Of a stretch of DNA of 64,000 nt, positions 1 through 64,000 are shown in pieces. The notes under the pieces were generated by a model. The model was not told the DNA's origin and did no database searches. It worked only from the letters and a program-made list of their open reading frames with translations. Both the position numbers and the translations under genes were made by a program. Numbering within the stretch: position 1 is the stretch's first letter; the number at the start of each line of letters is the position of its first letter. Source of the stretch: Planctomycetota bacterium (GTDB taxonomy: Bacteria > Planctomycetota > Phycisphaerae > WQYP01); assembly GCA_021790385.1 (NCBI GenBank), contig JAJYDW010000002.1, positions 7,551 to 71,550 on the forward strand. Direction: 5' to 3'.

Positions 1-372
1 GAAGGTACCGGCGTGGGAACAAACTTTTTGGCAAACGGATTAACCAATTGTCCATTGGAACAGCCGGCTATACCGCTCACCATTGCCAGTCCCGCCAGTA
101 TTACTACCAGCCACGCCGACATCGGCTTTAAATATCTTGCCAATCGCAACGTCATCATACGCAATCCCTTTGTCGTAAACATCAACATACGGTAAAAGTA
201 TACCGCTTGATGTACTTCCGGGACAACCAACCGCTGAAACCAGGGCCAGTGGCCCAAAACAATTCTTTTCGCCCCACGTGCGCCATGGACGGCTGTTGAC
301 CATCTGAATCACCCGTCGGACTCACCGTATCTTCCAAGTGCAACGACCGTACATTGGCACATTACACAAGAC

Positions 373-702
373 TTATACACTAAATGACGAACCACACCCG
401 CAGGAGTGAGTGGCATTAGGATTCTTAAATACGAATCCACGCCCCATCACTTCGTCCTTAAAGTCAATTTCAGTACCATTGAGATACAGGTAGCTCTTGC
501 GATCGGATACTACCTTAATTCCGTGAGATTCCATCACCTCATCAGTCTCCGCCGCCTCTTCGGTCAGGTCCAGTACATAACTGAAACCGGAACATCCACC
601 GCCCTTGACTCCAACGCGAAGTGCCGCCTCCGGCGAAAGCCCCTGATCTTTGATAATATTTTTGACTTCTTTGGCAGCCGTTTCGCTTAAGGTAATTGGC
701 AT
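373..702 (-). CDS. Iron-sulfur cluster insertion / A-type carrier protein, ErpA/IscA (HesB) family
   Basis: The 110-aa translation from the internal Met (MPITLSETAAKEVKNII...) ends with C..GCGSSF, typical of HesB/IscA. An AAGGAG sits 9 nt upstream of the ATG at 700-702 on the minus strand. I trimmed the longer 173-aa ORF to the conserved start. Confidence 0.8.
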   Translation of the reverse strand: MPITLSETAAKEVKNIIKDQGLSPEAALRVGVKGGGCSGFSYVLDLTEEAAETDEVMESHGIKVVSDRKSYLYLNGTEIDFKDEVMGRGFVFKNPNATHSCGCGSSFSV

Positions 703-978
703 GGCTATCAACTCCTTATAAAAGACCAAACCTGATGATATCATACCCATCTGAAGGGCCAAAGTGAAGCGGCGGGGCTTATCGTCCGCATTCCTGATGG
801 CTGCCGCGCCGGGCGGCCACGGCCTGCAATCCATGACGCAATGTTCACTTTTCCACAAAACCGCCGTGCCACCTATTATTTGACGCCCCTTCACTTACGC
901 TTGACAATACTACCCGGCAGGTGGAAATGGCGCCGCCAACGTCCAGGAAAATCAAAGTTATTTTAATGCAGGTGAGGT

Positions 979-1896
979 TTGTCAGATTTTGTCATACTAA
1001 ATGGACAGTTGCTGCTCTATGAAGATGCACGCATCGCCCCGCTGGATGGGGGATTTCTGCATGGAGCCGGCTTGTTTGAAACTATGCGGGCTCGCAGTGG
1101 ACGGGTGCCCTTGCTGCAGCCCCACCTTGATCGGTTGCACGCCAGCGCCGCCGCCATGGCGATGGAGTTTCACCTGGAAACGCAAGTGCTTGCCGATTGC
1201 ATTGAGGAACTGCTTGCGGCCGAGGATATTTCCGAAGCCCGAATTCGCTTAAGTGTTAGCGCCGGTGATACACAGGCCAGGGATGGCGGGGCCGCTGATC
1301 GCGCATGCACCACACTTATTTCCGCCGCCCCTTTTGTGGCCTACCCTCCAAGTCTTTACGATAATGGCATGACCGTTATGGTATCCAATTTCCGGCAAAA
1401 TCCGCGGATGCCTTCCACCGGCCATAAAACCCTGAGTTATGTAGACCGGCTGCTGGCCCTGCGTCAGGCACAGGTGTCAGGTGCTGGTGAAGCCCTTTGG
1501 CTGACCGCCGCTGAAAACGCCCTAGCCGAAGGCTGCGTGAGCAATGTATTTGTGGTGGCGAAGGATGGATGCGCATACACCCCGCCCTGCCAATACCCTG
1601 TCGACACAGCGTATAGAATGTGCCTTCCAGGGATAACCAGAAATGTCCTGATAAATTTTGCAAATATACAGGACATAAAAATTCAGGAGAAAATGCTGTT
1701 TATTGAAGATTTGCTGGCAGCACCCGAAGTGTTCCTGACCAATGCCATCATGGGGATTATGCCCGTAACCCGTATCGAGCGCCACGCCGTTGGAACGGAA
1801 AAGCCGGGGCCTGTTACGCGAAAACTTGCGCAAATATACGACCAATATATAACGGAGCAATGCAATGCAACCCGCCAAAATCAAGAGTTCGCATAA
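979..1896 (+). CDS. Aminotransferase class IV (aminodeoxychorismate lyase / D-amino-acid or branched-chain aminotransferase-like)
   Basis: 305 aa. It has the fold-type IV PLP enzyme hallmarks (N-terminal GxxLLxxEDARI..D.GFL.G.G.FET, C-terminal ..E.F.T.A..GI.PV). It overlaps the next gene by 32 nt, which suggests an operon. Confidence 0.7.
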   Translation: MSDFVILNGQLLLYEDARIAPLDGGFLHGAGLFETMRARSGRVPLLQPHLDRLHASAAAMAMEFHLETQVLADCIEELLAAEDISEARIRLSVSAGDTQARDGGAADRACTTLISAAPFVAYPPSLYDNGMTVMVSNFRQNPRMPSTGHKTLSYVDRLLALRQAQVSGAGEALWLTAAENALAEGCVSNVFVVAKDGCAYTPPCQYPVDTAYRMCLPGITRNVLINFANIQDIKIQEKMLFIEDLLAAPEVFLTNAIMGIMPVTRIERHAVGTEKPGPVTRKLAQIYDQYITEQCNATRQNQEFA

Positions 1897-3022
1897 GTCG
1901 GTATTACTTTCCGAGCTTACCGCCTATCTGGAACAAATCGCCCCACTGCATCTGGCAGAGACGTGGGATCATGTCGGGTTGCTTTCCGGATCGGCCAACG
2001 CCCGAATTAAACGAATTTTAATTTCTCTGGATTTAACCCGCCCGGTCGCAGATGAGGCTGTCCGGAACGCCGCAGATTTGCTGATCTGTTACCATCCACC
2101 GATATTCAAACCCATTCTCGACTTACGCACAGGTGGTAACAAACCGGAAAACTTGGCCGTGGAATTGATCTCAAAAAAAGTCTGGATTTATTCCCCTCAT
2201 ACCGCCCTGGATGCAGCCCCTGGCGGCACCAATGATGCTCTCGCGAAATTATTGGGACTGGAAGTATGTGGATCTCTGGACTTCCGTACCACCGCCACGC
2301 GATACCTTAAACTGGTAACCTTTCTACCAGAATCAGCAGTGGAGCGCGTGGCCGAGGCTGTATACAAGGCTGGTGCCGGTCGCATCGGTAAAGACAGCCG
2401 GTATTCCCAGTGCAGTTTTCGCACCACCGGCACGGGCACATTTTTTGGAGATGAAAGTGCCACGCCGACAATCGGGCAGAAAGGCCAATTGGAACGGGTA
2501 TCAGAAATCCGGTTTGAAACCGTGTTGCCCGCCACCTCGGCAGGCGCTGTGGTTTCGGCGTTAAAGCAGGCCCACCCATATGAAGAGCCGGCCTTTGACT
2601 TATTGATGATGGAAAATCCACCGGAAATGGCCGGACAGGGTCGTCTGGCGGAATTAAAAACACCACGGTCCTTGGAAAGTCTGGCCATCCATATTCGCCG
2701 GGCACTGCACCTTGAGCAGGTACAGATGATAGGCCGGCCAAATGAACGATTGCGGCGTTTGGCCATTGTAGCCGGTAGCGCTGGACGCTTACCGCTGGAG
2801 GCACTCAAACGCGGCCAGGCCTTTGATTGCCTCATCACCGGAGAACTCAAACACCATGATATGCTGGCCATGCGCGCCGCAGGGCTATCGACAATATGCC
2901 TGGGCCATGCCCACAGCGAAATGCCGGTGCTTATAGCGCTGCGCAATCGACTGGCTCAAGAATTTGCCGGGTTATCCATCACCATCAGCCGCTCTGATCC
3001 TGTACCCTACGCCTTCCTTTAG
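1865..3022 (+). CDS. Nif3 family dinuclear metal-center protein (YqfO/YbgI-like, GTP cyclohydrolase 1 type 2 homolog)
   Basis: 385 aa. N-terminal LAE.WD.VGLL, a central inserted domain and a C-terminal GHAHSE motif are characteristic of long Nif3/YqfO proteins. Confidence 0.75.
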   Translation: MQPAKIKSSHKSVLLSELTAYLEQIAPLHLAETWDHVGLLSGSANARIKRILISLDLTRPVADEAVRNAADLLICYHPPIFKPILDLRTGGNKPENLAVELISKKVWIYSPHTALDAAPGGTNDALAKLLGLEVCGSLDFRTTATRYLKLVTFLPESAVERVAEAVYKAGAGRIGKDSRYSQCSFRTTGTGTFFGDESATPTIGQKGQLERVSEIRFETVLPATSAGAVVSALKQAHPYEEPAFDLLMMENPPEMAGQGRLAELKTPRSLESLAIHIRRALHLEQVQMIGRPNERLRRLAIVAGSAGRLPLEALKRGQAFDCLITGELKHHDMLAMRAAGLSTICLGHAHSEMPVLIALRNRLAQEFAGLSITISRSDPVPYAFL

Positions 3023-3870
3023 CCGTTGACCTGCGGCTGGGCCACCGGCCGCGTGCCCTTAACCGCCTGACGAATAGCCAGGCATCTGGCCAGCAGAGAT
3101 TCCAGTTGATGCAGTGGCAAAATGGTCGCGGCATCCGACGGACTTTTTTCAGGTTCCGGATGCACCTCAATAAAAAGACCGTCGGCACCCGCGGCCGTTG
3201 CCGCCGCCGCGAGCACCTCCACGTATTGCCGTTGACCGCCGCTGGCCTTCCCCAGTCCGCCTGGCAATTGTGTGGAATGGGTAGCGTCAAATATTACTGG
3301 AACCTGCAAGGCCTGCATCTGCGGAATTGCCGTCATATCATTGACCAGCCGATTGTAGCCAAAAAACGTTCCACGCTCGGTTAGCATCACCTGCTGGTTC
3401 CCGGTGGAACGCAGCTTTTCCACCACGTTGGCCATTTCCCACGGTGCCATGAATTGACCCTTTTTGACGTTAATCGCCTTGCCGGATTGACCGGCGGCCA
3501 CCAGCAAATCAGTCTGGCGACACAAAAAAGCGGGTATCTGCACCATATCTACCACTTCCGCCACAGCCGAAACTTGCCCGGTTTCATGGACATCCGTGGT
3601 TACAGGCAGATGTATGGAGTTACGAATTTCGGCCAGCACATCCAGGCCGAAATCCATGCCCTGCCCGCGAAAACTGCCCACCCCGGACCGATTGGCTTTG
3701 TCAAAACTGGCCTTGAATACGTAGGTAATGCCTAGCCTGCTGCATATCTCCGCCACGCTGTCGGCAATGTGCCGACAAAGTGCGCCATTTTCAATAACAC
3801 AGGGCCCGGCGATCAAAAGAAACTTTTCCGGCCAGTTCCACATTTTCGGTCCCAGTAAAATTTGCGTCAT
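3019..3870 (-). CDS. kdsA: 3-deoxy-8-phosphooctulonate (KDO8P) synthase
   Basis: 284 aa from the internal Met. YVFKASFDKANRS and a C-terminal LQVPVIFDATHS...GG motif are classic KdsA. A GAGG Shine-Dalgarno sits 7 nt before the ATG (cat at 3868-3870). It is convergent with the Nif3 gene, with a 4-nt overlap. Confidence 0.9.
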   Translation of the reverse strand: MTQILLGPKMWNWPEKFLLIAGPCVIENGALCRHIADSVAEICSRLGITYVFKASFDKANRSGVGSFRGQGMDFGLDVLAEIRNSIHLPVTTDVHETGQVSAVAEVVDMVQIPAFLCRQTDLLVAAGQSGKAINVKKGQFMAPWEMANVVEKLRSTGNQQVMLTERGTFFGYNRLVNDMTAIPQMQALQVPVIFDATHSTQLPGGLGKASGGQRQYVEVLAAAATAAGADGLFIEVHPEPEKSPSDAATILPLHQLESLLARCLAIRQAVKGTRPVAQPQVNG

Positions 3871-4069
3871 GCGATAAACCTCGGCGGCAACCAGCCAATA
3901 GATAGTCAATATAACCGATATCTGCGTGGCCTGCATTCGAAAAATTGGATTTACACCCAGGCACACAGTAGACATGGCCGGATGGCCAATCGTCTGGTCG
4001 GCGATATATTTGCAGGATAAACGACGGTATCAAGAACCGGAAAAAGCCGGCTGTTTTGTATGATAAAAT

Positions 4070-4594
4070 CTAAAACCCTGCCTGGCTGCCCGAATAGATT
4101 GTGGTGTGGCCCATCTGGCCAAGCTGCCGCCCCGGACTGACGAAACATGGGCCATGCCAGGCACCCTGATGGGCACCTACGTATTGAATGCGTTGGCCAA
4201 AGCCATCCATCACCGCCACCACGCCATACATGCGGCCGCCATGGGACATCGGAATCCAGCCATTGACAATCAGATCCGGCCGCAGAAACAGCATCGCGCT
4301 GTGGCGATTATTCACCCATTGCCCATTGGCCATGCGATGTGAAAATTGCCGTTGATAACGAAGTAAAAAGCCATACATCGAATGATGACCGGCGATGATG
4401 GCTGGTGCACTGCCGGTAACAGCCACATACTGTTCCAGGGCGTGCTGGAGTGTGTTAAGAGTCATGTGCGTGGCCACCATGGCAACGCTGCTGCGCGATT
4501 GATAATGCATCCAACCCACCAGCGACAAAAAGAAAATCAGCGCCGCCAGCAACAGGGGAATGTCATGCGGTTTAATGTTCAGCAGCCTTTTCAT
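4070..4594 (-). CDS. Hypothetical membrane-anchored protein (N-terminal TM helix)
   Basis: 174-aa ORF with a hydrophobic N-terminus (LLLAALIFFLSLVGW). It lies downstream of, and co-oriented with, the pseudopilin gene. No recognisable domain. Confidence 0.4.
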   Translation of the reverse strand: MKRLLNIKPHDIPLLLAALIFFLSLVGWMHYQSRSSVAMVATHMTLNTLQHALEQYVAVTGSAPAIIAGHHSMYGFLLRYQRQFSHRMANGQWVNNRHSAMLFLRPDLIVNGWIPMSHGGRMYGVVAVMDGFGQRIQYVGAHQGAWHGPCFVSPGRQLGQMGHTTIYSGSQAGF

Positions 4595-4796
4595 ACCAAT
4601 CTCTCCTGCATTCTCTCTGGCCGACGCGAAGAGGCTTTGAGCGTTCCTCTATTGCTATTCTATAACCGGCGCGCACCGACACAAGAAAAAACTTTAGACT
4701 TTTTTCATATCCGGACGTGTAATCGACACAGCCGGGCCAACTTGGCGATAATAACGATGGTGCCGGCATTAAAATGAGAGTGGTGCGTTTTGTTTA

Positions 4797-5453
4797 TCAG
4801 GGGGCATAGCTGTAGATGTACCCGGAGGTGGGATCGGTTACGCCAGAGTTGGGTTGTGGGCCGTTGGCACCAAAGCTATAAAAATAAGGCGCATGAGAAT
4901 CTTGTGCGGGCATAGCGGTGCCGCTGCCCGTTGTAACGTATACCCATGCCGCACCGTTGGCCAGCACAGGTAAGGTTGGCGTAGTCTGCCCGGAATAGGG
5001 ATATGTTTGATCCGCAGAGCTGGCCGAGTTCGGACTGGGCGGCATGTATTGGATTGGATAACCGTAGGCATCAAGTATTTCCACCACGCCGGGCATGGTC
5101 GCTGAACTGCTTGACGATGACGGTGCCGGAAGCTCGCCGGCCACCACCATGGTTGACGGCAGATCCGTGATCACGTTGGCATGTTGCTGCCACGTGGAGG
5201 TGCTCGTTAAGTAATACGCATGGCTGGCCTGATAGCCTTCCAAAAACGCCAGCATATTGCCGGGCGTTTGGCCGGTTTTATGAATGTATTGTTGCAGTGC
5301 GGATTGTAAATTTCTTAGTTCAGTTTGCGTTAACTTTCTTTCAGAATTCTGCTGCACCTGCGAACCCACCGCCATCACAATACCCGCCAGGATGGCAATC
5401 AGCAGAAGCACCACCATCATTTCAATAATTGTAAATCCGTTTTTCTGACGCAT
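4797..5453 (-). CDS. Prepilin-type N-terminal cleavage/methylation domain protein (type II secretion pseudopilin / type IV pilin-like)
   Basis: The N-terminal GFTIIEMMVVLLLIAILAGIV is the canonical class III signal-peptide/N-methylation motif. The C-terminus is Ser/Thr/Pro/Tyr-rich low-complexity. Start placed at the Met preceding the motif. Confidence 0.8.
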   Translation of the reverse strand: MRQKNGFTIIEMMVVLLLIAILAGIVMAVGSQVQQNSERKLTQTELRNLQSALQQYIHKTGQTPGNMLAFLEGYQASHAYYLTSTSTWQQHANVITDLPSTMVVAGELPAPSSSSSSATMPGVVEILDAYGYPIQYMPPSPNSASSADQTYPYSGQTTPTLPVLANGAAWVYVTTGSGTAMPAQDSHAPYFYSFGANGPQPNSGVTDPTSGYIYSYAP

Positions 5454-5563
5454 GGGCGATTCCTCATTTTTCTTTGCCACGCAGCAAGCCATCAAGGCTC
5501 GCTTTCAGCTCTCGATCTCATGTAATTATTATAGCATATTTCAAAGCTACCGGTGCAACAATT

Positions 5564-6478
5564 TTATCCGCACTGTTCCAGCACCAACTTAAAGACTTGC
5601 TGACAATCTTTCTCTGCCCCATATTGAGCGACGAAATCACCTTCTGGCTGATAAATCTGCACCTGCGGCCCCACTGGCCGCCATTGCACCGCACTACTGG
5701 GGCCGAAAATAGCCACCACTCTCACCCCTGCCCATGCGGCCAGATGGGTTATACCGCTGTCATTGCCCAGATAGGTCCGACTTGCTTTAACCAGATCAAC
5801 CACATGCATCAGCGGGATATTGCGATGAACCGCAAATTCCCGGTCCAGCCTGGCAATATCATGGCGGCTAAAACGTTCCAGTTCCACTTCGCCCATCAAA
5901 AATTCCACGCGAATTCCGGATTCGTTCAACGCGTGTGCCACCTGGATAAAATTCTCCAGCGGCCAGCATTTTTCCCATCCACCGCTTCCGGGCTGAATCA
6001 ACAGCGGGCCATGACGACATCGAACACAATCGGCTAGCACTGGCGGCGGCAACTGCAGCGGCGCAAGCTGCTCTCGATGGAAGGTGGTTACGTGATGGGG
6101 ATAATCTGGCCCAGGTCGTGGCGAATAAAATAAAATGTGCGAACGCTTGCACACCTGGCGGGCATGTGCGGCCCAGGCATCTGTGCCGGAACTGACCGCT
6201 GAAAGCAGCAGATCGCTATCCACCCAGGGCAGAGATGTGTGTACGCCGGAGACATCTGCAGAAGCCTGATACGGGCCAAACCAGGCCGAATGGCGGGCAT
6301 CATCGGCATCAAACGCCGATTCCGCCAGCCCCAGCTTCACCATCAGGCGGCCAAAGGAACAACGTGTTACCAAGGTTCGCTGAGCCTTGGGCCAGCGCAT
6401 TTGCAAACTTACCAGCAGTGAAGCCAGCAGCAGAGTATCGCCCAGCGCCCCTTGATGAACCACCGTGATTTTCATCAA
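5564..6478 (-). CDS. Glycosyltransferase family 9 (ADP-heptose:LPS heptosyltransferase-like)
   Basis: 304 aa. N-terminal GALGD(T/V)LL and a C-terminal YLGNDSGITHLAA..G motif are typical of RfaF/WaaC-type GT9 enzymes. Confidence 0.8.
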   Translation of the reverse strand: MMKITVVHQGALGDTLLLASLLVSLQMRWPKAQRTLVTRCSFGRLMVKLGLAESAFDADDARHSAWFGPYQASADVSGVHTSLPWVDSDLLLSAVSSGTDAWAAHARQVCKRSHILFYSPRPGPDYPHHVTTFHREQLAPLQLPPPVLADCVRCRHGPLLIQPGSGGWEKCWPLENFIQVAHALNESGIRVEFLMGEVELERFSRHDIARLDREFAVHRNIPLMHVVDLVKASRTYLGNDSGITHLAAWAGVRVVAIFGPSSAVQWRPVGPQVQIYQPEGDFVAQYGAEKDCQQVFKLVLEQCG

Positions 6479-6532
6479 TTTTTGTCAACACATGAAATTG
6501 TACGTACATGCATGATTACGCAAAGCAGAATA

Positions 6533-6615
6533 CTGGGCGCGGCAGGATTCGAACCTGCGTAGGCATAAGCCAGCGGATTTACAGTCCGCCCCTTTTGGCC
6601 GCTCAGGCACACGCC
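6533..6615 (-). tRNA. tRNA-Tyr (anticodon GTA), long variable arm, no encoded CCA
   Basis: The reverse complement gives GGGCGTGTGCCTGAGCGGCCAAAAGGGGCGGACTGTAAATCCGCTGGCTTATGCCTACGCAGGTTCGAATCCTGCCGCGCCCA. The D-loop and anticodon arm are nearly identical to E. coli tRNA-Tyr (CCCGAGCGGCCAAAGGGAGCAGACTGTAAATCTGC). The 7-bp acceptor stem has one T-G wobble, and the T-loop is TTCGAAT. Confidence 0.9.
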
Positions 6616-6958
6616 CCTGTGGGCCATGAAGTATAACAAAGCTCACCAGAATCGCCAATGACCACACCCTGATTGCCATAAATAGAAATAGAAATCGCCG
6701 CCATTTTCAACCGTAAATGTTGATGACGCCCCCTGCAACACCATGCATCGTGCCATCCATCGTGCGAAAGGTTGACAAAACGGCAGGTGCCCGGGCCGAT
6801 GTTTCACTTCGCCGCGCAAGTTTCGTTGCCGTTCTGGATCTTTACAATACTTTCAGGTGACGGACCACAACAGAATACGTATGCATCAAACGGCTTTAAT
6901 TCCGTTTCTTCCTGTTGACACGTGCAGATTGAGCGTGGCACACTGGCCCGGTATGCGT

Positions 6959-8737
6959 TTAGTCCGAACCCAGTTCCAAATCGTTATCATTGTCATCGGA
7001 ATCGCTCGCGCCCGGTGCCGGCAAGGGCGGGGCAATCAGCCCCAGCGTGGCCAAAATAGACCCATCCAGGAAGCCTTCCAGCTTGCGGGATCGCACCGGG
7101 TGCTGAAGCTTACGAATGGCCTTGGCTTCCACTTGTCGGACTCGCTCCCTGGTCACCTTGAAAATGCGCCCAACTTCTTCCAGGGTATAAGTGTAGCCGT
7201 CGCCAATGCCATAGCGAAGCTTGATGATTTCCCGTTCCCGGTAGGTCAAGGTTTTAAGCACCTGGTCAATCCGATCACGCAACATTTCCTGGGTGGCGGT
7301 CTGCACCGGGTTTTCTGCCGCCTCATCTTCAATAAAATCACCAAAGTAGGAATCTTCGGATTCTCCCACGGGCCGGTCCAGAGAAATCGGATGCCGTGCT
7401 ATTTTCAGAACCCGCCGACATTCAGTCACGGGCATTTTGGCTTCCTTGGAAATTTCCTCAATGGTAGGCTCCCGCCCCAGATCCTGCAGAAGCTTCTTAC
7501 TGATGTTGCGCAACTTGGACATGGTTTCAATCATGTGCACAGGTATACGTATTGTTCGAGCGTGATCGGCAATGGCCCGGGTAATCGCCTGGCGGATCCA
7601 CCAGGTGGCATAAGTGCTGAACTTATAACCCCGGCGGTATTCGTATTTATCCACCGCACGCATCAACCCGGTATTTCCTTCCTGAATGATGTCCAGAAAG
7701 GAAAGCCCGCGGTTGCGGTATTTTTTTGCAATCGACACCACCAGCCGCAGATTTCCGCCGGATAGCTTCCGCTTGGCATCCTCATATTCATTGAATACCA
7801 GTTGAATGGACTGGCAACGCCGCTGCAATGCATCGGCGTCTTCCAGCACCAGATCCATCAGGCCCTGATATTCGTCGGTCATCGCCAGGCGATCATCTTC
7901 AGACAGTTTCAACGATTTGTCATTCAGACGACTTTTAAGGCGGGAGAGTTTCGCACTGATCGACTGGAGTTTTCGCATCAGTGGTATAATTTTGCTGGTG
8001 CGCAGGGATAACTCCTCCAGCAGTGTCACGATCTTGCGGCGGCTGCTTTTCATCCGCACTTCCGCTTCCATCCGGTGCCCGGCGCTGGTGGCCGAATCGG
8101 TGATTTTTTCCCAGTCGTTGCGGTTGCGTTCCAGTATCTTGCGAATGGTGTTGAGATTTTCCGGAATTCGCTTGCTGATAGTGGCCTTGGCATCAACCTC
8201 CGCAGTCGAAATGCGCATGGTCCGATCAAAGGGCAACTCTCCCGATTGCACCAGGGCCAGAATGTCTATGGCACTTTGTACGCAACTGTCGCTCTCCAGC
8301 ACCTTCTTGCGGAAGGTCATCCGCGTGAGTTCAATTTTCTTGGCCAGGCGGATTTCTTCATCCCGGGTCAACAGCGGTATTTCGCCCATCTGAGTCAGGT
8401 ACATTCGTACCGGATCATCAATGCGTTTACTGCCGACCTCCACAATCTCGTCTTCCTTGACGTTTTCAATTTCTTCTTCGGCCTCCCTCATCATGTATTC
8501 GCTGGGATCATCCGGCGATGGAGAGGCAATTTCCTGGGCCACGTCGGCCTCATCCCGAAACTGGATGCCCATCTCATCAAATTGTTGAAATAAGGCATCA
8601 AGACGGTCTGTGGCAATAGCTTCGTCCGGCAGCAGTTCGTTGAGTTCCTCGTATGTAAGGTAGCCCTGCGCCTTGCCCTTGGAAATCAGCAGTGCAATAT
8701 TTGAATTTGCCTTCGCCAGCGGAACGGTGTTGACCAT
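6959..8737 (-). CDS. rpoD: RNA polymerase primary sigma factor (sigma-70)
   Basis: Regions 1.2 through 4 are all recognisable ([94 protein letters not shown]). The ATG start at 8737 gives 592 aa. The ORF extends upstream to a possible TTG at 8788. Confidence 0.9.
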
Positions 8738-9249
8738 TGCTGGAGGCTGTACCTGATCCGTTATTACCGTTGTCACCAAAATCTCCAAATGTACCGTTAT
8801 TAACCTGGACCCGCATCAACTCAACGGTGGCTCTAATCCGGCATCGCACAAATCTCCAGCCGTGGGAATCAACCAACCGCACCGATCAAGTTTTGAAGGC
8901 TCGATCGTCACCTGCGCTTACCCTGGCTGGCATTGACCCCAGATTCTTAATTCCGCACCTGATGGCCCCAACTTTCCAAAGGTCCAAAGGTTCAGACTCT
9001 GCCTCAGCCGACTACGACCAGAAGTCACTTTTCAATAAAAACTGGGAAATCATCTTTCCGGCTAGTTCATGGCTCGGCTGGGCCGCACATCCTCACGACA
9101 CTTCAACGCGCCCGACTGCCACTACGCGCGATTCAAACTATTTTAGCAGGAAAATTTTGCGTGGTCTACCCAGCCAGCTTATGTCAGCCCGGACAATTCA
9201 ACGCAAGTACCATCCATTACATGCACTTACGTCGTTTTTTCACGCGGCA

Positions 9250-11106
9250 TCAATCCGTTTTTTTTCCATCATGGGGCAATATCCGCCGCCGCCGCTCACT
9301 CAACAAGTCACTAAACGATTCCGCCGATATCGCCGCCGCTCCCATATCCAGACCCGCTTCACCATATTCCTTGAGCCGTGCCAAGGATCCGGTTAATTTC
9401 TCCTGTAGATTGCCCCCAAGGGCCGCCTCCCGCTGATATTCAATGGCCATGGCGGCCAGCGGCCCTTCGCCGAGCATGCTGACAAACTCTCCCAGGCTGC
9501 ACTGGCCCAAGTCAACGGCACCCTCTACGTATTCCATTAACTCTGCGGCCAATTTCCGCACCGCACCTTCCGAAAATAATTCCAGGGTGAGCGCGTCGCC
9601 AAGCGGGGCATACAGTGTAAAATCCGTCAATAAGACCCCTATGACCCATTGCTGCGCCCGCATCCGGGCATCCCGTACGGCCGCCCGCTCCAAACCGCCT
9701 GGGGCCGGTTGCCCCTCCAAGACCGCCACTGGAGCCGGCGACGCCTGAGGGGTTGCCGCTGAAATCTTGCTAAGACTCCGGACCACATCATCAGCACTGA
9801 TGCCTATAAGCTCTGAGAGTCGATTGATAAACAGTCCGCGCCGTAAAACATCCATCGTGGTACCATGCATCGCCATCGCTACCATGCGCAGCATGGCCGT
9901 CGCCGCCTGCTGCTTTTGTACCAGCGAATCCGTGGTCCGAAACGCCCCACTCAAAATTTTCCACTGAAATTCCAGGGCTTCCAGCGCATGATCCACCACC
10001 TGTTTAAAGGCCGCTCCGCCATGGCTCATGCAGTAGTCGCAGGGGTCTTTGCTATCCGGCACGCCCGCAATTTTCACCTCGATCGGTTCGCGAATAAACA
10101 CTTCTAAAGCCCGGTCTGCGGCCCTCCTGCCTGCTTCATCGTTATCAAACGTAAGAACCACGGTCTCAATAAAACGCCGCAGCAACCTGGCATGTTCCGC
10201 AGTCAGTGATGTTCCCAAGGTCGCCACCACATTGGTGACACCCGCCTGGTGACACGCAATAACATCCATATACCCTTCAACCACCACGGCAGTTTTGGTG
10301 CGAAGCATCTCCGATCTGGCGGCATCCAGGCCGTACAAAGCTTCACGCTTCATAAATATCGGCGTCTCCGCTGAATTCAGGTACTTCGGCCCCTCCTCCG
10401 TGGGAACACCCGTCATAGCATCAGTTTTCCCAGACACGGCAGCCGGAATCACCCGTCCTCCAAATGCCACCACTCGACCGGTGACATCGCATATTGGAAA
10501 CATGACCCGGTTGCGAAAGACATCAAATACGCTGCCATCCGCACGTGCTTTACCCAAGCCCGCCTTGACCAGTTCTTGCCGGGTATGGCCCTTGCGCGTG
10601 GCCGCATCCGTCAGGTGTGTCCAGCCTTCCGGAGCCAGACCCAGACGAAAATTGTCAATGGTTTCCGGTGTCAAACCGCGGCTTCGCAGATAAGCCATCG
10701 CCGCAGTTCCGCTCCGCGATAACAAGCATTGCCGAAAATGCTCCATCGCCCACTCATTGACTTCGTACAAACGTTGTCGGGGTGTCGCGGTATCGGCACC
10801 TTTGCGCGACGGCAATTCGGGCAGGGTGATGCCCGCCTTGCCGGCCAGATAACGCAATGCTTCTCCCGGTGTCATCTTGTGATAATTCTGCACAAACCGA
10901 AAAACATCCCCCGCACTGGCGCAGACAAAGCAACTGAAAATCTGCTTCTGCGGACTCACATACATCGAAGGTCGCCGGTCATCATGAAATGGGCACAGAC
11001 CTACCAACTCCTTTCCCGCACGCTTGAGCGCTATATGTTCCCCGATAATGTCCTCTATGCGAACTGCTTCACGAACCGTCTGAAATATTACGCTTGAATC
11101 ACTCAT
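9250..11106 (-). CDS. dnaG: DNA primase
   Basis: 618 aa. It has the N-terminal CHC2 zinc finger (GLCPFHDDRRPSMYVSP...FSCFVCASAGDV) and a TOPRIM region (VVVEGYMDVIA, LTFDNDEAGRRAA). It sits immediately upstream of rpoD, the classic dnaG-rpoD arrangement. Confidence 0.9.
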   Translation of the reverse strand: MSDSSVIFQTVREAVRIEDIIGEHIALKRAGKELVGLCPFHDDRRPSMYVSPQKQIFSCFVCASAGDVFRFVQNYHKMTPGEALRYLAGKAGITLPELPSRKGADTATPRQRLYEVNEWAMEHFRQCLLSRSGTAAMAYLRSRGLTPETIDNFRLGLAPEGWTHLTDAATRKGHTRQELVKAGLGKARADGSVFDVFRNRVMFPICDVTGRVVAFGGRVIPAAVSGKTDAMTGVPTEEGPKYLNSAETPIFMKREALYGLDAARSEMLRTKTAVVVEGYMDVIACHQAGVTNVVATLGTSLTAEHARLLRRFIETVVLTFDNDEAGRRAADRALEVFIREPIEVKIAGVPDSKDPCDYCMSHGGAAFKQVVDHALEALEFQWKILSGAFRTTDSLVQKQQAATAMLRMVAMAMHGTTMDVLRRGLFINRLSELIGISADDVVRSLSKISAATPQASPAPVAVLEGQPAPGGLERAAVRDARMRAQQWVIGVLLTDFTLYAPLGDALTLELFSEGAVRKLAAELMEYVEGAVDLGQCSLGEFVSMLGEGPLAAMAIEYQREAALGGNLQEKLTGSLARLKEYGEAGLDMGAAAISAESFSDLLSERRRRILPHDGKKTD

Positions 11107-11282
11107 CGCACACTATCTTACCGGCAAAGACGCAATTAAAAATCTTACCTGTCCGCAAAACGCCGTCCTTAGCCGTATTATAGGACTGTTAAGCACCCTC
11201 TACTCACTCTCGCGACCGCGCTCGAAGCCCAATTCACATACGCTATAATAACCCATCAGGAACGGCCAACGGGAATTTCACC

Positions 11283-11966
11283 ATGACAATTGACACTTTG
11301 CATATCGGAGATCGAGTTTACGCACCTTGGCGTAAAGAACGGCTTTTCCCCGCCAGAGTTACTTTTCTATCCAATGGAACCGCCTATGTTTCCTATGACG
11401 ATGGCGAAACCGATCGACTGCCCAGCCGGAAATTACAACCCTCCAACAAAGTCTTTATCATCGAATCTGTATCCCGCCGCCCCACTGAAAAATTTTGGTC
11501 CGAAGGACGGTTGCTGGGCGAATTTCTCCGGATGATTGGATCACGCGCGTTGTATTCCTTTATCCGCACCAAACTGGAGTTGCGCCATTTCCTCAAACAG
11601 GCCAGGCTTTCCAGTGGCCGACACATTCATCTTTCCATGCACGGTCTGCGCCGCAAGCTGGTTCTGCAACTGGAAGAAGTGGATGTGGATGAAATTATAG
11701 AAATGGCCGGCGATTTAACGGGCAAAATCGTCTTTTCATCGAGTTGTCTCACAGGGCACGATTCGTTCGCCAAAGCCTTTGTCAAGGGCACTAATGCGCA
11801 GGCTTTCATCAGCCCGCGACGCGAAATCCGCTGGGCCGATGCCGCACTGGTAAGCCAACTTTTTTACAAGAAGCTTTTCTGCGATGGTGTAAGTCCCTAC
11901 GTAGCCTACCGGTTTGTGCGAAAAATGTACCCGCAGCACGCCGATCTGAGCTTTTTTAGCAGTTGA
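11283..11966 (+). CDS. Hypothetical two-domain protein: N-terminal Tudor/SH3-like beta-barrel fused to a minimal CHAT/caspase-like (clan CD) domain
   Basis: The N-terminus (IGDRVYAPWRKERLFPARVTFLSNGTAYVSYDDGETDRL) fits the Tudor-knot pattern. The C-terminus has a hydrophobic strand plus HG (RHIHLSMHG), then about 35 aa later a strand plus Cys (KIVFSSSCLTG), followed by AKAFVKGTNAQAFISPRREIRWADAALVSQLFYKKLF. That mirrors the CHAT consensus (..HG.., ..LSAC.T.., ..AFL.AGA..VI.SLW.V.D..A..LM..FY..L). Confidence 0.45.
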   Translation: MTIDTLHIGDRVYAPWRKERLFPARVTFLSNGTAYVSYDDGETDRLPSRKLQPSNKVFIIESVSRRPTEKFWSEGRLLGEFLRMIGSRALYSFIRTKLELRHFLKQARLSSGRHIHLSMHGLRRKLVLQLEEVDVDEIIEMAGDLTGKIVFSSSCLTGHDSFAKAFVKGTNAQAFISPRREIRWADAALVSQLFYKKLFCDGVSPYVAYRFVRKMYPQHADLSFFSS

Positions 11967-12000
11967 TCGACGGCCATTGCGGGGATGCCTGACGCCGCCT

Positions 12001-14115
12001 TCAACCCACATGCTCTATCTGGCACTCCGGCAAAGCCCGCAGAAAAATCTTCCCGTAGTGCTTGGTTGTAATGCGCTTGTCCAGCACTACCACAATACCG
12101 GTGTCGCGGCGCGTACGAATCAGTCGCCCAAAGCCCTGCTTGAATTTGAGAACCGCTTCCGGAACCTGATATTCCATAAAAGGGTTACCGCCTCCAGCTC
12201 GAATGGCCTCTACCCGGGCTTCCACCAACGGCTTATCGGGCACCGCAAAGGGCAATTTGGTGATAATCACATTGGATAGTGCTTCGCCCGGCACATCCAC
12301 CCCCTGCCAAAAGGAATCCGTTCCCAGCAGTACGCTGTTATTCTGCGCACGAAAACGGTCCAAAAGTTGGCCACGGGCCAGCCTGCCATCATGCGTGTGC
12401 ATCGGATAACCCAACGCCTGAAGCTGGGGACGCAAAATAGCCGCAGCCTGATCTATCTGACTGTAACTGGTGAACAAAATAAACGCCCGCCCTTTGCTCA
12501 ATCGAATGTAGTGCATGGCTCTATCCATGGCCCGCGGCAGGAAATCCGGTTCGTCCGGTGTCGGCAAGCCGCTTTCAAGGTAAAGTGTTACCTGTTCTTT
12601 ATAATTAAAGGGTGAACCTAATTGCAGTTCCTGCCCGACCGCCAAACCAATACGCCTGCGAAAAAAGGCAAACGCTCCCCCCAGGTCGGTGGAAACGGCC
12701 GAAGATTGTTTTTCATCCTTGGCGATTGTTCGCCTGCTGGACTTGCCACCAGAGCCGGTCTCCGGTGTGGTCAACGTGGCACTGGTAAGAATCACCGAAC
12801 CTTTCATGGAAAATAGATTAGCCGCCAGATGATCCGATACATCAATGGGACTGGAGCTAAGTGCAATGCGGCGGTGGCCGCGACCGGTGTTTTCGATCCA
12901 GTAAACGCTGTCCGGATGCTCCTGCTCAAGCAAAGTCTCGGCCACGGTGGCCAGGCCGCGGCATCGGTTGGCAAAACTGGTGAGTTCAAAGCGATCGCGC
13001 TGGGCCTCTTGCGCCGGGCCGGCAGGCGGCGCGCCATCCTCAGGGTCATCGGTAACCGGGCCGGCGGCAGCACCCACACGCAAGGCGCATACCGCGGCCA
13101 AAGCGTCCAGATTTTTCCCCAGTGTCACCAACGCCGGAGACAGGCAATTTTCAATGATATTTTTATCACGAACCCGACCATTGTTAGATCCGGAATTTTT
13201 GAGCCACAGCGCCAGCTCATCAAAAAACTGATCCGTTTGTGCCATCGCGCTGTCTACCGCTGCAATAGCGGGTTTCATGTCCATCGCCTTGAGGCTTGCT
13301 AAAAAACCCCTTCCCTGTCGGGATTGGTGCAAACTGCTTAGCAGATAGCGCACCTGGCTTTCTTTGAGAGACAGGCCAAGATGGTCCGCAGCCACGGCTT
13401 CAATGGTGTGCGCCTCATCGAGAATCACAATGTCACAGTTGGGCAACATGGATGAACCTGCTCGACGAAGTGCTAAATCTGAAAAAAACATGGCATGGTT
13501 GCACACCAGTATCTGTCCATGGGCCATACGGCGCCGACTGGCCTGGTAGAAGCAGTGGTCATAAAACTTGCAGCGTTTGCCCAGACAATTACCGTGTTCA
13601 GCGCAGGTTTTATCCCAAACCTGCCATGCGGGCTGACGGGGCAGGTCCGACAGCGATCCGTCGGTGGTATGGGCGGACCAGTCGCGAATCATCTGCAAAT
13701 CTTCAACCTGCCTGGCATCGGCAAAAAGATGAACACTTTTCTGGTGGGCTTGTTCAGTACGACGCTGGCAAAGATAATTGGACCGTCCCTTGCACAGCAC
13801 CGCGGAAAATTCCTCGCCCGTAACAGCCCGCAAAAAGGGTATGTCCTTATCTATCAACTGTTCCTGCAGGCTGATCGTATGAGTAGAAATAAGCACACGG
13901 CGACGGTTTTCAACGACCTCGGCAATGGCGGGCAGCAGATAGGCAAAAGATTTGCCTACACCTGTACCCGCTTCCACAATCAGGTGTTGACGATTTTTGA
14001 AGGCTTCGGCCACAGCCGCGGCCATTTCCACCTGTTGCGGACGTAGTTCAAAGTTACCCATGCGGCGGGCAACAACGCCGCCTGGAGAAAGAAAACTCTT
14101 AACATCAATCGCCAT
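12001..14115 (-). CDS. dinG: ATP-dependent DNA helicase, DinG/Rad3 (XPD-like) family
   Basis: 704 aa. It has a Walker A (AGTGVGKS), a DEAH box (LDEAHTIEA), four Cys for an Fe-S cluster (CKGRSNYLC...C...C) and a typical DinG C-terminus ([13 protein letters not shown]). Confidence 0.85.
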
Positions 14116-14159
14116 GTTTTAGAGCATACCGCGGCGGGAATACGCCGCAACCATGCCGC

Positions 14160-15056
14160 CTAGGATGGCTGGGGGGACGAATCGTGCTCGGGCCGATTGG
14201 CCAGCCAGTCTTCCAGCGTCGCTACACGCTCCGGGTGCTTGCGGCTCCTAACCAGAAATCCCGCTCCGTGCTGGGGCATCGGATCCTGATCTGTCGGCTG
14301 ATAGCGCAGATCCACACTCCAACGTACATGATCAGATTGGTTGGGGGTGGATGAATGCACCAGACGATCGTTGAACAATATCGCACTGCCGGCCTTCACG
14401 GGCAAGGCCACGATATTGGCATTTCGGGTTAAAGACTTCAGGTATTTTTCATCCACTTCCAGATAAGAAGTGCCCGTATGCGATTCATGATGATAATCGA
14501 GCACCCGTTTTTTCTGGGTGCGCGGAATTACGTGCAGACAGCCGTTTTCATGGGTGGCATCCACCAGCGGAATCCACACGGTGATAACGGGGTTGGAATT
14601 GGCGTCTGGCCAATAGCTTTTATCCTGATGCCACGGAACCGCCCCCGCCGCAACCTTGGGCACTTTGGGCCGCACGTTATACACCGGATTGGCAAAAAGT
14701 TCCGATCCGATGAGCGACTCCACCGCGCCAACGATTTTAGGATTGGACATGAGCATAAAATAACCCGCAATGCGATCACGCCAGCTACGACCATATTGCA
14801 GAAAATCCTTATCCGTGAGTCCGTCAAAAAGCTTCGCCAGGCGTGTGGCAAATGGTTCACGCTCCAATTTGTCCTTAATTTTGCCGTCGCGTAACAACTC
14901 CTCGGCGATGATATTCACCTTCTCGCTCATGGCGGCGCGGGCAGGGGCCATGTCGTCATCGGTAAGCAGGGGTTCTATGACAAGATAGCCTTCGCGATCA
15001 TAGTGCTCAATTTGTTGGGCTGTCAGCGTGCCATGATTCGGGTTGCGTTCCATCAT
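14160..15056 (-). CDS. Phytanoyl-CoA dioxygenase (PhyH) family Fe(II)/2-oxoglutarate-dependent oxygenase
   Basis: 298 aa. The motifs PWHQDKSYW ... HxD-type iron site (VWIPLVDATHENG), a distal His and R..S fit PhyH-family cupins. Confidence 0.7.
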   Translation of the reverse strand: MMERNPNHGTLTAQQIEHYDREGYLVIEPLLTDDDMAPARAAMSEKVNIIAEELLRDGKIKDKLEREPFATRLAKLFDGLTDKDFLQYGRSWRDRIAGYFMLMSNPKIVGAVESLIGSELFANPVYNVRPKVPKVAAGAVPWHQDKSYWPDANSNPVITVWIPLVDATHENGCLHVIPRTQKKRVLDYHHESHTGTSYLEVDEKYLKSLTRNANIVALPVKAGSAILFNDRLVHSSTPNQSDHVRWSVDLRYQPTDQDPMPQHGAGFLVRSRKHPERVATLEDWLANRPEHDSSPQPS

Positions 15057-15080
15057 TAATCCTTTAGAAAATCGGCGGCT

Positions 15081-15470
15081 TTACCGGGTGATGGCAGAAC
15101 GGTGCCCCGTTCCCAGCCAGAGACGAATCACTTGGACCCGGTAGAGCGCGTTGGGCATCAACGGACTTTTCTTGTTACGCAGCAGTTGGCCGAAAATCTC
15201 TACCTGCTGGCCGGGAGAAAATCCGCTCATGCTCCGAGCCGGAGTCAGGATAAGCCGTCCACCGTACGGATCGTTGCTGACCACTCCTGCATAACGCAAG
15301 GTCCAGTGGCCGTGCGATCCTCCGACGTAATTAAGCCGGCCAAAGACAATGCGATAATCCGGACTATGCCAGCCGGGGCGGCCCGCCGGATACGGATTTA
15401 AACTGCCGCACCCGGTCAGGAAAAGAGCCAGGCACAGGCTTGCGGCAATTAGATGGAAGTTGCGGACCAT
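15081..15470 (-). CDS. Hypothetical lipoprotein
   Basis: 129 aa. A signal peptide ends in a lipobox (LFLTGC). No recognisable domain. Confidence 0.5.
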   Translation of the reverse strand: MVRNFHLIAASLCLALFLTGCGSLNPYPAGRPGWHSPDYRIVFGRLNYVGGSHGHWTLRYAGVVSNDPYGGRLILTPARSMSGFSPGQQVEIFGQLLRNKKSPLMPNALYRVQVIRLWLGTGHRSAITR

Positions 15471-15542
15471 GATATTCCAATCCTTTCAAGGGTAGTCTGG
15501 ACCCCTTCACGCCGCTTGCTGGCAGGCCAGCGTTCTGGCGTA

Positions 15543-16979
15543 TCAGGCGGTGTCACCAATAGTGTGAACCATCAGGCCATTGGTAGTGCCGGCGGTGCCC
15601 AGCGGAGCACCGGCGGCAATTAACACACGATCTCCGCAGCACGCCCAGCCGCGCCTTACCACCAAATCATCCACCATCACCGGCAGATCGTCAAAATGCG
15701 CGGGAATGTCCGTTTGCAGGGGCACTACGCCATAGTATAGCGCCATTCGCCGCACCGCCGCCGCATTGGTGGAAAGAGCCACCACCGGGATATTAAAGCG
15801 ATTTTTGGAAAGAAATCGCGCTGAACCGCCCGCCTGCGACCACACCACCACCAGGCGGGCGTCCATGTCGCGGGCGATCAGCTTGGCTCCATACGCAATG
15901 GCCGCAGTTTGATGATGCATCAACTGGAGCAAACGCGGCGGAGGCCACTCTATATTGCTTTTGTCAATGTAATCTTCCGTTTTATCGGCAATTTGTCGCA
16001 GCATTTCTACCGCCGCCACCGGATGTTGCCCGGTGGCCGTTTCGCCGGAAAGCATCACGGCATCAGCCCCATCGAGAATGGCGTTGGCAACGTCAGATAC
16101 TTCCGCACGCGTAGGCGACGGATGTTCTACCATGGATTGCAGCATTTGCGTGGCCACAATCACCGGCTTGCCTGCGTCATGCGCTGCCCGCACCACCTGC
16201 TTTTGCAATAGCGGCACCGCCGTCAGATCCATCTCCACTCCCATGTCTCCGCGGGCTACCAGAATGGCGTCGGCGGCATTGGTGATAGCGACGATATCTT
16301 CCACCGCCTGCGGCATTTCTATTTTGGCAATCAACGCAATGTCCGTATTGCGGGAGTTGAGGTAAGATCGGACCGATTCAACGTCGGCACTGCTGCGTAC
16401 AAACGAAAGGGCCAGATAGTCAATCTGGTTGGCAATCGCCCAGTCTATATCTGCCCAGTCCTTATCGGTGATGCTGGCGATGTGCAGGTGCGTGTTGGGC
16501 AGGTTCAGTCCCTTATTACCCAGAATGATTCCGCCGACAGTCACTTTGCACCGAATGGCATCGGTTTGTTTGTCTATGACCAGCGCCCGAATCATGCCAT
16601 CATCAATCAGCAGTTTCTGACCGAGTTCCACATCATCAATCAGAACCGGGCAATTGCAACTGAAAACGCCCGCGACCCCCTGCGCCGGTTGGCGCTGGAT
16701 GGTAAATTCATCCCCGGGCACGACACGCACCCCGCCGTCAATGACCGGTCCAAGCCTAATCTTTGGCCCGCACAGATCGCCCATAATGGCCGGCGGGAAT
16801 TCCGTGTTAGCCGCCCGAATCATACCGAGAAAATTATTGCGCTGTTCAAGGGAGCCGTGCGAAAAATTCAGCCTGGCAACGGATATCCCAAGGTCACAAA
16901 ACCGTTTAAACACCGCGGGTGTACCGCTGGCCGGTCCAAGGGTAACAACCATTTTGGTACGAGATCTTTCCAACATCAT
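15543..16979 (-). CDS. pyk: Pyruvate kinase
   Basis: 478 aa. N-terminal KMVVTLGPAS, then RLNFSHG and MGDLCGPKIRLG, and an active-site region AIMVARGDMGVE-like (ILVARGDMGVEM). Confidence 0.9.
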   Translation of the reverse strand: MMLERSRTKMVVTLGPASGTPAVFKRFCDLGISVARLNFSHGSLEQRNNFLGMIRAANTEFPPAIMGDLCGPKIRLGPVIDGGVRVVPGDEFTIQRQPAQGVAGVFSCNCPVLIDDVELGQKLLIDDGMIRALVIDKQTDAIRCKVTVGGIILGNKGLNLPNTHLHIASITDKDWADIDWAIANQIDYLALSFVRSSADVESVRSYLNSRNTDIALIAKIEMPQAVEDIVAITNAADAILVARGDMGVEMDLTAVPLLQKQVVRAAHDAGKPVIVATQMLQSMVEHPSPTRAEVSDVANAILDGADAVMLSGETATGQHPVAAVEMLRQIADKTEDYIDKSNIEWPPPRLLQLMHHQTAAIAYGAKLIARDMDARLVVVWSQAGGSARFLSKNRFNIPVVALSTNAAAVRRMALYYGVVPLQTDIPAHFDDLPVMVDDLVVRRGWACCGDRVLIAAGAPLGTAGTTNGLMVHTIGDTA

Positions 16980-17043
16980 GTGCGCAAACCTTTCAAAGCC
17001 CTCCAGCCTTTTATCGCCGCCACCAAAACCGCTAACACGCAGG

Positions 17044-18822
17044 TTATTTTGGTTTTATCACCGCAATGGAAAGTTCCTGCAACTGTCGGGATTCCACTAC
17101 CGATGGAGCCTCGGTCATCAAATCAGTGCCGCTTTGGGTTTTTGGAAAAGCGATAACATCCCGAATACTGGACCGGTTAAGCATAAGCATCACCAGGCGG
17201 TCGAGTCCCAGTGCGATTCCTCCATGCGGTGGAGCGCCATACTTGAGGGCGTCAAGCAAAAACCCGAATTTTTTCTGGGCATCTTCCGGAGAAATACCGA
17301 GTATGGAAAATACTTTGGATTGCACCTGTCCCTGGTGAATACGGATGGATCCGCCTCCGATTTCAATGCCATTGAGTACAATATCATATGCCTTCGCGCG
17401 TACTTTTACGGGGTCTGTATCGAGCAACGGCAGATCTTCATCGAGAGGCGCGGTGAAGGGATGATGTTTGGCCACATAGCGCGCCGATGCGGTATCAAAT
17501 TCGAAACTTGGAAAGTCCGTCACCCACAGAAATGCATGCCGATCCGGCGGAATAAGATTCAGTTGCCGGGCCAGCACCTGCCGAAGTTCTCCCAGCACAC
17601 GCCATCCTATTTCCTGCTTGTCCGCAATTGCCAGCAGAATATCGCCGTCGCGGGCGGCGGTTTTTTCCCGCAGTGTTTGCTGCAGTGCCGGAGTAAGAAA
17701 TTTCGCGATTGGACCACCCATGGTGCCCGCTCCAGCCTCGCCACCCAGCTTAAGCCAGGCCAACCCTTTCGCCCCCAGCCGTTTGGCTTCGTCCGTCAGA
17801 CCTTCTAATTGCTTGCGCGAAAGCGCCGCTCCTCCGGGCACGGCTATCATTTTAACTCGCCCTCCAGCCGCAACTGCATCGCGAAACACCGCAAAGTCCG
17901 CATGGGCTACCGCGTCGCTGACATCGCACAGCTCCAGGCCGTAACGCATATCGGGGCGGTCGATACCGAAGCGATCCATGGCCTGCTGCCAGGTCAGATG
18001 TACGAAAGGTATATGAATTTCTATGCCCAGCACTTCACGCCATAGCCGCACAATCAAACCGGTGATCAGTTCCATCACCTGCCGGCGATCCACAAAACTC
18101 ATTTCCAGATCCAACTGGGTGAATTCGGGCTGGCGATCGGAGCGCAAGTCTTCATCGCGAAAACAGCGGGCAATCTGCATGTAGCGGTCCATACCCCCTG
18201 CCATCAGCACCTGCTTGAAAAGCTGCGGACTTTGCGGCAGTGCATAAAATTCACCGGGATGCAGTCGTGAAGGAACCAGAAATTCTCGTGCTCCCTCGGG
18301 CGTACTTTTATAGAGAATGGGTGTTTCAATTTCTAAAAATCCGTGCGCATCGCAGTAGTCCCGCATGATTTTTGTTACGCGATGGCGCAGCATCAGGGCC
18401 TCAGTCATGTCGCGCCGGCGCAGGTCCAGATAACGATATTTCAGCCGCACGTCCTCATTGACGGGATCATGTTGCGCCGGTGAAAACGGCGTCGCCTCGG
18501 ATTTATTCACAAGATCCACCTCCTCGGCGAGAACTTCAATTTCTCCCGTGGGCATCTTGGGATTGATGGCGGCCGCCGAACGTTCCACCACACGGCCCTT
18601 CACCATCACCACATCTTCCGTGCGCAGTTGCCGGCCCAGGGCGTGCGCGGCGGAATGTTCCGGATGAAAGACCACTTGCGTGAGGCCTCCGCGGTCCCGC
18701 ATGTCCACAAATACCACGCCACCGTGATCCCGATAAGTTTGCACCCAGCCGGCCAGCGTAACTTCCCGCCCGCCATCGGCTTTCCGCAAGGTGCCACAAT
18801 CATGTGTGCGCTGTAATTTCAC
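17044..18822 (-). CDS. aspS: Aspartate--tRNA ligase
   Basis: 592 aa. It has an N-terminal anticodon-binding OB fold (RTHDCGTLR...GWV...RDHGG..F.D.RD) and class II core motifs ([16 protein letters not shown]; GGGSIR). Apparent GTG start. Confidence 0.9.
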
Positions 18823-18900
18823 AAAGTTCCCTTCATAAATCCATCGGCCGCCAGGCGGTAACCCTTTGTTCTGCGTCTTTCAACGCTGCACCATGCACGG

Positions 18901-19965
18901 TCACTTGCCGCTGATCCACCGGGTCATCAACGGCAGCGCCGGCTCACCCTGAAGCGAATAACTCCCGTAATCGCTGGGTTTCCCACCCGGCATCCATTCC
19001 CACAAAAACGCTCCGGCAAAAGTCTTCTTGGGCAGACCATCCCAGGCCATGCCAAACGACTCATAGGCCCGCAATTGTTCATCGGGATCCAACGGTCCGC
19101 TGCCGGTATAATTCCACGGCTCCACGATGGTGTCCTGAAGATTATACCAGCCGATCTCGGTAAGCAGCAGTGGCCGGTGCATTTTCGCGGCAAAAGCCAG
19201 CACCTGTTTTTGAATCGGACGCCAGCGCTGAACCAGAGTGGACACCGTGTGGCCGGGGTGATACGCCAGCCGCCAATACGCATTCATGGCCACATAATTG
19301 AGTTCATGCCAGATCAACACTTGCTTGTAATGGTCCCAATTGGCGCTGTAAATAAGCTTGCCTTTGAATATTTTTCGAGTCATACGGACAATCCGCAGCC
19401 AGCGACCACGAAATTTTTCCGTTGAAAGCAGTTCGCTGCCCACCGAAAAAATGGAACACTTCCCCGCTGCGGCAACGCGGGCGTATGTGCGAATGTACGC
19501 CCGATAGCCGACAAACCATTGGTGCCAGCTTTGGGGTTTAATGGTGCCCCGCCACTGATCGCCCGTGGCATGGTCCAACAGAATAATCGGCATCAGCAGG
19601 GTGTGTATGCCTAGTTGATGGGCATATAACAACAGCCTGGTCATGACCTGAGGTCTGGCCGTGAGATTCCAGTTGAGGTACACGCGGTTGCTGTGTACAT
19701 CTTTTTGCCTTGCATCTACGACAAAATTAATCCATCGGCACCCCAGCTTCTGCAGGTGCTTGACCGAGCGGTAATATTTTTGGATGTTTTTAGGATCATT
19801 GATCTGTATGGCAAAGCCGCGAATCGGCGGCAGGCCTTTCAAGGGCAGAGGTACTACGGCCGACGCAGCAGCCACGTGTTGCCTATGGCGGGTCAGAAGA
19901 ATTCCACCCAGCAGAATTATCGCAATAACCATTCCGGCCAGAAAAGCGAGTTTACTTGTTTTCAC
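18901..19965 (-). CDS. Putative membrane-anchored glycoside hydrolase-like TIM-barrel protein (clan GH-A-like)
   Basis: 354 aa with an N-terminal TM anchor. The candidate catalytic glutamates, in SVGSEL and LLTEIGW, are spaced roughly 110 aa apart as in clan A hydrolases. Family assignment is uncertain. Confidence 0.4.
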   Translation of the reverse strand: MKTSKLAFLAGMVIAIILLGGILLTRHRQHVAAASAVVPLPLKGLPPIRGFAIQINDPKNIQKYYRSVKHLQKLGCRWINFVVDARQKDVHSNRVYLNWNLTARPQVMTRLLLYAHQLGIHTLLMPIILLDHATGDQWRGTIKPQSWHQWFVGYRAYIRTYARVAAAGKCSIFSVGSELLSTEKFRGRWLRIVRMTRKIFKGKLIYSANWDHYKQVLIWHELNYVAMNAYWRLAYHPGHTVSTLVQRWRPIQKQVLAFAAKMHRPLLLTEIGWYNLQDTIVEPWNYTGSGPLDPDEQLRAYESFGMAWDGLPKKTFAGAFLWEWMPGGKPSDYGSYSLQGEPALPLMTRWISGK

Positions 19966-20058
19966 GACGAAGCTACGTCCTTTCTTATGCCCGCTCCAAC
20001 AGCGGACGACGCATTGTCTTGGAATACGCCGGGTCTTTCAAGGGCAGGATTGCGTGTT

Positions 20059-20667
20059 TTAGCCGGTGGCTGCACAGCGGACTTCCAGATACTCCAAAAT
20101 CAGGTGCAATATCACCTGATGCGCCTCCTGAATGGGCGCGGTGCGCTGGCTGGGTACCACCACCGATAAATCGCACAGTCGCAGATTTTCCCCACCACCT
20201 TTTCCCAGCAAGCCGATCACTTTTCCGCCCGCCTGGTGCATGGCATGACTGGCGCGAATCAGATTCTGGCTTTGGCCGCTGGAACTGAAAATCAGGAGCA
20301 CGTCGTCAGGCTTGGCGAAGGCTTGGACTTGCCGGGCAAACACCGTGGCAAAATCCCAGTCGTTACCTATGCAGGTTAAGGCCGTCCCATCCGCCGCCAG
20401 ACAAATGGCCGGTAACGCCCGTCGATCCGGCCGCGAATATTTGCCGGTAATTTCCTGGGCCAGATGCATGGCCTCCGCGGCGGAACCTCCGTTACCCGCG
20501 GTCAGCAGCTTGTTGCCACCCAGCAAGGCATCAGCCACGGCTGCGGCGATCTGCTCGATGGCCGAAAGTTGATCTTCCAGTGCCGCAATCACACGGCTGG
20601 AATCACGAATACAGTCCACCAGCAACTGCTTCCTTGCGGGTGGTGTCAAAGAGGAGGATGTGTTCAC
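20059..20667 (-). CDS. gmhA: SIS-domain phosphoheptose isomerase (D-sedoheptulose-7-phosphate isomerase)
   Basis: 202 aa. An SIS fold with GNGGSAAEA.H.A.E and a C-terminal ..E..H..ILH pattern typical of GmhA/DiaA. The link to heptose use is supported by the GT9 heptosyltransferase and kdsA elsewhere in the window. Confidence 0.75.
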   Translation of the reverse strand: MNTSSSLTPPARKQLLVDCIRDSSRVIAALEDQLSAIEQIAAAVADALLGGNKLLTAGNGGSAAEAMHLAQEITGKYSRPDRRALPAICLAADGTALTCIGNDWDFATVFARQVQAFAKPDDVLLIFSSSGQSQNLIRASHAMHQAGGKVIGLLGKGGGENLRLCDLSVVVPSQRTAPIQEAHQVILHLILEYLEVRCAATG

Positions 20668-21443
20668 GGACCAGGTCTCCTTAAAAAATACTTCCGGACA
20701 GGGCCTTCAGCCAGGCCCAACATACCCAGCGCCAACGCAGCGCTGATCGCCGTTGGCTCCCACCATGGCTGCAAAACTGGCATGGGAGTATTTTGTCCCA
20801 AACCCGTAAATTGATACATCAGCCTTGCATGCGACCACCAAAACCAGTTGAATCGCAAGGCCTGATCGGTACCATCCAGCAGCCACAACACTGGACAGGC
20901 ATTGACTATCAGTCCCAACAGCCGGTCATCGCGCCATTGGGTCAGATCCGCCAGCAGCGGCATGAGTACCACCGGCAAGGCGAGCAGGGCCATGGCCAGA
21001 GTAGCCGTAGTTGTCACCGCCACACTCGGCCCCAGCGGGTGCAACAGCCGGGTCAGCGCTACACACAGCAGCATCCATGCTGCCAGAATCGCCACAATGC
21101 GCAGTACCACCAGCATCGGCAGTTCGCCGGAACTGATTGTCGCAAGAACCAATGGCGGCACCAACGCCAGCACGATCAGGCCCAACCCGGTGGCTGTCAC
21201 TGCAGGGCGCGTGGCCTGCGCCGCTATCATAATCGCTGCCATGGTGGCCATAAGCATCAGCAACATCAGCCATCCGGCCAGCACAGCCGCCGCAGGCATG
21301 GCGGTGGCAATCCAGCCGGTACCGCCATGAACCGCACCGGAAATGGCTGCCCAGGCAACGGTGGCTCCTACCGCCAAAACCCCGGCCGGCCAAGCCGCAC
21401 CGGCGAATTCCGACACGGACAAAAATGACAAAGTCGAATTCAT
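20664..21443 (-). CDS. Hypothetical polytopic membrane protein
   Basis: 259 aa, highly hydrophobic and Ala/Leu-rich, with roughly 7 predicted TM segments. It overlaps the gmhA start by 4 nt, which suggests translational coupling. Confidence 0.5.
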   Translation of the reverse strand: MNSTLSFLSVSEFAGAAWPAGVLAVGATVAWAAISGAVHGGTGWIATAMPAAAVLAGWLMLLMLMATMAAIMIAAQATRPAVTATGLGLIVLALVPPLVLATISSGELPMLVVLRIVAILAAWMLLCVALTRLLHPLGPSVAVTTTATLAMALLALPVVLMPLLADLTQWRDDRLLGLIVNACPVLWLLDGTDQALRFNWFWWSHARLMYQFTGLGQNTPMPVLQPWWEPTAISAALALGMLGLAEGPVRKYFLRRPGP

Positions 21444-21609
21444 AGCTGCGGCATTTTACCCGAAAGATATCGGCGTGCCATTTCTATTCATGCTTTCCTG
21501 CGGCTGGTGCGGCAAGATTTCAGGGGGTATGAGGCTGTCAGGAAATAAAGTGTATGAATAGGCGCAGGCATTTTGAGCGCCGGCGAGGCACATACCCACC
21601 CGCACCCCG

Positions 21610-21728
21610 TTGAGCCATGGATGCCCAAATCCCGATGCGTTAGGGATCAAGCCATCGGGATTGAGCCACTGATGCCCAAATTTCCTGGCGCATCCGGAAC
21701 AGGCCACCGTAACAAGGATCAAGCCATC
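21610..21728. repeat. Imperfect direct repeats in intergenic region (TTGAGCCAyGGATGCCCAAAT x2; GGATCAAGCCATC x2)
   Basis: The 21-nt unit occurs at 21610-21630 and again at 21661-21681 with two mismatches. The 13-nt unit occurs at 21644-21656 and again at 21716-21728. Confidence 0.5.
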
Positions 21729-21762
21729 AGTATCTCGCGGGCCTTAGTCCGCGCCCCCTGCT

Positions 21763-21978
21763 CTACTGTTCAACTGTTCTGTTCTCGCGGGCCGATGAAT
21801 GGACCGGAGCCGGTTTGGACACAGGTGCGCTTTGTGTTGTGGCCGGCGCGGTTTCAGACTTTCCGGATTTCAACACCCGGGCAAAACTTATGATAATCAG
21901 CGTCAAAAGCGTCAGCAGGTAAATCCGCAGGACCAGAAGGGATGTCCTGACCAGCGGCGTCATTTTCATTCGTGGCAT
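21763..21978 (-). CDS. Hypothetical small single-pass membrane protein
   Basis: 71 aa. It has one hydrophobic helix (LLVLRIYLLTLLTLIIISF). It lies 28 nt downstream of the MgtE-N/CBS gene on the same strand. Confidence 0.3.
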   Translation of the reverse strand: MPRMKMTPLVRTSLLVLRIYLLTLLTLIIISFARVLKSGKSETAPATTQSAPVSKPAPVHSSARENRTVEQ

Positions 21979-22005
21979 CGAGCACCTGTTTCTATACGGA
22001 CTACG

Positions 22006-23337
22006 TCATACCCGCAAACGACTCATCAAGCCTTTGGTAATGTCATTGAAATGAATCACGCCCAGCAGATGATCACGATGATCCACCACCGGCAACATCC
22101 GAAAATGATACTTGAGAAACAATTCCGCCAGATCGTCGCGGGTGTCATCAGCAGCCGCAGTTACCACCGGCGAAACCATTAAATCGCCGAGTATCTGGTT
22201 ATCGCGTGCCAATACCAGGTCGCGTAGATCCACCACGCCCAGCAGCGTTTTATCTGCCGGTTGAACCACGTAAAGGTACGATATCGCCTCGTGCGGTTTG
22301 CCGGATCCGCGTATGGACGCCAGCACCGTGCCGACCGTTGTTTCCTTCGCAAACGCCAGATAATCCTCGTTCAGCATGGACTGGGCCACAGCTTCTCTTT
22401 GCGAGAGCAGTTCCCCAATTCGTTGCGACTGCTCCGCGGGCAGCAACCGCATCATCTTTACCGCGTCTTCATGCGGCAAAACGGAAAGTAAATCCGCGAG
22501 CTGCGGAATGGACATTTCCTGCAATATTTTGGTAGCTCGTTCCTGCCGCAGGTCGGCGATAAGTTGGCGCTGGGTGCGCGGTTCGGCCTCCACGAGCGTT
22601 TCCGCCGCGGTATCGGGAGCCAGGGCGGAAAACAGGGCCTGCTGCTCCTTGCCGGTGAGCTCCTCCAGCGTGTCCGCTAAATCCTCCGGAGGAAGTTCCG
22701 CAATCTGTTTACGGGTTATGGATAACCTTACCGCATCCCGCGGCAAAGTATCTTCCAGGGAAAGTGGCTGCACATATTTCCAGTTGATGAGATGTTCACG
22801 GGCATGAAGTATCCGGGAAAGACCCCACCGGCGAAGAAATCCATTGAAGGAAATATCGACATGCACCAGAATCATGCGCTCGTGCGATACCAGCAGATGC
22901 ACATCATTGACCACCTCGGTGCGCCGGCCGTCCATATCAAAAATCGTCTTTCCCATCAGGTGCGATTCCAGCAATATCCATCCCGGCTGGTCAATGAAAC
23001 GTGGAAATCCTTTTCCACACTGCAGCGTGGCCGGATCAGGCTGCTCCGGTGCCGAAACAAAAATATAATCGTCATCAATGCGCGTTACTTTCGACCACGG
23101 AATCAACTCCACGGGTTTACCCCAACCATGTTCCACCAGTATGCCGGTGGCTTCAGGATAAGCATCTGCCATTTTGAAGGCAATGTCGGCTATTTTTCCA
23201 ACGCGATCGGCTATTGTCGCCAGACATATTTTGCGCCCACGCAGCTCGGAATAGTAAAAAGTCCGGTAATCACGAACACCATTGGCGGCACCGGCCGGCA
23301 TTGGCGGCAGAGAGGAGCCTGGTACTGGTTTGGGCAT
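22006..23337 (-). CDS. Soluble PRC-barrel + MgtE N-terminal domain + CBS-pair protein (no MgtE transmembrane pore)
   Basis: It contains an MgtE-N-like helical domain (LADTLEELTGKEQQALFSALAPDTAAETLVEAEP...LLSVLPHEDAVKMMRLLPAEQSQRIGELL), followed by two CBS motifs. The ORF ends at the point where the MgtE TM domain would normally begin. The N-terminus has PRC-barrel-like repeats. The start is ambiguous (23409, 23337 or 23301) because the upstream gene overlaps it. Confidence 0.65.
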   Translation of the reverse strand: MPKPVPGSSLPPMPAGAANGVRDYRTFYYSELRGRKICLATIADRVGKIADIAFKMADAYPEATGILVEHGWGKPVELIPWSKVTRIDDDYIFVSAPEQPDPATLQCGKGFPRFIDQPGWILLESHLMGKTIFDMDGRRTEVVNDVHLLVSHERMILVHVDISFNGFLRRWGLSRILHAREHLINWKYVQPLSLEDTLPRDAVRLSITRKQIAELPPEDLADTLEELTGKEQQALFSALAPDTAAETLVEAEPRTQRQLIADLRQERATKILQEMSIPQLADLLSVLPHEDAVKMMRLLPAEQSQRIGELLSQREAVAQSMLNEDYLAFAKETTVGTVLASIRGSGKPHEAISYLYVVQPADKTLLGVVDLRDLVLARDNQILGDLMVSPVVTAAADDTRDDLAELFLKYHFRMLPVVDHRDHLLGVIHFNDITKGLMSRLRV

Positions 23338-23353
23338 GGTGCGACTCCATCTA

Positions 23354-24724
23354 TTATAGCCAATGGAAAATGCGCCCGGCGCGATGCCAGAAAGCAGGTT
23401 CCATGACATCCGGAAATATCTGCGTTATACCATACAGTGTTGACACCAGAATAACGAATATGGCAATCGACCAATTGGCTATGTTCTGCCAGAGGGTATT
23501 GACATATTGCCCCATGACATCCTTATCGTTGAGAATCAGGATCAGAAAGAAAAGACTTGATGGCAGCAGCGTAACAGCCACCACCTGGACAAAAATAGTA
23601 ATGTCATTTTGCACCGCGACACTGGCTATCACGGAAACCACTCCCGCCAACATCAACATGACCACATACGCTACATAAAACCAGGGGGCATCGCGCACCG
23701 ACTTGTTGAGCGAATGCGCCCAGCCGAACAATTCACCCAGCGCCCAACTTGTGGACAGGGAAACACACAAAGCGCCCAGCAACCCCGCGTCAAATAGGCC
23801 AATGGCAAAAAGAACCTCAGCCCATCGGCCCCAATCGGTCCCGGCCGGCATAACCTTGGGCATCTGCAAGGCTCCCTGCTGCGCGGAAGTTACCACCATC
23901 TTTCCATGCGGATTGAAATAAAATACCCCCGCCGTGGCGATGATGATAAACGCCGCCACTACACACGTTAACAGCGAACCCGCAAAGGTATCAATTTTCC
24001 CCATCTTGATATCGTGAACGTCCATGCCCTTATCCACCACCGCTGACTGCTGAAAGAATATCTGCCACGGCGTTATCGTCGTCCCAATGTTGGCCATAAT
24101 CAGCGTAATCATGGCTGACATCGGCAAAATTCCCACCAATGTCGGTGCGCAAAACCCTTTTCCCACCGCCAGCCAGCCCTCTTTGACATTGCCGGTCTGC
24201 ATTGCCCAGAATGCCGCCGGAATGTAGACAAAATTAAACAGGCAGAACAGCATGGTCAATTTTTCAAAAGTCCAGTATTTCCCGGTCACCACAATTCCAA
24301 AAAGCAGCAGGGTAACACCCAGAAAAGTCAGCCAGGCGGGAATACCAAAAATGCTCATGGCCTGGGTCATGCCGATATATTCGGTCACCAGCGTCAGCCA
24401 GTTGACCACCGCCAGATCAAAGATTGAAAAACAGCCCCAGAACGGACCGAAGGAATCGAAAATGGCCTCCGCATGGCCGCGCTTGGTCACCGCACCAAGC
24501 CGCACCGTCATCTCCTGCACGTAATAGGCCATGGGCACCAGAATAATAAATGCCCACAGCAGATTGAACCCGGTCAACGCTCCGGTCTGAACGTACGTGG
24601 ATATCCCGCCGGCATCGTTATCGGCAATCATGGTTATCATGCCCGGACCAATCACCGCAGCCAGCAGCAGCATACGCCGGCGCGAACGGCCCAGGTAGTG
24701 AATAGCTTTATTAATCCAATACAC
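23354..24724 (-). CDS. NRAMP (SLC11) family transporter, non-canonical NRMT-like
   Basis: 456 aa with about 11 TM segments. TM1 reads GPGMITMIADNDAGGIST, aligning with MntH GPGFLVAVGYIDPGNWAT (DPGN becomes DAGG). The TM6 region reads TTITPWQ, aligning with the canonical MPH (M to T, H to W). Confidence 0.7.
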   Translation of the reverse strand: MYWINKAIHYLGRSRRRMLLLAAVIGPGMITMIADNDAGGISTYVQTGALTGFNLLWAFIILVPMAYYVQEMTVRLGAVTKRGHAEAIFDSFGPFWGCFSIFDLAVVNWLTLVTEYIGMTQAMSIFGIPAWLTFLGVTLLLFGIVVTGKYWTFEKLTMLFCLFNFVYIPAAFWAMQTGNVKEGWLAVGKGFCAPTLVGILPMSAMITLIMANIGTTITPWQIFFQQSAVVDKGMDVHDIKMGKIDTFAGSLLTCVVAAFIIIATAGVFYFNPHGKMVVTSAQQGALQMPKVMPAGTDWGRWAEVLFAIGLFDAGLLGALCVSLSTSWALGELFGWAHSLNKSVRDAPWFYVAYVVMLMLAGVVSVIASVAVQNDITIFVQVVAVTLLPSSLFFLILILNDKDVMGQYVNTLWQNIANWSIAIFVILVSTLYGITQIFPDVMEPAFWHRAGRIFHWL

Positions 24725-24783
24725 CGATCACCTGACCTGGTTAGACCCACTGTTCCCGGATTACACGCCTACCGGCCGTCGAA

Positions 24784-24811
24784 ATTATACAAACCACGTC
24801 GCAGATGTCAC
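24784..24811 (-). promoter_or_regulatory. Putative sigma-70-type promoter of the NRAMP-like gene (-35 GTGACA, 16-nt spacer, extended -10 TGTATAAT)
   Basis: The minus strand reads gtgacatctgcgacgtggtttgtataat. The TATAAT is about 60 nt upstream of the ATG at 24724. The call assumes an E. coli-like consensus applies in this organism. Confidence 0.35.
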
Positions 24812-25005
24812 CTTGAAAATATTTGTATTGTGTTAGCACAACCAACGCTGTGGGGCGAGTGTGGTCAAAATTTATCGCCGACTGTCTGCCTGCCCGGATG
24901 GACGTTTTCCCAGTTGTCGTGGCGAACTCATCCAGGCCGGCAAACCGGCTGGGCACCGTGCTCGCCAACCAGACGTGGGCCGTTGGGGGCCGTTTGCGGC
25001 TTCGA

Positions 25006-25040
25006 TAAAAAAGAAAAGCCCGGCCTATGGCCGGGCTGGG
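25006..25040 (-). terminator. Rho-independent terminator downstream of the His-rich secreted protein gene
   Basis: The minus strand forms a GC stem (agcccggcc atag gccgggct) followed by tttctttttt. Confidence 0.6.
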
Positions 25041-25076
25041 AGTTTGAAAGATTCTCTGCTTGCAGTCATCTGCAAC

Positions 25077-25565
25077 TTAGTTTCCTGGCGGCGGACCATG
25101 CCTATGGCCATGCCCACGACGCGGCTTGCCCATGTGCAGGGTTATCGTTCCCGCACTCACCGATTGGCCGGATACCTTCACCGGCCGACGCAAATGCCCA
25201 AAGCCCACACCACGTTTCATCGCCACAATACGATACATACCGGCTCGGGCATTGTTCACGGTGAAGGTACCATCATCGGCAGTTTTAGTAACACCAAAAA
25301 CACTCGTGTGCCAAACGGTCTGGCCGGGTTCAATGCCGCCCGGGCGCCGACCATGATGTCGCCCGTGGTGGTTCATTCGCGGTGGCAGCAGCATAAGGCG
25401 CACAAATGCGCCGGCCACCGGCTGACCGCTGCTGTCCACCACTTTGCCGGTAATGGTGCCCGTACCGGCATTGGGCTGAGCCTGAGCATTAGCCGCCAAG
25501 GCCAGTGAGAACGCCAAAGCCAGCACGCCGGCCATGGCCAGAGACCAGGAAGGTAGTCTTTTCAT
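25077..25565 (-). CDS. Secreted carboxypeptidase-regulatory-like (CarbopepD_reg) domain protein with His-rich segments
   Basis: 162 aa. It has a signal peptide, then GTITGKVVDSSGQPVAGAFV (the CarbopepD_reg signature), and His-rich stretches (NHHGRHHGRRPGG; RRGHGHRHGPPPGN). Confidence 0.6.
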   Translation of the reverse strand: MKRLPSWSLAMAGVLALAFSLALAANAQAQPNAGTGTITGKVVDSSGQPVAGAFVRLMLLPPRMNHHGRHHGRRPGGIEPGQTVWHTSVFGVTKTADDGTFTVNNARAGMYRIVAMKRGVGFGHLRRPVKVSGQSVSAGTITLHMGKPRRGHGHRHGPPPGN

Positions 25566-25713
25566 AGCAGTAACTCCTTAAAAAGTGAAAGGCGCTATTT
25601 CACGTAACCTCCGAATGAACGCCACCCGGATGGATCACGTCAAGTCCGCCCCCGTTTTGGACTACGCTAGCTACACGCAGCACAGCATCAAAGGTTACAG
25701 ATGCCAGTAAGTT

Positions 25714-27024
25714 TCAGGCTTTGTGCTTTCCCGCGGTCATATTTTTGATAATGGCATCGCCGAAAGCACTGCACTTCACTTCCGTAGCCCCGCTCATCAG
25801 TCGGGCAAAATCATAGGTTACAACGCGCTGCCCAATCGTTTGCTCCAGGCCGCGGACAATGGCATCCGCCGCTTCCTGCCAGCCAAGATATTCCAGCATC
25901 ATCACACCCGAAAGAATAACACTGCCCGGATTCACCTTATCCTGATTGGCGTACTTCGGAGCGGTGCCGTGCGTGGCTTCAAAAATGGCGTGCCCACTTT
26001 TGTAATTGATGTTGCCTCCCGGCGCAATGCCGATACCCCCTACTTGCGCCGCCAAAGCGTCGCTTAGATAATCGCCGTTGAGATTGAGCGTCGCAATCAC
26101 ATCAAAGTCTTCCGGACGGGTCAGCACCTGCTGCAAGGTGATATCCGCGATCGCATCTTTAATGACGAGGCCGCCGGGCAATTTGCACCACGGGCCGCCG
26201 TCAATTTCGACGGCTCCATATTTTTCCTTGGCGACCTGGTAACCCCAGTCCCGAAAGGCGCCGGACGTATATTTCATGATGTTGCCCTTATGCACCAGCG
26301 TTACACTTTTGCGCTTGTGCTGCAGGGCGTAGTCTATGGCCGAAGCCACCAGACGCTGGGAGCCTTCTTTGCTGACCGGCTTGATACCCACACCGCAATG
26401 GTCCGGAAAACGGATTTTAGCGTAGGATTTTGGAAACTCGGTCTTGAGGAACGCCAGCAGCTTTTTTGCTTCAGCGGAATCGGCGGCCCACTCGATGCCT
26501 GCATATATATCTTCCGTGTTTTCCCGGAAAATGACCATGTCCACAGCTTCCGGACGTTTGACCGGACTGGGCACTCCGTTAAAGTAGCGCACGGGACGCA
26601 GACATACATACAAATCCAGCAGTTGCCGCAGGGCCACATTTAGCGAACGAATACCGCCGCCGACCGGGGTCGTCAGCGGACCCTTGATGCCGACAAGAAA
26701 GTGCCGGAAGGCCGCAACGGTTTCTTCCGGCAGCCAGGCCTGGGCATCGCCTTCAGGCGTGCCGGTTTTGAATTTATTAAATGATTTTTCACCGGCATAC
26801 ACCTCCATCCAGCAAATGCGGCGTTTGCCGGCGTACACCACCTTGACCGCCGCATCAAACACGCGGACGCTGGCACGCCAGATATCAGCCCCGGTGCCAT
26901 CGCCTTCAATAAAGGGAATAATCGGATGATCGGGCACCTGCAGTTTGTTCTGCTGCCCCATGGTAATGGGCTGGCCGTCTGCTGGAACGCTGACATGGGC
27001 AAAACTGGGGATAGTAACTGTCAT
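25714..27024 (-). CDS. icd: Isocitrate dehydrogenase (NADP-dependent, prokaryotic Icd type)
   Basis: 436 aa from the internal ATG (cat at 27022-27024). N-terminal [14 protein letters not shown], a C-terminal [13 protein letters not shown] motif, and a typical isocitrate/isopropylmalate dehydrogenase fold. The upstream 95 codons of the ORF are not conserved, so I trimmed them. Confidence 0.9.
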
Positions 27025-27143
27025 ACTGGTTATTTCCTGTTTTAAAATACCATTCGCACGCCGCACCAACACTATGCTAATGTAATGCACGCAGAAAGGC
27101 GACACAAGCCATTGCTGTCGCCGCCAGGCTGGCCACAGCGGGC

Positions 27144-29066
27144 TTATCGCCGTTTGAATTGCTTTTCCAGGTCGCGCAGCGTCAGGCGAATGGTGGTCGG
27201 CCGACCATGCGGGCAATTGCTGGAGCGTTCCACCTCGGTGCAACGTAACAACAAAGTGCGTATTTCTTCTGGCGTCAACGGATCGCCGGCTTTGATGGCC
27301 GCTTTGCAACTGGCCATGTCCAGCACCTCGTGCAGCAGGTCTTCATCAGAAATACGCCCGTTGAATTCCGTGATTTTATCCAATAACTCCCGCAGAAATT
27401 CCGTCGGATTAAGCCGGGCCAGCATCACCGGCAGACTCTGCACCGCCACGCTGGCGGAATCAAAGCAATCAGCCTCGATGCCAAGTTTGGTCAGCACCGG
27501 CCGCGCAATTTCAAAGGCCCCAAGCTGCCGTGGATTCACCGCAATAACCACCGGTAACAGCAACCGCTGGCTTTGCAGCGGACCATGGCGCACGCGGCTT
27601 AACATGTCTTCATAAATAATGCGTTCGTGCAATGCATGCTGATCTATAATCAGTACTCCCTGAGGTTCCTCTATTATCAGATAGCTCTGATGCACTTGGA
27701 TAAAACGCCCGATGCCGCGGGTGCTGCTCTGCTCATGAAGATTATAAGCAGCCGGTGCCGGATGGGCATGGGCGGAAACATTTTCCGCCGGCGGTTCACG
27801 GCCAGGAGCCGGCGGAACTGCCGCCACTGGAGTCGTCTGTGCTGGCGGCTGCGCCATCGGCAACGCCGCCGAATCATCAAAACGCGGACCGACCGGCCAG
27901 CCCATCTTCGGCTCTATGGCGGATGGCTGCCGGAAAAAATCAGCCATCACCTGCCGCGTGGTCTGCGCGGAACTGTTCGCCGGAGCCACGGCCCCACCAG
28001 CCGCTCCACCACCGGGGATGCGCACTGCCGGAGTCAAATCTCTTTTTAACAGTTCGCCGCGCACGGCCGCAAGCACGCTCCGATATGCCGCATTGGAATC
28101 ACGAAATCGCACCTCGGTTTTTTGCGGGTGAACGTTGACATCAAACGCGGCGGGATCCATTTGCAAAAATAGTACCGCCAGCGGCTGGGCCGCCGGTTCA
28201 ATGAGGCCTCGATAGGCTTCCTTTACGGCATGCAGGACCGAGCGGTCCCGGATAAAACGGCCGTTAAGAAAGATATACTGAAAGCGGGAAGTAGCCCTGG
28301 CCACCTCCGGTGTACCGATAAAACCCGTTACTCCCACGCCATATTCGTCCGAATCCACAGGAATTAATTGATCGTAAAGCTCGCGCCCCAGTACCTGGGC
28401 AACACGCAGGCGATGATCGGAGGTCACGGGCAGATCCGCCACCGTGCGGCCGTTGTGCGACAAATTCAGACCGACGCCGGGAAAGGCCAGCGCCGTGCGG
28501 CTGACAATTTCGTGAATGTGGCCGAGTTCAGTGCTGTCGGCACGTAAAAATTTACGCCGCGCCGGCACGCAGTAAAACAGATCCCGGACTTCAATGGTCG
28601 TACCGGCGGCTGCGGCACAGGGTACGGGCGGCTCAATAACGCTTTCATGGGCGACAAGGCGCAGGGCCTGCTGGTCCTGCGGACGGCGCGTTACCAGAGT
28701 GGTATGGCTGACTCCGGCGATGGAGGCCAGTGCCTCCCCGCGAAAACCCATCGTCCGTATACAAAATAAATCCTCGACCGTGCGAATTTTGCTGGTGGCG
28801 TGACGGGCAAAGGCCAGCGGCGCATCCGCGGTCGACATTCCCGAACCATTATCACTCACGCGAATCAAGCCTCGACCGCCTCCTTCAATCGCGACAGTGA
28901 TCTGCGACGCCCCGGCGTCAACCGCGTTTTCCAGCAGCTCTTTGACCACGCTGGCCGGACGCTCCACCACTTCACCGGCGGCAATTTTATTGACCAGCGG
29001 ATCTGGCAATACCCGTATCATGCTCATGGACGGTTCAAGGGGCACGGTTGAGGTCTGCTTGGTCAT
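27144..29066 (-). CDS. mutL: DNA mismatch repair protein MutL
   Basis: It has a GHKL ATPase N-terminus ([43 protein letters not shown]) and a C-terminal dimerisation domain (QVHQSYLI...). The start is ambiguous among the Met codons at 29066, 29027 and 29021. Confidence 0.85.
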
Positions 29067-30672
29067 GTATGTTTTCCTTGTTGGATCTGCCCTGTCGGTA
29101 CGCACGCGCCGTAAAAATAGCCTTGCGGGTGTACACCTGCTCAAACATTTCGGCCTTGCGCTGGGCCGCCCATAATTCTAACTCCGGATCATCCGTGTAA
29201 TAAACCATAAAGTTCACCGCATTCCGCCGTATCACGGTTTTGAGGGCCTTGATGTTGCCATAATGACCGCGATCCAGCGCTTCGGCCATACGCAAGATAG
29301 CCGCCAGCCGATTGACAATACTCTGGTCCGATGGATCCAGCTTCATGTAATCTTCGTGGCTCTTTTTGGGTATGGCCCGCCGGTGATAGCGGGCGATGTT
29401 GGCAATGAGGTCCAGTTCCAGCAACGAAAAACCTTCCAGATCGCCGTTCTTGATCAGATAGTAGGAATGTTTGTGGTGGCCGGTGTGGCCGATATGCCAG
29501 CCGATGTCGTGCATCATGGCCGCGTGTTCAAGAATCTCCCGCCACGCCGCCCCCAGGCGATGCAATGGTTTGAGTTGATCAAAAAGTTCCACCGCCAATG
29601 CCGCCACCTGCCGCGCGTGTTTTTCATCGTAGTTACAACGACGACCCAGTTCAATAATGCTGCGCCGCCGCGGATTTCGCACCTCCACCGAAAGCCGCAC
29701 TTTCGGCCAATGCGTCTGCATGTAGTCAATAATCATACCTTCACGCATGGCCCGGTCGGAAACCTCAATAAACGGAACTTGCAGAGATTCAAACAGATAA
29801 TCCACCAGCGCCGCCCCGGCTACAATTTGCCCAGCACGGTTCGGATCCAGGCCCGGCAGGCGAAGGCGGTCTTTGAGTGTGCTGCGCAGCAGCCGCCGAT
29901 ACACGCTGGAAAAATCATCCCGCGTCATGAAGGTCAACACACGCCGACGGCTGATTTCCGTACCGTGCTGGGCGATACACATGGCCGCAAGATTTTCCAT
30001 CGTGCCCGAAGTGCCGATAATGCGCCCGGCTTTGAGCGCCCGCGAGCGGGTGCAAAGGGGCGAAAGTATTTTCTTTAAATGCTTGCGCAAGGCTCGCAAG
30101 TCTGATTTGCTGATGGGATCACTATGCACAAATTCCTGGCTAAGCCGGCTGGCTCCGGTCTTGCGGCTTTCCAGCATCAACGGCCGCTGGGCTGTGGCGA
30201 CGATAAATTCCGCCGAGCCGCCGCCGATATCCACAATCAGTACCGGCTGATCCTCAATAGCCAGCCCCTGGCGTACCGCCAGGTAAATCAGCCTGGCTTC
30301 CTCCTGCGTGCTGATCACATGCACATCCATGCCCAGGCGAGTTTTGGCGGCTTCGACAAAATCTCCACCGTTGATGCTCTCGCGCACTGCGCTGGTAGCG
30401 TAGGCCAAAATACGATCACAGGCCAGGTTGCGGGCTATGTGCGCATATCTTCCCAGCACATTAAGGGTATGATTCATAGCCGACCGTGGCAATACATGGC
30501 GTACCAGCGCAGAAGCCCCCAGTTGGGTCATTTCCTTTTCCGAACTTAACACCCGAAAGCCCAATTGCTCGGTTACCTCTACGGCCACCATGTGCAAACT
30601 ATTGGTACCGATATCTATCGCCGCAATACGCAGTCCATGCGGGCTGCCGATGTGCCTACGGTCGCGGGCCAT
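29035..30672 (-). CDS. Ppx/GppA family exopolyphosphatase / guanosine pentaphosphate phosphohydrolase with C-terminal HD domain
   Basis: It has an actin-like ASKHA N-terminus (IAAIDIGTNSLHMVAVEV, DIGGGSAEF) and a C-terminal HD motif (HAAMMHDIGWHIGHTGHHKHSYYLI). The start is chosen at the Met just before the conserved N-terminus; in-frame alternatives lie at 30702 and 30753. Confidence 0.8.
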   Translation of the reverse strand: MARDRRHIGSPHGLRIAAIDIGTNSLHMVAVEVTEQLGFRVLSSEKEMTQLGASALVRHVLPRSAMNHTLNVLGRYAHIARNLACDRILAYATSAVRESINGGDFVEAAKTRLGMDVHVISTQEEARLIYLAVRQGLAIEDQPVLIVDIGGGSAEFIVATAQRPLMLESRKTGASRLSQEFVHSDPISKSDLRALRKHLKKILSPLCTRSRALKAGRIIGTSGTMENLAAMCIAQHGTEISRRRVLTFMTRDDFSSVYRRLLRSTLKDRLRLPGLDPNRAGQIVAGAALVDYLFESLQVPFIEVSDRAMREGMIIDYMQTHWPKVRLSVEVRNPRRRSIIELGRRCNYDEKHARQVAALAVELFDQLKPLHRLGAAWREILEHAAMMHDIGWHIGHTGHHKHSYYLIKNGDLEGFSLLELDLIANIARYHRRAIPKKSHEDYMKLDPSDQSIVNRLAAILRMAEALDRGHYGNIKALKTVIRRNAVNFMVYYTDDPELELWAAQRKAEMFEQVYTRKAIFTARAYRQGRSNKENIHDQADLNRAP

Positions 30673-30880
30673 TACTTTGTGGGCGACGCGGCCCCCCGCC
30701 ATTCCGGTAATGCGTGATGGAGTGTTACCTTTAATCTTACCGCCAATCGCCATGTTCAGCCTTTTCAATTCCCCGACGCCATCAGGCCACCATCTTAACA
30801 ATTGCGCGTGATTATGCTCGCCAATTCGGGTAAAGTCCAAGTACTGATTAGGTGTACCATTGATAAAATTGAGATCGTCC

Positions 30881-31801
30881 ATGGCCCAACGCTGTATTGA
30901 GCCCCTGAACACCAGATTCGGCACCTCGTCCGCTTCTATCCACCGCCAACTGCAAAACATCTGCCAGGTCCGCCTCGAATCGCTGCTGATCGAAATTCGC
31001 CGCACCGCCGCCCATTCCAACGCGGATGCCATTCACGATTTACGCGTAGCCATCCGCCGCGCCACAGAGGTTCTGCACGTTATGAAAATCGCGGCCGGCC
31101 CCCAGCGCCGCGAGATCACACGATTGATCAAACGTTTGCGACTCCTCCGGCGTACCGGAGGTGCCGTACGCGACTGCGATGTGCTGCTGCAAATGATGGC
31201 CCGCCGGCCAACACCTGGTGCACGAAACGCCATTCTTGAAAGACACATTCACAACCTGACTCTTAAGCGGATTGCCACTCTCAATATCCTGACCCACAAA
31301 CTCCAGGCCGGATCTCTTGCACCGGCCGTCCACGAGGCTATTGCGGTCCTGGCCATTCGGCCCAACGGCCGGCCATGCTTGCCGCTGCCAGAAGCACTCG
31401 AGCTGCGCCTGAAGAAAAATCAGCGTCGTTTCGCCACCACGATTCGCAAAGCCATGCAGAATCCCATCGACCGGCGACTGCACCGCGCGAGAATTGCCGC
31501 CAAGCACTGGCGTTATGCCCTGGAGATGTGCCCAACAGGAATGATACACCATGCACGCGATTATTCGCGGCAACTGCCCCAACTTAAAGCTCTGCAAGAA
31601 TTACTGGGCCATGTGCATGATCTGGAAATGCTCCGTTCCCGGTTTGCAGTTTTACCCGCCGACCTCACCCCAGGTCGATCCCCGACCCCTCGCTCGGCGT
31701 GGCTTCGGCAAGCACGGCACCAACAGAATGACCTGATACACAAGTTTTTGCAGATGCCGCTGGTGCAGACGATGTTGACTTTACAAAATGTTAAAATCTA
31801 A
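30881..31801 (+). CDS. CHAD domain-containing protein (polyphosphate-associated)
   Basis: It contains the CHAD signature (IHDLRVAIRRATEV..., LLGHVHDLEM) and the fold is predicted all-alpha. It is divergent from ppx/gppA. An alternative start lies at 30860. Confidence 0.7.
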   Translation: MAQRCIEPLNTRFGTSSASIHRQLQNICQVRLESLLIEIRRTAAHSNADAIHDLRVAIRRATEVLHVMKIAAGPQRREITRLIKRLRLLRRTGGAVRDCDVLLQMMARRPTPGARNAILERHIHNLTLKRIATLNILTHKLQAGSLAPAVHEAIAVLAIRPNGRPCLPLPEALELRLKKNQRRFATTIRKAMQNPIDRRLHRARIAAKHWRYALEMCPTGMIHHARDYSRQLPQLKALQELLGHVHDLEMLRSRFAVLPADLTPGRSPTPRSAWLRQARHQQNDLIHKFLQMPLVQTMLTLQNVKI

Positions 31802-32036
31802 GCCCGGCATGGCCGCGTTCTCAATGACCTCCAACGACCTGATACAAGTCTCGCCATTTTTCACAAAAGCGGCCGGAAACAGAACGTCCCGATGGCCTGC
31901 TTTATGCCGCGGAGTCCTGCCTCGGCCGCGCCGGAAGATTTTGCCATACTTGGCTCGATGGGGCGCGGGCGGCAACGCATGAGACAAAACATACGTATCC
32001 ACTGCGTAGGCGCTAAGGTATGCCGAAAGCGGAGTT

Positions 32037-33509
32037 TCATATTTGGCTCATAAGGGACTCGATGTACGTGGCGGGATCATCGGCCTGGAAGAGGATGCCC
32101 AAATCCGCAATCTCTGATTTCGACATGAGATTCCCTTCGCCTTTGGACCACCCAAGACTCGCAAAAGGCGTATTCGACAGAATAAACGCGTGCAGAATCA
32201 GCCCGGTGTTCTGGGCGTCGATAATCCGTTGAATGCGGGGTATTTCGCGCGTGGCGAACTGAATTTTCGGGTCGGCTGGATCAAAATGCAGCAGGCCCTT
32301 GGGGTCCACAAAGGCCAGATGCTGGCGGTCGCCATCCTGCACCCACAGCAGAAAATCGGGGAAAAAGTTGGCCGCCTGGAAGAACCCCAGTCCGGTTACG
32401 GCCTGGTTGCGCAACAGGTAAATCTCCCGCCTGGCGTGTTGCGTACACCACTTCGCCAGGTCTTCCACAAACTGCGCCTCGTATTGATTAAGCGGGACCG
32501 GGCTGATTTTGATCTGGGCGTTTTTGCCGATGTACAGCAGCGGCTGGTATAAATGCCCGGCAAACGGCACCGTGCGCCACCGGCCTCCCCATTGGCTCCA
32601 TGCGGCCAGGGAGTTGGTGTCCAAGGCTGATTTCAGGTCCGCCACGAACTGGCTAATCTGCTGAATCTCCGCTACAGACTCGGCCATATCCGTTGTTTCA
32701 ATGGTATAGTCCTGTTTTTCCAGATCGTCGGCGACGACATCGGCAACCTCGATATAGGGCGCTTCCCACCGGCCACGCACATACCGGTAGAATCGCTCGG
32801 CATAGGCATTTATCAGTTGCTGTGCCATGCGCTGCCACTGCGGCCGGTTTTCATACCGATGCGTTTGCATGTCATCCGCGGTAGCCAGCAATTCATACCA
32901 ATTAACGTCCTGCAATAATTTGAGAATTGCGGTCTTATCGGCGTGCAGCCGATCCAGCCCGCGTACCGCTTTGAATGCTTCCAGACCAAAGAGCAAATCA
33001 TCCATGTCCAGCAATGCGACGTGGAACGCCGTAAGCTGCTGTTGCGGAGATTCTCCGGCCTCGCCGACGGCGGAAGTGATCTGCCTATCTGCGCCGGCGA
33101 TGCCACGAATTCTCGGCAGCCAGTTCAAGCGCGTGCGGTGGCTGCGCAGCCACGCATCTTCCGGGGCGGTGTCATGCGGCGGACGCAGTCGCACCAAGGG
33201 TCCAAGCTTACGGAAAGCATTGCCGCGCTCGATCTGCACGCCGTCAATAACCTCCTTGAGCCGCAGTGTTTTAAGCGTTCTTGTCGGCAAGGTCTTTACG
33301 ACCGGCAAATCCCAGACCTGCTTTTCCATGGCCTCCGGCACTTCGCTGAAAATCCAGTCGCGGAAGGTGTTCATGTAATTGGCTTTAATACCGAACACCT
33401 GCAGTGTTTCCACCTGCCGGAGGTTCTTGGGCGGCCTGGGCTTTTGCGTCAGCACCGACGACCGGCGCAGGCTCACCTGCCTTATCCCCTTTGGTAAAAT
33501 CCCTCTCAA
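32037..33509 (-). CDS. Hypothetical protein with C-terminal PD-(D/E)xK nuclease-like motif
   Basis: 490-aa ORF. The C-terminus reads EIYLL...FFPDFLLWVQDGDRQHLAFVDPKG, i.e. E ... PD-x16-DxK on alternating hydrophobic strands. There are no ATPase or helicase motifs and no adjacent methyltransferase. The start is ambiguous (33509 or 33374). Confidence 0.4.
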   Translation of the reverse strand: MRGILPKGIRQVSLRRSSVLTQKPRPPKNLRQVETLQVFGIKANYMNTFRDWIFSEVPEAMEKQVWDLPVVKTLPTRTLKTLRLKEVIDGVQIERGNAFRKLGPLVRLRPPHDTAPEDAWLRSHRTRLNWLPRIRGIAGADRQITSAVGEAGESPQQQLTAFHVALLDMDDLLFGLEAFKAVRGLDRLHADKTAILKLLQDVNWYELLATADDMQTHRYENRPQWQRMAQQLINAYAERFYRYVRGRWEAPYIEVADVVADDLEKQDYTIETTDMAESVAEIQQISQFVADLKSALDTNSLAAWSQWGGRWRTVPFAGHLYQPLLYIGKNAQIKISPVPLNQYEAQFVEDLAKWCTQHARREIYLLRNQAVTGLGFFQAANFFPDFLLWVQDGDRQHLAFVDPKGLLHFDPADPKIQFATREIPRIQRIIDAQNTGLILHAFILSNTPFASLGWSKGEGNLMSKSEIADLGILFQADDPATYIESLMSQI

Positions 33510-33586
33510 TCGCTAAAAGCCGATAGCTCCGTGGATGCTTGTGAGGAACGGTTGCGATTTTCACCAGTGGCAGCGAGAATGCTGCA

Positions 33587-34828
33587 ATGATACCCAGGCA
33601 CACGCATTATGATGTTATTGTCATCGGGGGCGGTCCGGCCGGCAGTACTGCCGGTACTCTTCTGGCCCGACGCGGATATCGCGTGCTTATTCTAGAAGCG
33701 CAGCGCCATCCCCGCCATCATATTGGCGAGTCTCTGCTGCCGGCCGGAATGCCTGTGCTGGCAGAATTAGGCCTGGACTTAACATTTATGCTCCAACGCC
33801 ATCAGCCAAAATATGGGGCACGGTTTTTTGATCCAAGGGATCAGCGGCTGGAGACGTTTGCGTTTGGGGTGCCAAGCGATCCCGTTCCTCCCGCTTTTAA
33901 CGTCAGCCGCGAGGAATTTGATACCCAGCTTAAGGATGCGGCCGTGGCCGCGGGCTGCGAATTTCTGGAGGATACTCCGGTGGTCCAGGCCGAGGCAGAC
34001 CATCAGCCGATTCGCGTTACGCTTACGGATGGATTGCCGGTTACTGCGGATTTTCTGGTGGACGCTTCCGGCGCGGCGGCCAAACTGACGCGGCAACAGA
34101 GTGGCGTGGAAATGTTGCTGGATTTTGGCAGGTTGGCCATTTATAATTATTTTTCCCATCTGCCGACTGCCCATACCGATGAGCGTGCATATCTGACCAT
34201 GCACCTGATAGAACATGGATGGATATGGTTTATTCCTTTGACCGGTGATCGAACCAGTGTGGGAGTGGTGCTGAAAAAAACAGGCTTGCGGCCGAAGTGC
34301 AGCCCGCAGGAGCAATTTGCCGCGGCGGTTGCGGAAAGTCCCACGCTGGCCGGGCGGCTTAAGCCATTGACAGCACTGGAGCCGTACCGGGTTTGTGCGG
34401 GTTACAGTTATCGTTGTCGGCCTTTGACCTGCCGCTATGGCCTGACGGTTGGTGATGCGGGTGGATTTTTAGATCCAATTTTTTCTAGCGGGGTGTATCT
34501 GGCGCTCATGAGTGCCCAGCGCGGTGCCCAGGCAGTAGCGGAATGTTTAAGCGGCAACACGGCAGAACCGCTGCAGCAATATCGTCAATATATGGCCGAT
34601 GGACTGCACGTGTTTGAGTCATTTGTGCGGCGATTTTATCAGCGTGATTTGGTACGAAATTTATTTTTTGCCCGCCATCAGCCACCGGCCGTACGCGCGG
34701 CCGTGATCTCTATCCTGGCCGGGCATGTGTGGGATCAAACCAATCCGCTGGTTGCGGCTGTGGGGCGAAGCGACGGAAATTCAACCGCCAGCGCCCCGGC
34801 GGCAACGCCGGCAGAGGTTGCAAATTAA
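33587..34828 (+). CDS. FAD-dependent oxidoreductase of the flavin-dependent halogenase family (WxWxIP motif present)
   Basis: 413 aa. Rossmann dinucleotide motif DVIVIGGGPAGS; the motif HGWIWFIPL (WxWxIP); GDAGGFLDPIFSSGV (GD-motif); and a candidate Lys in KYGARF. Confidence 0.65.
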   Translation: MIPRHTHYDVIVIGGGPAGSTAGTLLARRGYRVLILEAQRHPRHHIGESLLPAGMPVLAELGLDLTFMLQRHQPKYGARFFDPRDQRLETFAFGVPSDPVPPAFNVSREEFDTQLKDAAVAAGCEFLEDTPVVQAEADHQPIRVTLTDGLPVTADFLVDASGAAAKLTRQQSGVEMLLDFGRLAIYNYFSHLPTAHTDERAYLTMHLIEHGWIWFIPLTGDRTSVGVVLKKTGLRPKCSPQEQFAAAVAESPTLAGRLKPLTALEPYRVCAGYSYRCRPLTCRYGLTVGDAGGFLDPIFSSGVYLALMSAQRGAQAVAECLSGNTAEPLQQYRQYMADGLHVFESFVRRFYQRDLVRNLFFARHQPPAVRAAVISILAGHVWDQTNPLVAAVGRSDGNSTASAPAATPAEVAN

Positions 34829-34874
34829 ATGGCCGGATGCGGGCCGAGGGCAGTTGGCCGCAGCGGATTGATGT

Positions 34875-36149
34875 ATGGATGAAAAGACCTTGCTTACTCC
34901 GGTGGCCGTTACAGGCATGTCCATGATTACGGCGCAGGGAGCGTGTTTGGCGGATTCCTGGGCGGGTATTAGTACTGCGGCAAACGCATTACGGCCGTGG
35001 AATGACGATTCTGATGACAAACTGGGGCGATTGCAGGTGGCCTCGTGCGGAGAGTTGCGGTGTCCGGCGGATATGCCAGCTAAGCTCTGGGCCGGGCTGG
35101 CGCGAACGCAACAGTTGGCGGCTCTGGCGGCCGACGAGGCCCTGACCAGCGCGGGGTTGCCGCGGCGATTGGCCCCGTCGTCCAGACCGATGGGGCTGTT
35201 TCTGGCCACCACTGTATGCGGCATGGATAAAAATGAGCAATTTTACCGGCAATATCGGCAGAATCCGCAGATGGCGAATTCCCGGCTGATGCGGCGCATT
35301 CAATCTTATGAAGTTCTGACTTTTATTGCCCGCCGGCATCGCCTGAACGGCCCGCGAATATTGTTTTTGAGTACGTGCGTAGGATCGTCTATGGCGATTG
35401 GTGCAGCGTGCGATGCCATTCGTCTGGGGCGTGTGGATATTGCACTGGCGGGCGGTGCGGAAGCACTGTGTCGGTTGCTGTTGTCAGGCTTCAACAGCCT
35501 GCGGCTGGTGGCACCCAATGGATGCCAACCCTTTGATGCACATCGCCCGGGCATTACCGTGGGTGAGGGGGCGGCACTGCTGGTTTTGGAATCTGCCGCC
35601 CACGCCAAGGCTCGCGGGGCCAAACCGATAGGATATGTGCGCGGCTTTGCGGCCACATGCGATGCCCACCATATTACCGCTCCGGAACCCGGCGGGCACT
35701 GGGCTGCATCAGCTATTCAGGCCGCGGTTGAAAAGTCAGGTTTAATGCCCGGCGACATCGGATATGTCAATGCGCACGGTACCGGTACGCGCGATAACGA
35801 TGCCATGGAGGCCAAAGCCATTCCCACGGCATTTGAAGCACTTGACGCGGCAGTTCCACCGGTCAGTTCCACCAAGCGGCTGACCGGGCACACCTTTGCC
35901 GCAGCCGGTGCGATTGAAGCGGCGATCTGCCTGCAGGCTATGGCCACGGGCATATTGCCGCCCAACGCGGGACTTGCAGAGCCGGACTCTGCCTGCCAAC
36001 TACCGCTGGTTTTGCAGTCACGGCCGGCGCGGACGAATGCGGCGATTTCGTGTAATTTTGCCTTCGGTGGCAACAACACGGCGCTGGTCTTTTCCCGGCA
36101 TATCGAAACGGGACGTGGCGGCATGGTGGGGAAAGGAGCGATGGAATGA
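34875..36149 (+). CDS. Beta-ketoacyl-ACP synthase (FabF/KAS-II-like, Cys-His-His triad)
   Basis: 424 aa. Active-site Cys in LSTCVGSS, and two catalytic His in ATCDAHHITAP and YVNAHGTGT. A thiolase fold is predicted. Confidence 0.8.
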   Translation: MDEKTLLTPVAVTGMSMITAQGACLADSWAGISTAANALRPWNDDSDDKLGRLQVASCGELRCPADMPAKLWAGLARTQQLAALAADEALTSAGLPRRLAPSSRPMGLFLATTVCGMDKNEQFYRQYRQNPQMANSRLMRRIQSYEVLTFIARRHRLNGPRILFLSTCVGSSMAIGAACDAIRLGRVDIALAGGAEALCRLLLSGFNSLRLVAPNGCQPFDAHRPGITVGEGAALLVLESAAHAKARGAKPIGYVRGFAATCDAHHITAPEPGGHWAASAIQAAVEKSGLMPGDIGYVNAHGTGTRDNDAMEAKAIPTAFEALDAAVPPVSSTKRLTGHTFAAAGAIEAAICLQAMATGILPPNAGLAEPDSACQLPLVLQSRPARTNAAISCNFAFGGNNTALVFSRHIETGRGGMVGKGAME

Positions 36150-37069
36150 GTTTGCTGCATATCCACTCGCTGGGTATTTGCACCAGTACATGGCCGTCGA
36201 TAGGCCAGCTTCGAAAAGCCATTGCCTTAGGCCAAGGGCATGGCGAAACCGGCTCCGGCGATGAGGTTGCCAGGCAGAAAAAGCCAGGTGATGCGGCGAT
36301 GGTTGAAAGTATGGATGCGGTGAGTCGATGGGCGATTGGGGCAATAACCGAGGCCTGGCAGGGAGCGTCTCTGGATCAAGGCATTGTGCCGACCGACCGC
36401 ATTGCCCTGCTTTTGTACAGCGCGTGGGGACAGGTGGATTCCACAGTTACGTATCTGGAAAGCATGTGGGGTGATGGCGGACGATTTGCTTCGCCGCGGC
36501 ACTTTACGCGTTCGGTACATTCGAGTCCGACATCTTTGGCCGCAATTCATTTTGGCATCCACGGTCCGTGCCAGACGCTGGTGCATGATGCGTGGCCGGT
36601 GTGTTCGGTGCTGGAGCAGGCCGATGATTTATTGAATGCCGACCGGGCAGATACGGTAATTGTATGCTGGGCAGATCAGCCATCGGCGGTAGCGACGGAA
36701 TTGTGCCGGCGTGCCGCAGAGGATCTGCATCGAGCCCAATTTGCCCGTTTTGCCGGCGGAGATTCTCACGGCGGAGCTGTTGCGGCGGTGGTCAGCATCA
36801 ACGCGATATTACCGGGTGCAGAGTTTGGGGTGGAGGTTGGTCCGGTGGCAGCTAACAAGAAGTCAGTGGGGGCCGGTGCGGTGGTAGAACAGGGTGCGTA
36901 TCCTACAGATGGAGCGCTGCATTGGGCGGCGGCAGGTGTGGCATGGTCGCTGGCGGCGGCAAAGGCGGAGGGCAAAGCGCTGCCGGCGGCAGCAGATTAT
37001 TGGCGGGAAAGCGGACACCATGGACAAATGCGGGAGGTGAGATTTTGCCGGGTGGCGGCCCGCGAGTGA
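36146..37069 (+). CDS. Ketosynthase-like protein lacking the active-site Cys (chain-length-factor-like partner)
   Basis: 307 aa. It overlaps the upstream KS gene by 4 nt (ATGA). The position of the KS active-site Cys reads LYSAWGQV instead, with no Cys-His-His triad, but KS-like N-terminal fold motifs remain. Confidence 0.55.
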   Translation: MSLLHIHSLGICTSTWPSIGQLRKAIALGQGHGETGSGDEVARQKKPGDAAMVESMDAVSRWAIGAITEAWQGASLDQGIVPTDRIALLLYSAWGQVDSTVTYLESMWGDGGRFASPRHFTRSVHSSPTSLAAIHFGIHGPCQTLVHDAWPVCSVLEQADDLLNADRADTVIVCWADQPSAVATELCRRAAEDLHRAQFARFAGGDSHGGAVAAVVSINAILPGAEFGVEVGPVAANKKSVGAGAVVEQGAYPTDGALHWAAAGVAWSLAAAKAEGKALPAAADYWRESGHHGQMREVRFCRVAARE

Positions 37070-37202
37070 GGTGAACAGTAGCGCAGGGAACGCGGAGAAC
37101 GGGAGATTGAATAACGGATTGGAGATTTAAGCTTGGTATGGGGGTGGCGGGAATTTAGTCAGGCTTTACAATGACCGGTGTTGAACCCGGTGGGGATTTT
37201 TC

Positions 37203-37877
37203 ATGGAAATGATTGTAGTAAGTATCGGGACTCTTTCGCAAAATCCGTTCTGGCAGGAAAATAGTCCTGTACGCACGCCGCACGCCACCACCAGCCTGGT
37301 ACGGCAAAATGATCGGGTGATACTGGTGGATCCATCGCTGCCAGCACAGGCCCTGGAAGCCCGCATTGCGGAACGAGCCGGCATTAAGGCGGCAGCAGTT
37401 ACGGATGTATTTTTGACCAACTGGCGGCCGGCGCATCGTCGGGCGCTAAAGGCATTTTCCCATGCATCCTGGTGGATGCTGGAGCGTGAAATTCAGGCGG
37501 CCGGGGAAGTTTTGGAACAGGCAGCCACACATGCGCCGGCGAAATCCGAAGAGCGTGCAGTGATTCAAGATGAACAGTCGCTGTTATCGCGCGTGCAGGC
37601 CGCACCGGATAAATTTACGCAGGGCGTGGGCATTTTTCCCCTGCCGGGATACACGCCGGGCCAGTGCGGTCTGCTTTTGGAACTGCCTGCCAGCACCGTG
37701 GTGATAGCCGGCGATGCGGTAGCCACGGCGTCGCATTTTGCTTCCGGTCGCGTACTTTCCGGGTGCTTTGACCTGAATCAGGCACAGGAATCTTTGATGG
37801 AATTGTACAATCTCGCTGATTTAATTGTGCCGGGTCACGACAATATATTTGTCAACCCGCGCACTGCGGGTTTTTAA
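37203..37877 (+). CDS. Metallo-beta-lactamase-fold protein with degenerate metal-binding motif
   Basis: 224 aa. The secondary pattern fits the MBL fold (ILVDPS ... GYTPGQCGLL ... VIAGDAV ... PGHD). The canonical HxHxDH is replaced by TNWRPAH. Confidence 0.5.
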   Translation: MEMIVVSIGTLSQNPFWQENSPVRTPHATTSLVRQNDRVILVDPSLPAQALEARIAERAGIKAAAVTDVFLTNWRPAHRRALKAFSHASWWMLEREIQAAGEVLEQAATHAPAKSEERAVIQDEQSLLSRVQAAPDKFTQGVGIFPLPGYTPGQCGLLLELPASTVVIAGDAVATASHFASGRVLSGCFDLNQAQESLMELYNLADLIVPGHDNIFVNPRTAGF

Positions 37878-37943
37878 CCACATTGTCGTGTGCCAATATC
37901 GTCCAGAGTGCCCGTGGTATGACCATTGAGCCGCATTTTCTGG

Positions 37944-39464
37944 TTACGGATGGTGCTGCGCTGCGGGCAGATGCCGGAAGTTTGGTTCCGGCAGAAGCGT
38001 GGCGGTGGCCACACGTATGACCTTGACGACAGCACCGCCGGTAACTACGCCTTTAATGCCGATGTACTCGCCCAGCAACCGGGATAAATCAATGCGAGAA
38101 CTGGGATCGATATACGCACTGACGCGGCCATTAGCGGGGTTTACCAGGGCATATTTGGTTTTCAGCACGGTGCTGGTTCGCAGCACGCCCTTGGCCACAT
38201 AAGGAGCATGGTCGATGGCTTCGGCAATCTGCTGCTGCGATTCCTGCCACTGTTGCTGGTATGGGGCGATGACCTTGCTTACCGGAGGTGTGCTAGCAGA
38301 GGATTTCACCAGTTCCTGAATGGCGATATCTTTTTTGAGATCATGGATGCGAGCAGCCACACCCTGCTTAATCCAGGCGGGTGCACTGGCCACGGCGGCA
38401 AGCTGCTGATAGCCATGGAGCAACGGTTTAAGCTGTCGCTGAAGCAGCGGTTTTTGGAATTCCAACTGCATGGTTCGGTTCAGGCTGCTGAATTTGGTAA
38501 ATAAGCTAACGTTAGCGGAATTGGGGGTGGTCGCCGTCGGCGGCAGGGGCGATACCGCCACGACTGTGCCGGAATTACCCGAATTGGAGCCAGTTTCCGG
38601 CAGCGGGACCGTCTGACCCGGCGGAAGGGTGTTGGGCTGGGTGGTCACGCTGGAAGAGGTATTGCCGGAAGACGAAGGGAGTACGGCGGAGTTGCCGGTG
38701 GACAACGATGCGGCCAATGTGGCCCCTTTGAAACCTGCGGGCATTTTTAACTTAGGGGCGAGGTATTGAGCATCTGCACCGGCTGAGGTTACGAATTTGG
38801 CCAACACATATACATGGGCACCATGCGGCGGCTGGATGACATAAAAACTTGGTGTGCTGCCGACAATATGAACATGGGTGCCGCGAGACACGACTTTCAC
38901 GACGGCATAATCGGACCGTGGGGCCAGACGACTGGCGGCACGCACAAAAACGTATTTGGCGGAAACCCGGCCTTGGGTGGTGTCTGATCCAACATGGACG
39001 AATTTTTTGGCGATGTAACAAAGCGTGCCGACAGGAGGATCAATGGCGTCCCAGCCGTTGCGGGAGCCGACGACATTTACCATATCTCCGGTGGTCAGTT
39101 GTCCTAAAGCATAATAAGCCAAGCCGGGGCCGCTGCGGATATTGACATTACTGGTGTTAATGGAACCGACGGCACCGCTAAGGGGTATCTTGGCCTTGAC
39201 TTTTTTGGCCGTTTTGGCCGGCTGCGTCTGCGCGGCTTGGCGCGTTGTGGGTGCCGGCGCGGTAGTGCTAAGGGGTGGCAGGCCGGAGACCGCGGGCACA
39301 GGCACGGTAACGCTGGGCACGGTTGCGCCGGGTGCCGCGGGCTTAGAGCCGACGGGCGGTGCTGACGCGGCCAGGCTGACTGAGCCACAGGACAGCACAC
39401 CAGTCAGAACGGTCACTGCCAATAGTTTTTTTTGATGACCAAAAGCAGATAAACTTAATTGCAT
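37944..39464 (-). CDS. Secreted SH3b-domain protein, hypothetical
   Basis: It has a signal peptide (MQLSLSAF...LAASAPP), an AAGGAG ribosome-binding site 6 nt before the ATG, and a bacterial SH3 motif (NVNIRSGPGLAYYALGQLTTGDMVNVVG.RNGWDAI). The remainder is Pro/Ser/Thr-rich. Confidence 0.6.
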   Translation of the reverse strand: MQLSLSAFGHQKKLLAVTVLTGVLSCGSVSLAASAPPVGSKPAAPGATVPSVTVPVPAVSGLPPLSTTAPAPTTRQAAQTQPAKTAKKVKAKIPLSGAVGSINTSNVNIRSGPGLAYYALGQLTTGDMVNVVGSRNGWDAIDPPVGTLCYIAKKFVHVGSDTTQGRVSAKYVFVRAASRLAPRSDYAVVKVVSRGTHVHIVGSTPSFYVIQPPHGAHVYVLAKFVTSAGADAQYLAPKLKMPAGFKGATLAASLSTGNSAVLPSSSGNTSSSVTTQPNTLPPGQTVPLPETGSNSGNSGTVVAVSPLPPTATTPNSANVSLFTKFSSLNRTMQLEFQKPLLQRQLKPLLHGYQQLAAVASAPAWIKQGVAARIHDLKKDIAIQELVKSSASTPPVSKVIAPYQQQWQESQQQIAEAIDHAPYVAKGVLRTSTVLKTKYALVNPANGRVSAYIDPSSRIDLSRLLGEYIGIKGVVTGGAVVKVIRVATATLLPEPNFRHLPAAQHHP

Positions 39465-39767
39465 GAGAAACTCCTTGATCGCCAAGCGGGGCTGCACGGC
39501 ATACAGCCCAAGTTGCACCGGCATTGAAGCTATCATTTGCATAGCCACCCGTCAACAAACGTGGTGCCAGCCAAAAACTTATTATATGCCAAATGCCTGG
39601 ATTTTGCCCATCAGATATCCTGGATCATGCAAAGCAGGTGCAATAATAATGCCCACGGTCCCAGGGCGGGTGCGACGGTATATCCCGATGGCTTGCTCCA
39701 CGCCGCATCGGGATTTCGCCATCCCTGGCTCACGGGAGACTGCTATCAGCGGGCAAGGACGCCTACG

Positions 39768-41540
39768 CTATCGAGGCAACCCCTTGGCAGGCGGACGGCG
39801 GTGAGAGTCCACGAATTTGGCGACATCCCAGGCTTGTTGATCGGTCAGGCTGCCAGGTTTGTTGTAGGGCATATTTGCTTTGATGAAAGCGGCGGCCATT
39901 TTGACTTTAGCCATTCCCGCACCCATGTTGTAAGAATGGGGCCCCCACAGCGGAGGATAGACGTAGCGCCCATTGGTCAGCAATCCCTGACCGTGGCTTT
40001 GATGGCAAACGACGCAATTTTGGGTGAACGTGACGCGGCCACGGCTGGTACTGGGCGGCAGGGCAGCGGGCGTGAGAAATTTGTAGCCGCGGCCCGGCAG
40101 GTTGGTGCCTACTGTGGCACCCGTAGCGAGCCAGGCTGCATAGCTGGTCAGGGCGGTGATGACCTTGCCGTCGGCGGGTGGAGACTTGCCGTTCATGCTG
40201 GCGAGAAAACATTCCTGCAGCCGCTTTTGAAAGGTTACCACGCCGCGAGCCTTGGCCTGATATCGCGGGTAGATTACATACGCCGCCCACAGCGGAGCTG
40301 AATAGGCCAGCCGGCCGCTCTGGAGGTGGCAATTCATGCAGCTTAATCCATTACCAACGTACTTTGGGGCGTACGTGCGAGTGTGATCAAATATATTACG
40401 GCCCAGGATTATCATCTTGCCGAATCGCCCGTGCGGCATTTGTGATTCCGGTGGCGGGCTGAATATGGCAGACAGTTCATGCTTCAGTGCCGAAACCTTC
40501 GGTGTTGCCGGATCAAGCGATTGGGCGGTAACTTTCAACGGCCGAAAGCCGTACCGATCAAAGATGGCCTGGGCGGTGGGCGACCGGAGGAACTGGAGCC
40601 ATTCCATGGCCGCTTTGGGATGTTGAGCGTTTCGGACCACCGCACCGGCGTAAATGGCGGTCGTGTTGTATCTGGAGGGAATTGGTACGTAGGAAATGGG
40701 GTGGCCGATTTGCTTTTGAAAGATCGCCTCTGATTTCCATGTGACACCCGCCACCACCAGCCCCTGCATTAAAAACAGGGGTGTCTGGCGGTGGTGAATG
40801 TGCGTAAGAATGGTCTGGCCGTCGGCAACCTTGCTCTGATAAACCCTCTTTTCCAGGGCCGGTCCGCCGGCTTTTTTCAGTGAAAGTTGAATCTGCCGGG
40901 CTACGCCTTCCCATGCGGGATTGGGCATGGCCAACCGCACGCCGGGCTTGCCCAGATCAGAAAGCGTGCGGATATGCCCCGGGTTGCCGCGCGGTACCAT
41001 AATGGCCAGATCGTTAGTGGTATAGCTGATCACCGGGCCGCGCAAAATACCAGCGTGAATTAACGCCTGGATTTTGAGCTTTCCGGCGGCATACACATCG
41101 GGTCGGGCAGTCCAGGTCATATTGCCGACGGTAATGGTACCACCGGCCTTTATTTGCCGGAGCAGAATGCCGGGCGGCAACGTTTCAGCGTAAACTTTTC
41201 CTTTCAGCCGTGGATGAAGTTTCTCAAACGCCACAACCAGCGGAGCTACGGCAAAATAATAGTTGCCGCCGATATATAAAACGAGCCGGGCGTTGAAGGG
41301 ATCTCCATGGAAATCGGCCAGATCATCTACTTCCGGAACGGTAAACCGCAAACCCTGGTGAACGGCGGAATTATTCTTTCCGCCGCCCCACGGCGGAAAG
41401 ATCCGTTCCTGATAGACCGGCGGCTGGGCATGGCCATGCCAACCTGAGGTAGCAGCCTGTGTGTTTGATAACGTCAGCAGACCTGCCGCCAAAATCGCGG
41501 CCAGTACCATGATAAATCCGATGAATCGCACGGATGACAT
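39768..41540 (-). CDS. Fusion protein: N-terminal ModA-like periplasmic oxyanion-binding domain + C-terminal TsdA-like diheme cytochrome c
   Basis: The start has an AAGGAG ribosome-binding site 6 nt upstream of the ATG at 41540, followed by a signal anchor. The N-terminal half (LVLYIGGNYYFAVAPLVVAFEKLHPRLKGKVYAETLPPGILLRQIKAGG...) has a ModA/WtpA-type PBP fold. The C-terminal half has two CxxCH motifs (CMNCH, CVVCH), a conserved Cys about 38 residues after heme 1 (RLQECFLASMNG) and PPLWGPHSYNMGAGM, all matching thiosulfate dehydrogenase TsdA. Confidence 0.7.
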   Translation of the reverse strand: MSSVRFIGFIMVLAAILAAGLLTLSNTQAATSGWHGHAQPPVYQERIFPPWGGGKNNSAVHQGLRFTVPEVDDLADFHGDPFNARLVLYIGGNYYFAVAPLVVAFEKLHPRLKGKVYAETLPPGILLRQIKAGGTITVGNMTWTARPDVYAAGKLKIQALIHAGILRGPVISYTTNDLAIMVPRGNPGHIRTLSDLGKPGVRLAMPNPAWEGVARQIQLSLKKAGGPALEKRVYQSKVADGQTILTHIHHRQTPLFLMQGLVVAGVTWKSEAIFQKQIGHPISYVPIPSRYNTTAIYAGAVVRNAQHPKAAMEWLQFLRSPTAQAIFDRYGFRPLKVTAQSLDPATPKVSALKHELSAIFSPPPESQMPHGRFGKMIILGRNIFDHTRTYAPKYVGNGLSCMNCHLQSGRLAYSAPLWAAYVIYPRYQAKARGVVTFQKRLQECFLASMNGKSPPADGKVITALTSYAAWLATGATVGTNLPGRGYKFLTPAALPPSTSRGRVTFTQNCVVCHQSHGQGLLTNGRYVYPPLWGPHSYNMGAGMAKVKMAAAFIKANMPYNKPGSLTDQQAWDVAKFVDSHRRPPAKGLPR

Positions 41541-41550
41541 ATCCAACTCC

Positions 41551-42375
41551 TTACTTGATGTACTCATAGCCTGCGAGTTGCAATTCCGGAATCGTCGCGA
41601 CAATACCCGGAGTAAGCACAACTCCCGGAATCAGGTGGTTGGTAAGGTCTGCAGCGAGAGCCTCATGGGTAAGGTGGTCGGGATTATGGCCCTTGGCCAT
41701 GAGAGCATGAGAAAATTCCCAGATGGCATTGTGGCAGGCTAAAAACACGGTTCCGCGTTCCATCAGCAGTGGTATGCAATTGGCACTTGGGGAAAATAAT
41801 CCAAGCGGATTGTTAAAATCTGCGGGAGATTTGCCTTTTGCGCCGGCGGGGATATCGAGAAACACGTTGCGTTTGAATTTCTTGCCGATCATGGCCGGCA
41901 GATTGTACTTTTCCCAGATGTGCTGCTGGAACAGGGCCAGGTGACAGGTGCCATGATTAGCGGACACCGCCAGAAAATTTGGATGCTTAAAGGACCATAC
42001 TTGAGCGTTGGTGGCGTTACGCATGAGATTGAGCCAGGGACTGCCAATATCGGTGTTATCCCACACCTGCCTGGGGCCTCCGTGATAGGTGAGCAGCAGG
42101 TTCAGGGCTTCGTAGTCCCACTGTTGCGGTTCGGTAAGAATCATGGGAACGGTTTTGAAATTTCTGTGCCGTGGTGCCTGGGCCAGGGCGACCGAGAGAT
42201 CCTTGAGGTTTTTGGCACCACGCGGTTCGAGCGGAGCGGCCATTGGAGCCGCTGAGGCGGCGGCACCGGGCAAAGCCAGAAGCGCCGCTCCGGCAATTCC
42301 GCCTTTGGCCAGCCATGCCAGCATTTTTCGTCGGGGCATTGGGGTTTCCAACAGAGTAACGGGATGGTCTTTCAT
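41551..42375 (-). CDS. Hypothetical Tat-secreted protein with conserved Cys/His (co-transcribed with PBP-TsdA fusion)
   Basis: 274 aa. An AAGGAG sits 6 nt before the ATG. It has a twin-arginine-like signal (MPRRKMLAWLAKGGIAGAALLALPGAAAS) and Cys in HGTCHLALF and FLACHNAIWE. It ends 10 nt before the downstream gene. Confidence 0.5.
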   Translation of the reverse strand: MKDHPVTLLETPMPRRKMLAWLAKGGIAGAALLALPGAAASAAPMAAPLEPRGAKNLKDLSVALAQAPRHRNFKTVPMILTEPQQWDYEALNLLLTYHGGPRQVWDNTDIGSPWLNLMRNATNAQVWSFKHPNFLAVSANHGTCHLALFQQHIWEKYNLPAMIGKKFKRNVFLDIPAGAKGKSPADFNNPLGLFSPSANCIPLLMERGTVFLACHNAIWEFSHALMAKGHNPDHLTHEALAADLTNHLIPGVVLTPGIVATIPELQLAGYEYIK

Positions 42376-42647
42376 GGGGAACTCCTTAAAAAAAGAAACA
42401 ACATCTCGCTGCATGTCGTGCAACTTTGAGCACAAGCCAATCGGCTTATTCGCAACATCAATCCGCCCTCCATCCACCATCGGTCACAGTCAGACGACCG
42501 TTGGTAGATGACACACAATTGTACGCTACTGGTAGTACATAATGGAAATACATATTTTTTATATGAAGGATATATTTTTGTTATGTATCAACCCGGTGGG
42601 CCGGTGTATTGCACCTGGTGAAAGCCGGTATTGAAGGGCTGTAAACT

Positions 42648-44582
42648 TTACGCGTGACTGTCCGCTTTGGCTTGCAAATCGGCAATAGCATGCATGATGC
42701 GGACGGTACACTGTTCCAGAGCAGACTGGTCAGGCTGGCGGGAGGAAATGTCGGTAAATCGCAGAGGCGCTCCATAATACAGCCGGACTTTGCCGGGCCG
42801 CAGGAAATCCCATAATCTGCGGCGATGCCTGTGCGATGAATGTACGTATACGGGTACCACCGGTGCCCCACTCATCAGGGCCAATGCCGCAATTGCCGGA
42901 TGGGGCAGCTGCAGCAGGCCGGATTCAGCAATGAAGCCATCGGGAAAGATTCCCACCACGTTGCCGCTGCGCAAGGCTCGCAAGGCGGACCGAAAGCCTG
43001 CTGCAGAGGTCGATCCTCGATTGACTGGTATGGCGTGGCTGCAACGCAGCAGCGAGCCTAAGAAAACGTTCTGATAGGATTTTTGGGCAAAGATAAGGCG
43101 GATAAACCTCCGCGGACTGCTGATCAATAAAGCCACAGGATCGAGCCTGCTGCGTTGATTAGCGGCAACAATCACCGGGCCGTGGGCGGGAATGCGGCAT
43201 GGGCCGATTTGCCGGTACCCATGCCATACCACCATATAGGCCCGCAAAATCCGCAAAGCAATGGCCTGGCCCGGCGGCAGAGCCTTGCCGCGGTAATAAA
43301 TAATCACCAGCCCTATGCCCAGCAACAGCGAAACGGATCCCATGGCGTAGATCAGTTTTACCACCAGCACATTGATGCTGGGGAGCAGCGCCATGGGAAC
43401 GGTCATGGCAATAAGCCCGGCGGTGGTTACCAGATCCCGCACGCCCATCACCCGGCCGCGCATAAAATCTGGCACAATGCGTTGCAGCAGGGTGTCGACA
43501 CTGATAAACATGATGGATCCAAAACATGCCGCCACCATCAGCCACAGCACCATGACCGGCCAGCTTTGGGCATGAGCGGCCAACAGCAGGCCGATGCCCA
43601 GCAGCACCACCGACCATCCAATACCGATTTCCTTGGGAATATTCTGTTTGGCGCGGCTAAGGGCTAAGGCCCCGGCAATCATTCCCAGGCCGGTCAGGGC
43701 CATGGTGAAATACAAATACCGCGAATCCAGGTGAAAACGTCTGTGTACCAGACTGGGCAGACTGTTGAGAATAGCCGTGCTGATGGCGAAAAAGCCCAGT
43801 TCCAAAGCTATAACCTGAAGCGGTCGCGAGTGGCGCTGCAGATAGCCCACGCCCTGTTGCAAGCTCGCCCGAATGGTGGGGCCGCGTGTGGCCGGAGCCG
43901 GTTGATCCACCCCGGGCGGGAGCCGCATAGTTATCACACAGACCGCGGAGATACAGTAAGTAACCGCGTCTACATACATGGCGTAGGATAGATTGCGGGT
44001 AACCAGCCACCCCCCCACCAGAAAGCCGATCAAGGTTACAATCGTGCCTGCGGGGTTGATCCAGGCGTTGGCCTGCAGCAATTGCCGGGGATGAACCAGG
44101 TTGGGCAAAATCGCCGCGCGTGCCGGCGAAAACATTTCCCCGAAGATGGACAGCACCACTTCAGAGCCAAACAGCAGCCAGAGCAATTGCGGTACGGACA
44201 TCCAGCGTTCCATGGCTCCGGCCAGCAGCACGGTTCGCGCGATAACCACCAGCACCGCGCGGGCCAGATCACAGGAAATCATGATGCGGCGCCGGGGGAT
44301 GCGATCGGCGACAATGCCGGCCAGGGGGGCCAGGAGAAAAAACGGCAGAAACATGGCCAGATTGAGCTGGGCAAAATGCTGTGAATCCACCGCCTGCTGC
44401 CGCAGAATCACGATGCACAGCAACTGCAGCATCACCAGAAAGTGCACCCGGTCTCCCAGTACGGAAACCACATAGGAACCAAACAGCAGCAAATAATTAC
44501 GATTGCGGGCCAGCGGCGGGAAGTGTTCCAGAAGAGGTGTCTGAGCCTTGCCAGAGTTGATTGTGCCCCGGCCTTGCGCCAT
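42648..44582 (-). CDS. MFS transporter (LplT-like) fused to C-terminal PlsC-type acyltransferase domain with His->Gln in HX4D
   Basis: 644 aa. The N-terminal portion (roughly 400 aa) has about 12 TM segments and MFS motifs (VADRIPRRR). The C-terminal PlsC domain carries block I VAANQRSRLDP (aligning with VANHQSYID, so the His is replaced by Gln) and block III IFPDGF. Confidence 0.7.
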   Translation of the reverse strand: MAQGRGTINSGKAQTPLLEHFPPLARNRNYLLLFGSYVVSVLGDRVHFLVMLQLLCIVILRQQAVDSQHFAQLNLAMFLPFFLLAPLAGIVADRIPRRRIMISCDLARAVLVVIARTVLLAGAMERWMSVPQLLWLLFGSEVVLSIFGEMFSPARAAILPNLVHPRQLLQANAWINPAGTIVTLIGFLVGGWLVTRNLSYAMYVDAVTYCISAVCVITMRLPPGVDQPAPATRGPTIRASLQQGVGYLQRHSRPLQVIALELGFFAISTAILNSLPSLVHRRFHLDSRYLYFTMALTGLGMIAGALALSRAKQNIPKEIGIGWSVVLLGIGLLLAAHAQSWPVMVLWLMVAACFGSIMFISVDTLLQRIVPDFMRGRVMGVRDLVTTAGLIAMTVPMALLPSINVLVVKLIYAMGSVSLLLGIGLVIIYYRGKALPPGQAIALRILRAYMVVWHGYRQIGPCRIPAHGPVIVAANQRSRLDPVALLISSPRRFIRLIFAQKSYQNVFLGSLLRCSHAIPVNRGSTSAAGFRSALRALRSGNVVGIFPDGFIAESGLLQLPHPAIAALALMSGAPVVPVYVHSSHRHRRRLWDFLRPGKVRLYYGAPLRFTDISSRQPDQSALEQCTVRIMHAIADLQAKADSHA

Positions 44583-44657
44583 CCATGGACTCCAATGGGA
44601 AAGATCAGATCAATGCACGTCATACCCCGGCAAACAGGTCGGGAATTTCCGCGGTGA

Positions 44658-47600
44658 TCACGGGTCTCCGCGGAAACCGGCGATGACTTGGTTGGTGAGG
44701 CTGACCGTACGGGCCGGCGTGCGGGATCGGGTGTCAGACTTGCCGGCGGCAATGGCGCGCTGCAATTCGCGCACCCGATTCTGGGAAAGTTCCATTTTCG
44801 GATAGCGCACCTCGCGAAAACCGGTTACCGATTCCGGTGAGCGGAGAATATCCAGCCAGAGGTTGTACAGCCATGGTTCGTGAAGTTCGCAGGTATCCAC
44901 CAGGCGGGTGTACCAATCGCGGTAGCCCTTTTCACGGGCATGCCAGGATGGCAACAAAGCCCGCATCCAGCGGCAATGCCGGAGAATACGCATTTGCCAG
45001 TCCCGCCCCTTGATATGAAAGCGGATTTTGACGCCGCCAATTTCAAACTCAGGTTGATTGAGATGCAGGTATTTAATTTTATCGCCATTGGCGGGGTTGA
45101 CATTGTAGCGGCGGCGATCGCGCCGGTATTTTTCCGGGCTGGTATAGAGCATAGCTACGTATACTTCATCCTTAATCATCATCACCCTGGCGAGATTCCA
45201 GATCACGGCGCGGGTAACGGCGAAATTTCGCTCGGCATGGTCCTGCTGGTAGGTTTTCACGATCCGGGAGGCATAGCTGCGGCCGTAGGGCAACGTGCCC
45301 CATTGAATGGCATCGAAAAGGCGAATGACATAGTCGCGGCGGGCGGCGTCATCCAGTTGGGGCATCTGATCCAGGGTGGTGCGGCACAGGCGGCGATAAA
45401 GTGTAGCATTGCGGCGGCCCCAGAGCGAACTTACGGTGAGGATATTGGCCTTGCGCTCGATGGCCTGATCGACCGTTTCCACCTGGCGCGGTGCCGCGAC
45501 GCCGAAAAGATCGGGCCGCAGCACAATTTTCCGGCCGATATTGAAAGCCCGGTAATTGCGTTCAAATTCTCTGCGTACCGCGTGGCGAATGGCCCAGGTG
45601 ATGCTTTTGTAGGATACGGGAATAAAGCCCAACTGGTAGGCCACTCCCAGCATCATGATGTTGGCGTAGAGCTTGGAATCGAGCAGGCGTTCGCACAGAT
45701 CGCCGACATTAAAACTGAAGAACCGCCCCGGTTTGCACTGCTTAAGGATGATTTGCGCGAGGTCTTCGGGGGAAAAATCATCACGGCCCAGCAGGGTCAG
45801 AATTGTGGGTGTTTTGCCCGTGTTCACCACAGCGTGGGTATATTTGGGCGAGGCCACGCGAAGATAATCCACAGGCGATATGGCGCGGGCAGCTTCGACG
45901 GCATCGACACCAATGAGCAAGTCCGCCTTGCCAAACGGAGTGATGGCTGAGCCATGAACCGGCTGACGGGAAAAGAGCAGTTGGCTGAACACCCCGCCGT
46001 TGCGGATCGCCAGACCTTTCTTATCCACAAACGCAATCTGGTAACCTTCCTTATGGCCGGCGCGAACCAGAATTTCACCGGCAACACCAATACCCATGCC
46101 ACCCACTCCAGCGAGATAACAACGCCATTGATCGCGCATTTTCATGGCGGGCGGCTCGGGCATGCCGGTTAAGTCCACCACTTCATCGGACATGCGCGGC
46201 GGTCGTTTGCGGGTAACAATGACCTGTTCAAAACTCGGACAGGCATGAATGCGCGAACAGGCCTGGTCGTTCACACAGGTGGTAAAGTCGGTCTGTATTT
46301 TTGGGCCGTAGTCGGTGTCCGTTATTTTTAAGGCAGGACAGCCGGTCTGGTTGGTGCATTCCAGGCAATATTCGCACACTTCATCGGTAACATTCATGTA
46401 GGATTTTTGGCGTACAAAGCCGTGGTCCTTTTTTTCCGCCACTTCCGCCCGGTGTTTCCGGCGGTTGAAGGTGATGCCGCATTCTTTATCGGCGATAACC
46501 ACTTTGACGCCGTCTTCCAGGATCACCCGCTCCAGCGTGTCGCGGTATTCTTCGCGGTTGGCCGGGTTCATGCGTATAACCCGGCCCTGCGGCACGATAC
46601 GGCCATCCTTGCGTTTCATGCCCAGGGGGCCGGCGGCATCGGGAATGATGGCCCGGACAATGCGCTCAATATCGTGGGAAAGCACCGTTTGGCCCACAAT
46701 GTCCTGCGCCATGGTGGGATTGGGTTGATGGCCGGTCATGGCGGTGGTTTTGTTTTCCAGGATGATGTACGTGATATCCTGGCCCTGGTTGATGGAATTG
46801 GCAATGGCCAACTGGCCGGAATGGAAAAACGTGCCATCGCCCATGAATACCAGTTGTTTGTTGCTGATGAATGGATCGACGCCGCCGCCGGTGGCTCCGC
46901 CCAAGCCCATGCCGCTGTAGTTATGCATGAGTGGCTTGTTGGGTTCAAACATCATCATGGTATAGCAGCCGGTATCGCCATGTGCGACCAGATCCATCGG
47001 ACCGCGGCCATATTGATCCTGCATGTACCTGGGGTCCAGCAGGCGTCTGCGAATTTCCAATAACGCGCTGGATGAATCGCGATGCGGGCAACCGGGGCAA
47101 TACGCCGGTGTGCGCACGGGCACGGTCATTTGGACCTGGCTGGCCAGGGCAATGGTTTCCAATTCTTCCGTCAGCCGCCCATTGGATAGCTCGTGGGGAA
47201 TATTAGGTGTATCGCGTAGGAATTTCGTCAGCAGTTCGATGAGAATAGAGGGATGGAGTCCACGGGTGGAAGGAATGCCCGGGGTTTTACCGGGAAAATT
47301 TTTACCCCATAGCTCCACGCGTGCACTGGCATGTTCCGGATCGGCCTGGCGGCGTTGGGTGAGATATTCCGTTACCTGTTTTTCAATAAAACTGCGCCGT
47401 TCTTCCACCACGATAATGCGTTCGCACATGGCCGCAAGTTCGTCGACCAGCGTTGTATCTACCGGATAACTGATGGCCAGTTTGAGCAGGGGGAACTGGC
47501 CTAAAAGCCCCATTTCACTCAAGGCATGAGCCAGCATGGTATGGGACATTCCGGAGGCAATAAAGCCCACCGGGCAGCGTTGCGAACGCCCGCCGCGCCA

Positions 47601-48377
47601 ACTGCGTTCAATGGGGTATAAAATCCGCGACAGGCCCAGTTCCCGACAGCGGGCCAGCAGGGCCTTGAAGCGATCATCAAAAGTCAGTTCCTGCCGCCAA
47701 CTGCGTGGTGGCAGAAGAACCGTTGTTTCCACAGGAATCTTACCTGTATCAATGGCAATGCGGGCGTTGGTAGAGATGGTGGGCCACTGGTTGGGCCGGC
47801 ATTCCACCGTGCCGCCGCCGTCACCCAGGGCCACCGTAACCATCATGCCCACGTATAATTTGGAGGCCACGGATAGATCAAACGCCTGGGCCACCCAATC
47901 TTTGAGTTCCTGCGGATTAGAGGGTTCCATCACCGGAACGCGCAGATGTTCAAACAAAAACCGGGAATCGGCGGGAACCTGGGTGGAATCGCTCCATGGA
48001 TCATCACCTGATACTACCACTGCCCCGCCGGTGGCATGCGGAATACCGGCCAGACTGCCCAATGCCAGAGCGTCTGCCGCGACATGCAGACCCACGGATT
48101 TAAATACCGCGATGGCCTTCACCCCCACCATCTGCGAGCCGTTGAGCATGGCTACACTGATAGCCTCATTATTGGCCATCTTGGCGCAGACGCCCTTTTC
48201 CGTCAGCAATTCGCCGATGTCCTGGCAGGAATCGAAAAACCCGGCCAACGGAGAGCCGGGGTAGCCTGTAAGCAAGGCAACACCACCAGGTGTTTCCAGG
48301 CAGCCCTTGAGCAAAAGCTCTGAACCGCCGAAGATTTCGGTACCACCTTCAACCAAATATCGAGGGTCAATTTTCAT
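44658..48377 (-). CDS. Indolepyruvate:ferredoxin oxidoreductase family protein (fused IorA/IorB type 2-oxoacid:ferredoxin oxidoreductase)
   Basis: 1239 aa. It has TPP-binding motifs, a ferredoxin-like Cys cluster region (CPGCPH...) and a C-terminal IorB-like domain. The size is typical of fused Ior proteins. Confidence 0.8.
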   Translation of the reverse strand: MKIDPRYLVEGGTEIFGGSELLLKGCLETPGGVALLTGYPGSPLAGFFDSCQDIGELLTEKGVCAKMANNEAISVAMLNGSQMVGVKAIAVFKSVGLHVAADALALGSLAGIPHATGGAVVVSGDDPWSDSTQVPADSRFLFEHLRVPVMEPSNPQELKDWVAQAFDLSVASKLYVGMMVTVALGDGGGTVECRPNQWPTISTNARIAIDTGKIPVETTVLLPPRSWRQELTFDDRFKALLARCRELGLSRILYPIERSWRGGRSQRCPVGFIASGMSHTMLAHALSEMGLLGQFPLLKLAISYPVDTTLVDELAAMCERIIVVEERRSFIEKQVTEYLTQRRQADPEHASARVELWGKNFPGKTPGIPSTRGLHPSILIELLTKFLRDTPNIPHELSNGRLTEELETIALASQVQMTVPVRTPAYCPGCPHRDSSSALLEIRRRLLDPRYMQDQYGRGPMDLVAHGDTGCYTMMMFEPNKPLMHNYSGMGLGGATGGGVDPFISNKQLVFMGDGTFFHSGQLAIANSINQGQDITYIILENKTTAMTGHQPNPTMAQDIVGQTVLSHDIERIVRAIIPDAAGPLGMKRKDGRIVPQGRVIRMNPANREEYRDTLERVILEDGVKVVIADKECGITFNRRKHRAEVAEKKDHGFVRQKSYMNVTDEVCEYCLECTNQTGCPALKITDTDYGPKIQTDFTTCVNDQACSRIHACPSFEQVIVTRKRPPRMSDEVVDLTGMPEPPAMKMRDQWRCYLAGVGGMGIGVAGEILVRAGHKEGYQIAFVDKKGLAIRNGGVFSQLLFSRQPVHGSAITPFGKADLLIGVDAVEAARAISPVDYLRVASPKYTHAVVNTGKTPTILTLLGRDDFSPEDLAQIILKQCKPGRFFSFNVGDLCERLLDSKLYANIMMLGVAYQLGFIPVSYKSITWAIRHAVRREFERNYRAFNIGRKIVLRPDLFGVAAPRQVETVDQAIERKANILTVSSLWGRRNATLYRRLCRTTLDQMPQLDDAARRDYVIRLFDAIQWGTLPYGRSYASRIVKTYQQDHAERNFAVTRAVIWNLARVMMIKDEVYVAMLYTSPEKYRRDRRRYNVNPANGDKIKYLHLNQPEFEIGGVKIRFHIKGRDWQMRILRHCRWMRALLPSWHAREKGYRDWYTRLVDTCELHEPWLYNLWLDILRSPESVTGFREVRYPKMELSQNRVRELQRAIAAGKSDTRSRTPARTVSLTNQVIAGFRGDP

Positions 48378-48681
48378 TCAAAAGTTCCGTTTGGATTTCA
48401 TCTTGGCGAATTCTAATCCAACCGCACGTTATTTGCATCCTTGGAAAGTTACTCTTGTGTGCATTTAGCCCAGACGACACTGCTTTATCTTACTACGTTT
48501 TTCTCGGCAAGGCTACAAAAAAATAGCGAAACATTCATCTTTACGTTAATCCAATCCGTCGCCGTTTCAAACCCCAATCGTTGCCTATTGGCTTTCAACA
48601 TTTATTACTGATGCTGTTTCGCCTGCAGACGACCATGTAAACAGCCACTTGCCAGACCCTACTGGCGGCGTTTCACCATGG

Positions 48682-48695
48682 GTACAACGTTGTAC
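48682..48695. promoter_or_regulatory. Perfect 14-bp palindrome GTACAACGTTGTAC (LacI/RbsR-type operator-like) 42 bp upstream of rbsK
   Basis: It is a perfect inverted repeat with an AACGTT core, matching the LacI-family operator core consensus (TGnAAnCGnTTnCA). It lies in the divergent intergenic region upstream of the ribokinase gene. Confidence 0.45.
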
Positions 48696-48736
48696 GCGGC
48701 ATTAAATTACCCTATCGTGTTTTTTTGGAGTACGCC

Positions 48737-49696
48737 ATGAAAATTCCGCACATTCTTGTTGTTGGCAGTGTGAACGTCGATATGGTGGTGAAAAGCCCGC
48801 AACTACCGGCCCCAGGTCAAACCGTTACCGGCGGCACATTCATAATGGCTGCCGGCGGCAAGGGAGCCAACCAGGCGGTAGCTGCGGCGCGGCTTGGGGC
48901 CAAAGTAACATTGGTTGCCAATGTCGGGGATGACACTTTCGGCCGCCAGGCCATCAAAGATTTTGGCCGGGAAGGGATTGATACGCACGCCATCGTGCGC
49001 CATGCCGATCAACCTACCGGCATCGCTCTGATCCTAGTGGATTACGCCGGAGAAAATCTAATTTCCGTGGCCTCTGGTGCCAATGCCGCATGGCATGTCA
49101 CACCGGCATTTGCCAGACAAATGCGGAATCTTATTCATTCGGCCGATATCGTGATGCTGCAAATGGAAATTCCTATGAATATAGTCGGTGCCGTGGCTGA
49201 GATGGCTACTCAAGCCAGCGTGCCGGTCATTATCAATCCAGCCCCGGCGGCACCTGTTGCAGTTTTGCCAGTCGCCACGCGGCGTTCTCTCCTGCGTCAC
49301 GCCACGTATTTGACTCCAAACGAAACCGAAGCCGGCCAAATCACCGGAATTGCCGTCACCGATGAAAATTCCGCACGTCGGGCGGCCGGCCAAATCATGA
49401 CCTTAGGCAGCAAAGCCGTCATCATTACCATGGGTGCCGCCGGGGCCTTGCTGCACGAGGGCAAGAAAAGCAAATTGATTCCTGCTCCGTGCGTCCACGC
49501 GGTGGACACCACCGCTGCCGGGGATGCGTTCAATGGTGCTTTGGCAGTGGCCCTGGCGCGCGGGGATGTATCGCCGGCGGAGGCGGTTCGCGAGGCGTGC
49601 CTGGTTGGAGCGCTCTGTGCGACCCGCCTGGGCGCGCAACCGGCCTTGCCCACCTTGCGCCAGGTGCAGGCATTTCGCGCTACGCAAACACCTTGA
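48737..49696 (+). CDS. rbsK: Ribokinase (PfkB family)
   Basis: The N-terminus has VVGSVNVDMV and the GG motif (GGKGANQAVAAARLG). The C-terminus has DTTAAGDAFNGALAVALA, the anion-hole/catalytic Asp motif. Start at 48737, with GGAG upstream. Confidence 0.85.
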   Translation: MKIPHILVVGSVNVDMVVKSPQLPAPGQTVTGGTFIMAAGGKGANQAVAAARLGAKVTLVANVGDDTFGRQAIKDFGREGIDTHAIVRHADQPTGIALILVDYAGENLISVASGANAAWHVTPAFARQMRNLIHSADIVMLQMEIPMNIVGAVAEMATQASVPVIINPAPAAPVAVLPVATRRSLLRHATYLTPNETEAGQITGIAVTDENSARRAAGQIMTLGSKAVIITMGAAGALLHEGKKSKLIPAPCVHAVDTTAAGDAFNGALAVALARGDVSPAEAVREACLVGALCATRLGAQPALPTLRQVQAFRATQTP

Positions 49697-50573
49697 AATA
49701 CTCCGTAAAAAACCGTTCGACTTGTACGGTTTTCGCTACCAGGTCAGGCTGGCGGCCACCTGCGCCCGACGTGAAATGCGTTATGCCGGCGGTTTTGTTG
49801 TCCGGATCTAACGGTACCTGCACGGTGCCATCTTCATAATGACAAAGGTCTGGCTGAAAAATAGCCGCCGCGGCCAGGGGGTCATGGAAAGTAATTTCCC
49901 CTGCACCTGCATGGTTAAACCAGACTTCCGCCATCCTGGCCACCACATCCAGAGGCGAGGCGGTAAAACGCTGCCGCACCTGGGCTGCCGCCATCTTGCA
50001 CCTGGTGGTAACATCCAGCCCAAAAGATACGTGCTGTGCCCGGGACGTGCTGTACACCATGGAGGCGGCTACGGGATCCACCAGTATGTTCCATTCCCGG
50101 TCCTGCGGCGCGCCATAGAAAATTCCCGCCATCGATACGATTCGCTTGAGTAAAAGCGGTATCTCCGGATCTACCGCAAAGAGCAGGGCAATGTTGCCCA
50201 ACGGCCCGATGGTAAGCAGGGTTATTTCTCCGGGATGAGATCGGATGGTTCGGCGTAAAAAATCCACCGCCGTATGGGCCGGCCAATCCCGGCGATGCTT
50301 CATCGCCGCAATTGCCGTATATTGGGGGACCTCGGGCTGGCCCGGTCCCGGCACCAGCGGGGCCGAACGACCGGCATGAATGGGAATATCGCCCCGGCCC
50401 GCCGCCGAGCACACCACTTCTGCACAAGCGCATCGTTTGGCCACATCTCCGGTGACGGTGGTAATACCCAGCAGGTTGCATCGGGGCTGCCGCAGCAAAT
50501 AGGCCAGCGCCACCGCATCGTCAATATCACTGCCAATATCGGTGTCCAGCAGAATCGGAATTTGATCAGACAT
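49680..50573 (-). CDS. Nucleoside hydrolase (inosine-uridine preferring IU-NH family)
   Basis: 297 aa. The N-terminal ILLDTDIGSDIDDAVALAYLL motif (the DxDxxxDD calcium site) is diagnostic. It is convergent with rbsK. Confidence 0.8.
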   Translation of the reverse strand: MSDQIPILLDTDIGSDIDDAVALAYLLRQPRCNLLGITTVTGDVAKRCACAEVVCSAAGRGDIPIHAGRSAPLVPGPGQPEVPQYTAIAAMKHRRDWPAHTAVDFLRRTIRSHPGEITLLTIGPLGNIALLFAVDPEIPLLLKRIVSMAGIFYGAPQDREWNILVDPVAASMVYSTSRAQHVSFGLDVTTRCKMAAAQVRQRFTASPLDVVARMAEVWFNHAGAGEITFHDPLAAAAIFQPDLCHYEDGTVQVPLDPDNKTAGITHFTSGAGGRQPDLVAKTVQVERFFTEYFKVFA

Positions 50574-50676
50574 GCAGCAAACTCCACTTAAGTATATTGT
50601 TCATGTTACAGCCAGCCGTCGCAAATATCCTGCCGCCAGCTTCATTCGTCGGCAGGCATCATTTAAGCACCCGGGC

Positions 50677-52314
50677 TTACACTTCCTGGGTTTCCACATA
50701 AGCCTGCATTTCTTCCAGGGGTATGGCCGCCTTTAACGCTACGTACATCACCACCAGGCTGAATATTGCTACCGCCCCTACATCCCACGGAAACGGCAGA
50801 TATCCCTTTCCACCCACCATACCCTTGGATCCCACAAAATCCAGCAGCCACAGGCCTCCAAAATACGGCGGCACCCACCACGTATTTTTCCAGGGCAGAC
50901 TATAAAATCCGGGCCGATCAAATATCCACCGATACAGCAAAAATATGGCCAGCATTCCCCCGATAATGCCGAAAAACAGCGTATTGCCGTGCAGGCCGCT
51001 CCAGTAAATCACCAGGTTCGAAATGACAAAACAAATCGGCCCCAGCACCGGGGCCCATGGCAACCGAAACGACCTCTGGTGCGCAGGTTCGGGCATGCTT
51101 TTGCGCAGGGCCAGCAGCACAATCGGTCCAATGCCGTAAGATAGCGCCATAATCGAGCTGATATACCCCACCAGGCGATGCCATGATGGAAACGGCAGTA
51201 AAAAGCAGATTCCAACCAGCAAGCTCAAGATGCTGGCCATCCATGGTACGCCGGCCCGGTTAAGTTTGGCCAGCGCCGGCGGTAATATCCGGCTTTCGCC
51301 CATGGCCCCAATCACCCGCGCAGAGGTGGTCGTATAGATGAACCCCGTACCCGATGGCGAAACAATCGCATCTGCATACAGCAGCCAGGCCAGCCAGGTA
51401 AGTCCCAATCCTTCAGCCAATGCCGCAAACGGGCCGGTTTTCGTCTTAAAATCCGCAATCTTGGTCAGTCCCGCCCATCCATATTGATGCAACTGGGTCG
51501 GGTTCACCGCCAGCAGGAACGCCAACTGCAAAAATACATACAGCACCAGCCCTATCAGAACAGACCCGATTACGGCAATGGGAATGTTGCGTTTAGGATT
51601 GTTACTTTCGCCTGCCAATTCCACCGCCTGGCGGAACCCCAGATAGCTGAAAATAACCCCCGCGGTTGCCAGAGACGTAAATATTCCCCGAAAATCATGC
51701 TGCCAGTCCGCCTTAGCAATTTTCAGATTGTTCGCATGATGTGCGTTCATCAGCAGCAAAATAACCGTTAACGTCGGAATGGCCAGTTTCCACCAGCCTG
51801 CCGCATTGCTTAAACGCATGGCCCAGCGAATGCCAACCAGGTTGATTGCCGTAAAAATCACCAGCAGGATAACGCATACGCCTAAACCTACCGCCGTTAC
51901 TTGATGATTGACGGCACTCACCAGCGGCGGCAGATAATGATGTACCTGCGGAATGCTGTTGGCATAAGACATCACCGCAACCACTTCCACCGGGGCTATC
52001 ACCACGTATCCCAGAAACAGCACCCAACTCCATATACGGGCCAGAAAAGATCCATGGCTGAAACGCGGAAAATGCACCACCGCGCCGCTGCGCGGAAACA
52101 TGGTAGCCAATTCCGCATAAACCAGGGCCAGCAGCAAAATGGCCACGCCGCCGAAAATCCAGGAGAAGATACTTAATGGCCCGGCCTGCATCGCCGCATT
52201 GCGTGGCCCCAGCAGCCAGCCGGAACCAATGATTCCCCCCAAGCTTGCGTAAAGCAGCCCGATGACGCCGATGTCCCGACGAAAACCCTCCGGTGGAGTG
52301 GCTGGGTCAGCCAT
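50677..52314 (-). CDS. Amino acid/polyamine/organocation (APC) superfamily permease
   Basis: 545 aa from the ATG at 52312-52314. It has 12 or more TM helices and an N-terminal GIIGSGWLLGP-type APC signature. The upstream Cys-rich 49 codons of the ORF are not conserved, so I trimmed them. Confidence 0.75.
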   Translation of the reverse strand: MADPATPPEGFRRDIGVIGLLYASLGGIIGSGWLLGPRNAAMQAGPLSIFSWIFGGVAILLLALVYAELATMFPRSGAVVHFPRFSHGSFLARIWSWVLFLGYVVIAPVEVVAVMSYANSIPQVHHYLPPLVSAVNHQVTAVGLGVCVILLVIFTAINLVGIRWAMRLSNAAGWWKLAIPTLTVILLLMNAHHANNLKIAKADWQHDFRGIFTSLATAGVIFSYLGFRQAVELAGESNNPKRNIPIAVIGSVLIGLVLYVFLQLAFLLAVNPTQLHQYGWAGLTKIADFKTKTGPFAALAEGLGLTWLAWLLYADAIVSPSGTGFIYTTTSARVIGAMGESRILPPALAKLNRAGVPWMASILSLLVGICFLLPFPSWHRLVGYISSIMALSYGIGPIVLLALRKSMPEPAHQRSFRLPWAPVLGPICFVISNLVIYWSGLHGNTLFFGIIGGMLAIFLLYRWIFDRPGFYSLPWKNTWWVPPYFGGLWLLDFVGSKGMVGGKGYLPFPWDVGAVAIFSLVVMYVALKAAIPLEEMQAYVETQEV

Positions 52315-52534
52315 TATTTGCACCTCATAGTCATGCGCATGATCCCAATGCCACCAGCGGCAACTAACGAGATTCCAACCGTGTATCCCGCAGCCACATA
52401 CCGCATGGACGCACTTGGCAAGCCGTAGTTTAACCGAGCGGCAGGTTTTGTAACATCCCACACTGCCGGCCGGGCATTCTATCCTTGCGCATATGCGCCT
52501 CCGCCCTGCTGCACATGGAATTTGTCAAAAGCCA

Positions 52535-53011
52535 TCAACCTTCCTTGAGATCAATGCGCAACAGGTTGGCGGCGGGGCTGCCGAAAATAATATCCGCCCG
52601 AATAATCGCAATGGCTTCGCGCTGGCTGCGCCAAATAAAGTTGTCCGCTATCGCGGCGATCGGGACCCAGCGGAAATCGTCGTGTTCGGCATTCAAAACT
52701 GGCCGGGCGGTTTTATGCACCCGGACCGCGAATACCGGCATCAGCATCACCCGGTCCTTGCTGTGGCTATAAAATGTCTCCACATATTGCACCTGAAAAA
52801 ATTCCAGGGGTACCAGGCCGGTTTCTTCCCGTAATTCGCGCTGGGCGGCTTCGGCCGCTGCTTCTCCTTTTTCGATGCCGCCATACACCACTTGCCATGT
52901 TTGGGCATAATCTCCGGCTTTGACGGCCCGGTGCAACTGCAATATTTCGGCTCCTCCGGCAGTTTGCCGAAAGACATATACCGCCACCTTATTCGCCTTT
53001 ACCTTCGCCAT
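52535..53011 (-). CDS. NUDIX hydrolase
   Basis: 158 aa. Nudix box GGIEKGEAAAEAAQRELREETGL. Confidence 0.8.
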   Translation of the reverse strand: MAKVKANKVAVYVFRQTAGGAEILQLHRAVKAGDYAQTWQVVYGGIEKGEAAAEAAQRELREETGLVPLEFFQVQYVETFYSHSKDRVMLMPVFAVRVHKTARPVLNAEHDDFRWVPIAAIADNFIWRSQREAIAIIRADIIFGSPAANLLRIDLKEG

Positions 53012-53023
53012 GATTGAATCCTC

Positions 53024-54307
53024 TCAACTTTTTCCGGATTGGGCGTATGTGTGCCCGCTGATCCGCCGGACTTGGCCGGAAATCTGTAAAAACGTCAGTT
53101 CCGCCAGCACTACTGCCGCCTTTAACTGCGTGCTATCGCAGATGCTATCTACGTCTAATTCTCCGTCGCGCAACGCTTCAACAATTTTCTGCTGTACGCC
53201 GGTGAGAGGTTGAACCGGGGGGTGTGCTGATGATGTGGAAGCCTGTGCTGTTGCGGCTGCCTTGGGCGGTTTACGTGCAGCATCAGCGGGTGATTGCGGT
53301 GTCAGCGGCAGAGGTGCCGCTGCTGCTTGTGGCGGCATATCTGGATTGTTTGAGGTGAACAAATTTTGCTCTACTGCGGATTGTCCGCCCAGAATCAGTA
53401 CGATATCTTCAGCATTTTCCACCAGCGATGCCGAGCCGGTTTTAAGCAGATGGTGCGTGCCGGCACTGGCCGGAGAGTCCACCCGGCCAGGCAGAGCAAA
53501 CACTTCGCGGCCATAATCATCGGCCGCCAGACGGGCGGTAATCAGCGAACCACTCTTGAGATTCGCTTCAATGACCAGAATGCCCAATGACATGCCTGCG
53601 ATGATGCGATTTCTGGGGGGAAAATTTTCCGGCAGCGGTGGTTCATCCGGTGACATTTCACTGACCACCGCACCGCGGTCCTCGCCGATGATCTGCTCAT
53701 AAAGCTGGGCATTTTCATCCGGGTAACAATGGTGCAGGCCGCAACCCTGCACCACCACTGTGCGTCCGCCAACCCGCAATGCCCCGACATGGGCCGCGGT
53801 ATCTACCCCGCGCGCACCGCCGCTGATCACGGTCAAACCGGCCGCGGCTAAGTCAAAGGCAAACTTCTGCGCCTGCTCACGTCCGTAAAGCGTGCAGCGC
53901 CGCGAGCCAACCACGCCCACGGCCTTATTATCTTCCGGCAAAATTCGGCCTCGCATAAATAGCACCACGGGCGGATCCGCCATAGTACGCAAATGCATGG
54001 GCCAACGAGGATCTTCCGGACACAGGATGCTGATTCCGTCTTGCGCACACTCATCCATCAACTTTTCAGGGGCGTTATCCGGCTGGTTCTGCAGGATCAT
54101 CGCGGCCCGTTGAGAGCCTAAGCCTTCAATTTCCGCCAGTTCGCGGACGCTGGCTGCCAGTACGCGCTGCGGCGAACCTAAGGCCGTGATGGCCCTTTGA
54201 ATTAACACCGGACCGAGGCCGGGCCGGGCCCGCAAATGCAACCTGGCCAACACAACCTCACGCAACTGCGGTGGAGGCGAACTGACGGGTGATTCGATCT
54301 GGCTCAT
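53024..54307 (-). CDS. dprA: DNA processing protein DprA (Smf)
   Basis: 427 aa. It has the Rossmann-like DprA core (VGVVGSRRCTLYGREQA...ISGGARGVDTAAH...LPGRVDSP.S.GTHHLLKTGA) and a C-terminal winged helix. It overlaps aroB by 4 nt. Confidence 0.85.
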   Translation of the reverse strand: MSQIESPVSSPPPQLREVVLARLHLRARPGLGPVLIQRAITALGSPQRVLAASVRELAEIEGLGSQRAAMILQNQPDNAPEKLMDECAQDGISILCPEDPRWPMHLRTMADPPVVLFMRGRILPEDNKAVGVVGSRRCTLYGREQAQKFAFDLAAAGLTVISGGARGVDTAAHVGALRVGGRTVVVQGCGLHHCYPDENAQLYEQIIGEDRGAVVSEMSPDEPPLPENFPPRNRIIAGMSLGILVIEANLKSGSLITARLAADDYGREVFALPGRVDSPASAGTHHLLKTGSASLVENAEDIVLILGGQSAVEQNLFTSNNPDMPPQAAAAPLPLTPQSPADAARKPPKAAATAQASTSSAHPPVQPLTGVQQKIVEALRDGELDVDSICDSTQLKAAVVLAELTFLQISGQVRRISGHTYAQSGKS

Positions 54308-55422
54308 CGCTCTGCTCCACGGATCAACGGCTGGGTGATTGATTGGAGAGCGGAGGAAATTTCATCCGGCGTCGCGTCGGAAATTATTTCCGCAGAACCG
54401 ATGGACGTGGGCAACACGAGTCGCAGTCGGCCATCGCGAACTTTTTTATCACCGCGCATCAAGGCCAAGGCCGCGGCAATATCCACAGCGGGCCGAATAT
54501 CCAGCAGGCCAATATCGTGCAGTAATTTTTCTATTTTAATATGGCTGGCAGCATCTAAAATACCGCGATTGCGGGCCATGGTACTGGCCGCCAGGGTACC
54601 GAGTCCGACTGCCTGGCCGTGCTTCAAGCCGGTATAGCCGGCCAAGGTCTCCAGCGCATGGCCGAAGGTATGACCTAGGTTTAAAAGAGAACGCACTCCA
54701 TGTTCATAAGGATCTGCCATGACGATGGCTGATTTAATGCGTACATTCCAAGCGACCAGTTCGGTGAGCACGCCGGAGTTGCCGTTAAAAATAGCCGACA
54801 GGTTGGCACCAATAAAATCAAAAAGTCCGGCATCGCGGATGATGGCGTGTTTCACACATTCCGCTAGGCCGCACTGCACTTCAATTTTCGGCAGCGTGCG
54901 CAGCGTATTCACATCCATCAGCACCGCACGCGGATGGTGAAACGCACCGATCATATTTTTACCGGCGGCATGGTCCACTCCCACTTTGCCACCCACACTG
55001 GCATCCACTGCCGCTAAAAGCGTGGTTGGTACCTGCACGAATGGCACGCCGCGCAATAGGGTAGCGGCAACAAACCCGGCTAAATCTCCCACTACGCCCC
55101 CACCCAACGCCACCATGGGACTGCGGCGCTCAGGGCAGGCGGGGAGCAGAACATCGTATGCGGCCTCCACGGTGCGGGTAGTTTTGGAAGACTCTCCCGC
55201 TGGAAATACGAACAAGGTTACTTTGAAGCCAGCCTGCTCCAGGGAGTGGCGGGCCTGTTTTCCATAAAGCTTAGCCACCACCGAATCCGTGATAAGGGCA
55301 CACATAGGTGCCGGTGCCACCCGATACACCATTTCACCCAGCCTCCCCAGCAAGCCGGCATCAACGTGGACTGAATAATCACACAACGCCGCTGTCGGTA
55401 AGTGGATATCAATTTTTGGCAT
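54304..55422 (-). CDS. aroB: 3-dehydroquinate synthase
   Basis: 372 aa. Nucleotide-binding GGGVVGDLAGFVAA, metal-site motifs (DHAAGKNMIGAFHHP, GHTFGHALE). Confidence 0.9.
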   Translation of the reverse strand: MPKIDIHLPTAALCDYSVHVDAGLLGRLGEMVYRVAPAPMCALITDSVVAKLYGKQARHSLEQAGFKVTLFVFPAGESSKTTRTVEAAYDVLLPACPERRSPMVALGGGVVGDLAGFVAATLLRGVPFVQVPTTLLAAVDASVGGKVGVDHAAGKNMIGAFHHPRAVLMDVNTLRTLPKIEVQCGLAECVKHAIIRDAGLFDFIGANLSAIFNGNSGVLTELVAWNVRIKSAIVMADPYEHGVRSLLNLGHTFGHALETLAGYTGLKHGQAVGLGTLAASTMARNRGILDAASHIKIEKLLHDIGLLDIRPAVDIAAALALMRGDKKVRDGRLRLVLPTSIGSAEIISDATPDEISSALQSITQPLIRGAER

Positions 55423-55479
55423 GGTCGGATTGTAACGTAAGTCGGGGTATCCGGCACCTTAACAGCAATCTAATAAATC

Positions 55480-56643
55480 TTATTTTTCCGCCAGCAGTTT
55501 TTTAATTAACGCCACGTTGCCGTCTTCCCTCGATGGATTGAAACCCTTGACAATGAGCCTTACCACGCCATGGCGGTCAATAATGAATTGAACGGGAATG
55601 CCAAAACCACTCACGCCATATTTTATAGCCAGTGGGTTCCAATTGGAATTGGGGGTAAACATCTGCCGCCAGGCAATTTTCGGATTGGCTTGCAAAAATG
55701 CCCGCAGCGCCGCCCCCGTGTGGTCATTGGAAATACCCAGCACTTCCAGGCCATGGCTATGATATTTGGCGTAAAGCTTTTCCAGTCCGGGCAGACTCAT
55801 GCGGCACGGCGGGCACCAGGTAGCCCAGAAATCCACAATCACCACTTTGCCCTTCCAAGCCTTGGTGGAAAACATTTTTCCACCCAATAATCGCCCGCGC
55901 AGGATGACCGATTTACCTTGCAAGCTATTCAAGGTGGCCTGGCGCTGCTGCGATTCTTGAATCATTTGTGCCAATGGACCTGTGAGGTCATGCACGATAA
56001 TGTGCATGGCCTGATCTTTTACGGCCTTGTTGGCGGCCCCAAGTACTCGCATGGTATAAAGTGCCTGCGCTATCTGGTTGCTGGCCGGATTGGCCTTGGC
56101 CAGGACCGCCATGGCTACCAGAACTTTTTTCTGTGCTGCCGCGTCGTGCGCATGGAGCAACCATGAGGCCTGCATTAATTCCAGTCGCGCAGTTTGTCGA
56201 TTACGACGGGTGCCCTTGGCAGCAGCGGCTTGCAGCGTAGCCTTCGCTCCGGCATCGCCAAACACCATCGACATACCCAGAAAATGGTCACGCAATTCCC
56301 GTACCCCATCCGTTTCGTAAGGATGTTTTTTTAGAAAGCCATCCAGCACCACCAACGCCTTTTTGAAAAGAGGTAGAACCTTAGGGGCCAATGCCGCGCG
56401 AGATTGGGCGCTGAGCATGATGGTGGCATCCGGCATTAAGGCCTGAAGCTGCTTGAAGCCAGGTCGTAACACCGCTTCCAACTGATGCAACTGCGTCCTG
56501 TCTGCGGCCATCGTTGCCTGTTGGGCCGGCGTCATGTGTACGGCATCTGCTTGGGAATGTGGCACTGAAAGCATTTCCGTGAGAAAAAATGCCATCGCCA
56601 GTACAAAGATAACCATTACGGTTAGTGTTCGTCGATTCAGCAA
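55480..56643 (-). CDS. TlpA/ResA-like thiol-disulfide oxidoreductase (thioredoxin fold) with N-terminal helical extension, membrane-anchored
   Basis: 387 aa. An N-terminal TM anchor is followed by about 230 aa of helical region. The C-terminal thioredoxin domain has a WCPPC active site (VIVDFWATWCPPCR). Confidence 0.75.
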   Translation of the reverse strand: MLNRRTLTVMVIFVLAMAFFLTEMLSVPHSQADAVHMTPAQQATMAADRTQLHQLEAVLRPGFKQLQALMPDATIMLSAQSRAALAPKVLPLFKKALVVLDGFLKKHPYETDGVRELRDHFLGMSMVFGDAGAKATLQAAAAKGTRRNRQTARLELMQASWLLHAHDAAAQKKVLVAMAVLAKANPASNQIAQALYTMRVLGAANKAVKDQAMHIIVHDLTGPLAQMIQESQQRQATLNSLQGKSVILRGRLLGGKMFSTKAWKGKVVIVDFWATWCPPCRMSLPGLEKLYAKYHSHGLEVLGISNDHTGAALRAFLQANPKIAWRQMFTPNSNWNPLAIKYGVSGFGIPVQFIIDRHGVVRLIVKGFNPSREDGNVALIKKLLAEK

Positions 56644-56823
56644 AATAAACTACTCCTGATAATAAACTGCCAATCACTTCCCATGTACTAAATGATTTTA
56701 GGCTCGTGATCCAACATCTTCAAATAGCGATCTTAAAGTTTCAGCGGTAACTCGATAGTCTTGACATTTATTTGTGGTTACGACACGATGAACGCTGTCA
56801 AAAATGAAGATTACTAAAGGATC

Positions 56824-58161
56824 ATGCCGCCCATGACCACATCCGTTGTAAACAATGCTGCAGACGCCGCGGCCGCGCAACATGCGGCCTTGGGCATGAG
56901 AGCACCACAGGGCAATACTCACACCACTCACCCCGAAGCCCAATGGTTCCCCAGTGCCGGCTTAGGCTTATTTATCCACTGGGGAATTGCGGCCGTACAC
57001 GGTGGGATTGATTTATCATGGGGCATGATCGCCAATACGCCATGGGATGCCGCGGCTGAAGGAAAAAACAAGATAACACCAGAAGCATATTGGGCATTGG
57101 CACCTGGCTTTCAACCTGATCGGTACAATCCGGATCTATGGCTCAAAGCTGCCGCCGAGGCCGGTTTTCAATATGCGGTTCTCACAACACAGCACCACGA
57201 TGGCTATACACTTTGGCCAAGCCATTACAGCAGCCTGGGGGTACAGTCGCATATGGGGGGACGAGATCTGGTGCGGCCGTACGTGGAAGCCTGCCGCCGC
57301 CACGGCTTAAAGGTCGGACTTTATTATTCTCCGCCAGACTGGTTTTTTGATCGCGATTTTAAAAGCTTCAACTACGGTACGGAAAATCCCTTGAGATTTC
57401 CCGGCCGTCCGCACTTTAATACCCGCCACCTGCCCTGCACCATTGCTTCCAAACCAGCCGGCCATGATGCTGCCCGTCGTCAACTTTTTCACCAACGTGT
57501 TGAAGAGCTTCTCACCAACTATGGCCGAATCGACTTGTTATGGCTGGACGGCGGAGAGCACGACAATGCCATCCGAGACCGTGTGCGCCACCTCCAGCCT
57601 CATATCGTTTTGAACAGCCGTAGCTGTGACGGCGATTTTGGGTGTACGGAATGTTGCCAACCCACGGAGAAATTCTGCGGTTGGTTTGAAACGTGTCACT
57701 GCTGGCAAAAGTCCGGCTGGGGCTACACCCGGGATGAAGATTATCACTCCACCGCATGGCTGCTGGCCTTGTTGGCGCATCTGCGAACGTGGGGTGGAAA
57801 TGTACTCATCAATGTAGGCCCACGTCCTAATGGCGAGTTACCCGCCATCGCCTACCAGCGGTTTTCCGAACTTGCAGCCTGGATGCAAGTCCGCGGCTCC
57901 GCCATTATCGGTTCCACCGCCGGACCTTATCCGGAACAAAGTAATGTACCCGTAACCATCAATCAGGGAGTGTGGTATCTTTTCCTGTTGCCACAGATGA
58001 CCGCACCTGTCTTGGTGCGTGGTGTCCAGCGTCCCAAGTCTATTTCTTTACTTGGCACGGCTGCCACAGTACCCCATAGCTGGCGCGAGGAACAACTGGA
58101 GATTACCGTTTCCCAGAGCATGCGTTGCCATAGCGTTGATGTGCTGGCGGTAGTCTGGTAG
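56824..58161 (+). CDS. Alpha-L-fucosidase, glycoside hydrolase family 29
   Basis: 445 aa. It has GH29 motifs (GLFIHWG, GFQYAVLTTQHHDGYTLWPS, GLYYS, LWLDGG). The N-terminus is a possible Tat/Sec signal. Confidence 0.8.
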   Translation: MPPMTTSVVNNAADAAAAQHAALGMRAPQGNTHTTHPEAQWFPSAGLGLFIHWGIAAVHGGIDLSWGMIANTPWDAAAEGKNKITPEAYWALAPGFQPDRYNPDLWLKAAAEAGFQYAVLTTQHHDGYTLWPSHYSSLGVQSHMGGRDLVRPYVEACRRHGLKVGLYYSPPDWFFDRDFKSFNYGTENPLRFPGRPHFNTRHLPCTIASKPAGHDAARRQLFHQRVEELLTNYGRIDLLWLDGGEHDNAIRDRVRHLQPHIVLNSRSCDGDFGCTECCQPTEKFCGWFETCHCWQKSGWGYTRDEDYHSTAWLLALLAHLRTWGGNVLINVGPRPNGELPAIAYQRFSELAAWMQVRGSAIIGSTAGPYPEQSNVPVTINQGVWYLFLLPQMTAPVLVRGVQRPKSISLLGTAATVPHSWREEQLEITVSQSMRCHSVDVLAVVW

Positions 58162-58462
58162 GCCCAGCGGTAAGCAATATTGAGCAATGATGATGGAGTA
58201 AGTCTTGTCTATAGGGCATTGGTCTGCAAAACACTGTTAGCATTCAGCTTTAACTGGGTCTTGTTTGCTGCTCATTTTGGGATATTTGGAGAGATGCTGG
58301 CACCCCACGTTTTTTGGCAATTCGTGATCGGCAATTACTTGGGGTTATTACACTTTGTCCTCCACCACTGACAATCAACCGTTTCTACCATGGTATTTGC
58401 CGTTGCTAACATAATCGGGCATGATGTGTGAGTGTCGGCGTTATCATAATTGTGGAATTAAT

Positions 58463-60430
58463 ATGCCCAGTACGCTGTCTGATAGCACCGGGAACGCCCG
58501 AACGACCGATGGAGGGCCGCGGGACGACCAAACAGAAAAGTCTTCCGCGGCCGCCAATGCGCCCCCGCTGCCATCTCGCCCGGCCGGCCGGGCTAACCTG
58601 GAGGCATACCTCCATGCCTTTATCGCAATTCTGGCTATTCTGGCGATCTCCACGTATCTGGTGTTGCATTTTGTCATTGGTGCAAGCGAACGCACCTGCG
58701 ACAGCCCGCTCTGGATCGCTTTGCTTTTGGGTGGGACACCTCTGGTGTTTGATTTGCTCAGGCAAATGCTGCGTGGCAAGTTTGGATCTGACTTGCTGGC
58801 TGGCATTTCCATTGTTACCGCCGCCATCCTCGGGCAATATCTGGCGGGCACACTTGTGGTGCTGATGCTTTCCGGGGGAGAAAGTTTGGAAGCCTATGCC
58901 GTGCGCAGCGCTTCTTCCGTGCTAAGAGCCTTGGCGAAGCGCATGCCATCTGTGGCCCATCGTCGCGTCAACGGCACGGTTTCCGACATTGCCATCCACG
59001 ATATTCAACCGGGCGAAACGCTTCTGGTGTATGCGCATGAAATCTGCCCCGCCGACGGTGTGGTGTATGAGGGGCACGGCACCATGGATGAATCGTATCT
59101 CACCGGAGAACCTTATCAAATAGCCAAGGCTCCCGGTTCTGAAGTTTTGTCCGGTTCGGTCAATGGTTCCTCGTTGATGGTGATTACCGTCACCCGAAAA
59201 CCCCGGGATTCGCGCTACGCCCGCATTATGGAAGTCATGAAGGAATCGGAACAGCAACGCCCCAAACTTCGTCGCATTGGCGATACACTGGGGGCCATGT
59301 ATACGCCAATCGCTGTTATCATCGCCTTGATCGCCGGCATATTGGCCCGGGATCCCGTACGCTTTTTAGCGGTGCTGGTGGTGGCCACGCCCTGCCCACT
59401 TCTGATCGCCATACCCGTGGCCATTATCGGGTCTATTTCGCTTGCGGCTAGGCGCGGCATTATCGTAAAAGATCCCGCAGTGCTCGAACAACTTCCCACA
59501 TGCCGGGCTTTCTTTTTTGATAAGACCGGCACGCTGACCTTCGGAGAGCCGCGGCTCACACATGTTGCCACCGCCAATAAATTTACCCGGGAGCATGCGA
59601 TTGTCTACGCGGCCAGTCTGGAGCAGTATTCCAAGCATCCGCTCGCCAGCGCCATCAATATCGCGGTGAAAAGCCACCCCATGCCGCTGCTGCCTGTGGC
59701 GGATGTCAACGAACCGCCCGGCCATGGCCTGGCCGGCACAGTGAATGGCCACCGCGTCATCGTCACCGGGCGCAAATGCGTTTCCCCGGCCATTGCCGCA
59801 CAACTGCCGCCCGTTGCTCCCGGCCTGGAATGTGTGCTGATTGTGGATGGTACGTATGCCGCAACCTTTCAGTTCCAGGATGAACCACGGGCCGAGGTAA
59901 AATCCTTCATGCACCATCTTGGCCCCAAGCACGATATTGGCCGCATGATATTACTGACCGGAGATCGTTCCGCGGAGGCCCATGATCTGGCCCAGCGCGT
60001 CGGCATTGCTACTGTATACGCGGATAAATCACCGGAGGAAAAATTAGCTATTGTCAAAGCGGAAACAGCCCAACATCGCACGGCCTACCTGGGCGATGGC
60101 ATCAACGATGCCCCGGCTTTACTGGCTGCCACAGTGGGCATTGCGTTTGGCCGCACGTCGGACGTAACCGCGGAAGCAGCCGCAGCGGTCATTCTTGATT
60201 CTTCACTGCGCAAGGTCGATGAATTTTTACATATCGCCCGTCGCCTGCGCACCATCGCATTGCAATCAGCGGTGGGCGGCATTGTACTATCGCTTATCGC
60301 GGTAGGTGTAGCCGCCGCCGGCTATCTGCCGCCCGTAGGCGGAGCGGTACTGCAGGAAGTCATTGATGTCCTGGTGGTGCTCAACGCCTTGCGGGCGACA
60401 CTGGAACCCCACCGCATATCTGACATGTAA
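58463..60430 (+). CDS. Heavy-metal translocating P1B-type ATPase, TPCP-motif subgroup, no N-terminal metal-binding domain
   Basis: It has DKTGTLT, an HP motif (SKHPLASAI), GDGINDAPAL, TGE (YLTGEPY), and VVATPCPLLIAIP in the transmembrane metal-site helix. There is no CxxC heavy-metal-associated domain. The start is ambiguous (58421 or 58463). Confidence 0.8.
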   Translation: MPSTLSDSTGNARTTDGGPRDDQTEKSSAAANAPPLPSRPAGRANLEAYLHAFIAILAILAISTYLVLHFVIGASERTCDSPLWIALLLGGTPLVFDLLRQMLRGKFGSDLLAGISIVTAAILGQYLAGTLVVLMLSGGESLEAYAVRSASSVLRALAKRMPSVAHRRVNGTVSDIAIHDIQPGETLLVYAHEICPADGVVYEGHGTMDESYLTGEPYQIAKAPGSEVLSGSVNGSSLMVITVTRKPRDSRYARIMEVMKESEQQRPKLRRIGDTLGAMYTPIAVIIALIAGILARDPVRFLAVLVVATPCPLLIAIPVAIIGSISLAARRGIIVKDPAVLEQLPTCRAFFFDKTGTLTFGEPRLTHVATANKFTREHAIVYAASLEQYSKHPLASAINIAVKSHPMPLLPVADVNEPPGHGLAGTVNGHRVIVTGRKCVSPAIAAQLPPVAPGLECVLIVDGTYAATFQFQDEPRAEVKSFMHHLGPKHDIGRMILLTGDRSAEAHDLAQRVGIATVYADKSPEEKLAIVKAETAQHRTAYLGDGINDAPALLAATVGIAFGRTSDVTAEAAAAVILDSSLRKVDEFLHIARRLRTIALQSAVGGIVLSLIAVGVAAAGYLPPVGGAVLQEVIDVLVVLNALRATLEPHRISDM

Positions 60431-60453
60431 TAACGAACTGCTGCGGTGCTCCA

Positions 60454-61425
60454 TCAGCCCAACTTTTCAATATTCCTGCGTAACCGCAGCAGCGCATCTA
60501 CGTGCATGGAGGGTATTAAACCATGCCGATCCGGCGGTACATCCAGCAGCAGGTTGGCTCCGCGGCTGGTTGTGGTCAAATACATACCGAGCAATTCCAT
60601 ATTGCTTCGGGGTTTGTCACCTTCTACAAAAAACCATTCCTTGCCGATCGGATCACACACCTCTCCCACCATATAATATTTTTTACCATCAAATTCCCGC
60701 CAAGGTTGGTGGCCACATTGGCTGTTGGGTAAAAACCTCTCAATCATTACACCGTCCGACGGCCACGCATCCGCATAAGGATAATTGCTGCCGTCACCGA
60801 TGCCGTTGTTGTAAAAAATCAACGATTTCGGCTGCCTTCCGGCAATGTGGGCATACAGCCTTTGCCGATAATCCCGCGGCAGCACTTTGGGAATATCCAT
60901 CCACCATATGCCTATTTCCCCATAGCAATCCATGAGTTCATTAATTTGCCGCCATTGAAACTGCTGATATTCCTGTGTGGTAAACGCCCATTCCCATCTG
61001 GTCATGCTTGGCGTCATAGATCCAAACAAATTATGATTATCCCATGCACAATAATACAGGCCCGGCATCAGGCCGCGTTTGCGGCACGCTTTTACAAACG
61101 CCTCCACCACATCCGTTTTGTTGCCGCTGGTGCCTACGTGATAATCATTAAACTGTGTGGGCCACAGACAATGGCCGGCCACGTGCTTGGTGGTAAGCAC
61201 CGCATACTTCATGCCGGCATCACGGGCGACGCTTATCCACTGATCCACATCCAGCCGATCCGGAGCATACCGCGTGGAAGGCTGATCCCCTCTGGATAAT
61301 TCATTACCGTCAAAGGTACTCATCCCAAAATGAATAAACATGCCCAGATGCAGACCTTCCCACGCATGAAGTTGCTCCAGGCTCAGACGTTGATCACCTG
61401 CTTGCGAAATCACTGGTGCAGTCAT
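60454..61425 (-). CDS. Alpha-L-fucosidase, GH29 catalytic-domain-only paralog
   Basis: 323 aa. GMFIHFG, GMKYAVLTTKHVAGHCLWPT, GLYYC and IWWMDI match GH29. There is no signal peptide and no C-terminal beta-domain. Confidence 0.75.
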   Translation of the reverse strand: MTAPVISQAGDQRLSLEQLHAWEGLHLGMFIHFGMSTFDGNELSRGDQPSTRYAPDRLDVDQWISVARDAGMKYAVLTTKHVAGHCLWPTQFNDYHVGTSGNKTDVVEAFVKACRKRGLMPGLYYCAWDNHNLFGSMTPSMTRWEWAFTTQEYQQFQWRQINELMDCYGEIGIWWMDIPKVLPRDYRQRLYAHIAGRQPKSLIFYNNGIGDGSNYPYADAWPSDGVMIERFLPNSQCGHQPWREFDGKKYYMVGEVCDPIGKEWFFVEGDKPRSNMELLGMYLTTTSRGANLLLDVPPDRHGLIPSMHVDALLRLRRNIEKLG

Positions 61426-61602
61426 GCCTATTTTCCTTTACTTATGGCCACAATCTGATGAAACGTCGCCCGCAAACTGTAAAACCTAGATAACTACCTA
61501 AACTTGGATCAATCGCGTTAGTGCTCTGCCGCTTGACGACCCACGAACTTTATCACATTATCAGGTTCATACAAGCGATCCTTGTCAGGTAAGGAAGTAA
61601 TT

Positions 61603-63564
61603 ATGAACCACCTCCTCAATGCTGTGCAGCCGGCGAAGTCCACTGCGGTGAATCTGCTTAATGCTCACGCCAGTCTGGGCTGGCGCGGCTTATTACCCCG
61701 GGCGGTACTTTCCGGCCCCGGACGATGTACCGTTACGGCGCAAATCCATGTCATCACCCCTGAATATGCGGTGATTCAGGCGATGGTGCATAATCCTGGC
61801 CAACATACTGTTCACCTGCAGCGCATCCGCTGGGGCATGCCGTCAGACGTTACAGCCGACGCCGGCCTGAAATTTTCTGAAACCTGGAATCCATTTTATT
61901 TTACGACCGAAAATTTCCGTGGTGATTACTACGGCTCCGGCACGATTCGGGGAGATTCGTATTTTCATCCGATGCCCAATGTCACCACCGAACTGGGCTG
62001 GTCGGAAGATCATGTTTTCCCAGGTCTGTTTATTGGTTCCGCGGACCGCAATTGCGGTCTATTTTCTGCGGCGCTGACCGCCCAATGTTTTCATCTCATT
62101 TTTCGACTGCGGGGCCACAATGACGCCGGCGACTTTTTCTTTGAAATCGACGAGCTGCCCACCGGCATCGATGCACTTCCAATTGAACCCGGAGCCACCA
62201 TCGTTGGCGAACGGCTGTTTTTACAGCTTTGCCGCAGCGGCAATCCACAACACGTGACGGACCAATACTACAACCTGCTACGAAGCGGCGGAGTCTTCCA
62301 GCGAAGAAAAGATAATCCATTAGTTGAACAGCGCATCTGGTGCAGTTGGAATTATGACTTTTTCGATCGCCTCACCCATGCGGATGTCGTCAAGCAACTG
62401 CCCATTCTCAAAAGCCATTTTCCATCCGTACGATTTGTGCAGATTGATGATGGCTATCAACGTCGATACGCCCATGGGAAGCGCGGCTTTACCGATATTA
62501 TCTATGATGGCCAGAATCCATTTGACTGCGAAAAATTTCCGGGTGGTCCTACTGCTCTAACCGCGGCGATAAAGGGTGCCGGTTTGCGTCCTGCCATCTG
62601 GATGGGCCTCTGGGCCGCCATTGAATCTCCCATGATTCACGATCATCCGGACTGGGTACTCTCCGATGATACCGGCAATCCGATCCAATTCGGAAATCTC
62701 ACGTCCTTTTACGGCACCATCGGTGTACTGGATCCATCTATTCCGGAAGTACGCCAATATCTCGATAAACTCTGCCGCATCATGTTTCACGACTGGGGAT
62801 TTGAAGGGGTGAAACTTGATTTTTCCAGCTTTGCCTTTGAAGGCAAACGGGTACGTTTCAGATATCCCGGCCAAACCGCCCTGCACTGGCGACGCTGGCT
62901 GGTGCAAACCTTTCGGAAATACCTGCCCGTCGATGGCTTTTTTGGATGGTGTGTTGTTTGCGGCACCGGGGATCCACTATTGGCAGCAGATGGCGCGGAT
63001 TATTTCCGCTGCTCCGAAGACATTGGTAATGGTGATTGGGCGTTGGTCAAGCGTATTGCTGCATGGTGCGCCAATACCAACATGCTTATGTCGCAGCGAC
63101 CGGTACTCCCCAATATGGATTCCATTGGCGTGAGCAAAAATTGGAATGTCACGCAATGGCAAACCTGGCTGAATCTGGCCGGTGTTACTGGCGCTGCGCT
63201 GGAACTCGGTGGAGATCTGACCAAGGTGGATTGCGCCGCGCTGAAGCAGTTGAATGCCGCGTTGGAACTTTCCAATCCAACGCGCCGAGTCTGGTGTGCT
63301 GATGTTCCAACAGGACGTGTTGCCGAGCCACCCTCCCTCTGGATTGCCCAGGGCGATGGCGAAACCATCCTGGGGCTTTTCAATTGGGGCGACGGACCGC
63401 GTCGGCTCCATGTGCCTGCCACATTGCTGCAACAACTTGGCGCGGGAAAATTATCGTCCCACGACGCTTGGAATCACCAGCCTGCAGTTTTGCCCGAGGC
63501 CGATTCGCCACTGGAGCTTGCACCCCATGAATCCCGACTTTTTCGTCTGCACCAACAAACGTAA
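61603..63564 (+). CDS. Alpha-galactosidase-like glycoside hydrolase (GH36 family)
   Basis: It has a QIDDGYQ motif, which is like the catalytic-region signature of melibiase GH36/GH27. The size of about 650 aa is typical of GH36. An AAGGAAG ribosome-binding site sits before the ATG at 61603. Confidence 0.55.
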   Translation: MNHLLNAVQPAKSTAVNLLNAHASLGWRGLLPRAVLSGPGRCTVTAQIHVITPEYAVIQAMVHNPGQHTVHLQRIRWGMPSDVTADAGLKFSETWNPFYFTTENFRGDYYGSGTIRGDSYFHPMPNVTTELGWSEDHVFPGLFIGSADRNCGLFSAALTAQCFHLIFRLRGHNDAGDFFFEIDELPTGIDALPIEPGATIVGERLFLQLCRSGNPQHVTDQYYNLLRSGGVFQRRKDNPLVEQRIWCSWNYDFFDRLTHADVVKQLPILKSHFPSVRFVQIDDGYQRRYAHGKRGFTDIIYDGQNPFDCEKFPGGPTALTAAIKGAGLRPAIWMGLWAAIESPMIHDHPDWVLSDDTGNPIQFGNLTSFYGTIGVLDPSIPEVRQYLDKLCRIMFHDWGFEGVKLDFSSFAFEGKRVRFRYPGQTALHWRRWLVQTFRKYLPVDGFFGWCVVCGTGDPLLAADGADYFRCSEDIGNGDWALVKRIAAWCANTNMLMSQRPVLPNMDSIGVSKNWNVTQWQTWLNLAGVTGAALELGGDLTKVDCAALKQLNAALELSNPTRRVWCADVPTGRVAEPPSLWIAQGDGETILGLFNWGDGPRRLHVPATLLQQLGAGKLSSHDAWNHQPAVLPEADSPLELAPHESRLFRLHQQT

Positions 63565-63772
63565 CACTGCGGATTTCAGTCTCATTCCAAGGGCCTGCGT
63601 GATTTATCGCGTTGGCGCTGGCGATCCAACATGGTGCCCTATCAGGTGTCAATTCGCTCTTTCCACGGGCTGTCACTACACCTTCTATCACATCACGGAT
63701 CCAGATGGTCGGCCTCTGGACCGCATACATTCTCTGCGGTAAAATTCAATTTTAGGGTTCCCGGATGATTGC

Positions 63773-64000
63773 ATGCTCTCCTGGATACATTTAGTTCCAC
63801 TGCTTACGAGCCTGTTAAAGCAGTTCACCTATTTCGGGTTGGCGGCAATTCTGGTGGCCGGTGGCATGGGCCTGCCCATTCCCGAAGATGTACCACTTAT
63901 GTTTTCCGGGTATCTGTGCAGCCCCAAATATAGCCCCCTGCCGCAACACACCTCCATTCTTTTGATGATTAGCGCGGGCATGTTAGGGGTCATTTGCGGT
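63773..64000 (+). CDS. DedA/SNARE-associated family membrane protein (5' partial, runs off window)
   Basis: The translation LVPLLTSLLKQFTYFGLAAILVAGGMGLPIPEDVPLMFSGYL matches the conserved DedA N-terminus. There is no stop before the window end. Confidence 0.5.
   Translation, partial: MLSWIHLVPLLTSLLKQFTYFGLAAILVAGGMGLPIPEDVPLMFSGYLCSPKYSPLPQHTSILLMISAGMLGVICG

Follow-up and report, generated by a model that had tools for sequence, protein, structure and literature searches.

What does an MgtE-like protein devoid of a pore do beside an SLC11 metal transporter? The role of such partners has been in question since 2014, and the question is raised again by a locus of a Planctomycetota bacterium. 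In the window, i.e. the whole stretch of 64,000 nucleotides that was analysed, the minus strand carries successive open reading frames for a transporter (nrmT, 23354-24724), a putative sensor protein (22006-23337) and a small membrane peptide (21763-21978). We consider it probable, at roughly 0.6, that this locus is a three-gene nrmT operon in which a pore-less regulator and a membrane microprotein act on a transporter importing Mg2+. The same list of parts (a transporter of the NRMT type, an MgtE-N/CBS protein without a pore and a small membrane peptide) had been drawn up in a first-pass annotation, and the domain and motif matches described below indicate that it was correct.

The first-pass annotation had also taken the pairing of the two larger proteins to be undescribed, but it was reported by Shin et al. 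2014 (PLoS Genet, PMC4072509), who found that most NrmT genes adjoin a gene coding for MgtE's cytoplasmic N-terminal domain. These authors speculated that the MgtE fragment mediates cytoplasmic feedback regulation and listed a metal-chaperone activity as an alternative. In the one pair that they tested, Acp2976/Acp2977 of A. capsulatum, the fragment had no effect in B. subtilis. The majority order in their operons was 'mgtE-nramp', with the fragment gene upstream of nrmT, and an M-box leader was present in a subset only. The pairing also occurs in close relatives of the Eggerthella lenta transporter EleNRMT, as proteins 91% identical to it adjoin the same type of PRC/MgtE_N/CBS partner. The system is therefore known, while the nrmT-first gene order and the conserved microprotein appear to be new.

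An NRMT-type transporter and its upstream region

The nrmT product (456 residues, GTG start) matched the Pfam Nramp family (PF01566) over model positions 1-356 of 357 with an E value of 1.7e-66. Its best relative of solved structure is EleNRMT (7qia; E=2e-55, 192 bits), to which it aligns over its full length. In contrast, the canonical MntH/DMT structures were matched at only about 1e-10, the structures of NRAT, MntH, DMT1 and NRAMP1 gave at most 46 bits, and the NCBIfam MntH/Nramp models all scored far under their cut-offs. The N-terminus is kept from residue 1 across related loci. The SLC11 fold proposed at first pass is thus borne out by the Pfam match and the full-length alignment to 7qia.

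In TM1, the metal-site motif D37-A-G-G40 (24605-24616, minus strand) aligns with D55-A-G-G58 of EleNRMT, where canonical NRAMPs have DPGN, and the sequence NDAGG was found in all 70 related loci covering this region. In TM6, the motif T215-T-I-T218-P-W220 (24065-24082, minus strand) replaces the canonical AxxM-P-H; its first four residues align with T224-T-I-A227 of EleNRMT, and the related loci have either GTTITPW (n=50) or GTTIAPW (n=23). The two motifs form an NRMT signature, DxxG/TxxT, in line with the published consensus DxxG-TxxA/T (PMC8806188), and the canonical site is gone. The replacements of DPGN by DAGG and of MPH by TPW had been noticed at first pass; the change at T215, which stands where canonical NRAMPs carry Ala, had not. 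This residue is invariant in the related loci, and EleNRMT requires its equivalent, T224, for Mg2+ and far less so for Mn2+ (PMC8806188). In an alignment with ScaDMT, W220 and Q225 occupy both canonical proton-pathway histidine positions on TM6b, and the TM3 and TM10 residues E115 and Q380 align with E133 and Q379 of EleNRMT.

By its fold, its motifs and the loss of the histidines, the nrmT product is assigned to the NRMT clade of SLC11. It shares the fold, the DxxG/TxxA-T signature, the TM3 Glu, the TM10 Gln and the absence of the proton-pathway histidines with NrmT of C. acetobutylicum (CA_C0685, PMC4072509) and with EleNRMT (7QIA; Ramanadane et al. 2022, PMC8806188). It differs from the latter by its TxxT rather than TxxA motif in TM6 and by an extra C-terminal tail of 26 residues, and its identity with an Eggerthellaceae NRMT, one that shares 91% of its residues with EleNRMT, is only ~32%. 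EleNRMT carries Mn2+ as well as Mg2+ (PMC8806188), and any specificity of the nrmT product for Mg2+ is putative.

Upstream of nrmT, a sigma-70-like promoter match, GTGACA-16-TATAAT (24784-24811, minus strand; 11 of 12 matches), ends with its -10 hexamer 60 nt before the start codon, as the first-pass annotation had suggested. It is common only to the nearest relative; the other close relatives have a longer leader and, farther upstream, another promoter-like site, GCGTGACAAA-N17-CATAAT. An intrinsic-terminator-like hairpin of the upstream gene (25077-25565), at 25007-25037 on the minus strand, comprises a 9-bp stem with 8 GC pairs followed by a T-run (TTTCTTTTTT) and delimits the nrmT transcription unit on its 5' side. 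No M-box or other Rfam family was detected at E<=1 between positions 20000 and 27000, which agrees with the initial reading of the leader and differs from a subset of the operons of Shin et al. M-box riboswitches do precede 5 of 80 orthologous operons, four of them scoring 95-124 bits (L036, L058, L071 and L072) and the fifth (L043) found with a covariance model built in this analysis. The Mn2+ riboswitch yybP-ykoY was found neither in the 29 type-I loci and two Eggerthellaceae loci scanned nor in the scanned region of the window.

A pore-less partner related to the gating module of MgtE

The longest open reading frame of the sensor gene begins at position 23409, but homologues support the ATG at 23337 as its start: the 12 close homologues are 443-444 residues long, and 11 of them cover 100% of the 443-residue protein beginning there. 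A GGAG sequence is present 7 nt upstream of this codon. The nrmT and sensor genes are thus 16 nt apart on the same strand rather than overlapping; the overlap described at first pass, of 56 nt, exists only if translation begins at the ATG at 23409.

The sensor protein consists of four domains, all coded on the minus strand. A PRC barrel (residues 26-98; 23044-23262; PF05239, E=6.3e-7), in which the AF2 model is most confident, is followed by a second beta-rich domain (residues 120-190; 22768-22980) with invariant alignment columns. In the latter lie the motifs that are best conserved in the family, DGRRTEVVND and HVDxSFNGF, which served as patterns to search for related loci; in the Eggerthellaceae partner, the corresponding stretch gives a sub-threshold match to PRC (E=0.0038). 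Then come a helical MgtE_N domain (residues 215-315; 22393-22695; PF03448, E=4.9e-21) and a CBS pair (residues 322-440; 22018-22374; E=1.5e-16). The protein has neither a plug helix nor a membrane segment and ends right after CBS2, 8 residues beyond the point where its alignment with T. thermophilus MgtE stops. It matches positions 21-248 of the TIGR00400 mgtE profile, and appending the peptide to the sensor does not carry the match beyond position 249 of 450. This is the pore-less PRC, MgtE-N and CBS architecture recognized at first pass. The mean column identity of the sensor across phyla is 70%.

The MgtE_N domain and CBS pair are shared with the gating module of T. thermophilus MgtE (2YVY/2YVX/5X9G). 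MgtE cytosolic domains were the top matches of a fold search with the AF2 model (pLDDT 68.5; 2yvy, E=8.6e-18), and sequence comparisons with the MgtE cytosolic module gave E values of 1e-24 to 1e-26. In contrast to MgtE, the sensor lacks the plug helix, with its sites E258/D259 (Mg2/Mg3), and the five-helix pore, and it has ~215 added N-terminal residues forming the PRC barrel and the second beta domain. Using the list of Mg2+ sites of PMC5882242, we found by pairwise alignment only that 3 of the 6 mapped N/CBS ligand positions (sites Mg4-Mg7) are kept, E59, D95 and D247 corresponding to E246, D282 and D432, whereas D91, D226 and D250 are replaced by P278, H411 and K435. In place of D226, the Mg5 ligand, the sensor family invariably has His (H411). 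Of the six ATP-contact residues listed in PMC5529423, five are kept (Y170, R187, D188, V207 and F227, corresponding to Y354, R372, D373, V392 and F412) and N203 is replaced by V388, so that an ATP site is predicted to be retained.

Two other groups of proteins have related architectures. The partners in the Eggerthellaceae operons (L081-L085) are homologous from end to end, PRC barrel included (30% identity over 421 residues), but they have a plug-like acidic helix and one C-terminal membrane helix of their own, both absent from the sensor described here. In addition, we found PRC-barrel-MgtE proteins of ~600 residues (e.g. P0309, P0315 and P0344) that share the PRC/MgtE_N/CBS N-terminal architecture with 32-35% identity over ~400 residues. 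Unlike the sensor, they extend beyond this part with an acidic plug helix and four to six membrane helices predicted by hydropathy, and they look like complete MgtE channels.

A conserved microprotein in nrmT-first operons

The first-pass annotation had proposed that the transporter and sensor genes belong together, and we found nrmT immediately upstream of the sensor gene, on the same strand, in all 75 related loci having upstream DNA. These belong to Planctomycetota, Acidobacteriota, Thermodesulfobacteriota, Eisenbacteria, Verrucomicrobiota, Bacteroidota, Methylomirabilota and Anaerolineales, and the estimated gaps between the two genes are mostly between -18 and +43 nt. The locus in the window is thus an ordinary member of a large nrmT-first group. 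Its order of nrmT, sensor and peptide genes is the reverse of the published one and appears to be new; the published order, with the sensor gene first, was seen in Eggerthellaceae and Brocadiia loci.

The third gene (21763-21978, minus strand) codes for a single-pass membrane protein of 71 residues. In every one of the 80 related loci, which represent at least eight phyla, a homologue is encoded after the sensor gene. Beyond these three genes, no further gene is conserved around them across the related loci. The microprotein has a conserved core of 36 residues (21871-21978), with the pattern MPRxxMTxxxKxALYFLRxYL..., and then a Pro/Ala/Thr-rich tail. Across phyla, what is conserved is a gene of 36-37 codons. 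An AGGTG sequence lies 5 nt upstream of the start codon, and Shine-Dalgarno-like sequences precede the gene in many loci. M1, Y20 and F32 are invariant across phyla. Differences at codon positions 1, 2 and 3 number 45465, 24367 and 63947, respectively, an excess at the third position, and the substitutions follow a protein-coding pattern. The 71-residue peptide with one hydrophobic helix reported at first pass is therefore real and conserved; it had been underrated there, as it is the part of the system that appears to be new.

The microprotein matched no Pfam or NCBIfam family beyond chance level (E>=0.013), and we came across no earlier description of it. It has at least 712 database relatives at E<=0.001; among the 120 listed, none has a Pfam domain, and those that are named are all called 'hypothetical protein'. 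Reverse look-ups with two database peptides led to loci with an Nramp protein, an MgtE_N-CBS partner and the peptide, with a PRC domain also in one of them. In distant clades, the same gene lies between nrmT and the sensor gene; thus, the trio survives a change of gene order. In contrast, the microprotein is absent from the three sensor-first loci checked, and in those of Eggerthellaceae the sensor has the membrane helix of its own mentioned above. One of these, a Brocadiia operon (L090), codes for a soluble sensor, and hence the microprotein is not universally required. We detected no homology between the microprotein and the plug/TM1 region of MgtE (hhalign probability 0.2%) and found no natural fusion of it to either partner. 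A test for co-variation of its residue R18 with the transporter was confounded by phylogeny.

Very short single-pass proteins encoded with or acting on a Mg2+ or K+ transporter include MgtS, MgtR, MgtU and KdpF, and MgtS, MgtU and KdpF stabilize ion transporters. The likeness to the microprotein is one of analogy, as no sequence relationship was found in Pfam or NCBIfam, and the partners here, an SLC11 carrier and a soluble CBS protein, are unlike the P-type ATPase of such cases.

Possible function of the three proteins

The comparisons above establish what the three parts are, that they strictly co-occur at close spacing and that the peptide is coding; the substrate, the direction of regulation and the physical contacts are predicted. 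By homology with EleNRMT and with NrmT of C. acetobutylicum, the nrmT product would import Mg2+, and probably Mn2+, without proton coupling. As Mg2+ passes through NRMTs down the membrane potential and uncoupled from protons, its uptake seems to call for some brake. Regulation of the transporter by the MgtE-like module is the most reasonable reading: the sensor would read the cytosolic state (Mg2+ and/or an adenine nucleotide, the latter at the ATP site that it retains) and throttle the uniporter. The basic N-terminus of the microprotein suggests that this end faces the cytoplasm, and the microprotein may be a subunit, embedded in the membrane, by which the soluble sensor is tethered or coupled to the transporter, doing the job of the C-terminal membrane helix fused to the Eggerthellaceae sensor. 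We propose only tentatively, as a model that is less likely than not, that it is an obligatory third NRMT subunit in a large class of such systems, docking the sensor on the SLC11 carrier so that the cytosolic level of Mg2+ or ATP would gate a proton-uncoupled uniporter. The M-boxes ahead of five orthologous operons argue for a link with Mg2+. The lack of effect of the A. capsulatum fragment co-expressed in B. subtilis (PMC4072509) argues against regulation, and the loss of half of the mapped MgtE ligands, together with the lack of an M-box in the 20000-27000 region of the window, argues against such a link.

Those last two features would fit a system that mainly imports manganese or another transition metal, with a CBS protein responding to Mn2+ or nucleotides rather than Mg2+, all the more so with an invariant His in place of the Mg5 ligand. 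The A. capsulatum NrmT, encoded beside an MgtE fragment, behaved mainly as a Mn2+ importer, which fully rescued a Mn2+-transport mutant but only weakly a Mg2+ mutant (PMC4072509), and EleNRMT also moves Mn2+. However, the Thr on which Mg2+ transport by EleNRMT depends much more than that of Mn2+ is invariant in the family, the five M-boxes precede operons of the same gene order, and no Mn2+ riboswitch was found in the regions scanned. We therefore regard a mainly manganese system as unlikely.

Less likely still, the sensor could serve to buffer or chaperone metal or to promote assembly or stability, and the peptide could be a stabilizing subunit similar to KdpF or MgtS, their co-transcription ensuring joint expression only. 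The existence of such stabilizers, the chaperone alternative of Shin et al. and the outcome of their sole test are consistent with this, but it is exactly the portion of MgtE responsible for gating that the sensor retains, with five of six ATP contacts, and the sensor's degree of conservation seems beyond the needs of a simple buffer. As for the small gene, its lack of family annotation, its 'hypothetical' relatives and the absence of a terminator or other visible feature at its 3' end might suggest a chance reading frame or a non-coding spacer in a two-gene unit. This is highly improbable and already contradicted by conservation, given its presence in all 80 loci, its invariant residues, the third-position excess, the Shine-Dalgarno-like sequences and its retention when its position in the operon changes.

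Regulation of the transporter by the MgtE-like module thus remains our preferred reading. What is added to the 2014 question is that even close relatives of EleNRMT have a complete PRC/MgtE_N/CBS protein as their partner, that this partner is anchored to the membrane by its own helix in one lineage, and that a separate, unannotated microprotein accompanies the pair across a very broad set of bacteria. For nrmT-first systems, reconstitution or complementation with only two of the three genes could miss regulation. If the proposed model is true, these operons would code for a tripartite regulated carrier without a described counterpart among SLC11 transporters, and the microproteins would form a new, widespread family that spans at least eight phyla and comprises at least 712 sequence clusters.

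Layout of the operon and identity of the transporter

The first-pass annotation described a three-gene arrangement, and we confirmed three co-oriented ORFs on the minus strand with the domain matches it had named. They are nrmT (23354-24724, minus strand; 456 aa from a GTG start; Pfam Nramp, E=1.7e-66), the gene of a pore-less partner protein (22006-23409, minus strand; 467 aa at its longest; PRC 6e-7, MgtE_N 5e-21, CBS 1.5e-16) and that of a 71-aa single-helix peptide (21763-21978, minus strand), for which Pfam and NCBIfam searches returned chance-level matches only. The overlap initially described between the first two genes hinges on the use of the most upstream ATG of the partner gene (23409). 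The homologues favour the ATG at 23337: the 12 close ones are 443-444 aa long, 11 of them span 100% of the protein begun there, and a GGAG lies 7 nt upstream of it. Because these lengths, the coverage and the GGAG all point to that start, we place a gap of 16 nt between nrmT and the partner gene.

The promoter proposed ~60 nt upstream of nrmT corresponds to a GTGACA-16-TATAAT match (24811-24784, minus strand), 60 nt ahead of the GTG start, and a terminator-like hairpin followed by a T-run (25037-25007, minus strand) closes the gene upstream of nrmT. A terminator was also sought 3' of the peptide gene, where folding is no better than that of shuffled sequence (z=0.05). The nearest public relative is the Planctomycetota MAG JAJZNX010000072, whose CBS protein is 99% identical.

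The gene behind the upstream terminator (25077-25565, minus strand) codes for a 162-aa protein with a hydrophobic, signal peptide-like N-terminus and a CarboxypepD_reg-like domain broken by His/Arg/Gly-rich stretches (HHGRHHGRR, RRGHGHRHG); it is conserved in the closest relatives only (loci L001, L005, L007 and L008). On the other side of the operon, a very hydrophobic 259-aa protein devoid of Pfam or NCBIfam matches (20664-21443, minus strand) and a GmhA-like SIS-domain protein that matches phosphoheptose isomerase models below cut-offs (20059-20667, minus strand) are encoded by genes overlapping by 4 nt, a pair common to L001, L007 and L008 only.

Among all PDB sequences, the top match of the nrmT product is the Eggerthella lenta NRAMP-related magnesium transporter (EleNRMT, 7qia; E=2e-55, 192 bits), while the aluminium transporter NRAT, MntH/DMT proteins and human DMT1/NRAMP1 score at most 46 bits. 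In TM1, D37-A-G-G40 aligns with D55-A-G-G58 of EleNRMT, and in TM6, T215-T-I-T218-P-W220 aligns with T224-T-I-A227-P-W229. In addition, E115 and Q380 align with E133 and Q379, respectively, and W220 and Q225 occupy the sites of the two TM6b histidines of canonical NRAMPs in the alignment. The metal-site changes initially noted are therefore right, as judged from this alignment and from the DxxG-TxxA/T signature of the NRMT clade (Ramanadane et al., PMC8806188). The alignment also extends that motif reading by an Ala-to-Thr change at position 215; the requirement for T224 of EleNRMT is far stronger with Mg2+ than with Mn2+ (Ramanadane et al., PMC8806188). By its sequence, the transporter is an NRMT.

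A widespread operon family, with M-box riboswitches in some members

A scan for two invariant peptide motifs of the partner, run on a single genome of each species, yielded 286 confirmed stretches, of which we examined the best 80. These belong to Planctomycetota, Acidobacteriota, Thermodesulfobacteriota/Syntrophales, Eisenbacteria, Verrucomicrobiota, Bacteroidota, Methylomirabilota and Anaerolineales. Among these best 80 of 286, nrmT lies directly upstream of the partner gene and on the same strand in each of the 75 loci that include upstream DNA; the estimated gaps between the two genes are mostly -18 to +43 nt. Within the same set, NDAGG is present in 70 of the 70 loci that cover that region, and GTTITPW or GTTIAPW in 73 of 75. 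Conserved neighbour genes were sought around the loci, and none was found beyond the trio, whose flanking genes are common to the closest relatives only. Within this large and widespread family of operons, the window locus is an ordinary member, and our confidence in the identities of the parts and their linkage is high.

A few loci depart from the common form. L003 and L009, distinct copies of the operon with partners 88% and 83% identical to that of the window, occur in the same MAG (Phycisphaerae KM4311-08); they represent either paralogous operons or a mixed bin. On a long-read Eisenbacteria chromosome (L037, 2908-7242), the nrmT frame is broken twice and rejoins that of the partner, yielding a spurious 1444-aa ORF, owing either to sequencing indels or to a decaying gene. 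In L043 (5043-5960), the product of a truncated nrmT has 305 aa, with TM1-3 and their DAGG motif missing, and the partner and peptide genes are intact; this nrmT is either a pseudogene or the result of an assembly artefact.

Rfam searches revealed an M-box upstream of nrmT, on the same strand, in four orthologous operons with the gene order of the window: L072 (4367-4543; 120 bits), L071 (1115-1291; 124 bits), L036 (3795-3972; 118 bits) and L058 (3932-4111; 95 bits). When a covariance model trained on these four was run on all 88 sources, it added only the M-box of L043 (4694-4872), ahead of its truncated nrmT, and found none in the window. Since this model is narrow, the count of 5 in 80 is a lower bound. 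The M-box operons come from Methylomirabilota and Deltaproteobacteria-like MAGs. Two of them, L036 and L058, are those with a long gap, of 520-670 nt, between the M-box and the nrmT start codon, and this stretch contains no substantial ORF. By the reasoning of Shin et al. (PMC4072509), such M-boxes tie the operon type to Mg2+ homeostasis but are no proof of the substrate at the window locus. In the window itself, an Rfam scan of 20000-27000, even at E<=1, detected no family, M-box included.

In the close relatives L002-L010, nrmT is preceded by a promoter-like GCGTGACAAA-N17-CATAAT and by a ~150-nt leader with a 5' hairpin kept via compensatory changes. This leader matches no Rfam family, and we did not retain it as a structured RNA, given the weak RNAalifold support (-9.5 kcal/mol, covariation term +0.4). 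Part of it is deleted in the window (24725-24900, minus strand) and in L001, which have their own GTGACA-16-TATAAT instead.

The partner protein and its possible ligands

The pairing of an NRMT with an MgtE-type sensor had been put forward as undescribed in the first-pass annotation. This novelty is unsupported, as the pairing was published by Shin et al. (PMC4072509), who found most NrmT genes next to one for the cytoplasmic N-terminal fragment of MgtE and speculated that this fragment gives 'cytoplasmic feedback regulation of transport'. Regulation of the NRMT by such a module is thus a reasonable interpretation but not a new one, being that published proposal. These authors tested the Acp2976/Acp2977 pair of A. 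capsulatum in B. subtilis: the fragment was without effect, and rescue by the transporter was better for a Mn2+ than for a Mg2+ defect (Shin et al., PMC4072509). We found no mention of an MgtE-like partner in the later NRMT papers that we consulted.

We also checked the genes beside close relatives of EleNRMT (91% and 88% identical to it). Both are accompanied by a gene for a 450-aa PRC (weak)/MgtE_N/CBS protein that ends 3-4 nt before nrmT. The Eggerthellaceae partner is 30% identical to that of the window over 421 residues, PRC barrel included, and the transporters are 32% identical. As the partner accompanies the NRMT in both clades examined, the PRC/MgtE_N/CBS protein is not peculiar to the window genome. 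Unlike the window partner, however, that of Eggerthellaceae has, beyond CBS2, an acidic segment resembling the plug and then a single hydrophobic helix (...DAWDAIEEDVSSDKTQVTAAKIVGGIIGAVLFLVLYTMVLFQIIGYDWR), and its match to the TIGR00400 mgtE profile extends to position 267, compared with 249 for the window protein.

The AF2 model of the window partner (pLDDT 68.5) shows a confident PRC barrel, a second beta domain, a helical MgtE_N domain and two CBS units, and Foldseek ranks MgtE cytosolic domains first (2yvy, E=8.6e-18). We mapped the Mg2+ sites of Thermus thermophilus MgtE (Maruyama et al. 2018, PMC5882242) onto it via one pairwise alignment. Three ligands are retained (E59=E246, D95=D282, D247=D432), whereas three others are gone (D91=P278, D226=H411, which is family-invariant, and D250=K435), and the plug-helix ligands E258/D259 have no counterpart. 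In contrast, among the ATP-contact residues of that MgtE (Tomita et al. 2017, PMC5529423), Y354, R372, D373, V392 and F412 are retained and only N203 differs. On this one alignment, the better conservation suggests that nucleotide sensing is no less plausible than a direct sensing of Mg2+. Our confidence in a regulatory role of the partner is moderate.

A conserved microprotein and the membrane helix

A small ORF directly follows the partner gene in all 80 loci (best 80 of 286); 79 were found by pattern, and the remaining one, in L042, has a GTG start. The peptides begin with the consensus MPR[IV][KQ][MT]T..[VT]K.ALYFLR.YL..LL.LI..KF and are 36-37 aa long in most phyla, with a Pro/Ala/Thr-rich tail in Planctomycetota and Verrucomicrobiota bringing them to 54-88 aa. 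M1, Y20 and F32 are invariant, T7, A13, L14, L17, L21 and L27 nearly so, and 59 of 70 distinct cores have R18. Nucleotide substitutions are distributed as in a coding sequence: comparison of the 78 distinct versions gave 45465/24367/63947 differences at codon positions 1/2/3, and 40% of the differing codon pairs are synonymous. A profile search returned at least 712 database clusters. The 120 relatives listed are 36-74 aa long; none is fused to another domain or has a Pfam hit, and the named ones are called 'hypothetical'. Two database peptides looked up in independent assemblies are encoded in the same order, Nramp, MgtE_N-CBS partner and peptide, with a PRC hit in one.

The gene order varies in more distant operons. 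In L091 (WOR-3) and L092, whose partners are 38% and 33% identical to that of the window, the peptide core is encoded between the nrmT and partner genes and carries a 30-residue N-terminal extension (HMM E-values 1.6e-9 and 3.8e-12). No peptide homologue was found in the partner-first operons L081 and L084 (Eggerthellaceae) and L090 (Brocadiia), the last of which also lacks a partner membrane helix. The loci thus display three arrangements: nrmT-partner-peptide, as in the window, nrmT-peptide-partner, and partner, with or without its own helix, followed by nrmT. From this complementarity, the peptide may stand in for the membrane element built into the Eggerthellaceae partner; the two have no detectable sequence homology, and our confidence in this specific tethering mechanism is low.

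Comparison of partner C-termini in 131 complete family representatives (50% identity clusters) showed no predicted membrane helix at the end of 120, a single one in 1, and a plug helix with 4-6 predicted helices in 10 proteins of ~600 aa, which look like PRC-MgtE full-length channels. Proteins of this size (P0309, P0315, P0319, P0326, P0334, P0344, P0356, P0369 and P0388) have a PRC/MgtE_N/CBS front, an acidic plug helix and 4-6 predicted membrane helices, and resemble MgtE channels extended by an N-terminal PRC barrel. Some of the 120 have Lys/Arg-rich tails. These are long in the soluble members P0317, P0335, P0365, P0368, P0372 and P0385 (e.g. ...KKKEKMKHVHRRRVKKK...), where they could represent an alternative, electrostatic membrane attachment.

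The possibility that the peptide is a remnant of the plug helix/TM1 of MgtE was rejected as unsupported: hhalign of 70 peptide cores against the plug and TM1 of the ten full-length proteins gave a probability of 0.2%, and the TIGR00400 match of the CBS protein reached no further when the peptide was added to its end. We also discarded natural fusions as evidence of contact, with P0074 (490 aa) a mere N-terminal over-extension, the long nrmT-CBS ORFs of Eisenbacteria out-of-frame ORFs of GC-rich DNA, and that of L037 a frameshifted reading. Similarly, NRMT positions 179, 244 and 378 change together in lineages with E or Q at peptide position 18, a signal confounded by phylogeny because L035, with R18 retained, shows these changes too.

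We could not find an earlier description of this conserved microprotein, which, together with the gene order and the fully soluble partner, sets the operon family apart from the described 'mgtE-nramp' operons. It is a useful lead, because it alters the set of components that a fair functional test of such systems needs.

Follow-up and report, generated by a model that had tools for sequence, protein, structure and literature searches.

In the aryl-polyene (APE) systems of E. coli CFT073 and Xenorhabdus, an active FabF-like ketosynthase (KS), ApeO, has as its partner ApeC, a short Cys-less protein of the PF13723 family. The E. coli APE genes further include two acyl carrier proteins (ACPs), a ketoreductase (KR), two dehydratases (DHs), an AMP-ligase, a thioesterase, MMPL and LolA. 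The set conserved in Xanthomonas and Lysobacter consists of a KS, a novel chain-length factor (CLF), a flanking halogenase and a Dol-P-Man-synthase-like glycosyltransferase, and in the Lysobacter pigment core the KS is ORF17 and the "novel CLF" is ORF16, which carries an essential conserved Gln (PMC3691225). These xanthomonadin/Lysobacter clusters additionally hold ACP, KR, two DHs, and genes for starter-unit synthesis and export. In the anammox Planctomycetota, the pair amxFabF2:amxFabFmut likewise unites a KS with an inactive paralogue in a lipid pathway, and a dedicated ACP and FabZ are encoded in the cluster together with a phytoene-desaturase-type flavoprotein and a B12-dependent radical SAM enzyme (bioRxiv 10.64898/2026.05.19.726425).

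The locus described here lies in a 64-kb stretch of DNA, the whole of which is called the window, and has the same genes as the xanthomonadin/Lysobacter core, i.e., a halogenase, a KS and, directly downstream of the KS, a shortened CLF, with a GT2 glycosyltransferase in some relatives. It would be a variant of the aryl-polyene/xanthomonadin core without the carrier, reductase and dehydratase genes of those pathways. On balance we favor the view that it is a detached type II polyketide-lipid core of that type, vertically inherited in one Phycisphaerae lineage. Its three conserved genes most likely specify a KS:CLF heterodimer and a tailoring halogenase, with the carrier and reducing enzymes supplied from elsewhere.

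A conserved trio in a housekeeping neighborhood

Positions 33587-37877 hold four open reading frames, all on the + strand, and their coordinates agree exactly with those of an earlier sequence-only reading:

33587-34828, + strand: FLAV, 413 aa, flavin-dependent halogenase family
34875-36149, + strand: KS, 424 aa, beta-ketoacyl synthase
36146-37069, + strand: KSL, 307 aa, Cys-less KS-fold partner
37203-37877, + strand: MBL, 224 aa, MBL fold with a degenerate site

The reported 4-nt overlap of KS and KSL is read directly from the sequence as ATGA at 36146-36149, through which KSL is predicted to be translationally coupled to KS; in E. coli, by contrast, the KS and CLF genes of the APE cluster are not adjacent. 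That reading had proposed a four-gene cassette, and here its claim held in part. FLAV-KS-KSL was found again in Phycisphaerae, at 13 or more independent loci whose flanks differ, whereas MBL accompanies the trio in the closest clade only (the window and L004, L007, L008 and L009), so that the conserved unit is the trio and MBL is an add-on of that clade. All four genes are under purifying selection (dN/dS 0.09-0.34), with values of 0.13-0.21 for KS, 0.21-0.34 for KSL and 0.09-0.17 for MBL, the lowest of the four. Because of this recurrence and these dN/dS values, the trio is not a chance arrangement.

The remainder of the window consists of housekeeping genes, and the synteny in relatives is mutL-ppx-(cobO)-nadD-[trio]-ispF-ruvC; the trio is part of a vertically inherited housekeeping neighborhood and not a biosynthetic island. 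Such surroundings are unusual for a secondary-metabolite cluster. The host is uncultured. In other lineages the genes continue after the trio with a KamA-like radical SAM enzyme, a GT2/DUF2062 protein and an LpxL-like acyltransferase, as in the six-gene operon of locus L039 (FLAV-KS-KSL-rSAM-GT2/DUF2062-LpxL acyltransferase), in which each of the two final proteins matches one half of E. coli ApeJ. The absence of ACP, KR, DH and acyltransferase genes from the window was upheld: phmmer searches of its six-frame translation produced no ACP, no KR, DH, malonyl/acyl transferase or AMP-ligase turned up among the ORFs scanned for domains, and the 64 kb also contain none of the other genes that define an aryl-polyene cluster, such as the thioesterase, MMPL and LolA of E. 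coli. ACP was likewise found in none of the trio loci examined.

The ketosynthase, its partner and the flavoprotein

KS matches both the N- and C-terminal Pfam ketoacyl-synt domains, and its alignment to E. coli FabF places C168, H301, K334, H339 and F397 on C163, H303, K335, H340 and F400. The C/H/H triad, noted earlier as intact, is kept in 74/74 family members, and the Lys and the gatekeeper Phe in 73/74. A canonical FabF was ruled out as the identity of KS by a score of 274 bits on the FabF equivalog TIGR03150, whose cut-off is 494, and by a neighbor-joining tree in which KS stands apart from the FabF of E. coli and of Planctomycetota (93-94% bootstrap). In this tree the KS family itself has 100% bootstrap and lies beside ApeO-type and fused KS-CLF ketosynthases, among them ApeO of E. 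coli and a fused KS-CLF that is part of a full APE-like cluster in L027, with the node uniting the family to APE-type ketosynthases at only 75%. KS is, hence, predicted to be catalytically intact and to belong to the aryl-polyene (ApeO-like) radiation of beta-ketoacyl synthases.

KSL has a weak ketoacyl-synt match over the N-terminal domain only and is without the His-His half. Its lack of the active-site Cys was confirmed, the position being Ala in the stretch HDAWP, and the residue there varies across the family. The fold modeled by AlphaFold (pTM 0.79) resembles those of FabF and of three chain-length factors, Iga12, AntE and Act CLF. The family matches PF13723 in 14/19 members, two of them above the gathering score (P0014 at 39 and P0011 at 27 bits, with a cut-off of 25 and E. 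coli ApeC at 225); the window's own KSL falls under the threshold. The likeness to ApeC is only distant, with 240 aa for ApeC against 307 aa for KSL and a weak E value of 0.035 when profiles were compared with E. coli ApeC alone. The possibility that KSL is a FabF pseudo-paralog common to the phylum was ruled out by its rarity, as 5.8 billion proteins yielded 14 homologs, and 185,579 species genomes yielded 16 loci. From these comparisons KSL appears to sit on a rare branch of the ApeC family found in Phycisphaerae and to be, by analogy, a shortened Cys-less KS-fold counterpart of the ApeC chain-length factor. The ATGA overlap and natural KS::KSL fusions, e.g., P0020, support a KS:KSL heterodimer.

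FLAV matches Pfam Trp_halogenase at 1e-29, in line with the family first assigned to it, and its GGGPAG, GWIWFIP and GDAGGFLDPIFSSG motifs are invariant, or conservatively varied at the x positions, in 59/59 orthologs, in all of which K75, the W-x-W-x-I-P residues and GDAxGFLDPxFSSG are invariant. Lys75 aligns to K76 of CndH and K71 of CmlS, and FLAV has GxGxxG, WxWxIP, the catalytic Lys and FxDPxFSxG in common with the halogenases CndH, CmlS, Bmp2 and PltA; it is similarly short to Bmp2 (409 aa), and in the best pairwise alignments its identity to solved halogenases looks moderate, about 40% as judged by eye. These features would place FLAV among the short halogenase-family proteins of the CndH/CmlS/Bmp2 type, the carrier-substrate "variant B" group. 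Its immediate neighbors include neither a flavin reductase nor a carrier gene. The suggested link to aryl-polyene and xanthomonadin cores is supported here, since the nearest FLAV relatives outside Phycisphaerae lie inside canonical clusters of those kinds, with MMPL, LolA, DUF3261, KS and a PF13723 CLF, to which the same clusters add an ApeP-like DH, KR, ACP, AMP-ligase and XanB2-like chorismatase. In one of them the FLAV relative lies beside the chorismatase.

A degenerate MBL-fold neighbor

MBL matches Lactamase_B at 3e-9, and its family profile is nearest to OPH/MPH and the lactonases AiiA, AidB and AttM, so that the fold and closest profile matches are those of the lactonase branch (AiiA, AidB, AttM, methyl parathion hydrolase). 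The metal site is degenerate, as had been observed: TNWRPAH stands in place of HxHxDH and is invariant in five orthologs, the third-motif His is Tyr, and D171 and H212 remain. MBL and the ~25 clusters nearest to it (50% identity) lack both leading His of HxHxDH, and the Asp and third-motif His are also gone in most of those clusters, the window protein included; members of this ~220-aa family that stand further off retain THxHxDH and PGHTPGH. By its sequence MBL is best described as a small lactonase-branch MBL-fold protein, and with the metal ligands mostly gone, di-zinc hydrolase activity is unlikely.

Proposed function and competing explanations

In the mechanism that we propose, KS and KSL would form the equivalent of ApeO:ApeC, with KS performing the chemistry through Cys168, His301 and His339 and KSL shaping the substrate tunnel, and the pair would use malonyl-ACP to elongate a starter bound to a carrier protein. 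This carrier, a ketoreductase and a dehydratase would come in trans, the likeliest source being housekeeping FAS II, because ~25 related loci carry no copies of their own at the cassette. With reduced flavin, O2 and halide, FLAV may use Lys75 to install the halogen on an electron-rich carbon of the tethered intermediate; the aryl head group is the assumed target of its relatives in xanthomonadin-type clusters. In sister lineages the operon adds the KamA-like radical SAM enzyme and the ApeJ-like glycosyltransferase and acyltransferase, which points to a membrane-anchored lipid product. In the window's clade these genes are not adjacent, and the conserved MBL, without most metal ligands, follows instead.

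Two other accounts of the pathway have to be set against a core that borrows from FAS II. The cassette could be a fragment of a complete but dispersed aryl-polyene-like pathway, whose dedicated remaining genes (ACPs, KR, DH, starter-activating ligase, anchor attachment and exporter) would lie at other sites of the genome, with nothing borrowed from FAS II. The part of the genome examined is 64 kb, full APE-like clusters occur in other Planctomycetota (L046), and in L020, which has no FLAV, the orthologous KS-KSL pair directly adjoins a second APE-like set (ACP, ~4 kb downstream, PlsC acyltransferase, polysaccharide deacetylase, KS2-KSL2 and AMP-ligase). That second set has its own KS and KSL, however, and therefore may be an independent pathway, and across the ~25 related loci, the six-gene operon of L039 included, ACP, KR and DH never occur in the operon itself; we regard dispersal as rather unlikely, if a serious contender. 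Alternatively, KS:KSL may belong to membrane fatty-acid synthesis in this lineage specifically, where it would serve chain initiation or a special elongation step, in parallel to the anammox pair, with the flavoprotein an optional modifier. The conserved setting of the trio amid the core genes mutL, ppx, nadD, ispF and ruvC speaks for this, as do the missing dedicated ACP, KR and DH and the occurrence of KS-KSL without flavoprotein in some lineages (L005, L019, L040). Both anammox and cassette lineages have a flavoprotein and a radical SAM enzyme nearby, and the best solved-structure matches of KS and KSL are chains B and C of 9s5h, probably the anammox FabF heterodimer of bioRxiv 10.64898/2026.05.19.726425 (202 bits for KS and 39.5 for the KSL profile; chain C lacks the active-site Cys, and in an alignment read by eye Val seems to take its place). 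Yet the KS score hardly exceeds the 196 bits of Thermus FabF, amxFabFmut is a full-length FabF homolog (412 residues in chain C) whose gene lies upstream of the partner gene whereas KSL is truncated and downstream, and the anammox cluster is without halogenase or KamA-type enzyme. The position of KS well below the FabF cut-off and apart from the FabF of E. coli and Planctomycetota, the rarity of a family that is not class-wide, and the linkage to ApeJ-like GT2/acyltransferase genes and to a halogenase whose motifs do not vary also make a primary lipid role improbable.

The two outer genes invite doubts of their own. FLAV falls below every NCBIfam equivalog cut-off, with scores of 137 for QhpG (cut-off 240) and 125 for the geranylgeranyl reductase (GGR) family (cut-off 159) near the 161 for CmlS (cut-off 900), and its top solved-structure relatives include, beside the halogenases 8zop, ChlB4, CmlS, CndH, Bmp2 and PltA, the uncharacterized flavoprotein 3nix. 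It might then be a hydroxylase or reductase of the same superfamily (QhpG, LodB or GGR-like), and the product would be oxidized or reduced instead of halogenated. We consider this very unlikely, as all halogenase-specific motifs, including WxWxIP and the catalytic Lys, are invariant in the 59 orthologs, and solved halogenases match at 1e-47 to 1e-39 against 1e-12 for geranylgeranyl reductase, solved GGR or QhpG scoring ~30 orders of magnitude worse. For MBL, the chance that it is an unrelated neighbor, merely co-oriented with the trio, is not far short of even, and we include this clade-specific gene in the functional unit only tentatively. It lies 133 nt past KSL, ispF, radical SAM or other genes follow KSL elsewhere, and its degenerate-site subfamily comprises at least ~25 clusters (50% identity) against the 4-5 trio loci that carry it. 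On the other side, the gap holds no convincing terminator between co-oriented genes, and the adjacency of MBL to KSL has been kept across loci diverged to dS ~1.

Cassette layout and genomic setting

Four co-oriented genes on the plus strand make up the cassette, and the sequence-only reading had placed all four exactly, including the 4-nt overlap at 36146-36149, where an ATGA is common to the stop codon of KS and the start codon of KSL.

The cassette (33587-37877) and its divergent neighbour
33587-34828, plus strand: FLAV, halogenase-family flavoprotein, 413 aa (Pfam Trp_halogenase)
34875-36149, plus strand: KS, ketosynthase, 424 aa (both Pfam ketoacyl-synthase domains)
36146-37069, plus strand: KSL, Cys-less KS-like partner, 307 aa (in Pfam, a weak N-terminal KS match alone)
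37203-37877, plus strand: MBL, MBL-fold protein, 224 aa (Pfam Lactamase_B)
32037-33509, minus strand: 490-aa ORF, divergently oriented, with 77 nt of intergenic DNA between it and FLAV

The divergent 490-aa ORF had no match in Pfam or NCBIfam, and outside copies of this genome no homologue of it was found. The MAG GCA_027435935.1 has the identical sequence as its contig DAHZYF010000116.1, and the close relatives of the window are all Planctomycetota/Phycisphaerae MAGs. A scan of 33300-38200 for promoters and terminators returned sites no more numerous than in shuffled sequence, so the operon boundaries are based on spacing and synteny only. Against orthologues diverged to a dS of ~1, dN/dS was 0.09-0.34 for all four genes; none of them is therefore a pseudogene, a reading that was rejected on these values for KSL and MBL.

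The remainder of the 64 kb is of a housekeeping nature (rpoD, dnaG, aspS, pyruvate kinase, isocitrate dehydrogenase, mutL, ppx, aroB, DAHP synthase, dprA, etc.). The description of the cassette as lacking an ACP proved correct for at least 64 kb: three ACP sequences used as phmmer queries had 0 matches in the six-frame translation of the window, and the ORFs scanned for domains contained no KR, ApeI/ApeP-type dehydratase (DH) or malonyl transferase, and no genes for starter supply or activation (AMP-ligase, chorismatase). Nor did tblastn find in the window an ApeJ-type GT2/DUF2062 protein, an LpxL-type acyltransferase or MMPL/LolA export functions. A complete aryl-polyene (APE) or xanthomonadin cluster, in contrast, has ACP, KR, DH, starter and export genes, all of which the window lacks.

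The halogenase-family protein and the ketosynthase pair

FLAV belongs to the halogenase family, and neither a grouping with geranylgeranyl reductases (GGR) nor a loss of the catalytic Lys was found. Its matches to solved halogenases (8zop, ChlB4, CmlS, CndH, Bmp2, PltA and Mpy16) had E-values of 5e-47 to 2e-39, versus 1e-12 for the solved GGR 3oz2 and 3e-10 for QhpG (7ctq), and on these scores and the motifs the GGR reading was rejected. The GxGxxG FAD-binding motif reads GGGPAG (residues 14-19), with its three Gly kept in 57 of the 57 orthologues that span the position (the other two of 59 being gapped there), and the WxWxIP motif reads GWIWFIP (residues 211-217), in which W212, W214, I216 and P217 are invariant in 59/59 orthologues. 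Equally invariant are the motif GDAxGFLDPxFSSG and K75, which aligned to residue 76 of the CndH chain and residue 91 of the CmlS chain (native K71 after a 20-residue tag), and thus to what we take from the established literature to be the catalytic Lys of flavin-dependent halogenases (PrnA K79, CndH K76, CmlS K71). FLAV scored under all curated NCBIfam cut-offs, including those of the CmlS equivalog NF033113 (161.5 vs 900 bits), QhpG (137 vs 240) and the GGR family (125 vs 159). Its nearest relatives outside the Phycisphaerae, at 38-39% identity, lie inside canonical aryl-polyene/xanthomonadin clusters, one in a Nannocystaceae genome (L044) with MMPL, DUF3261, KS, a PF13723 chain-length factor (CLF), ApeP-like DH and KR, and another (L045) with ACP, AMP-ligase, LpxL acyltransferase, LolA, MMPL and a XanB2-like chorismatase. 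We found no relevant literature on halogenases in Phycisphaerae.

The KS has a full set of active-site residues (C168, H301, K334, H339 and the gatekeeper F397), the Cys and both His being kept in 74/74 family members and the Lys and Phe in 73/74. It did not group with housekeeping FabF: its score was below the TIGR03150 cut-off (273.7 vs 493.75 bits), and its identity with the acpP-linked FabF from another planctomycete (L026) was 31%. In a neighbour-joining tree (Kimura distances, 200 bootstraps), with references taken from E. coli (fabF, fabB and the aryl-polyene cluster of CFT073), the Phycisphaerae KS family was a clade at 100% bootstrap and was joined at only 75% to ApeO, the second KS of the locus L020, and fused KS-CLF proteins of complete APE-like clusters (L027); E. 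coli FabF and the acpP-linked planctomycete FabF were a separate clade from which the KS family was excluded at 93-94%. A sister KS occurs in yet another planctomycete inside a full APE-like cluster (L046).

KSL had been described as a KS-like protein without the active-site Cys, as in CLFs and ApeC partners, and the loss of the Cys was upheld. In alignment, Ala replaces the active-site Cys of KS and the His-His half is missing; the Cys-equivalent position is variable across the family (H, R, E or N in other members), and the decarboxylating Gln of KS-beta-type proteins is absent there from the window protein and from the family as a whole. AlphaFold, run on 14 sequences, gave a model (pLDDT 75, pTM 0.79) that matched FabF and the chain-length factors Iga12, AntE and Act CLF, with TM-scores of ~0.55-0.6. 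The window KSL had no match to PF13723, the ApeC family, at E < 0.01 (E. coli ApeC scores 225 bits), and 14 of 19 members of the KSL family did match it, with P0014 (39 bits) and P0011 (27 bits) above the cut-off of 25. The match between the KSL family profile and E. coli ApeC alone was too weak to be counted (probability 1.4%, E 0.035), and the PF13723 matches were relied on in its place. KSL is rare: 5.8 billion proteins included 14 homologues, 185,579 species genomes yielded 16 loci from Phycisphaerae, and a metagenome collection yielded 9. Natural KS::KSL fusions exist among the relatives (P0020, P0067 and P0080), residues 489-724 of P0020 matching KSL residues 55-296 at 45% identity, and these fusions together with the ATGA overlap argue indirectly for a KS:KSL heterodimer.

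The best solved-structure match of both proteins was 9s5h (chains B and C), in which chain C, as read from the alignment, apparently has Val at the Cys position. A literature search on the code 9S5H found nothing; from the sequence of chain C, which fits amxFabFmut, and a 2026 preprint on the anammox amxFabF2:amxFabFmut heterodimer (bioRxiv 10.64898/2026.05.19.726425), we infer that 9s5h is that heterodimer. We take its likeness to KS:KSL as one of functional analogy and not orthology, since the match of KS to 9s5h was barely above that to Thermus FabF, amxFabFmut is full length, and the anammox neighbour genes differ in kind. A ladderane-type cluster was likewise rejected as an identity for the cassette because its partner genes are different in kind.

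The trio, its partners in relatives and the MBL-fold protein

By tblastn mapping, FLAV-KS-KSL (the trio) is present in at least 13 loci, and KS-KSL alone in a few lineages (L005, L019 and L040). The trio of a second clade lies in the synteny mutL-ppx-cobO-nadD-[trio]-ispF-ruvC-rmuC, of which the window retains the mutL-ppx part, and this shared synteny indicates vertical inheritance in a core-genome neighbourhood. The same conserved core is described for the pigment clusters of Lysobacter and Xanthomonas, in which the KS gene is directly followed by that of a "novel CLF" and the core also includes a halogenase, in a flanking position, and a Dol-P-Man-synthase-like glycosyltransferase (PMC3691225).

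Sister lineages carry further genes, namely a radical SAM gene, a GT2 and an LpxL-like acyltransferase, which are absent from the window. The radical SAM gene, of the KamA (lysine-2,3-aminomutase-like) family, directly follows KSL in five lineages of Phycisphaerae; in NCBIfam it came closest to AblA_like_2 and EpmB, at ~117 bits and under their cut-offs.

KamA-like radical SAM genes directly after KSL (locus and coordinates)
L020:10975-12165, KamA-like radical SAM gene
L021:11005-12237, KamA-like radical SAM gene
L028:12080-13303, KamA-like radical SAM gene
L037:2433-2993, KamA-like radical SAM gene
L039:12105-13265, KamA-like radical SAM gene

In L039 the genes form a six-gene operon, FLAV-KS-KSL-rSAM-GT2/DUF2062-LpxL-like acyltransferase, in which the GT2 matches the N-terminal half of E. 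coli ApeJ and the acyltransferase its C-terminal half. The two are directly downstream in L020 as well as in L039, and the contigs of L021 and L032 end within or just after the GT2. Our literature search found no description of a KamA-like or aminomutase enzyme in aryl-polyene-type clusters, nor of this gene combination. The L020 locus, in a Phycisphaerales genome, has two KS/KSL pairs 7 kb apart (8709-20260), the first followed by the radical SAM, GT2 and LpxL-like acyltransferase genes, and the second accompanied by an ACP, a PlsC acyltransferase, a polysaccharide deacetylase and an AMP-ligase.

MBL is found beside the trio only in the closest clade (the window, L004, L007, L008 and L009). 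The co-orientation of the four genes stood, and the place of MBL as a core member did not; the family relationships to aryl-polyene and xanthomonadin systems that had been proposed were largely sustained. Its metal site is degenerate, as had been noted: HxHxDH reads N-W-R-P-A-H, the third-motif His is Tyr150, and only H78, D171 and H212 are left of the ligand set of a di-zinc hydrolase. In an exhaustive search of 1.84 billion representatives, the closest ~25 clusters at 50% identity (P0255-P0285) were without the two leading His of HxHxDH, and the majority had, as in the window protein, lost the Asp and third-motif His too. THxHxDH and PGHTPGH are retained by remoter members of this ~220-aa family, and the family profile comes closest to the lactonase/OPH branch within the superfamily. 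MBL is the most constrained of the four genes by dN/dS, under strong purifying selection in the window clade, and the ~25 degenerate-site clusters may be a subfamily of pseudo-enzymes. A single-sequence AlphaFold model of MBL was unusable (pLDDT 33.8).

A possible route and its rivals

Few biosynthetic families of bacteria are as widespread as aryl-polyene-type clusters, which as a rule are self-contained and encode ACPs, KR and DHs themselves, whereas this lineage of the Phycisphaerae, an uncultured and environmentally common class of planctomycetes, retains the halogenase-KS-CLF core alone, amid housekeeping genes and under purifying selection. KS and KSL would act as an ApeO:ApeC-like heterodimer elongating an ACP-bound chain, FLAV would halogenate the tethered intermediate via Lys75, and ACP, KR and DH would act in trans; in the related lineages, the end product would be a membrane-anchored lipid.

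As to the source of the trans partners, we favour FAS II, since ACP, KR and DH are never part of any related operon. That same constancy weighs against a dispersed, dedicated pathway, which is nonetheless a serious rival because the KS/KSL pair in L020 adjoins a second APE-like set with an ACP of its own. A role of KS:KSL in primary fatty-acid synthesis is less likely. Should the core indeed use the carrier and reductive enzymes of primary FAS, it would be a minimal system for the redirection of fatty-acid machinery by a CLF, and would point to halogenated lipids in an uncultured planctomycete class.

The furthest extension of borrowing from FAS II, which we consider rather unlikely, would be an aryl-polyene-like lipid pathway specific to Phycisphaerae, in which a halogenase and a KS:CLF work wholly on the housekeeping carrier and the FAS II reductive enzymes. 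In sister lineages, a beta-amino acid would be added, or used for priming, by the KamA-type aminomutase, and ApeJ-like enzymes would fix the product to a membrane anchor. The product would be a halogenated, possibly amino-functionalised membrane lipid undescribed for any bacterium, and in the window clade the operon would have taken in MBL as a metal-free pseudo-enzyme.

Downstream of the cassette lie further minus-strand features of the window. At 42648-44582, 5 kb from the cassette and probably unrelated to it, is a fusion of an MFS transporter and a PlsC-type acyltransferase that resembles the LplT/Aas system of lysophospholipid recycling; it is the sole lipid acyltransferase of the window and is kept in L008 at 81% identity. 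At 39768-42480, an ORF above the cut-off of the NCBIfam "thiosulfate dehydrogenase" equivalog NF052225 (364 vs 300 bits) has as its neighbour a protein in which a solute-binding domain is fused to SoxA/TsdA-type and class I cytochrome c domains, and the two look like a sulfur-oxidation pair in a Phycisphaerae MAG. A 1239-aa protein at 44658-48377, with TPP_enzyme_C, POR and DUF6537 domains, resembles a fused 2-oxoacid:ferredoxin oxidoreductase.

Follow-up and report, generated by a model that had tools for sequence, protein, structure and literature searches.

A three-gene arrangement, tat(tsd)–sbp–doxDA, has already been described as the 'TQO complex operon' (TQO, thiosulfate:quinone oxidoreductase; PMC2754497, PMC5114278). 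Its Tat–SBP–DoxDA genes are co-induced on sulfur in Acidithiobacillus ferrooxidans (PMC2754497), and those of Sulfobacillus are co-induced with one another in FeSO4-containing medium (PMC5114278). The heme-free thiosulfate dehydrogenase (TSD) of A. ferrooxidans forms tetrathionate at acid pH and, as far as the summary of Kikumoto et al. 2013 in PMC6335251 goes, is the sole family member so characterized. In the active site of the diheme enzyme TsdA, Arg119 and Ser127 are invariant, position 109 holds either Arg or Lys, and the second domain contributes Gly221 and Arg224 (PMC4423706). TsdA is a homologue of SoxA, with which it has in common a Cys-ligated heme and Cys-S-thiosulfonate chemistry (PMC4423706), and TsdBA offers a precedent for its fusion to a partner domain.

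Here we describe a locus, within a 64-kb stretch of Planctomycetota DNA (the window, meaning the whole stretch analysed), that encodes a TSD followed by a binding protein (SBP) fused to TsdA. The gene module is a known one, here in fused form, and the locus does not represent a novel type of system. Its first two components are those of the TQO complex operons of A. ferrooxidans (AFE_0042–AFE_0044) and Sulfobacillus acidophilus (TPY_2171–2169), in the same order, adjacent and co-oriented, with the TSD above the same NCBIfam equivalog cut-off and the SBP 63–70% identical. In contrast to these operons, a soluble diheme TsdA, joined covalently to the SBP, stands where they have the membrane quinone reductase DoxDA, so the chain would take up electrons at the level of cytochrome c and not of quinone. 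The window lacks the rhodanese and TehA-like genes that the Acidithiobacillus cluster has. On balance, we read the locus as a two-gene periplasmic module that oxidizes thiosulfate to tetrathionate, a fused variant of the tsd–sbp–(doxDA/tsdA) module of acidophilic sulfur oxidizers.

Organization of the locus

Both open reading frames lie on the minus strand at the positions first described for them (Table 1). The 10-nt intergenic gap, the AAGGAG sites ahead of both genes and the co-transcription proposed in the preliminary description agree with our reading of the sequence: the overlap of the second ribosome-binding site with the tsd stop codon, together with the short gap, suggests translational coupling and a single operon, and no terminator-like site was found between tsd and sbp::tsdA on the minus strand. 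The signal peptide of the fusion protein is modelled as one helix (aa 2–28). Besides sbp::tsdA, no further CxxCH-containing open reading frame was found in the 64-kb window, nor was an electron-acceptor gene (TsdB, HiPIP or another cytochrome c).

Table 1. Coordinates of the tsd–sbp::tsdA locus and its features within the window
Feature	Position	Strand	Remarks
tsd	41551..42375	(-)	274 aa; Tat-exported heme-free TSD, AFE_0042 type; DsrE-like predicted fold
tsd ribosome-binding site, AAGGAG	42382..42387	(-)	6 nt ahead of ATG; read from sequence
Fusion-gene ribosome-binding site, AAGGAG	41547..41552	(-)	Overlaps tsd TAA stop; read from sequence
sbp::tsdA fusion gene	39768..41540	(-)	590 aa; downstream of tsd
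Sec-type signal peptide, fusion protein	41454..41540	(-)	aa 1-29; hydrophobic core then TQA/AT; probable cleavage site
Family-specific N-terminal extension of binding domain	41286..41453	(-)	aa 30-85; PPWxxGxN...FTVPEVDD..DFHGDP
Type-II periplasmic binding domain, AFE_0043 'sbp' family	40542..41285	(-)	aa 86-333; Pfam SBP_bac_11
Interdomain linker	40461..40541	(-)	~aa 334-360; length and sequence variable among orthologues
TsdA diheme cytochrome c domain	39789..40460	(-)	aa 361-584; phmmer against PDB, Foldseek
Heme-1 motif C401-M-N-C404-H405 (catalytic heme)	40326..40340	(-)	Invariant in 25 fusion proteins
Cys444, predicted heme-1 distal ligand and S-thiosulfonate site	40209..40211	(-)	Alignment to AvTsdA
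Heme-2 motif C509-V-V-C512-H513 (electron-transfer heme)	40002..40016	(-)	Sequence and fusion-protein alignment
Asn556-Met557; Met predicted heme-2 sixth ligand	39870..39875	(-)	Alignment to AvTsdA

Synteny and the fusion series

A census of 80 species-level loci gave 20 with the SBP::TsdA fusion, every one from Planctomycetota/Phycisphaerae; their hosts are acid-mine and sulfur-cave MAGs. The pairing with a Tat-exported partner pointed out in the preliminary description extends across these fusions, TSD being encoded directly upstream in 19 of the 19 loci with intact upstream sequence; the remaining one is a truncated contig. The other arrangements include TSD, SBP and DoxDA together (15 loci), SBP and DoxDA with no TSD nearby (12 loci), TSD and SBP alone (14 loci) and SBP with TsdA nearby (11 loci, nine with TSD and two without). 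In Acetobacteraceae, the genes run tsd–sbp–tsdB–tsdA as separate units, or sbp stands with tsdBA; the arrangement in other proteobacteria is tsd–sbp–doxDA. Four separate genes, tsd–sbp–cytc–tsdA, are found in loci L082 and L061, sbp with tsdBA in L085, and SBP::TsdB::TsdA in one open reading frame (P0026), on an unclassified metagenome contig; the TsdB-like insert of P0026 and L085 belongs to organisms other than the window's. These loci form a graded series, from separate genes through sbp with tsdBA to a single SBP::TsdB::TsdA reading frame. The placement of AFE_0043-type sbp genes, just 3′ of tsd and/or 5′ of a thiosulfate redox module, holds in the window as in the census.

Within the Planctomycetota fusion loci (the window's two near relatives excluded), the SBP is the best-conserved part, with 70–78% identity compared with 57–70% for the TsdA half and 62–73% for TSD. 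The preliminary description regarded the architecture as new for TsdA. That claim stands to the extent that no paper on an SBP–TsdA fusion was found in the searchable literature, and we know of no solved or described TsdA that carries a periplasmic binding domain; such fusion proteins are already in public databases, machine-annotated, and the arrangement is a fused version of the described TQO complex operon with TsdA in place of DoxDA.

The TsdA half

The fusion protein contains exactly two CxxCH motifs, C401–H405 and C509–H513, and its C-terminal half matches the Pfam families SoxA-TsdA_cyt-c (34 bits; cut-off 27) and Cytochrom_C (41.4 bits). In phmmer searches of the PDB, the C-terminal 230 residues align full length with M. 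purpuratum TsdBA (MpTsdBA; 5lo9, E = 3.9e-64) and A. vinosum TsdA (AvTsdA; 4wq7, E = 6e-48), with 223–236 residues aligned, and a Foldseek search with the AF2 model likewise returned TsdBA and TsdA (E = 1e-14 to 1e-11). The TsdA hallmarks that had been noted, including the Cys ligand, are present: PPLWGPHSYNMGAGM lies at aa 529–543, and RLQEC444F aligns with RIGDCF of AvTsdA and RIQGCF of MpTsdBA, which places Cys444, 39 residues past His405, on the AvTsdA heme-1 ligand Cys123 (Cys96 in mature numbering) as the predicted ligand. By alignment, R440, S448 and K430 are the equivalents of AvTsdA Arg119, Ser127 and Arg109 and are invariant in our alignment A1, and G542 and K545 are those of Gly221 and Arg224, K545 being a conservative Arg-to-Lys change. 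At heme 2, the ligation of which has been described for TsdA (PMC5146829), the position of the strictly conserved Met ligand (AvTsdA Met209; Met255 of C. jejuni TsdA, CjTsdA) is taken in the alignment by M557 of FIKANMP. All seven residues (C444, R440, S448, K430, G542, K545 and M557) are invariant in 25 orthologues and, judged by this residue set, the TsdA domain is catalytically complete. The diheme c4-like N-terminal TsdB domain of the TsdBA type is absent from the window protein, which has only the two CxxCH motifs and a PBP fold in its N-terminal half. Unlike in TsdBA, then, the fused partner is a periplasmic binding domain rather than the electron acceptor TsdB, and the neighbouring gene encodes a heme-free TSD, not TsdB.

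Asn556 stands where AvTsdA has Lys208, a position that is also Asn in C. jejuni TsdA; of the AvTsdA entries, the K208N variant 4wqc scores highest. TsdA is reversible, and these Asn–Met heme-2 surroundings resemble those of the tetrathionate-reducing C. jejuni enzyme, an observation that counts against reading the locus as an oxidation module. The locus might accordingly be thought to encode a periplasmic tetrathionate reductase for anaerobic respiration or detoxification, in which the SBP captures tetrathionate and TsdA reduces it to thiosulfate. The match to C. jejuni TsdA extends to a K-x-N-M pattern (K554, N556 and M557), TsdA enzymes work in both directions, thiosulfate is less stable than tetrathionate under acid conditions, and the Planctomycetota version has no fused TsdB-type acceptor. 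We nevertheless consider this direction quite unlikely. By alignment, M. purpuratum TsdBA also has Asn–Met at the heme-2 position, and that enzyme is said, in work by Kurth et al. from 2016, to be biased toward thiosulfate oxidation. TsdB, the electron acceptor of thiosulfate-oxidizing TsdA, is added in the Acetobacteraceae versions, and the same SBP stands alongside DoxDA, a thiosulfate:quinone oxidoreductase, in sulfur oxidizers. The TSD family, moreover, is characterized as tetrathionate-forming, to the extent summarized in PMC6335251.

The binding domain

In the N-terminal half of the fusion protein, aa 86–333 match Pfam SBP_bac_11 (E = 3.9e-50), and Foldseek comparison of the AF2 model returned the type-II periplasmic binding proteins (PBPs) ModA, WtpA, SubI and PEB3 with target-normalized TM scores of 0.65–0.81, which upholds the PBP-type fold proposed earlier. 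The accompanying ModA/WtpA label survives as a statement about fold: by sequence, the domain lies nearest Sbp and SubI, which bind sulfate, and not ModA, and it scores below every NCBIfam ModA, Sbp and CysP cut-off (modA, 31.5 versus 62.5; sulfate SBP, 32.5 versus 155.5; CysP, 29.1 versus 308). Over aa 30–335, the 63–70% identity is to the standalone SBPs of Acidithiobacillus, Thiomonas, Sulfuriferula and Halothiobacillus. On sequence grounds, the domain is no generic ModA but a member of the AFE_0043-type 'sbp' family, found alongside TSD and DoxDA.

The motifs of the domain include MPNPAWEGVARQ, THIHHRQTP and GVTWKSEA. It shares PNPxxxGxAR and (T/A)WxxEA with Sbp, and in an alignment to Sbp (1SBP), in which the N-lobe ligands are not alignable, S130 corresponds to E211, G131 to G212, G132 to V213 and W192 to W268. 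The sulfate-contacting Trp192 is retained as W268, whereas an invariant Glu211 stands in for the sulfate-ligating Ser130, so something other than a simple dianion could be the ligand. Unlike Sbp, CysP, SubI and ModA, the domain has an additional invariant N-terminal extension of ~55 residues and the THIHHRQTP loop. The alignment of AFE_0043-type sbp proteins (A4) contains 130 invariant columns; the extension (aa 30–85) is nearly invariant in A1 and A4, yet pLDDT is below 50 over aa 26–75. Between the SBP match and the TsdA match lie 10–46 residues in the 20 species-level loci, with pLDDT below 50 in the linker region (aa 337–366), and the AF2 model of the fusion (pLDDT 65.6, pTM 0.48) is too poor to place the binding cleft facing heme 1.

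Fold and Pfam family are also those of the receptors of ABC importers, and the N-terminal domain could in principle serve the import of molybdate, sulfate or thiosulfate as a ModA/CysP/Sbp-type receptor, in which case its attachment to a cytochrome would have no functional significance. In the L006/L007 lineage, and there only, ABC permease and ATPase genes do lie just upstream of tsd. However, no ABC transporter genes adjoin sbp in the window or in eight of the nine distinct contexts inspected, and L002, L004, L008, L009, L010, L011 and L012 carry no cognate permease or ATPase genes. The failure of all the NCBIfam ModA, Sbp and CysP cut-offs, a degree of identity across phyla that marks a separate, tightly constrained family, and the retention of an uninterrupted fusion in 20 species-level genomes, with tsd wherever upstream sequence is intact, make a role in ordinary transport highly improbable.

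The Tat-exported partner

The partner, left anonymous in the preliminary description, belongs to a named family: the tsd product matches the NCBIfam equivalog NF052225, thiosulfate dehydrogenase, at 364.6 bits (cut-off 300) over profile positions 1–259 of 259, and the probable AFE_0042 orthologue, picked by cluster gene order (L012), scores 416.5 bits. By this profile match, it is an AFE_0042-type heme-free TSD as in A. ferrooxidans. Its twin-arginine signal (~aa 1–45) has an invariant R16 and an R15 kept in at least 90% of sequences, and no CxxCH motif was found in the 274-aa precursor, in keeping with the Tat-exported, heme-free protein first described. Of the Cys residues then called conserved, only C214 (FLACHN) is invariant in the family; most members have Ala in place of the HGTCH Cys, and Ser replaces C200. 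In the predicted structure, C214 ends strand 209–214, ahead of helix 215–227, and it looks essential. The link to thiosulfate is much stronger than the preliminary description could tell, because the partner is of the thiosulfate dehydrogenase family (PMC6335251) and the SBP family adjoins DoxDA/TsdA modules; the Se or other oxyanion substrates once considered are without support.

The predicted fold of TSD has a DsrE-type α/β core. Against Pfam, TSD gave no family match even up to E = 10, PF02635 (DsrE) included, and its family profile matched no PDB sequence. Upstream of the SBP::TsdB::TsdA gene of P0026, a canonical Pfam-DsrE protein occupies the TSD position, and C214 aligns with the Cys of its VAVCGQ motif in a profile alignment (hhalign E = 5.7e-4). 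Unlike the DsrE-family carriers (DsrEFH, TusBCD and archaeal DsrE3A), TSD is periplasmic, Tat-exported, ~100 residues larger, invisible to the Pfam DsrE model, and has been annotated, and assayed, as a dehydrogenase and not as a carrier. Archaeal DsrE3A reportedly binds thiosulfate from tetrathionate (Liu and colleagues, in 2014).

As in the SoxAX–SoxYZ system, TsdA in the window is paired with a small periplasmic protein with a single reactive-looking Cys; the partner is DsrE-like rather than SoxYZ, the narrow TsdA-type active site is kept, and SoxB, SoxCD and SoxX are not near the locus. The SBP domain might be a protein–protein adaptor, not a ligand carrier, that docks the DsrE-like TSD onto a redox module (TsdA in this locus, DoxDA in others), with TsdA either loading thiosulfate oxidatively onto TSD Cys214 or drawing electrons from a TSD-bound intermediate, much as SoxAX does with SoxYZ. 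Such an adaptor would fit the finding that, in roughly three out of four evaluable loci, from several phyla, TSD is encoded directly 5′ of the SBP, the DsrE protein that takes the place of TSD upstream of P0026, and the Cys-thiosulfonate mechanism common to TsdA and SoxA (PMC4423706). The most invariant SBP segments (aa 30–85, and THIHHRQTP at aa 246–254) are of low confidence in the monomer model, as is often so for interfaces. P0242 resembles an SBP::DsrE-like fusion, but its C-terminal DsrE similarity is weak (Pfam 18.8 bits versus a cut-off of 22.7; hhalign E = 0.009). Against an adaptor, the 12 SBP–DoxDA loci with no TSD nearby point to an SBP role independent of TSD, and the conserved G542 and K545 argue against a protein co-substrate, the TsdA active-site cavity being kept small by residues that intrude from the electron-transfer domain (PMC4423706). 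We regard the adaptor role as unlikely.

A working model

The gene structure, domain identities, TsdA catalytic residues, TSD family and predicted fold, conserved synteny and fusion series established here frame our preferred reading of the locus as a thiosulfate-oxidizing module. Its ligand, the hand-over from SBP to heme, the part played by TSD, the in vivo reaction direction and the acceptor of the electrons we infer as follows. The first gene supplies a Tat-exported, heme-free TSD with a DsrE-like fold and the essential-looking C214, and the second a dedicated partner SBP of the AFE_0043 family joined by a flexible linker of 10–46 residues to a catalytically complete TsdA. Thiosulfate, which would be scarce and acid-labile in mine-drainage habitats, may be captured at the cell surface by the binding domain and held beside the Cys444-ligated heme 1, where two thiosulfates would be converted to tetrathionate via a Cys-S-thiosulfonate intermediate. 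The two electrons would leave via the His/Met-ligated heme 2, pass to an acceptor that is soluble in the periplasm and finally reach a terminal oxidase; caa3 and bd oxidases were found in one probable carrier MAG.

Substrate capture by the SBP is plausible. TsdA enzymes function without any binding protein, so the SBP domain is not mechanistically required. Two proteins of 'thiosulfate dehydrogenase' chemistry in one locus are redundant unless one of them differs in its role in vivo. In our model, TSD would act together with the fusion protein. The fused diheme domain could be the physiological electron acceptor that TSD lacks in vitro, or TSD could act as a Cys-based carrier of the thiosulfonate or tetrathionate product. 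The shared binding protein is a Rosetta-stone link among the TsdA, TSD and DoxDA systems, and through the tsd and sbp::tsdA locus, enzyme systems so far treated as separate become linked.

The tsd–SBP::TsdA gene pair

In the window, tsd is followed directly by the gene for SBP::TsdA, a fusion protein in which a periplasmic binding domain (SBP) is joined through a linker to a TsdA-type diheme cytochrome c. Sequence reading bore out the coordinates, sizes, spacing and ribosome-binding sites that the preliminary description had given for the two genes. In promoter and terminator scans of 39400-42800, no terminator-like structure was found between them, no match exceeded the shuffled expectation and no operon promoter was assigned.

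Features of the gene pair, its neighbours and the TsdA active site (window nucleotides or residues of the fusion protein)
Feature	Position	Strand	Description
tsd ORF	41551-42375	minus	274 aa; twin-arginine leader MKDHPVTLLETPMPRRKMLAWLAKGG at start
SBP::TsdA fusion ORF	41540 (start) to 39768	minus	590 aa; second gene, start 10 nt past tsd stop
AAGGAG box of tsd	ahead of first ORF	minus	sequence reading
AAGGAG box of fusion gene	overlaps TAA stop of tsd	minus	sequence reading
Halogenase-like gene and neighbours	33587-37069	plus	tryptophan-halogenase-like flavoprotein, then ketoacyl-synthase-like ORF (called by eye alone), overlapping 307-aa ORF
SH3_3 protein	37944-39548	minus	534 aa; bacterial SH3_3 domain, long Ser/Thr/Pro/Ala low-complexity tracts
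Upstream neighbour of tsd operon	42648-44582	minus	644-aa MFS transporter::acyltransferase fusion resembling LplT-Aas
Oxidoreductase-like protein	44658-48377	minus	1239-aa single-chain 2-oxoacid/indolepyruvate:ferredoxin oxidoreductase-like protein (TPP_enzyme_C + POR + DUF6537)
Heme 1 motif	C401xxC404H405		AvTsdA heme 1 motif; catalytic heme
Heme 1 ligand	C444		AvTsdA Cys123; heme ligand and thiosulfonate site (by alignment)
Active-site residue	R440		AvTsdA Arg119
Active-site residue	S448		AvTsdA Ser127
Active-site residue	K430		AvTsdA Arg109; Lys is an accepted variant
Active-site residue	G542		AvTsdA Gly221
Active-site residue	K545		AvTsdA Arg224
Heme 2 motif	C509xxC512H513		AvTsdA heme 2 motif; electron-transfer heme
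Heme 2 ligand	M557		Met ligand of heme 2 in AvTsdA

A Pfam scan of parts of the window revealed housekeeping or unrelated genes around the pair, and no sox, tetH, doxDA, rhodanese or additional cytochrome genes in the parts scanned. The fusion ORF alone carries CxxCH among the ORFs of the 64-kb window. LplT-Aas, which the upstream neighbour resembles, is a lysophospholipid transporter/acyl-ACP-phospholipid acyltransferase. The SH3_3 protein gene lies downstream of the fusion gene in the window and in the locus L001, and is absent from that position in other Phycisphaerae loci. The plus-strand genes at 33587-37069, including the 307-aa ORF, which has no Pfam match, are possibly a small polyketide or aryl-polyene-type cassette. 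Genes lie on the plus strand at 33.6-37.9 kb and on the minus strand at 37.9-48.4 kb; GC skew, noted for 32000-48000, is positive from ~34 kb to ~48 kb and negative elsewhere.

The cytochrome half retains the TsdA active site

Pfam SoxA/TsdA and class-I cytochrome c domains match residues 397-579 of the fusion protein, and solved TsdA structures can be aligned with the C-terminal half from end to end: that of TsdBA from M. purpuratum, in which TsdA is fused to its partner cytochrome TsdB (5lo9; E 3.9e-64), and that of A. vinosum TsdA (AvTsdA; E ~6e-48). When this alignment is read against the published description of the AvTsdA active site (PMC4423706), every catalytic position is present, and the distal Cys ligand of heme 1 proposed in the preliminary description falls on Cys123. 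Where AvTsdA has Lys208, the fusion protein has Asn556; C. jejuni TsdA has the same Asn arrangement (PMC5146829), and M. purpuratum TsdBA aligns with an Asn-Met at the same place. The catalytic residues and Asn556 are invariant across 25 full-length orthologues. Foldseek likewise matched the C-terminal half of an AF2 model to TsdBA and TsdA. This model of the whole fusion (pLDDT 65.6, pTM 0.48), poorest in the cytochrome half, which was modelled heme-free, was used for fold assignment only, domain packing and the cleft-to-heme-1 distance being beyond its reliability. As TsdA is reversible, the module may alternatively reduce tetrathionate.

The binding domain belongs to a specific family

Pfam SBP_bac_11 matches residues 86-333 of the fusion protein (E 3.9e-50), and Foldseek placed the N-terminal half of the AF2 model with ModA, WtpA, SubI and PEB3 (target-normalised TM 0.65-0.81). 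The periplasmic-binding-protein fold suggested previously is thus upheld; the label of a generic ModA is not, as the domain falls well short of the NCBIfam cut-offs for ModA, as it does by similarly wide margins of those for Sbp and CysP, and among solved proteins it is closest in sequence to SubI and Sbp, which bind sulfate. The earlier interpretation was to be abandoned if either this fold or the heme-1 Cys ligand proved absent; Foldseek and the TsdA alignment found both.

Standalone proteins from Acidithiobacillus, Thiomonas, Sulfuriferula, Halothiobacillus and the Firmicute Ca. Hydrogenisulfobacillus share 63-70% identity with the binding domain over ~310 residues, a stretch that takes in both an N-terminal extension of 55 residues (FTVPEVDD..DFHGDP) and the loop THIHHRQTP. 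These similarities assign the domain to the AFE_0043 family, the 'sbp' or 'periplasmic solute-binding protein' of the A. ferrooxidans thiosulfate cluster. AFE_0043 is induced on sulfur (PMC2754497; PMC6335251 Fig. 6). A study of A. ferrooxidans ModA/WtpA (PMC11350598) was ruled out as a source on this sbp, its subject being a different gene, AFE_1498.

Two motifs of Sbp, PNPxxxGxAR and (A/T)WxxEA, are retained in the domain, with W268 corresponding to the sulfate-contacting Trp192 of Sbp, whereas the Sbp ligand Ser130 is replaced in the alignment by an invariant Glu211. Given this glutamate in the presumed anion site, and surface segments that are invariant yet modelled with low confidence, the domain may alternatively be a docking platform. 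A specificity for selenium or other oxyanions, raised in the preliminary description, was dropped, as neither the gene neighbourhood nor the family associations point to it.

The Tat partner is a predicted TSD

Over its full profile, the NCBIfam equivalog model NF052225 ('thiosulfate dehydrogenase') gives the Tat partner 364.6 bits, above its cut-off of 300. The cut-off is likewise exceeded by counterparts from an Acidithiobacillus AFE_0041-0050-type cluster, Sulfuriferula, Thiomonas, a Phycisphaerales MAG and an Acetobacteraceae MAG. The partner is therefore identified, at the level of sequence, as an AFE_0042-type TSD. The AFE_0042 enzyme, ~25 kDa in size and free of heme, produces tetrathionate at pH 2.5 (review PMC6335251).

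No Pfam family matched TSD even at E up to 10, and neither single-sequence nor TSD-family profile searches found relatives in the PDB. Across 32 diverse family members, C214 (FLACHN), at a strand-to-helix junction, is the only invariant cysteine; of the two cysteines previously described as conserved, this one holds, and that of HGTCH is Ala in most members. A relationship to DsrE, detected only through structure and weak hhalign matches, indicates that TSD is probably DsrE-like, as some automated annotations had already hinted.

Distribution and graded fusion

To place the pair in context, one genome per species was scanned, and the resulting 80 loci were classed by tblastn with four modules. 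TSD with the two-domain SBP::TsdA fusion occurs in 19 loci and one truncated contig, all from Planctomycetota/Phycisphaerae MAGs; the fusion ORF is uninterrupted, with a linker of 10-46 residues, and tsd lies directly upstream in 19/19. In these loci, the window's two near relatives excluded, the SBP half (70-78% identity) is better conserved than the TsdA half (57-70%) and TSD (62-73%). Across five independent Phycisphaerae contexts, no neighbours besides tsd and the fusion gene are conserved. ABC transporter genes are absent from the inspected contexts, with the sole exception of one Phycisphaerales lineage (loci L006:3658-6823 and L007:2-2837), in which tsd-sbp::tsdA is immediately preceded by genes for an ABC permease, an ABC ATPase and an AAA_assoc_C protein.

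TSD, SBP and DoxDA (thiosulfate:quinone oxidoreductase, TQO) occur together in 15 loci from Proteobacteria and a few other phyla, and TSD and SBP alone in 14 (for example, Thiomonas and Sulfuriferula). SBP and DoxDA without TSD account for 12 loci (for example, A. ferrivorans, A. ferrianus and A. ferriphilus). As these 12 species lack tsd within 4 kb upstream (L033, L034, L037, L039-L042, L046, L053, L074, L076, L077), the binding protein pairs with DoxDA independently of TSD. The tat-sbp-doxDA association has been published since 2009 (PMC2754497), and in Sulfobacillus acidophilus Tat-SBP-DoxDA forms a co-induced operon (PMC5114278). Finally, sbp has tsdA close by in 11 loci, for example in Thiomonas delicata (tsdA-tsd-sbp) and Acidiphilium; nine of the 11 have TSD and two lack it.

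Two Acetobacteraceae loci (L082, L061) carry tsd, sbp, a TsdB-like cytochrome c gene and tsdA as separate genes, and a third (L085) is arranged tsd-sbp-tsdBA. In P0026, an 802-aa single ORF on an unclassified metagenome contig (L094:5001-7409, ENA ERZ27256462), SBP is fused to a TsdB-like diheme domain and TsdA. Upstream (L094:4371-4940), the place of the ~270-aa TSD is taken by a 189-aa protein that has a Sec signal and a bona fide match to Pfam DsrE; the VAVCGQ cysteine of this protein aligns with C214. In the 512-aa P0242 (L093:147-1685, Logan SRR11288141), the same SBP family (aa 42-334) precedes a ~160-aa C-terminal domain with a sub-threshold Pfam DsrE match and the TSD-resembling motifs VRVCHNTM / ELQTDHGYAYAK; P0242 may be an SBP::DsrE-like Rosetta-stone fusion. 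The gene downstream of it is unrelated to TSD, TsdA and DoxDA.

P0033 of Candidatus Hydrogenisulfobacillus filiaventi (L011:7001-9481; 826 aa, 'exported protein of unknown function') has an SBP 67% identical to the binding domain, followed by ~490 residues without a Pfam match; its gene has no tsd, doxDA or tsdA next to it. Both P0033 and P0026 were considered as TSD::SBP fusions and rejected, as neither has TSD similarity.

Discussion

TsdA, DoxDA/TQO and the heme-free TSD of Acidithiobacillus each lead from thiosulfate to tetrathionate, and the three are generally regarded as alternatives with no relation to one another. Here the same binding protein is attached to each of the three, by genetic linkage or covalent fusion. 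It is the recurrent element, linked on one side to the predicted DsrE-like TSD and on the other to a thiosulfate-oxidising electron outlet, either DoxDA in the membrane or soluble TsdA, the latter alone or together with TsdB. Of these forms of the module, that in the window, TSD plus SBP::TsdA, is the most compact. The series from separate genes through sbp with tsdBA to SBP::TsdBA and SBP::TsdA provides Rosetta-stone evidence, drawn from gene order and fusion, that TsdA, DoxDA, TSD and the binding protein would work together.

In the mechanism that we consider most economical, the binding domain would capture thiosulfate and present it to the adjoining TsdA active site, and two electrons would exit through heme 2. 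For TSD, the tethered hemes would be the acceptor that it otherwise lacks, or else TSD would handle the thiosulfonate/tetrathionate product on Cys214. The hosts of SBP::TsdA come from acid-mine and sulfur-cave metagenomes, and a capture domain has a rationale because thiosulfate is unstable at low pH. The caa3 and bd oxidases of Phycisphaerae UBA1161 'MAG 19' (PMC8357290), which is probably a carrier of the module, would fit electron flow from cytochrome c to an oxidase.

It appears improbable that the AFE_0043-family protein is an obligatory shared subunit of TsdA, DoxDA and TSD, and that TSD in vivo is a periplasmic Cys carrier, not a free-standing dehydrogenase, which undergoes oxidative thiosulfonation, by the SoxA-like TsdA domain or by DoxDA, when docked to the binding protein. 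If true, this would constitute a Sox-independent periplasmic sulfur-carrier pathway, and would explain a TSD without a cofactor or known physiological electron acceptor, thiosulfate oxidation by the cofactor-poor DoxDA and the strong conservation of sbp.

Each part belongs to a known family (TsdA, AFE_0042-type TSD and AFE_0043-type sbp), and the locus represents a fused version of a known module rather than a novel type of system. Three features are without precedent in the searchable literature: the covalent SBP::TsdA architecture with its SBP::TsdB::TsdA form, the systematic association of TsdA, in place of DoxDA, with the sbp–tsd pair and, automated-annotation hints aside, the predicted DsrE-like nature of TSD. 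The findings bear on two questions that have stood since 2013, namely which physiological acceptor takes the electrons of TSD and what the always-adjacent 'sulfate/molybdate-binding protein' gene does. As a soluble single polypeptide, the fusion offers a construct for direct tests of whether the binding domain captures substrate and whether TSD passes electrons to the hemes. Acid-mine-drainage Phycisphaerae have been scored as without sulfur-oxidation genes in standard marker-gene surveys (PMC8357290); the module assigns to them a predicted capacity for thiosulfate oxidation.
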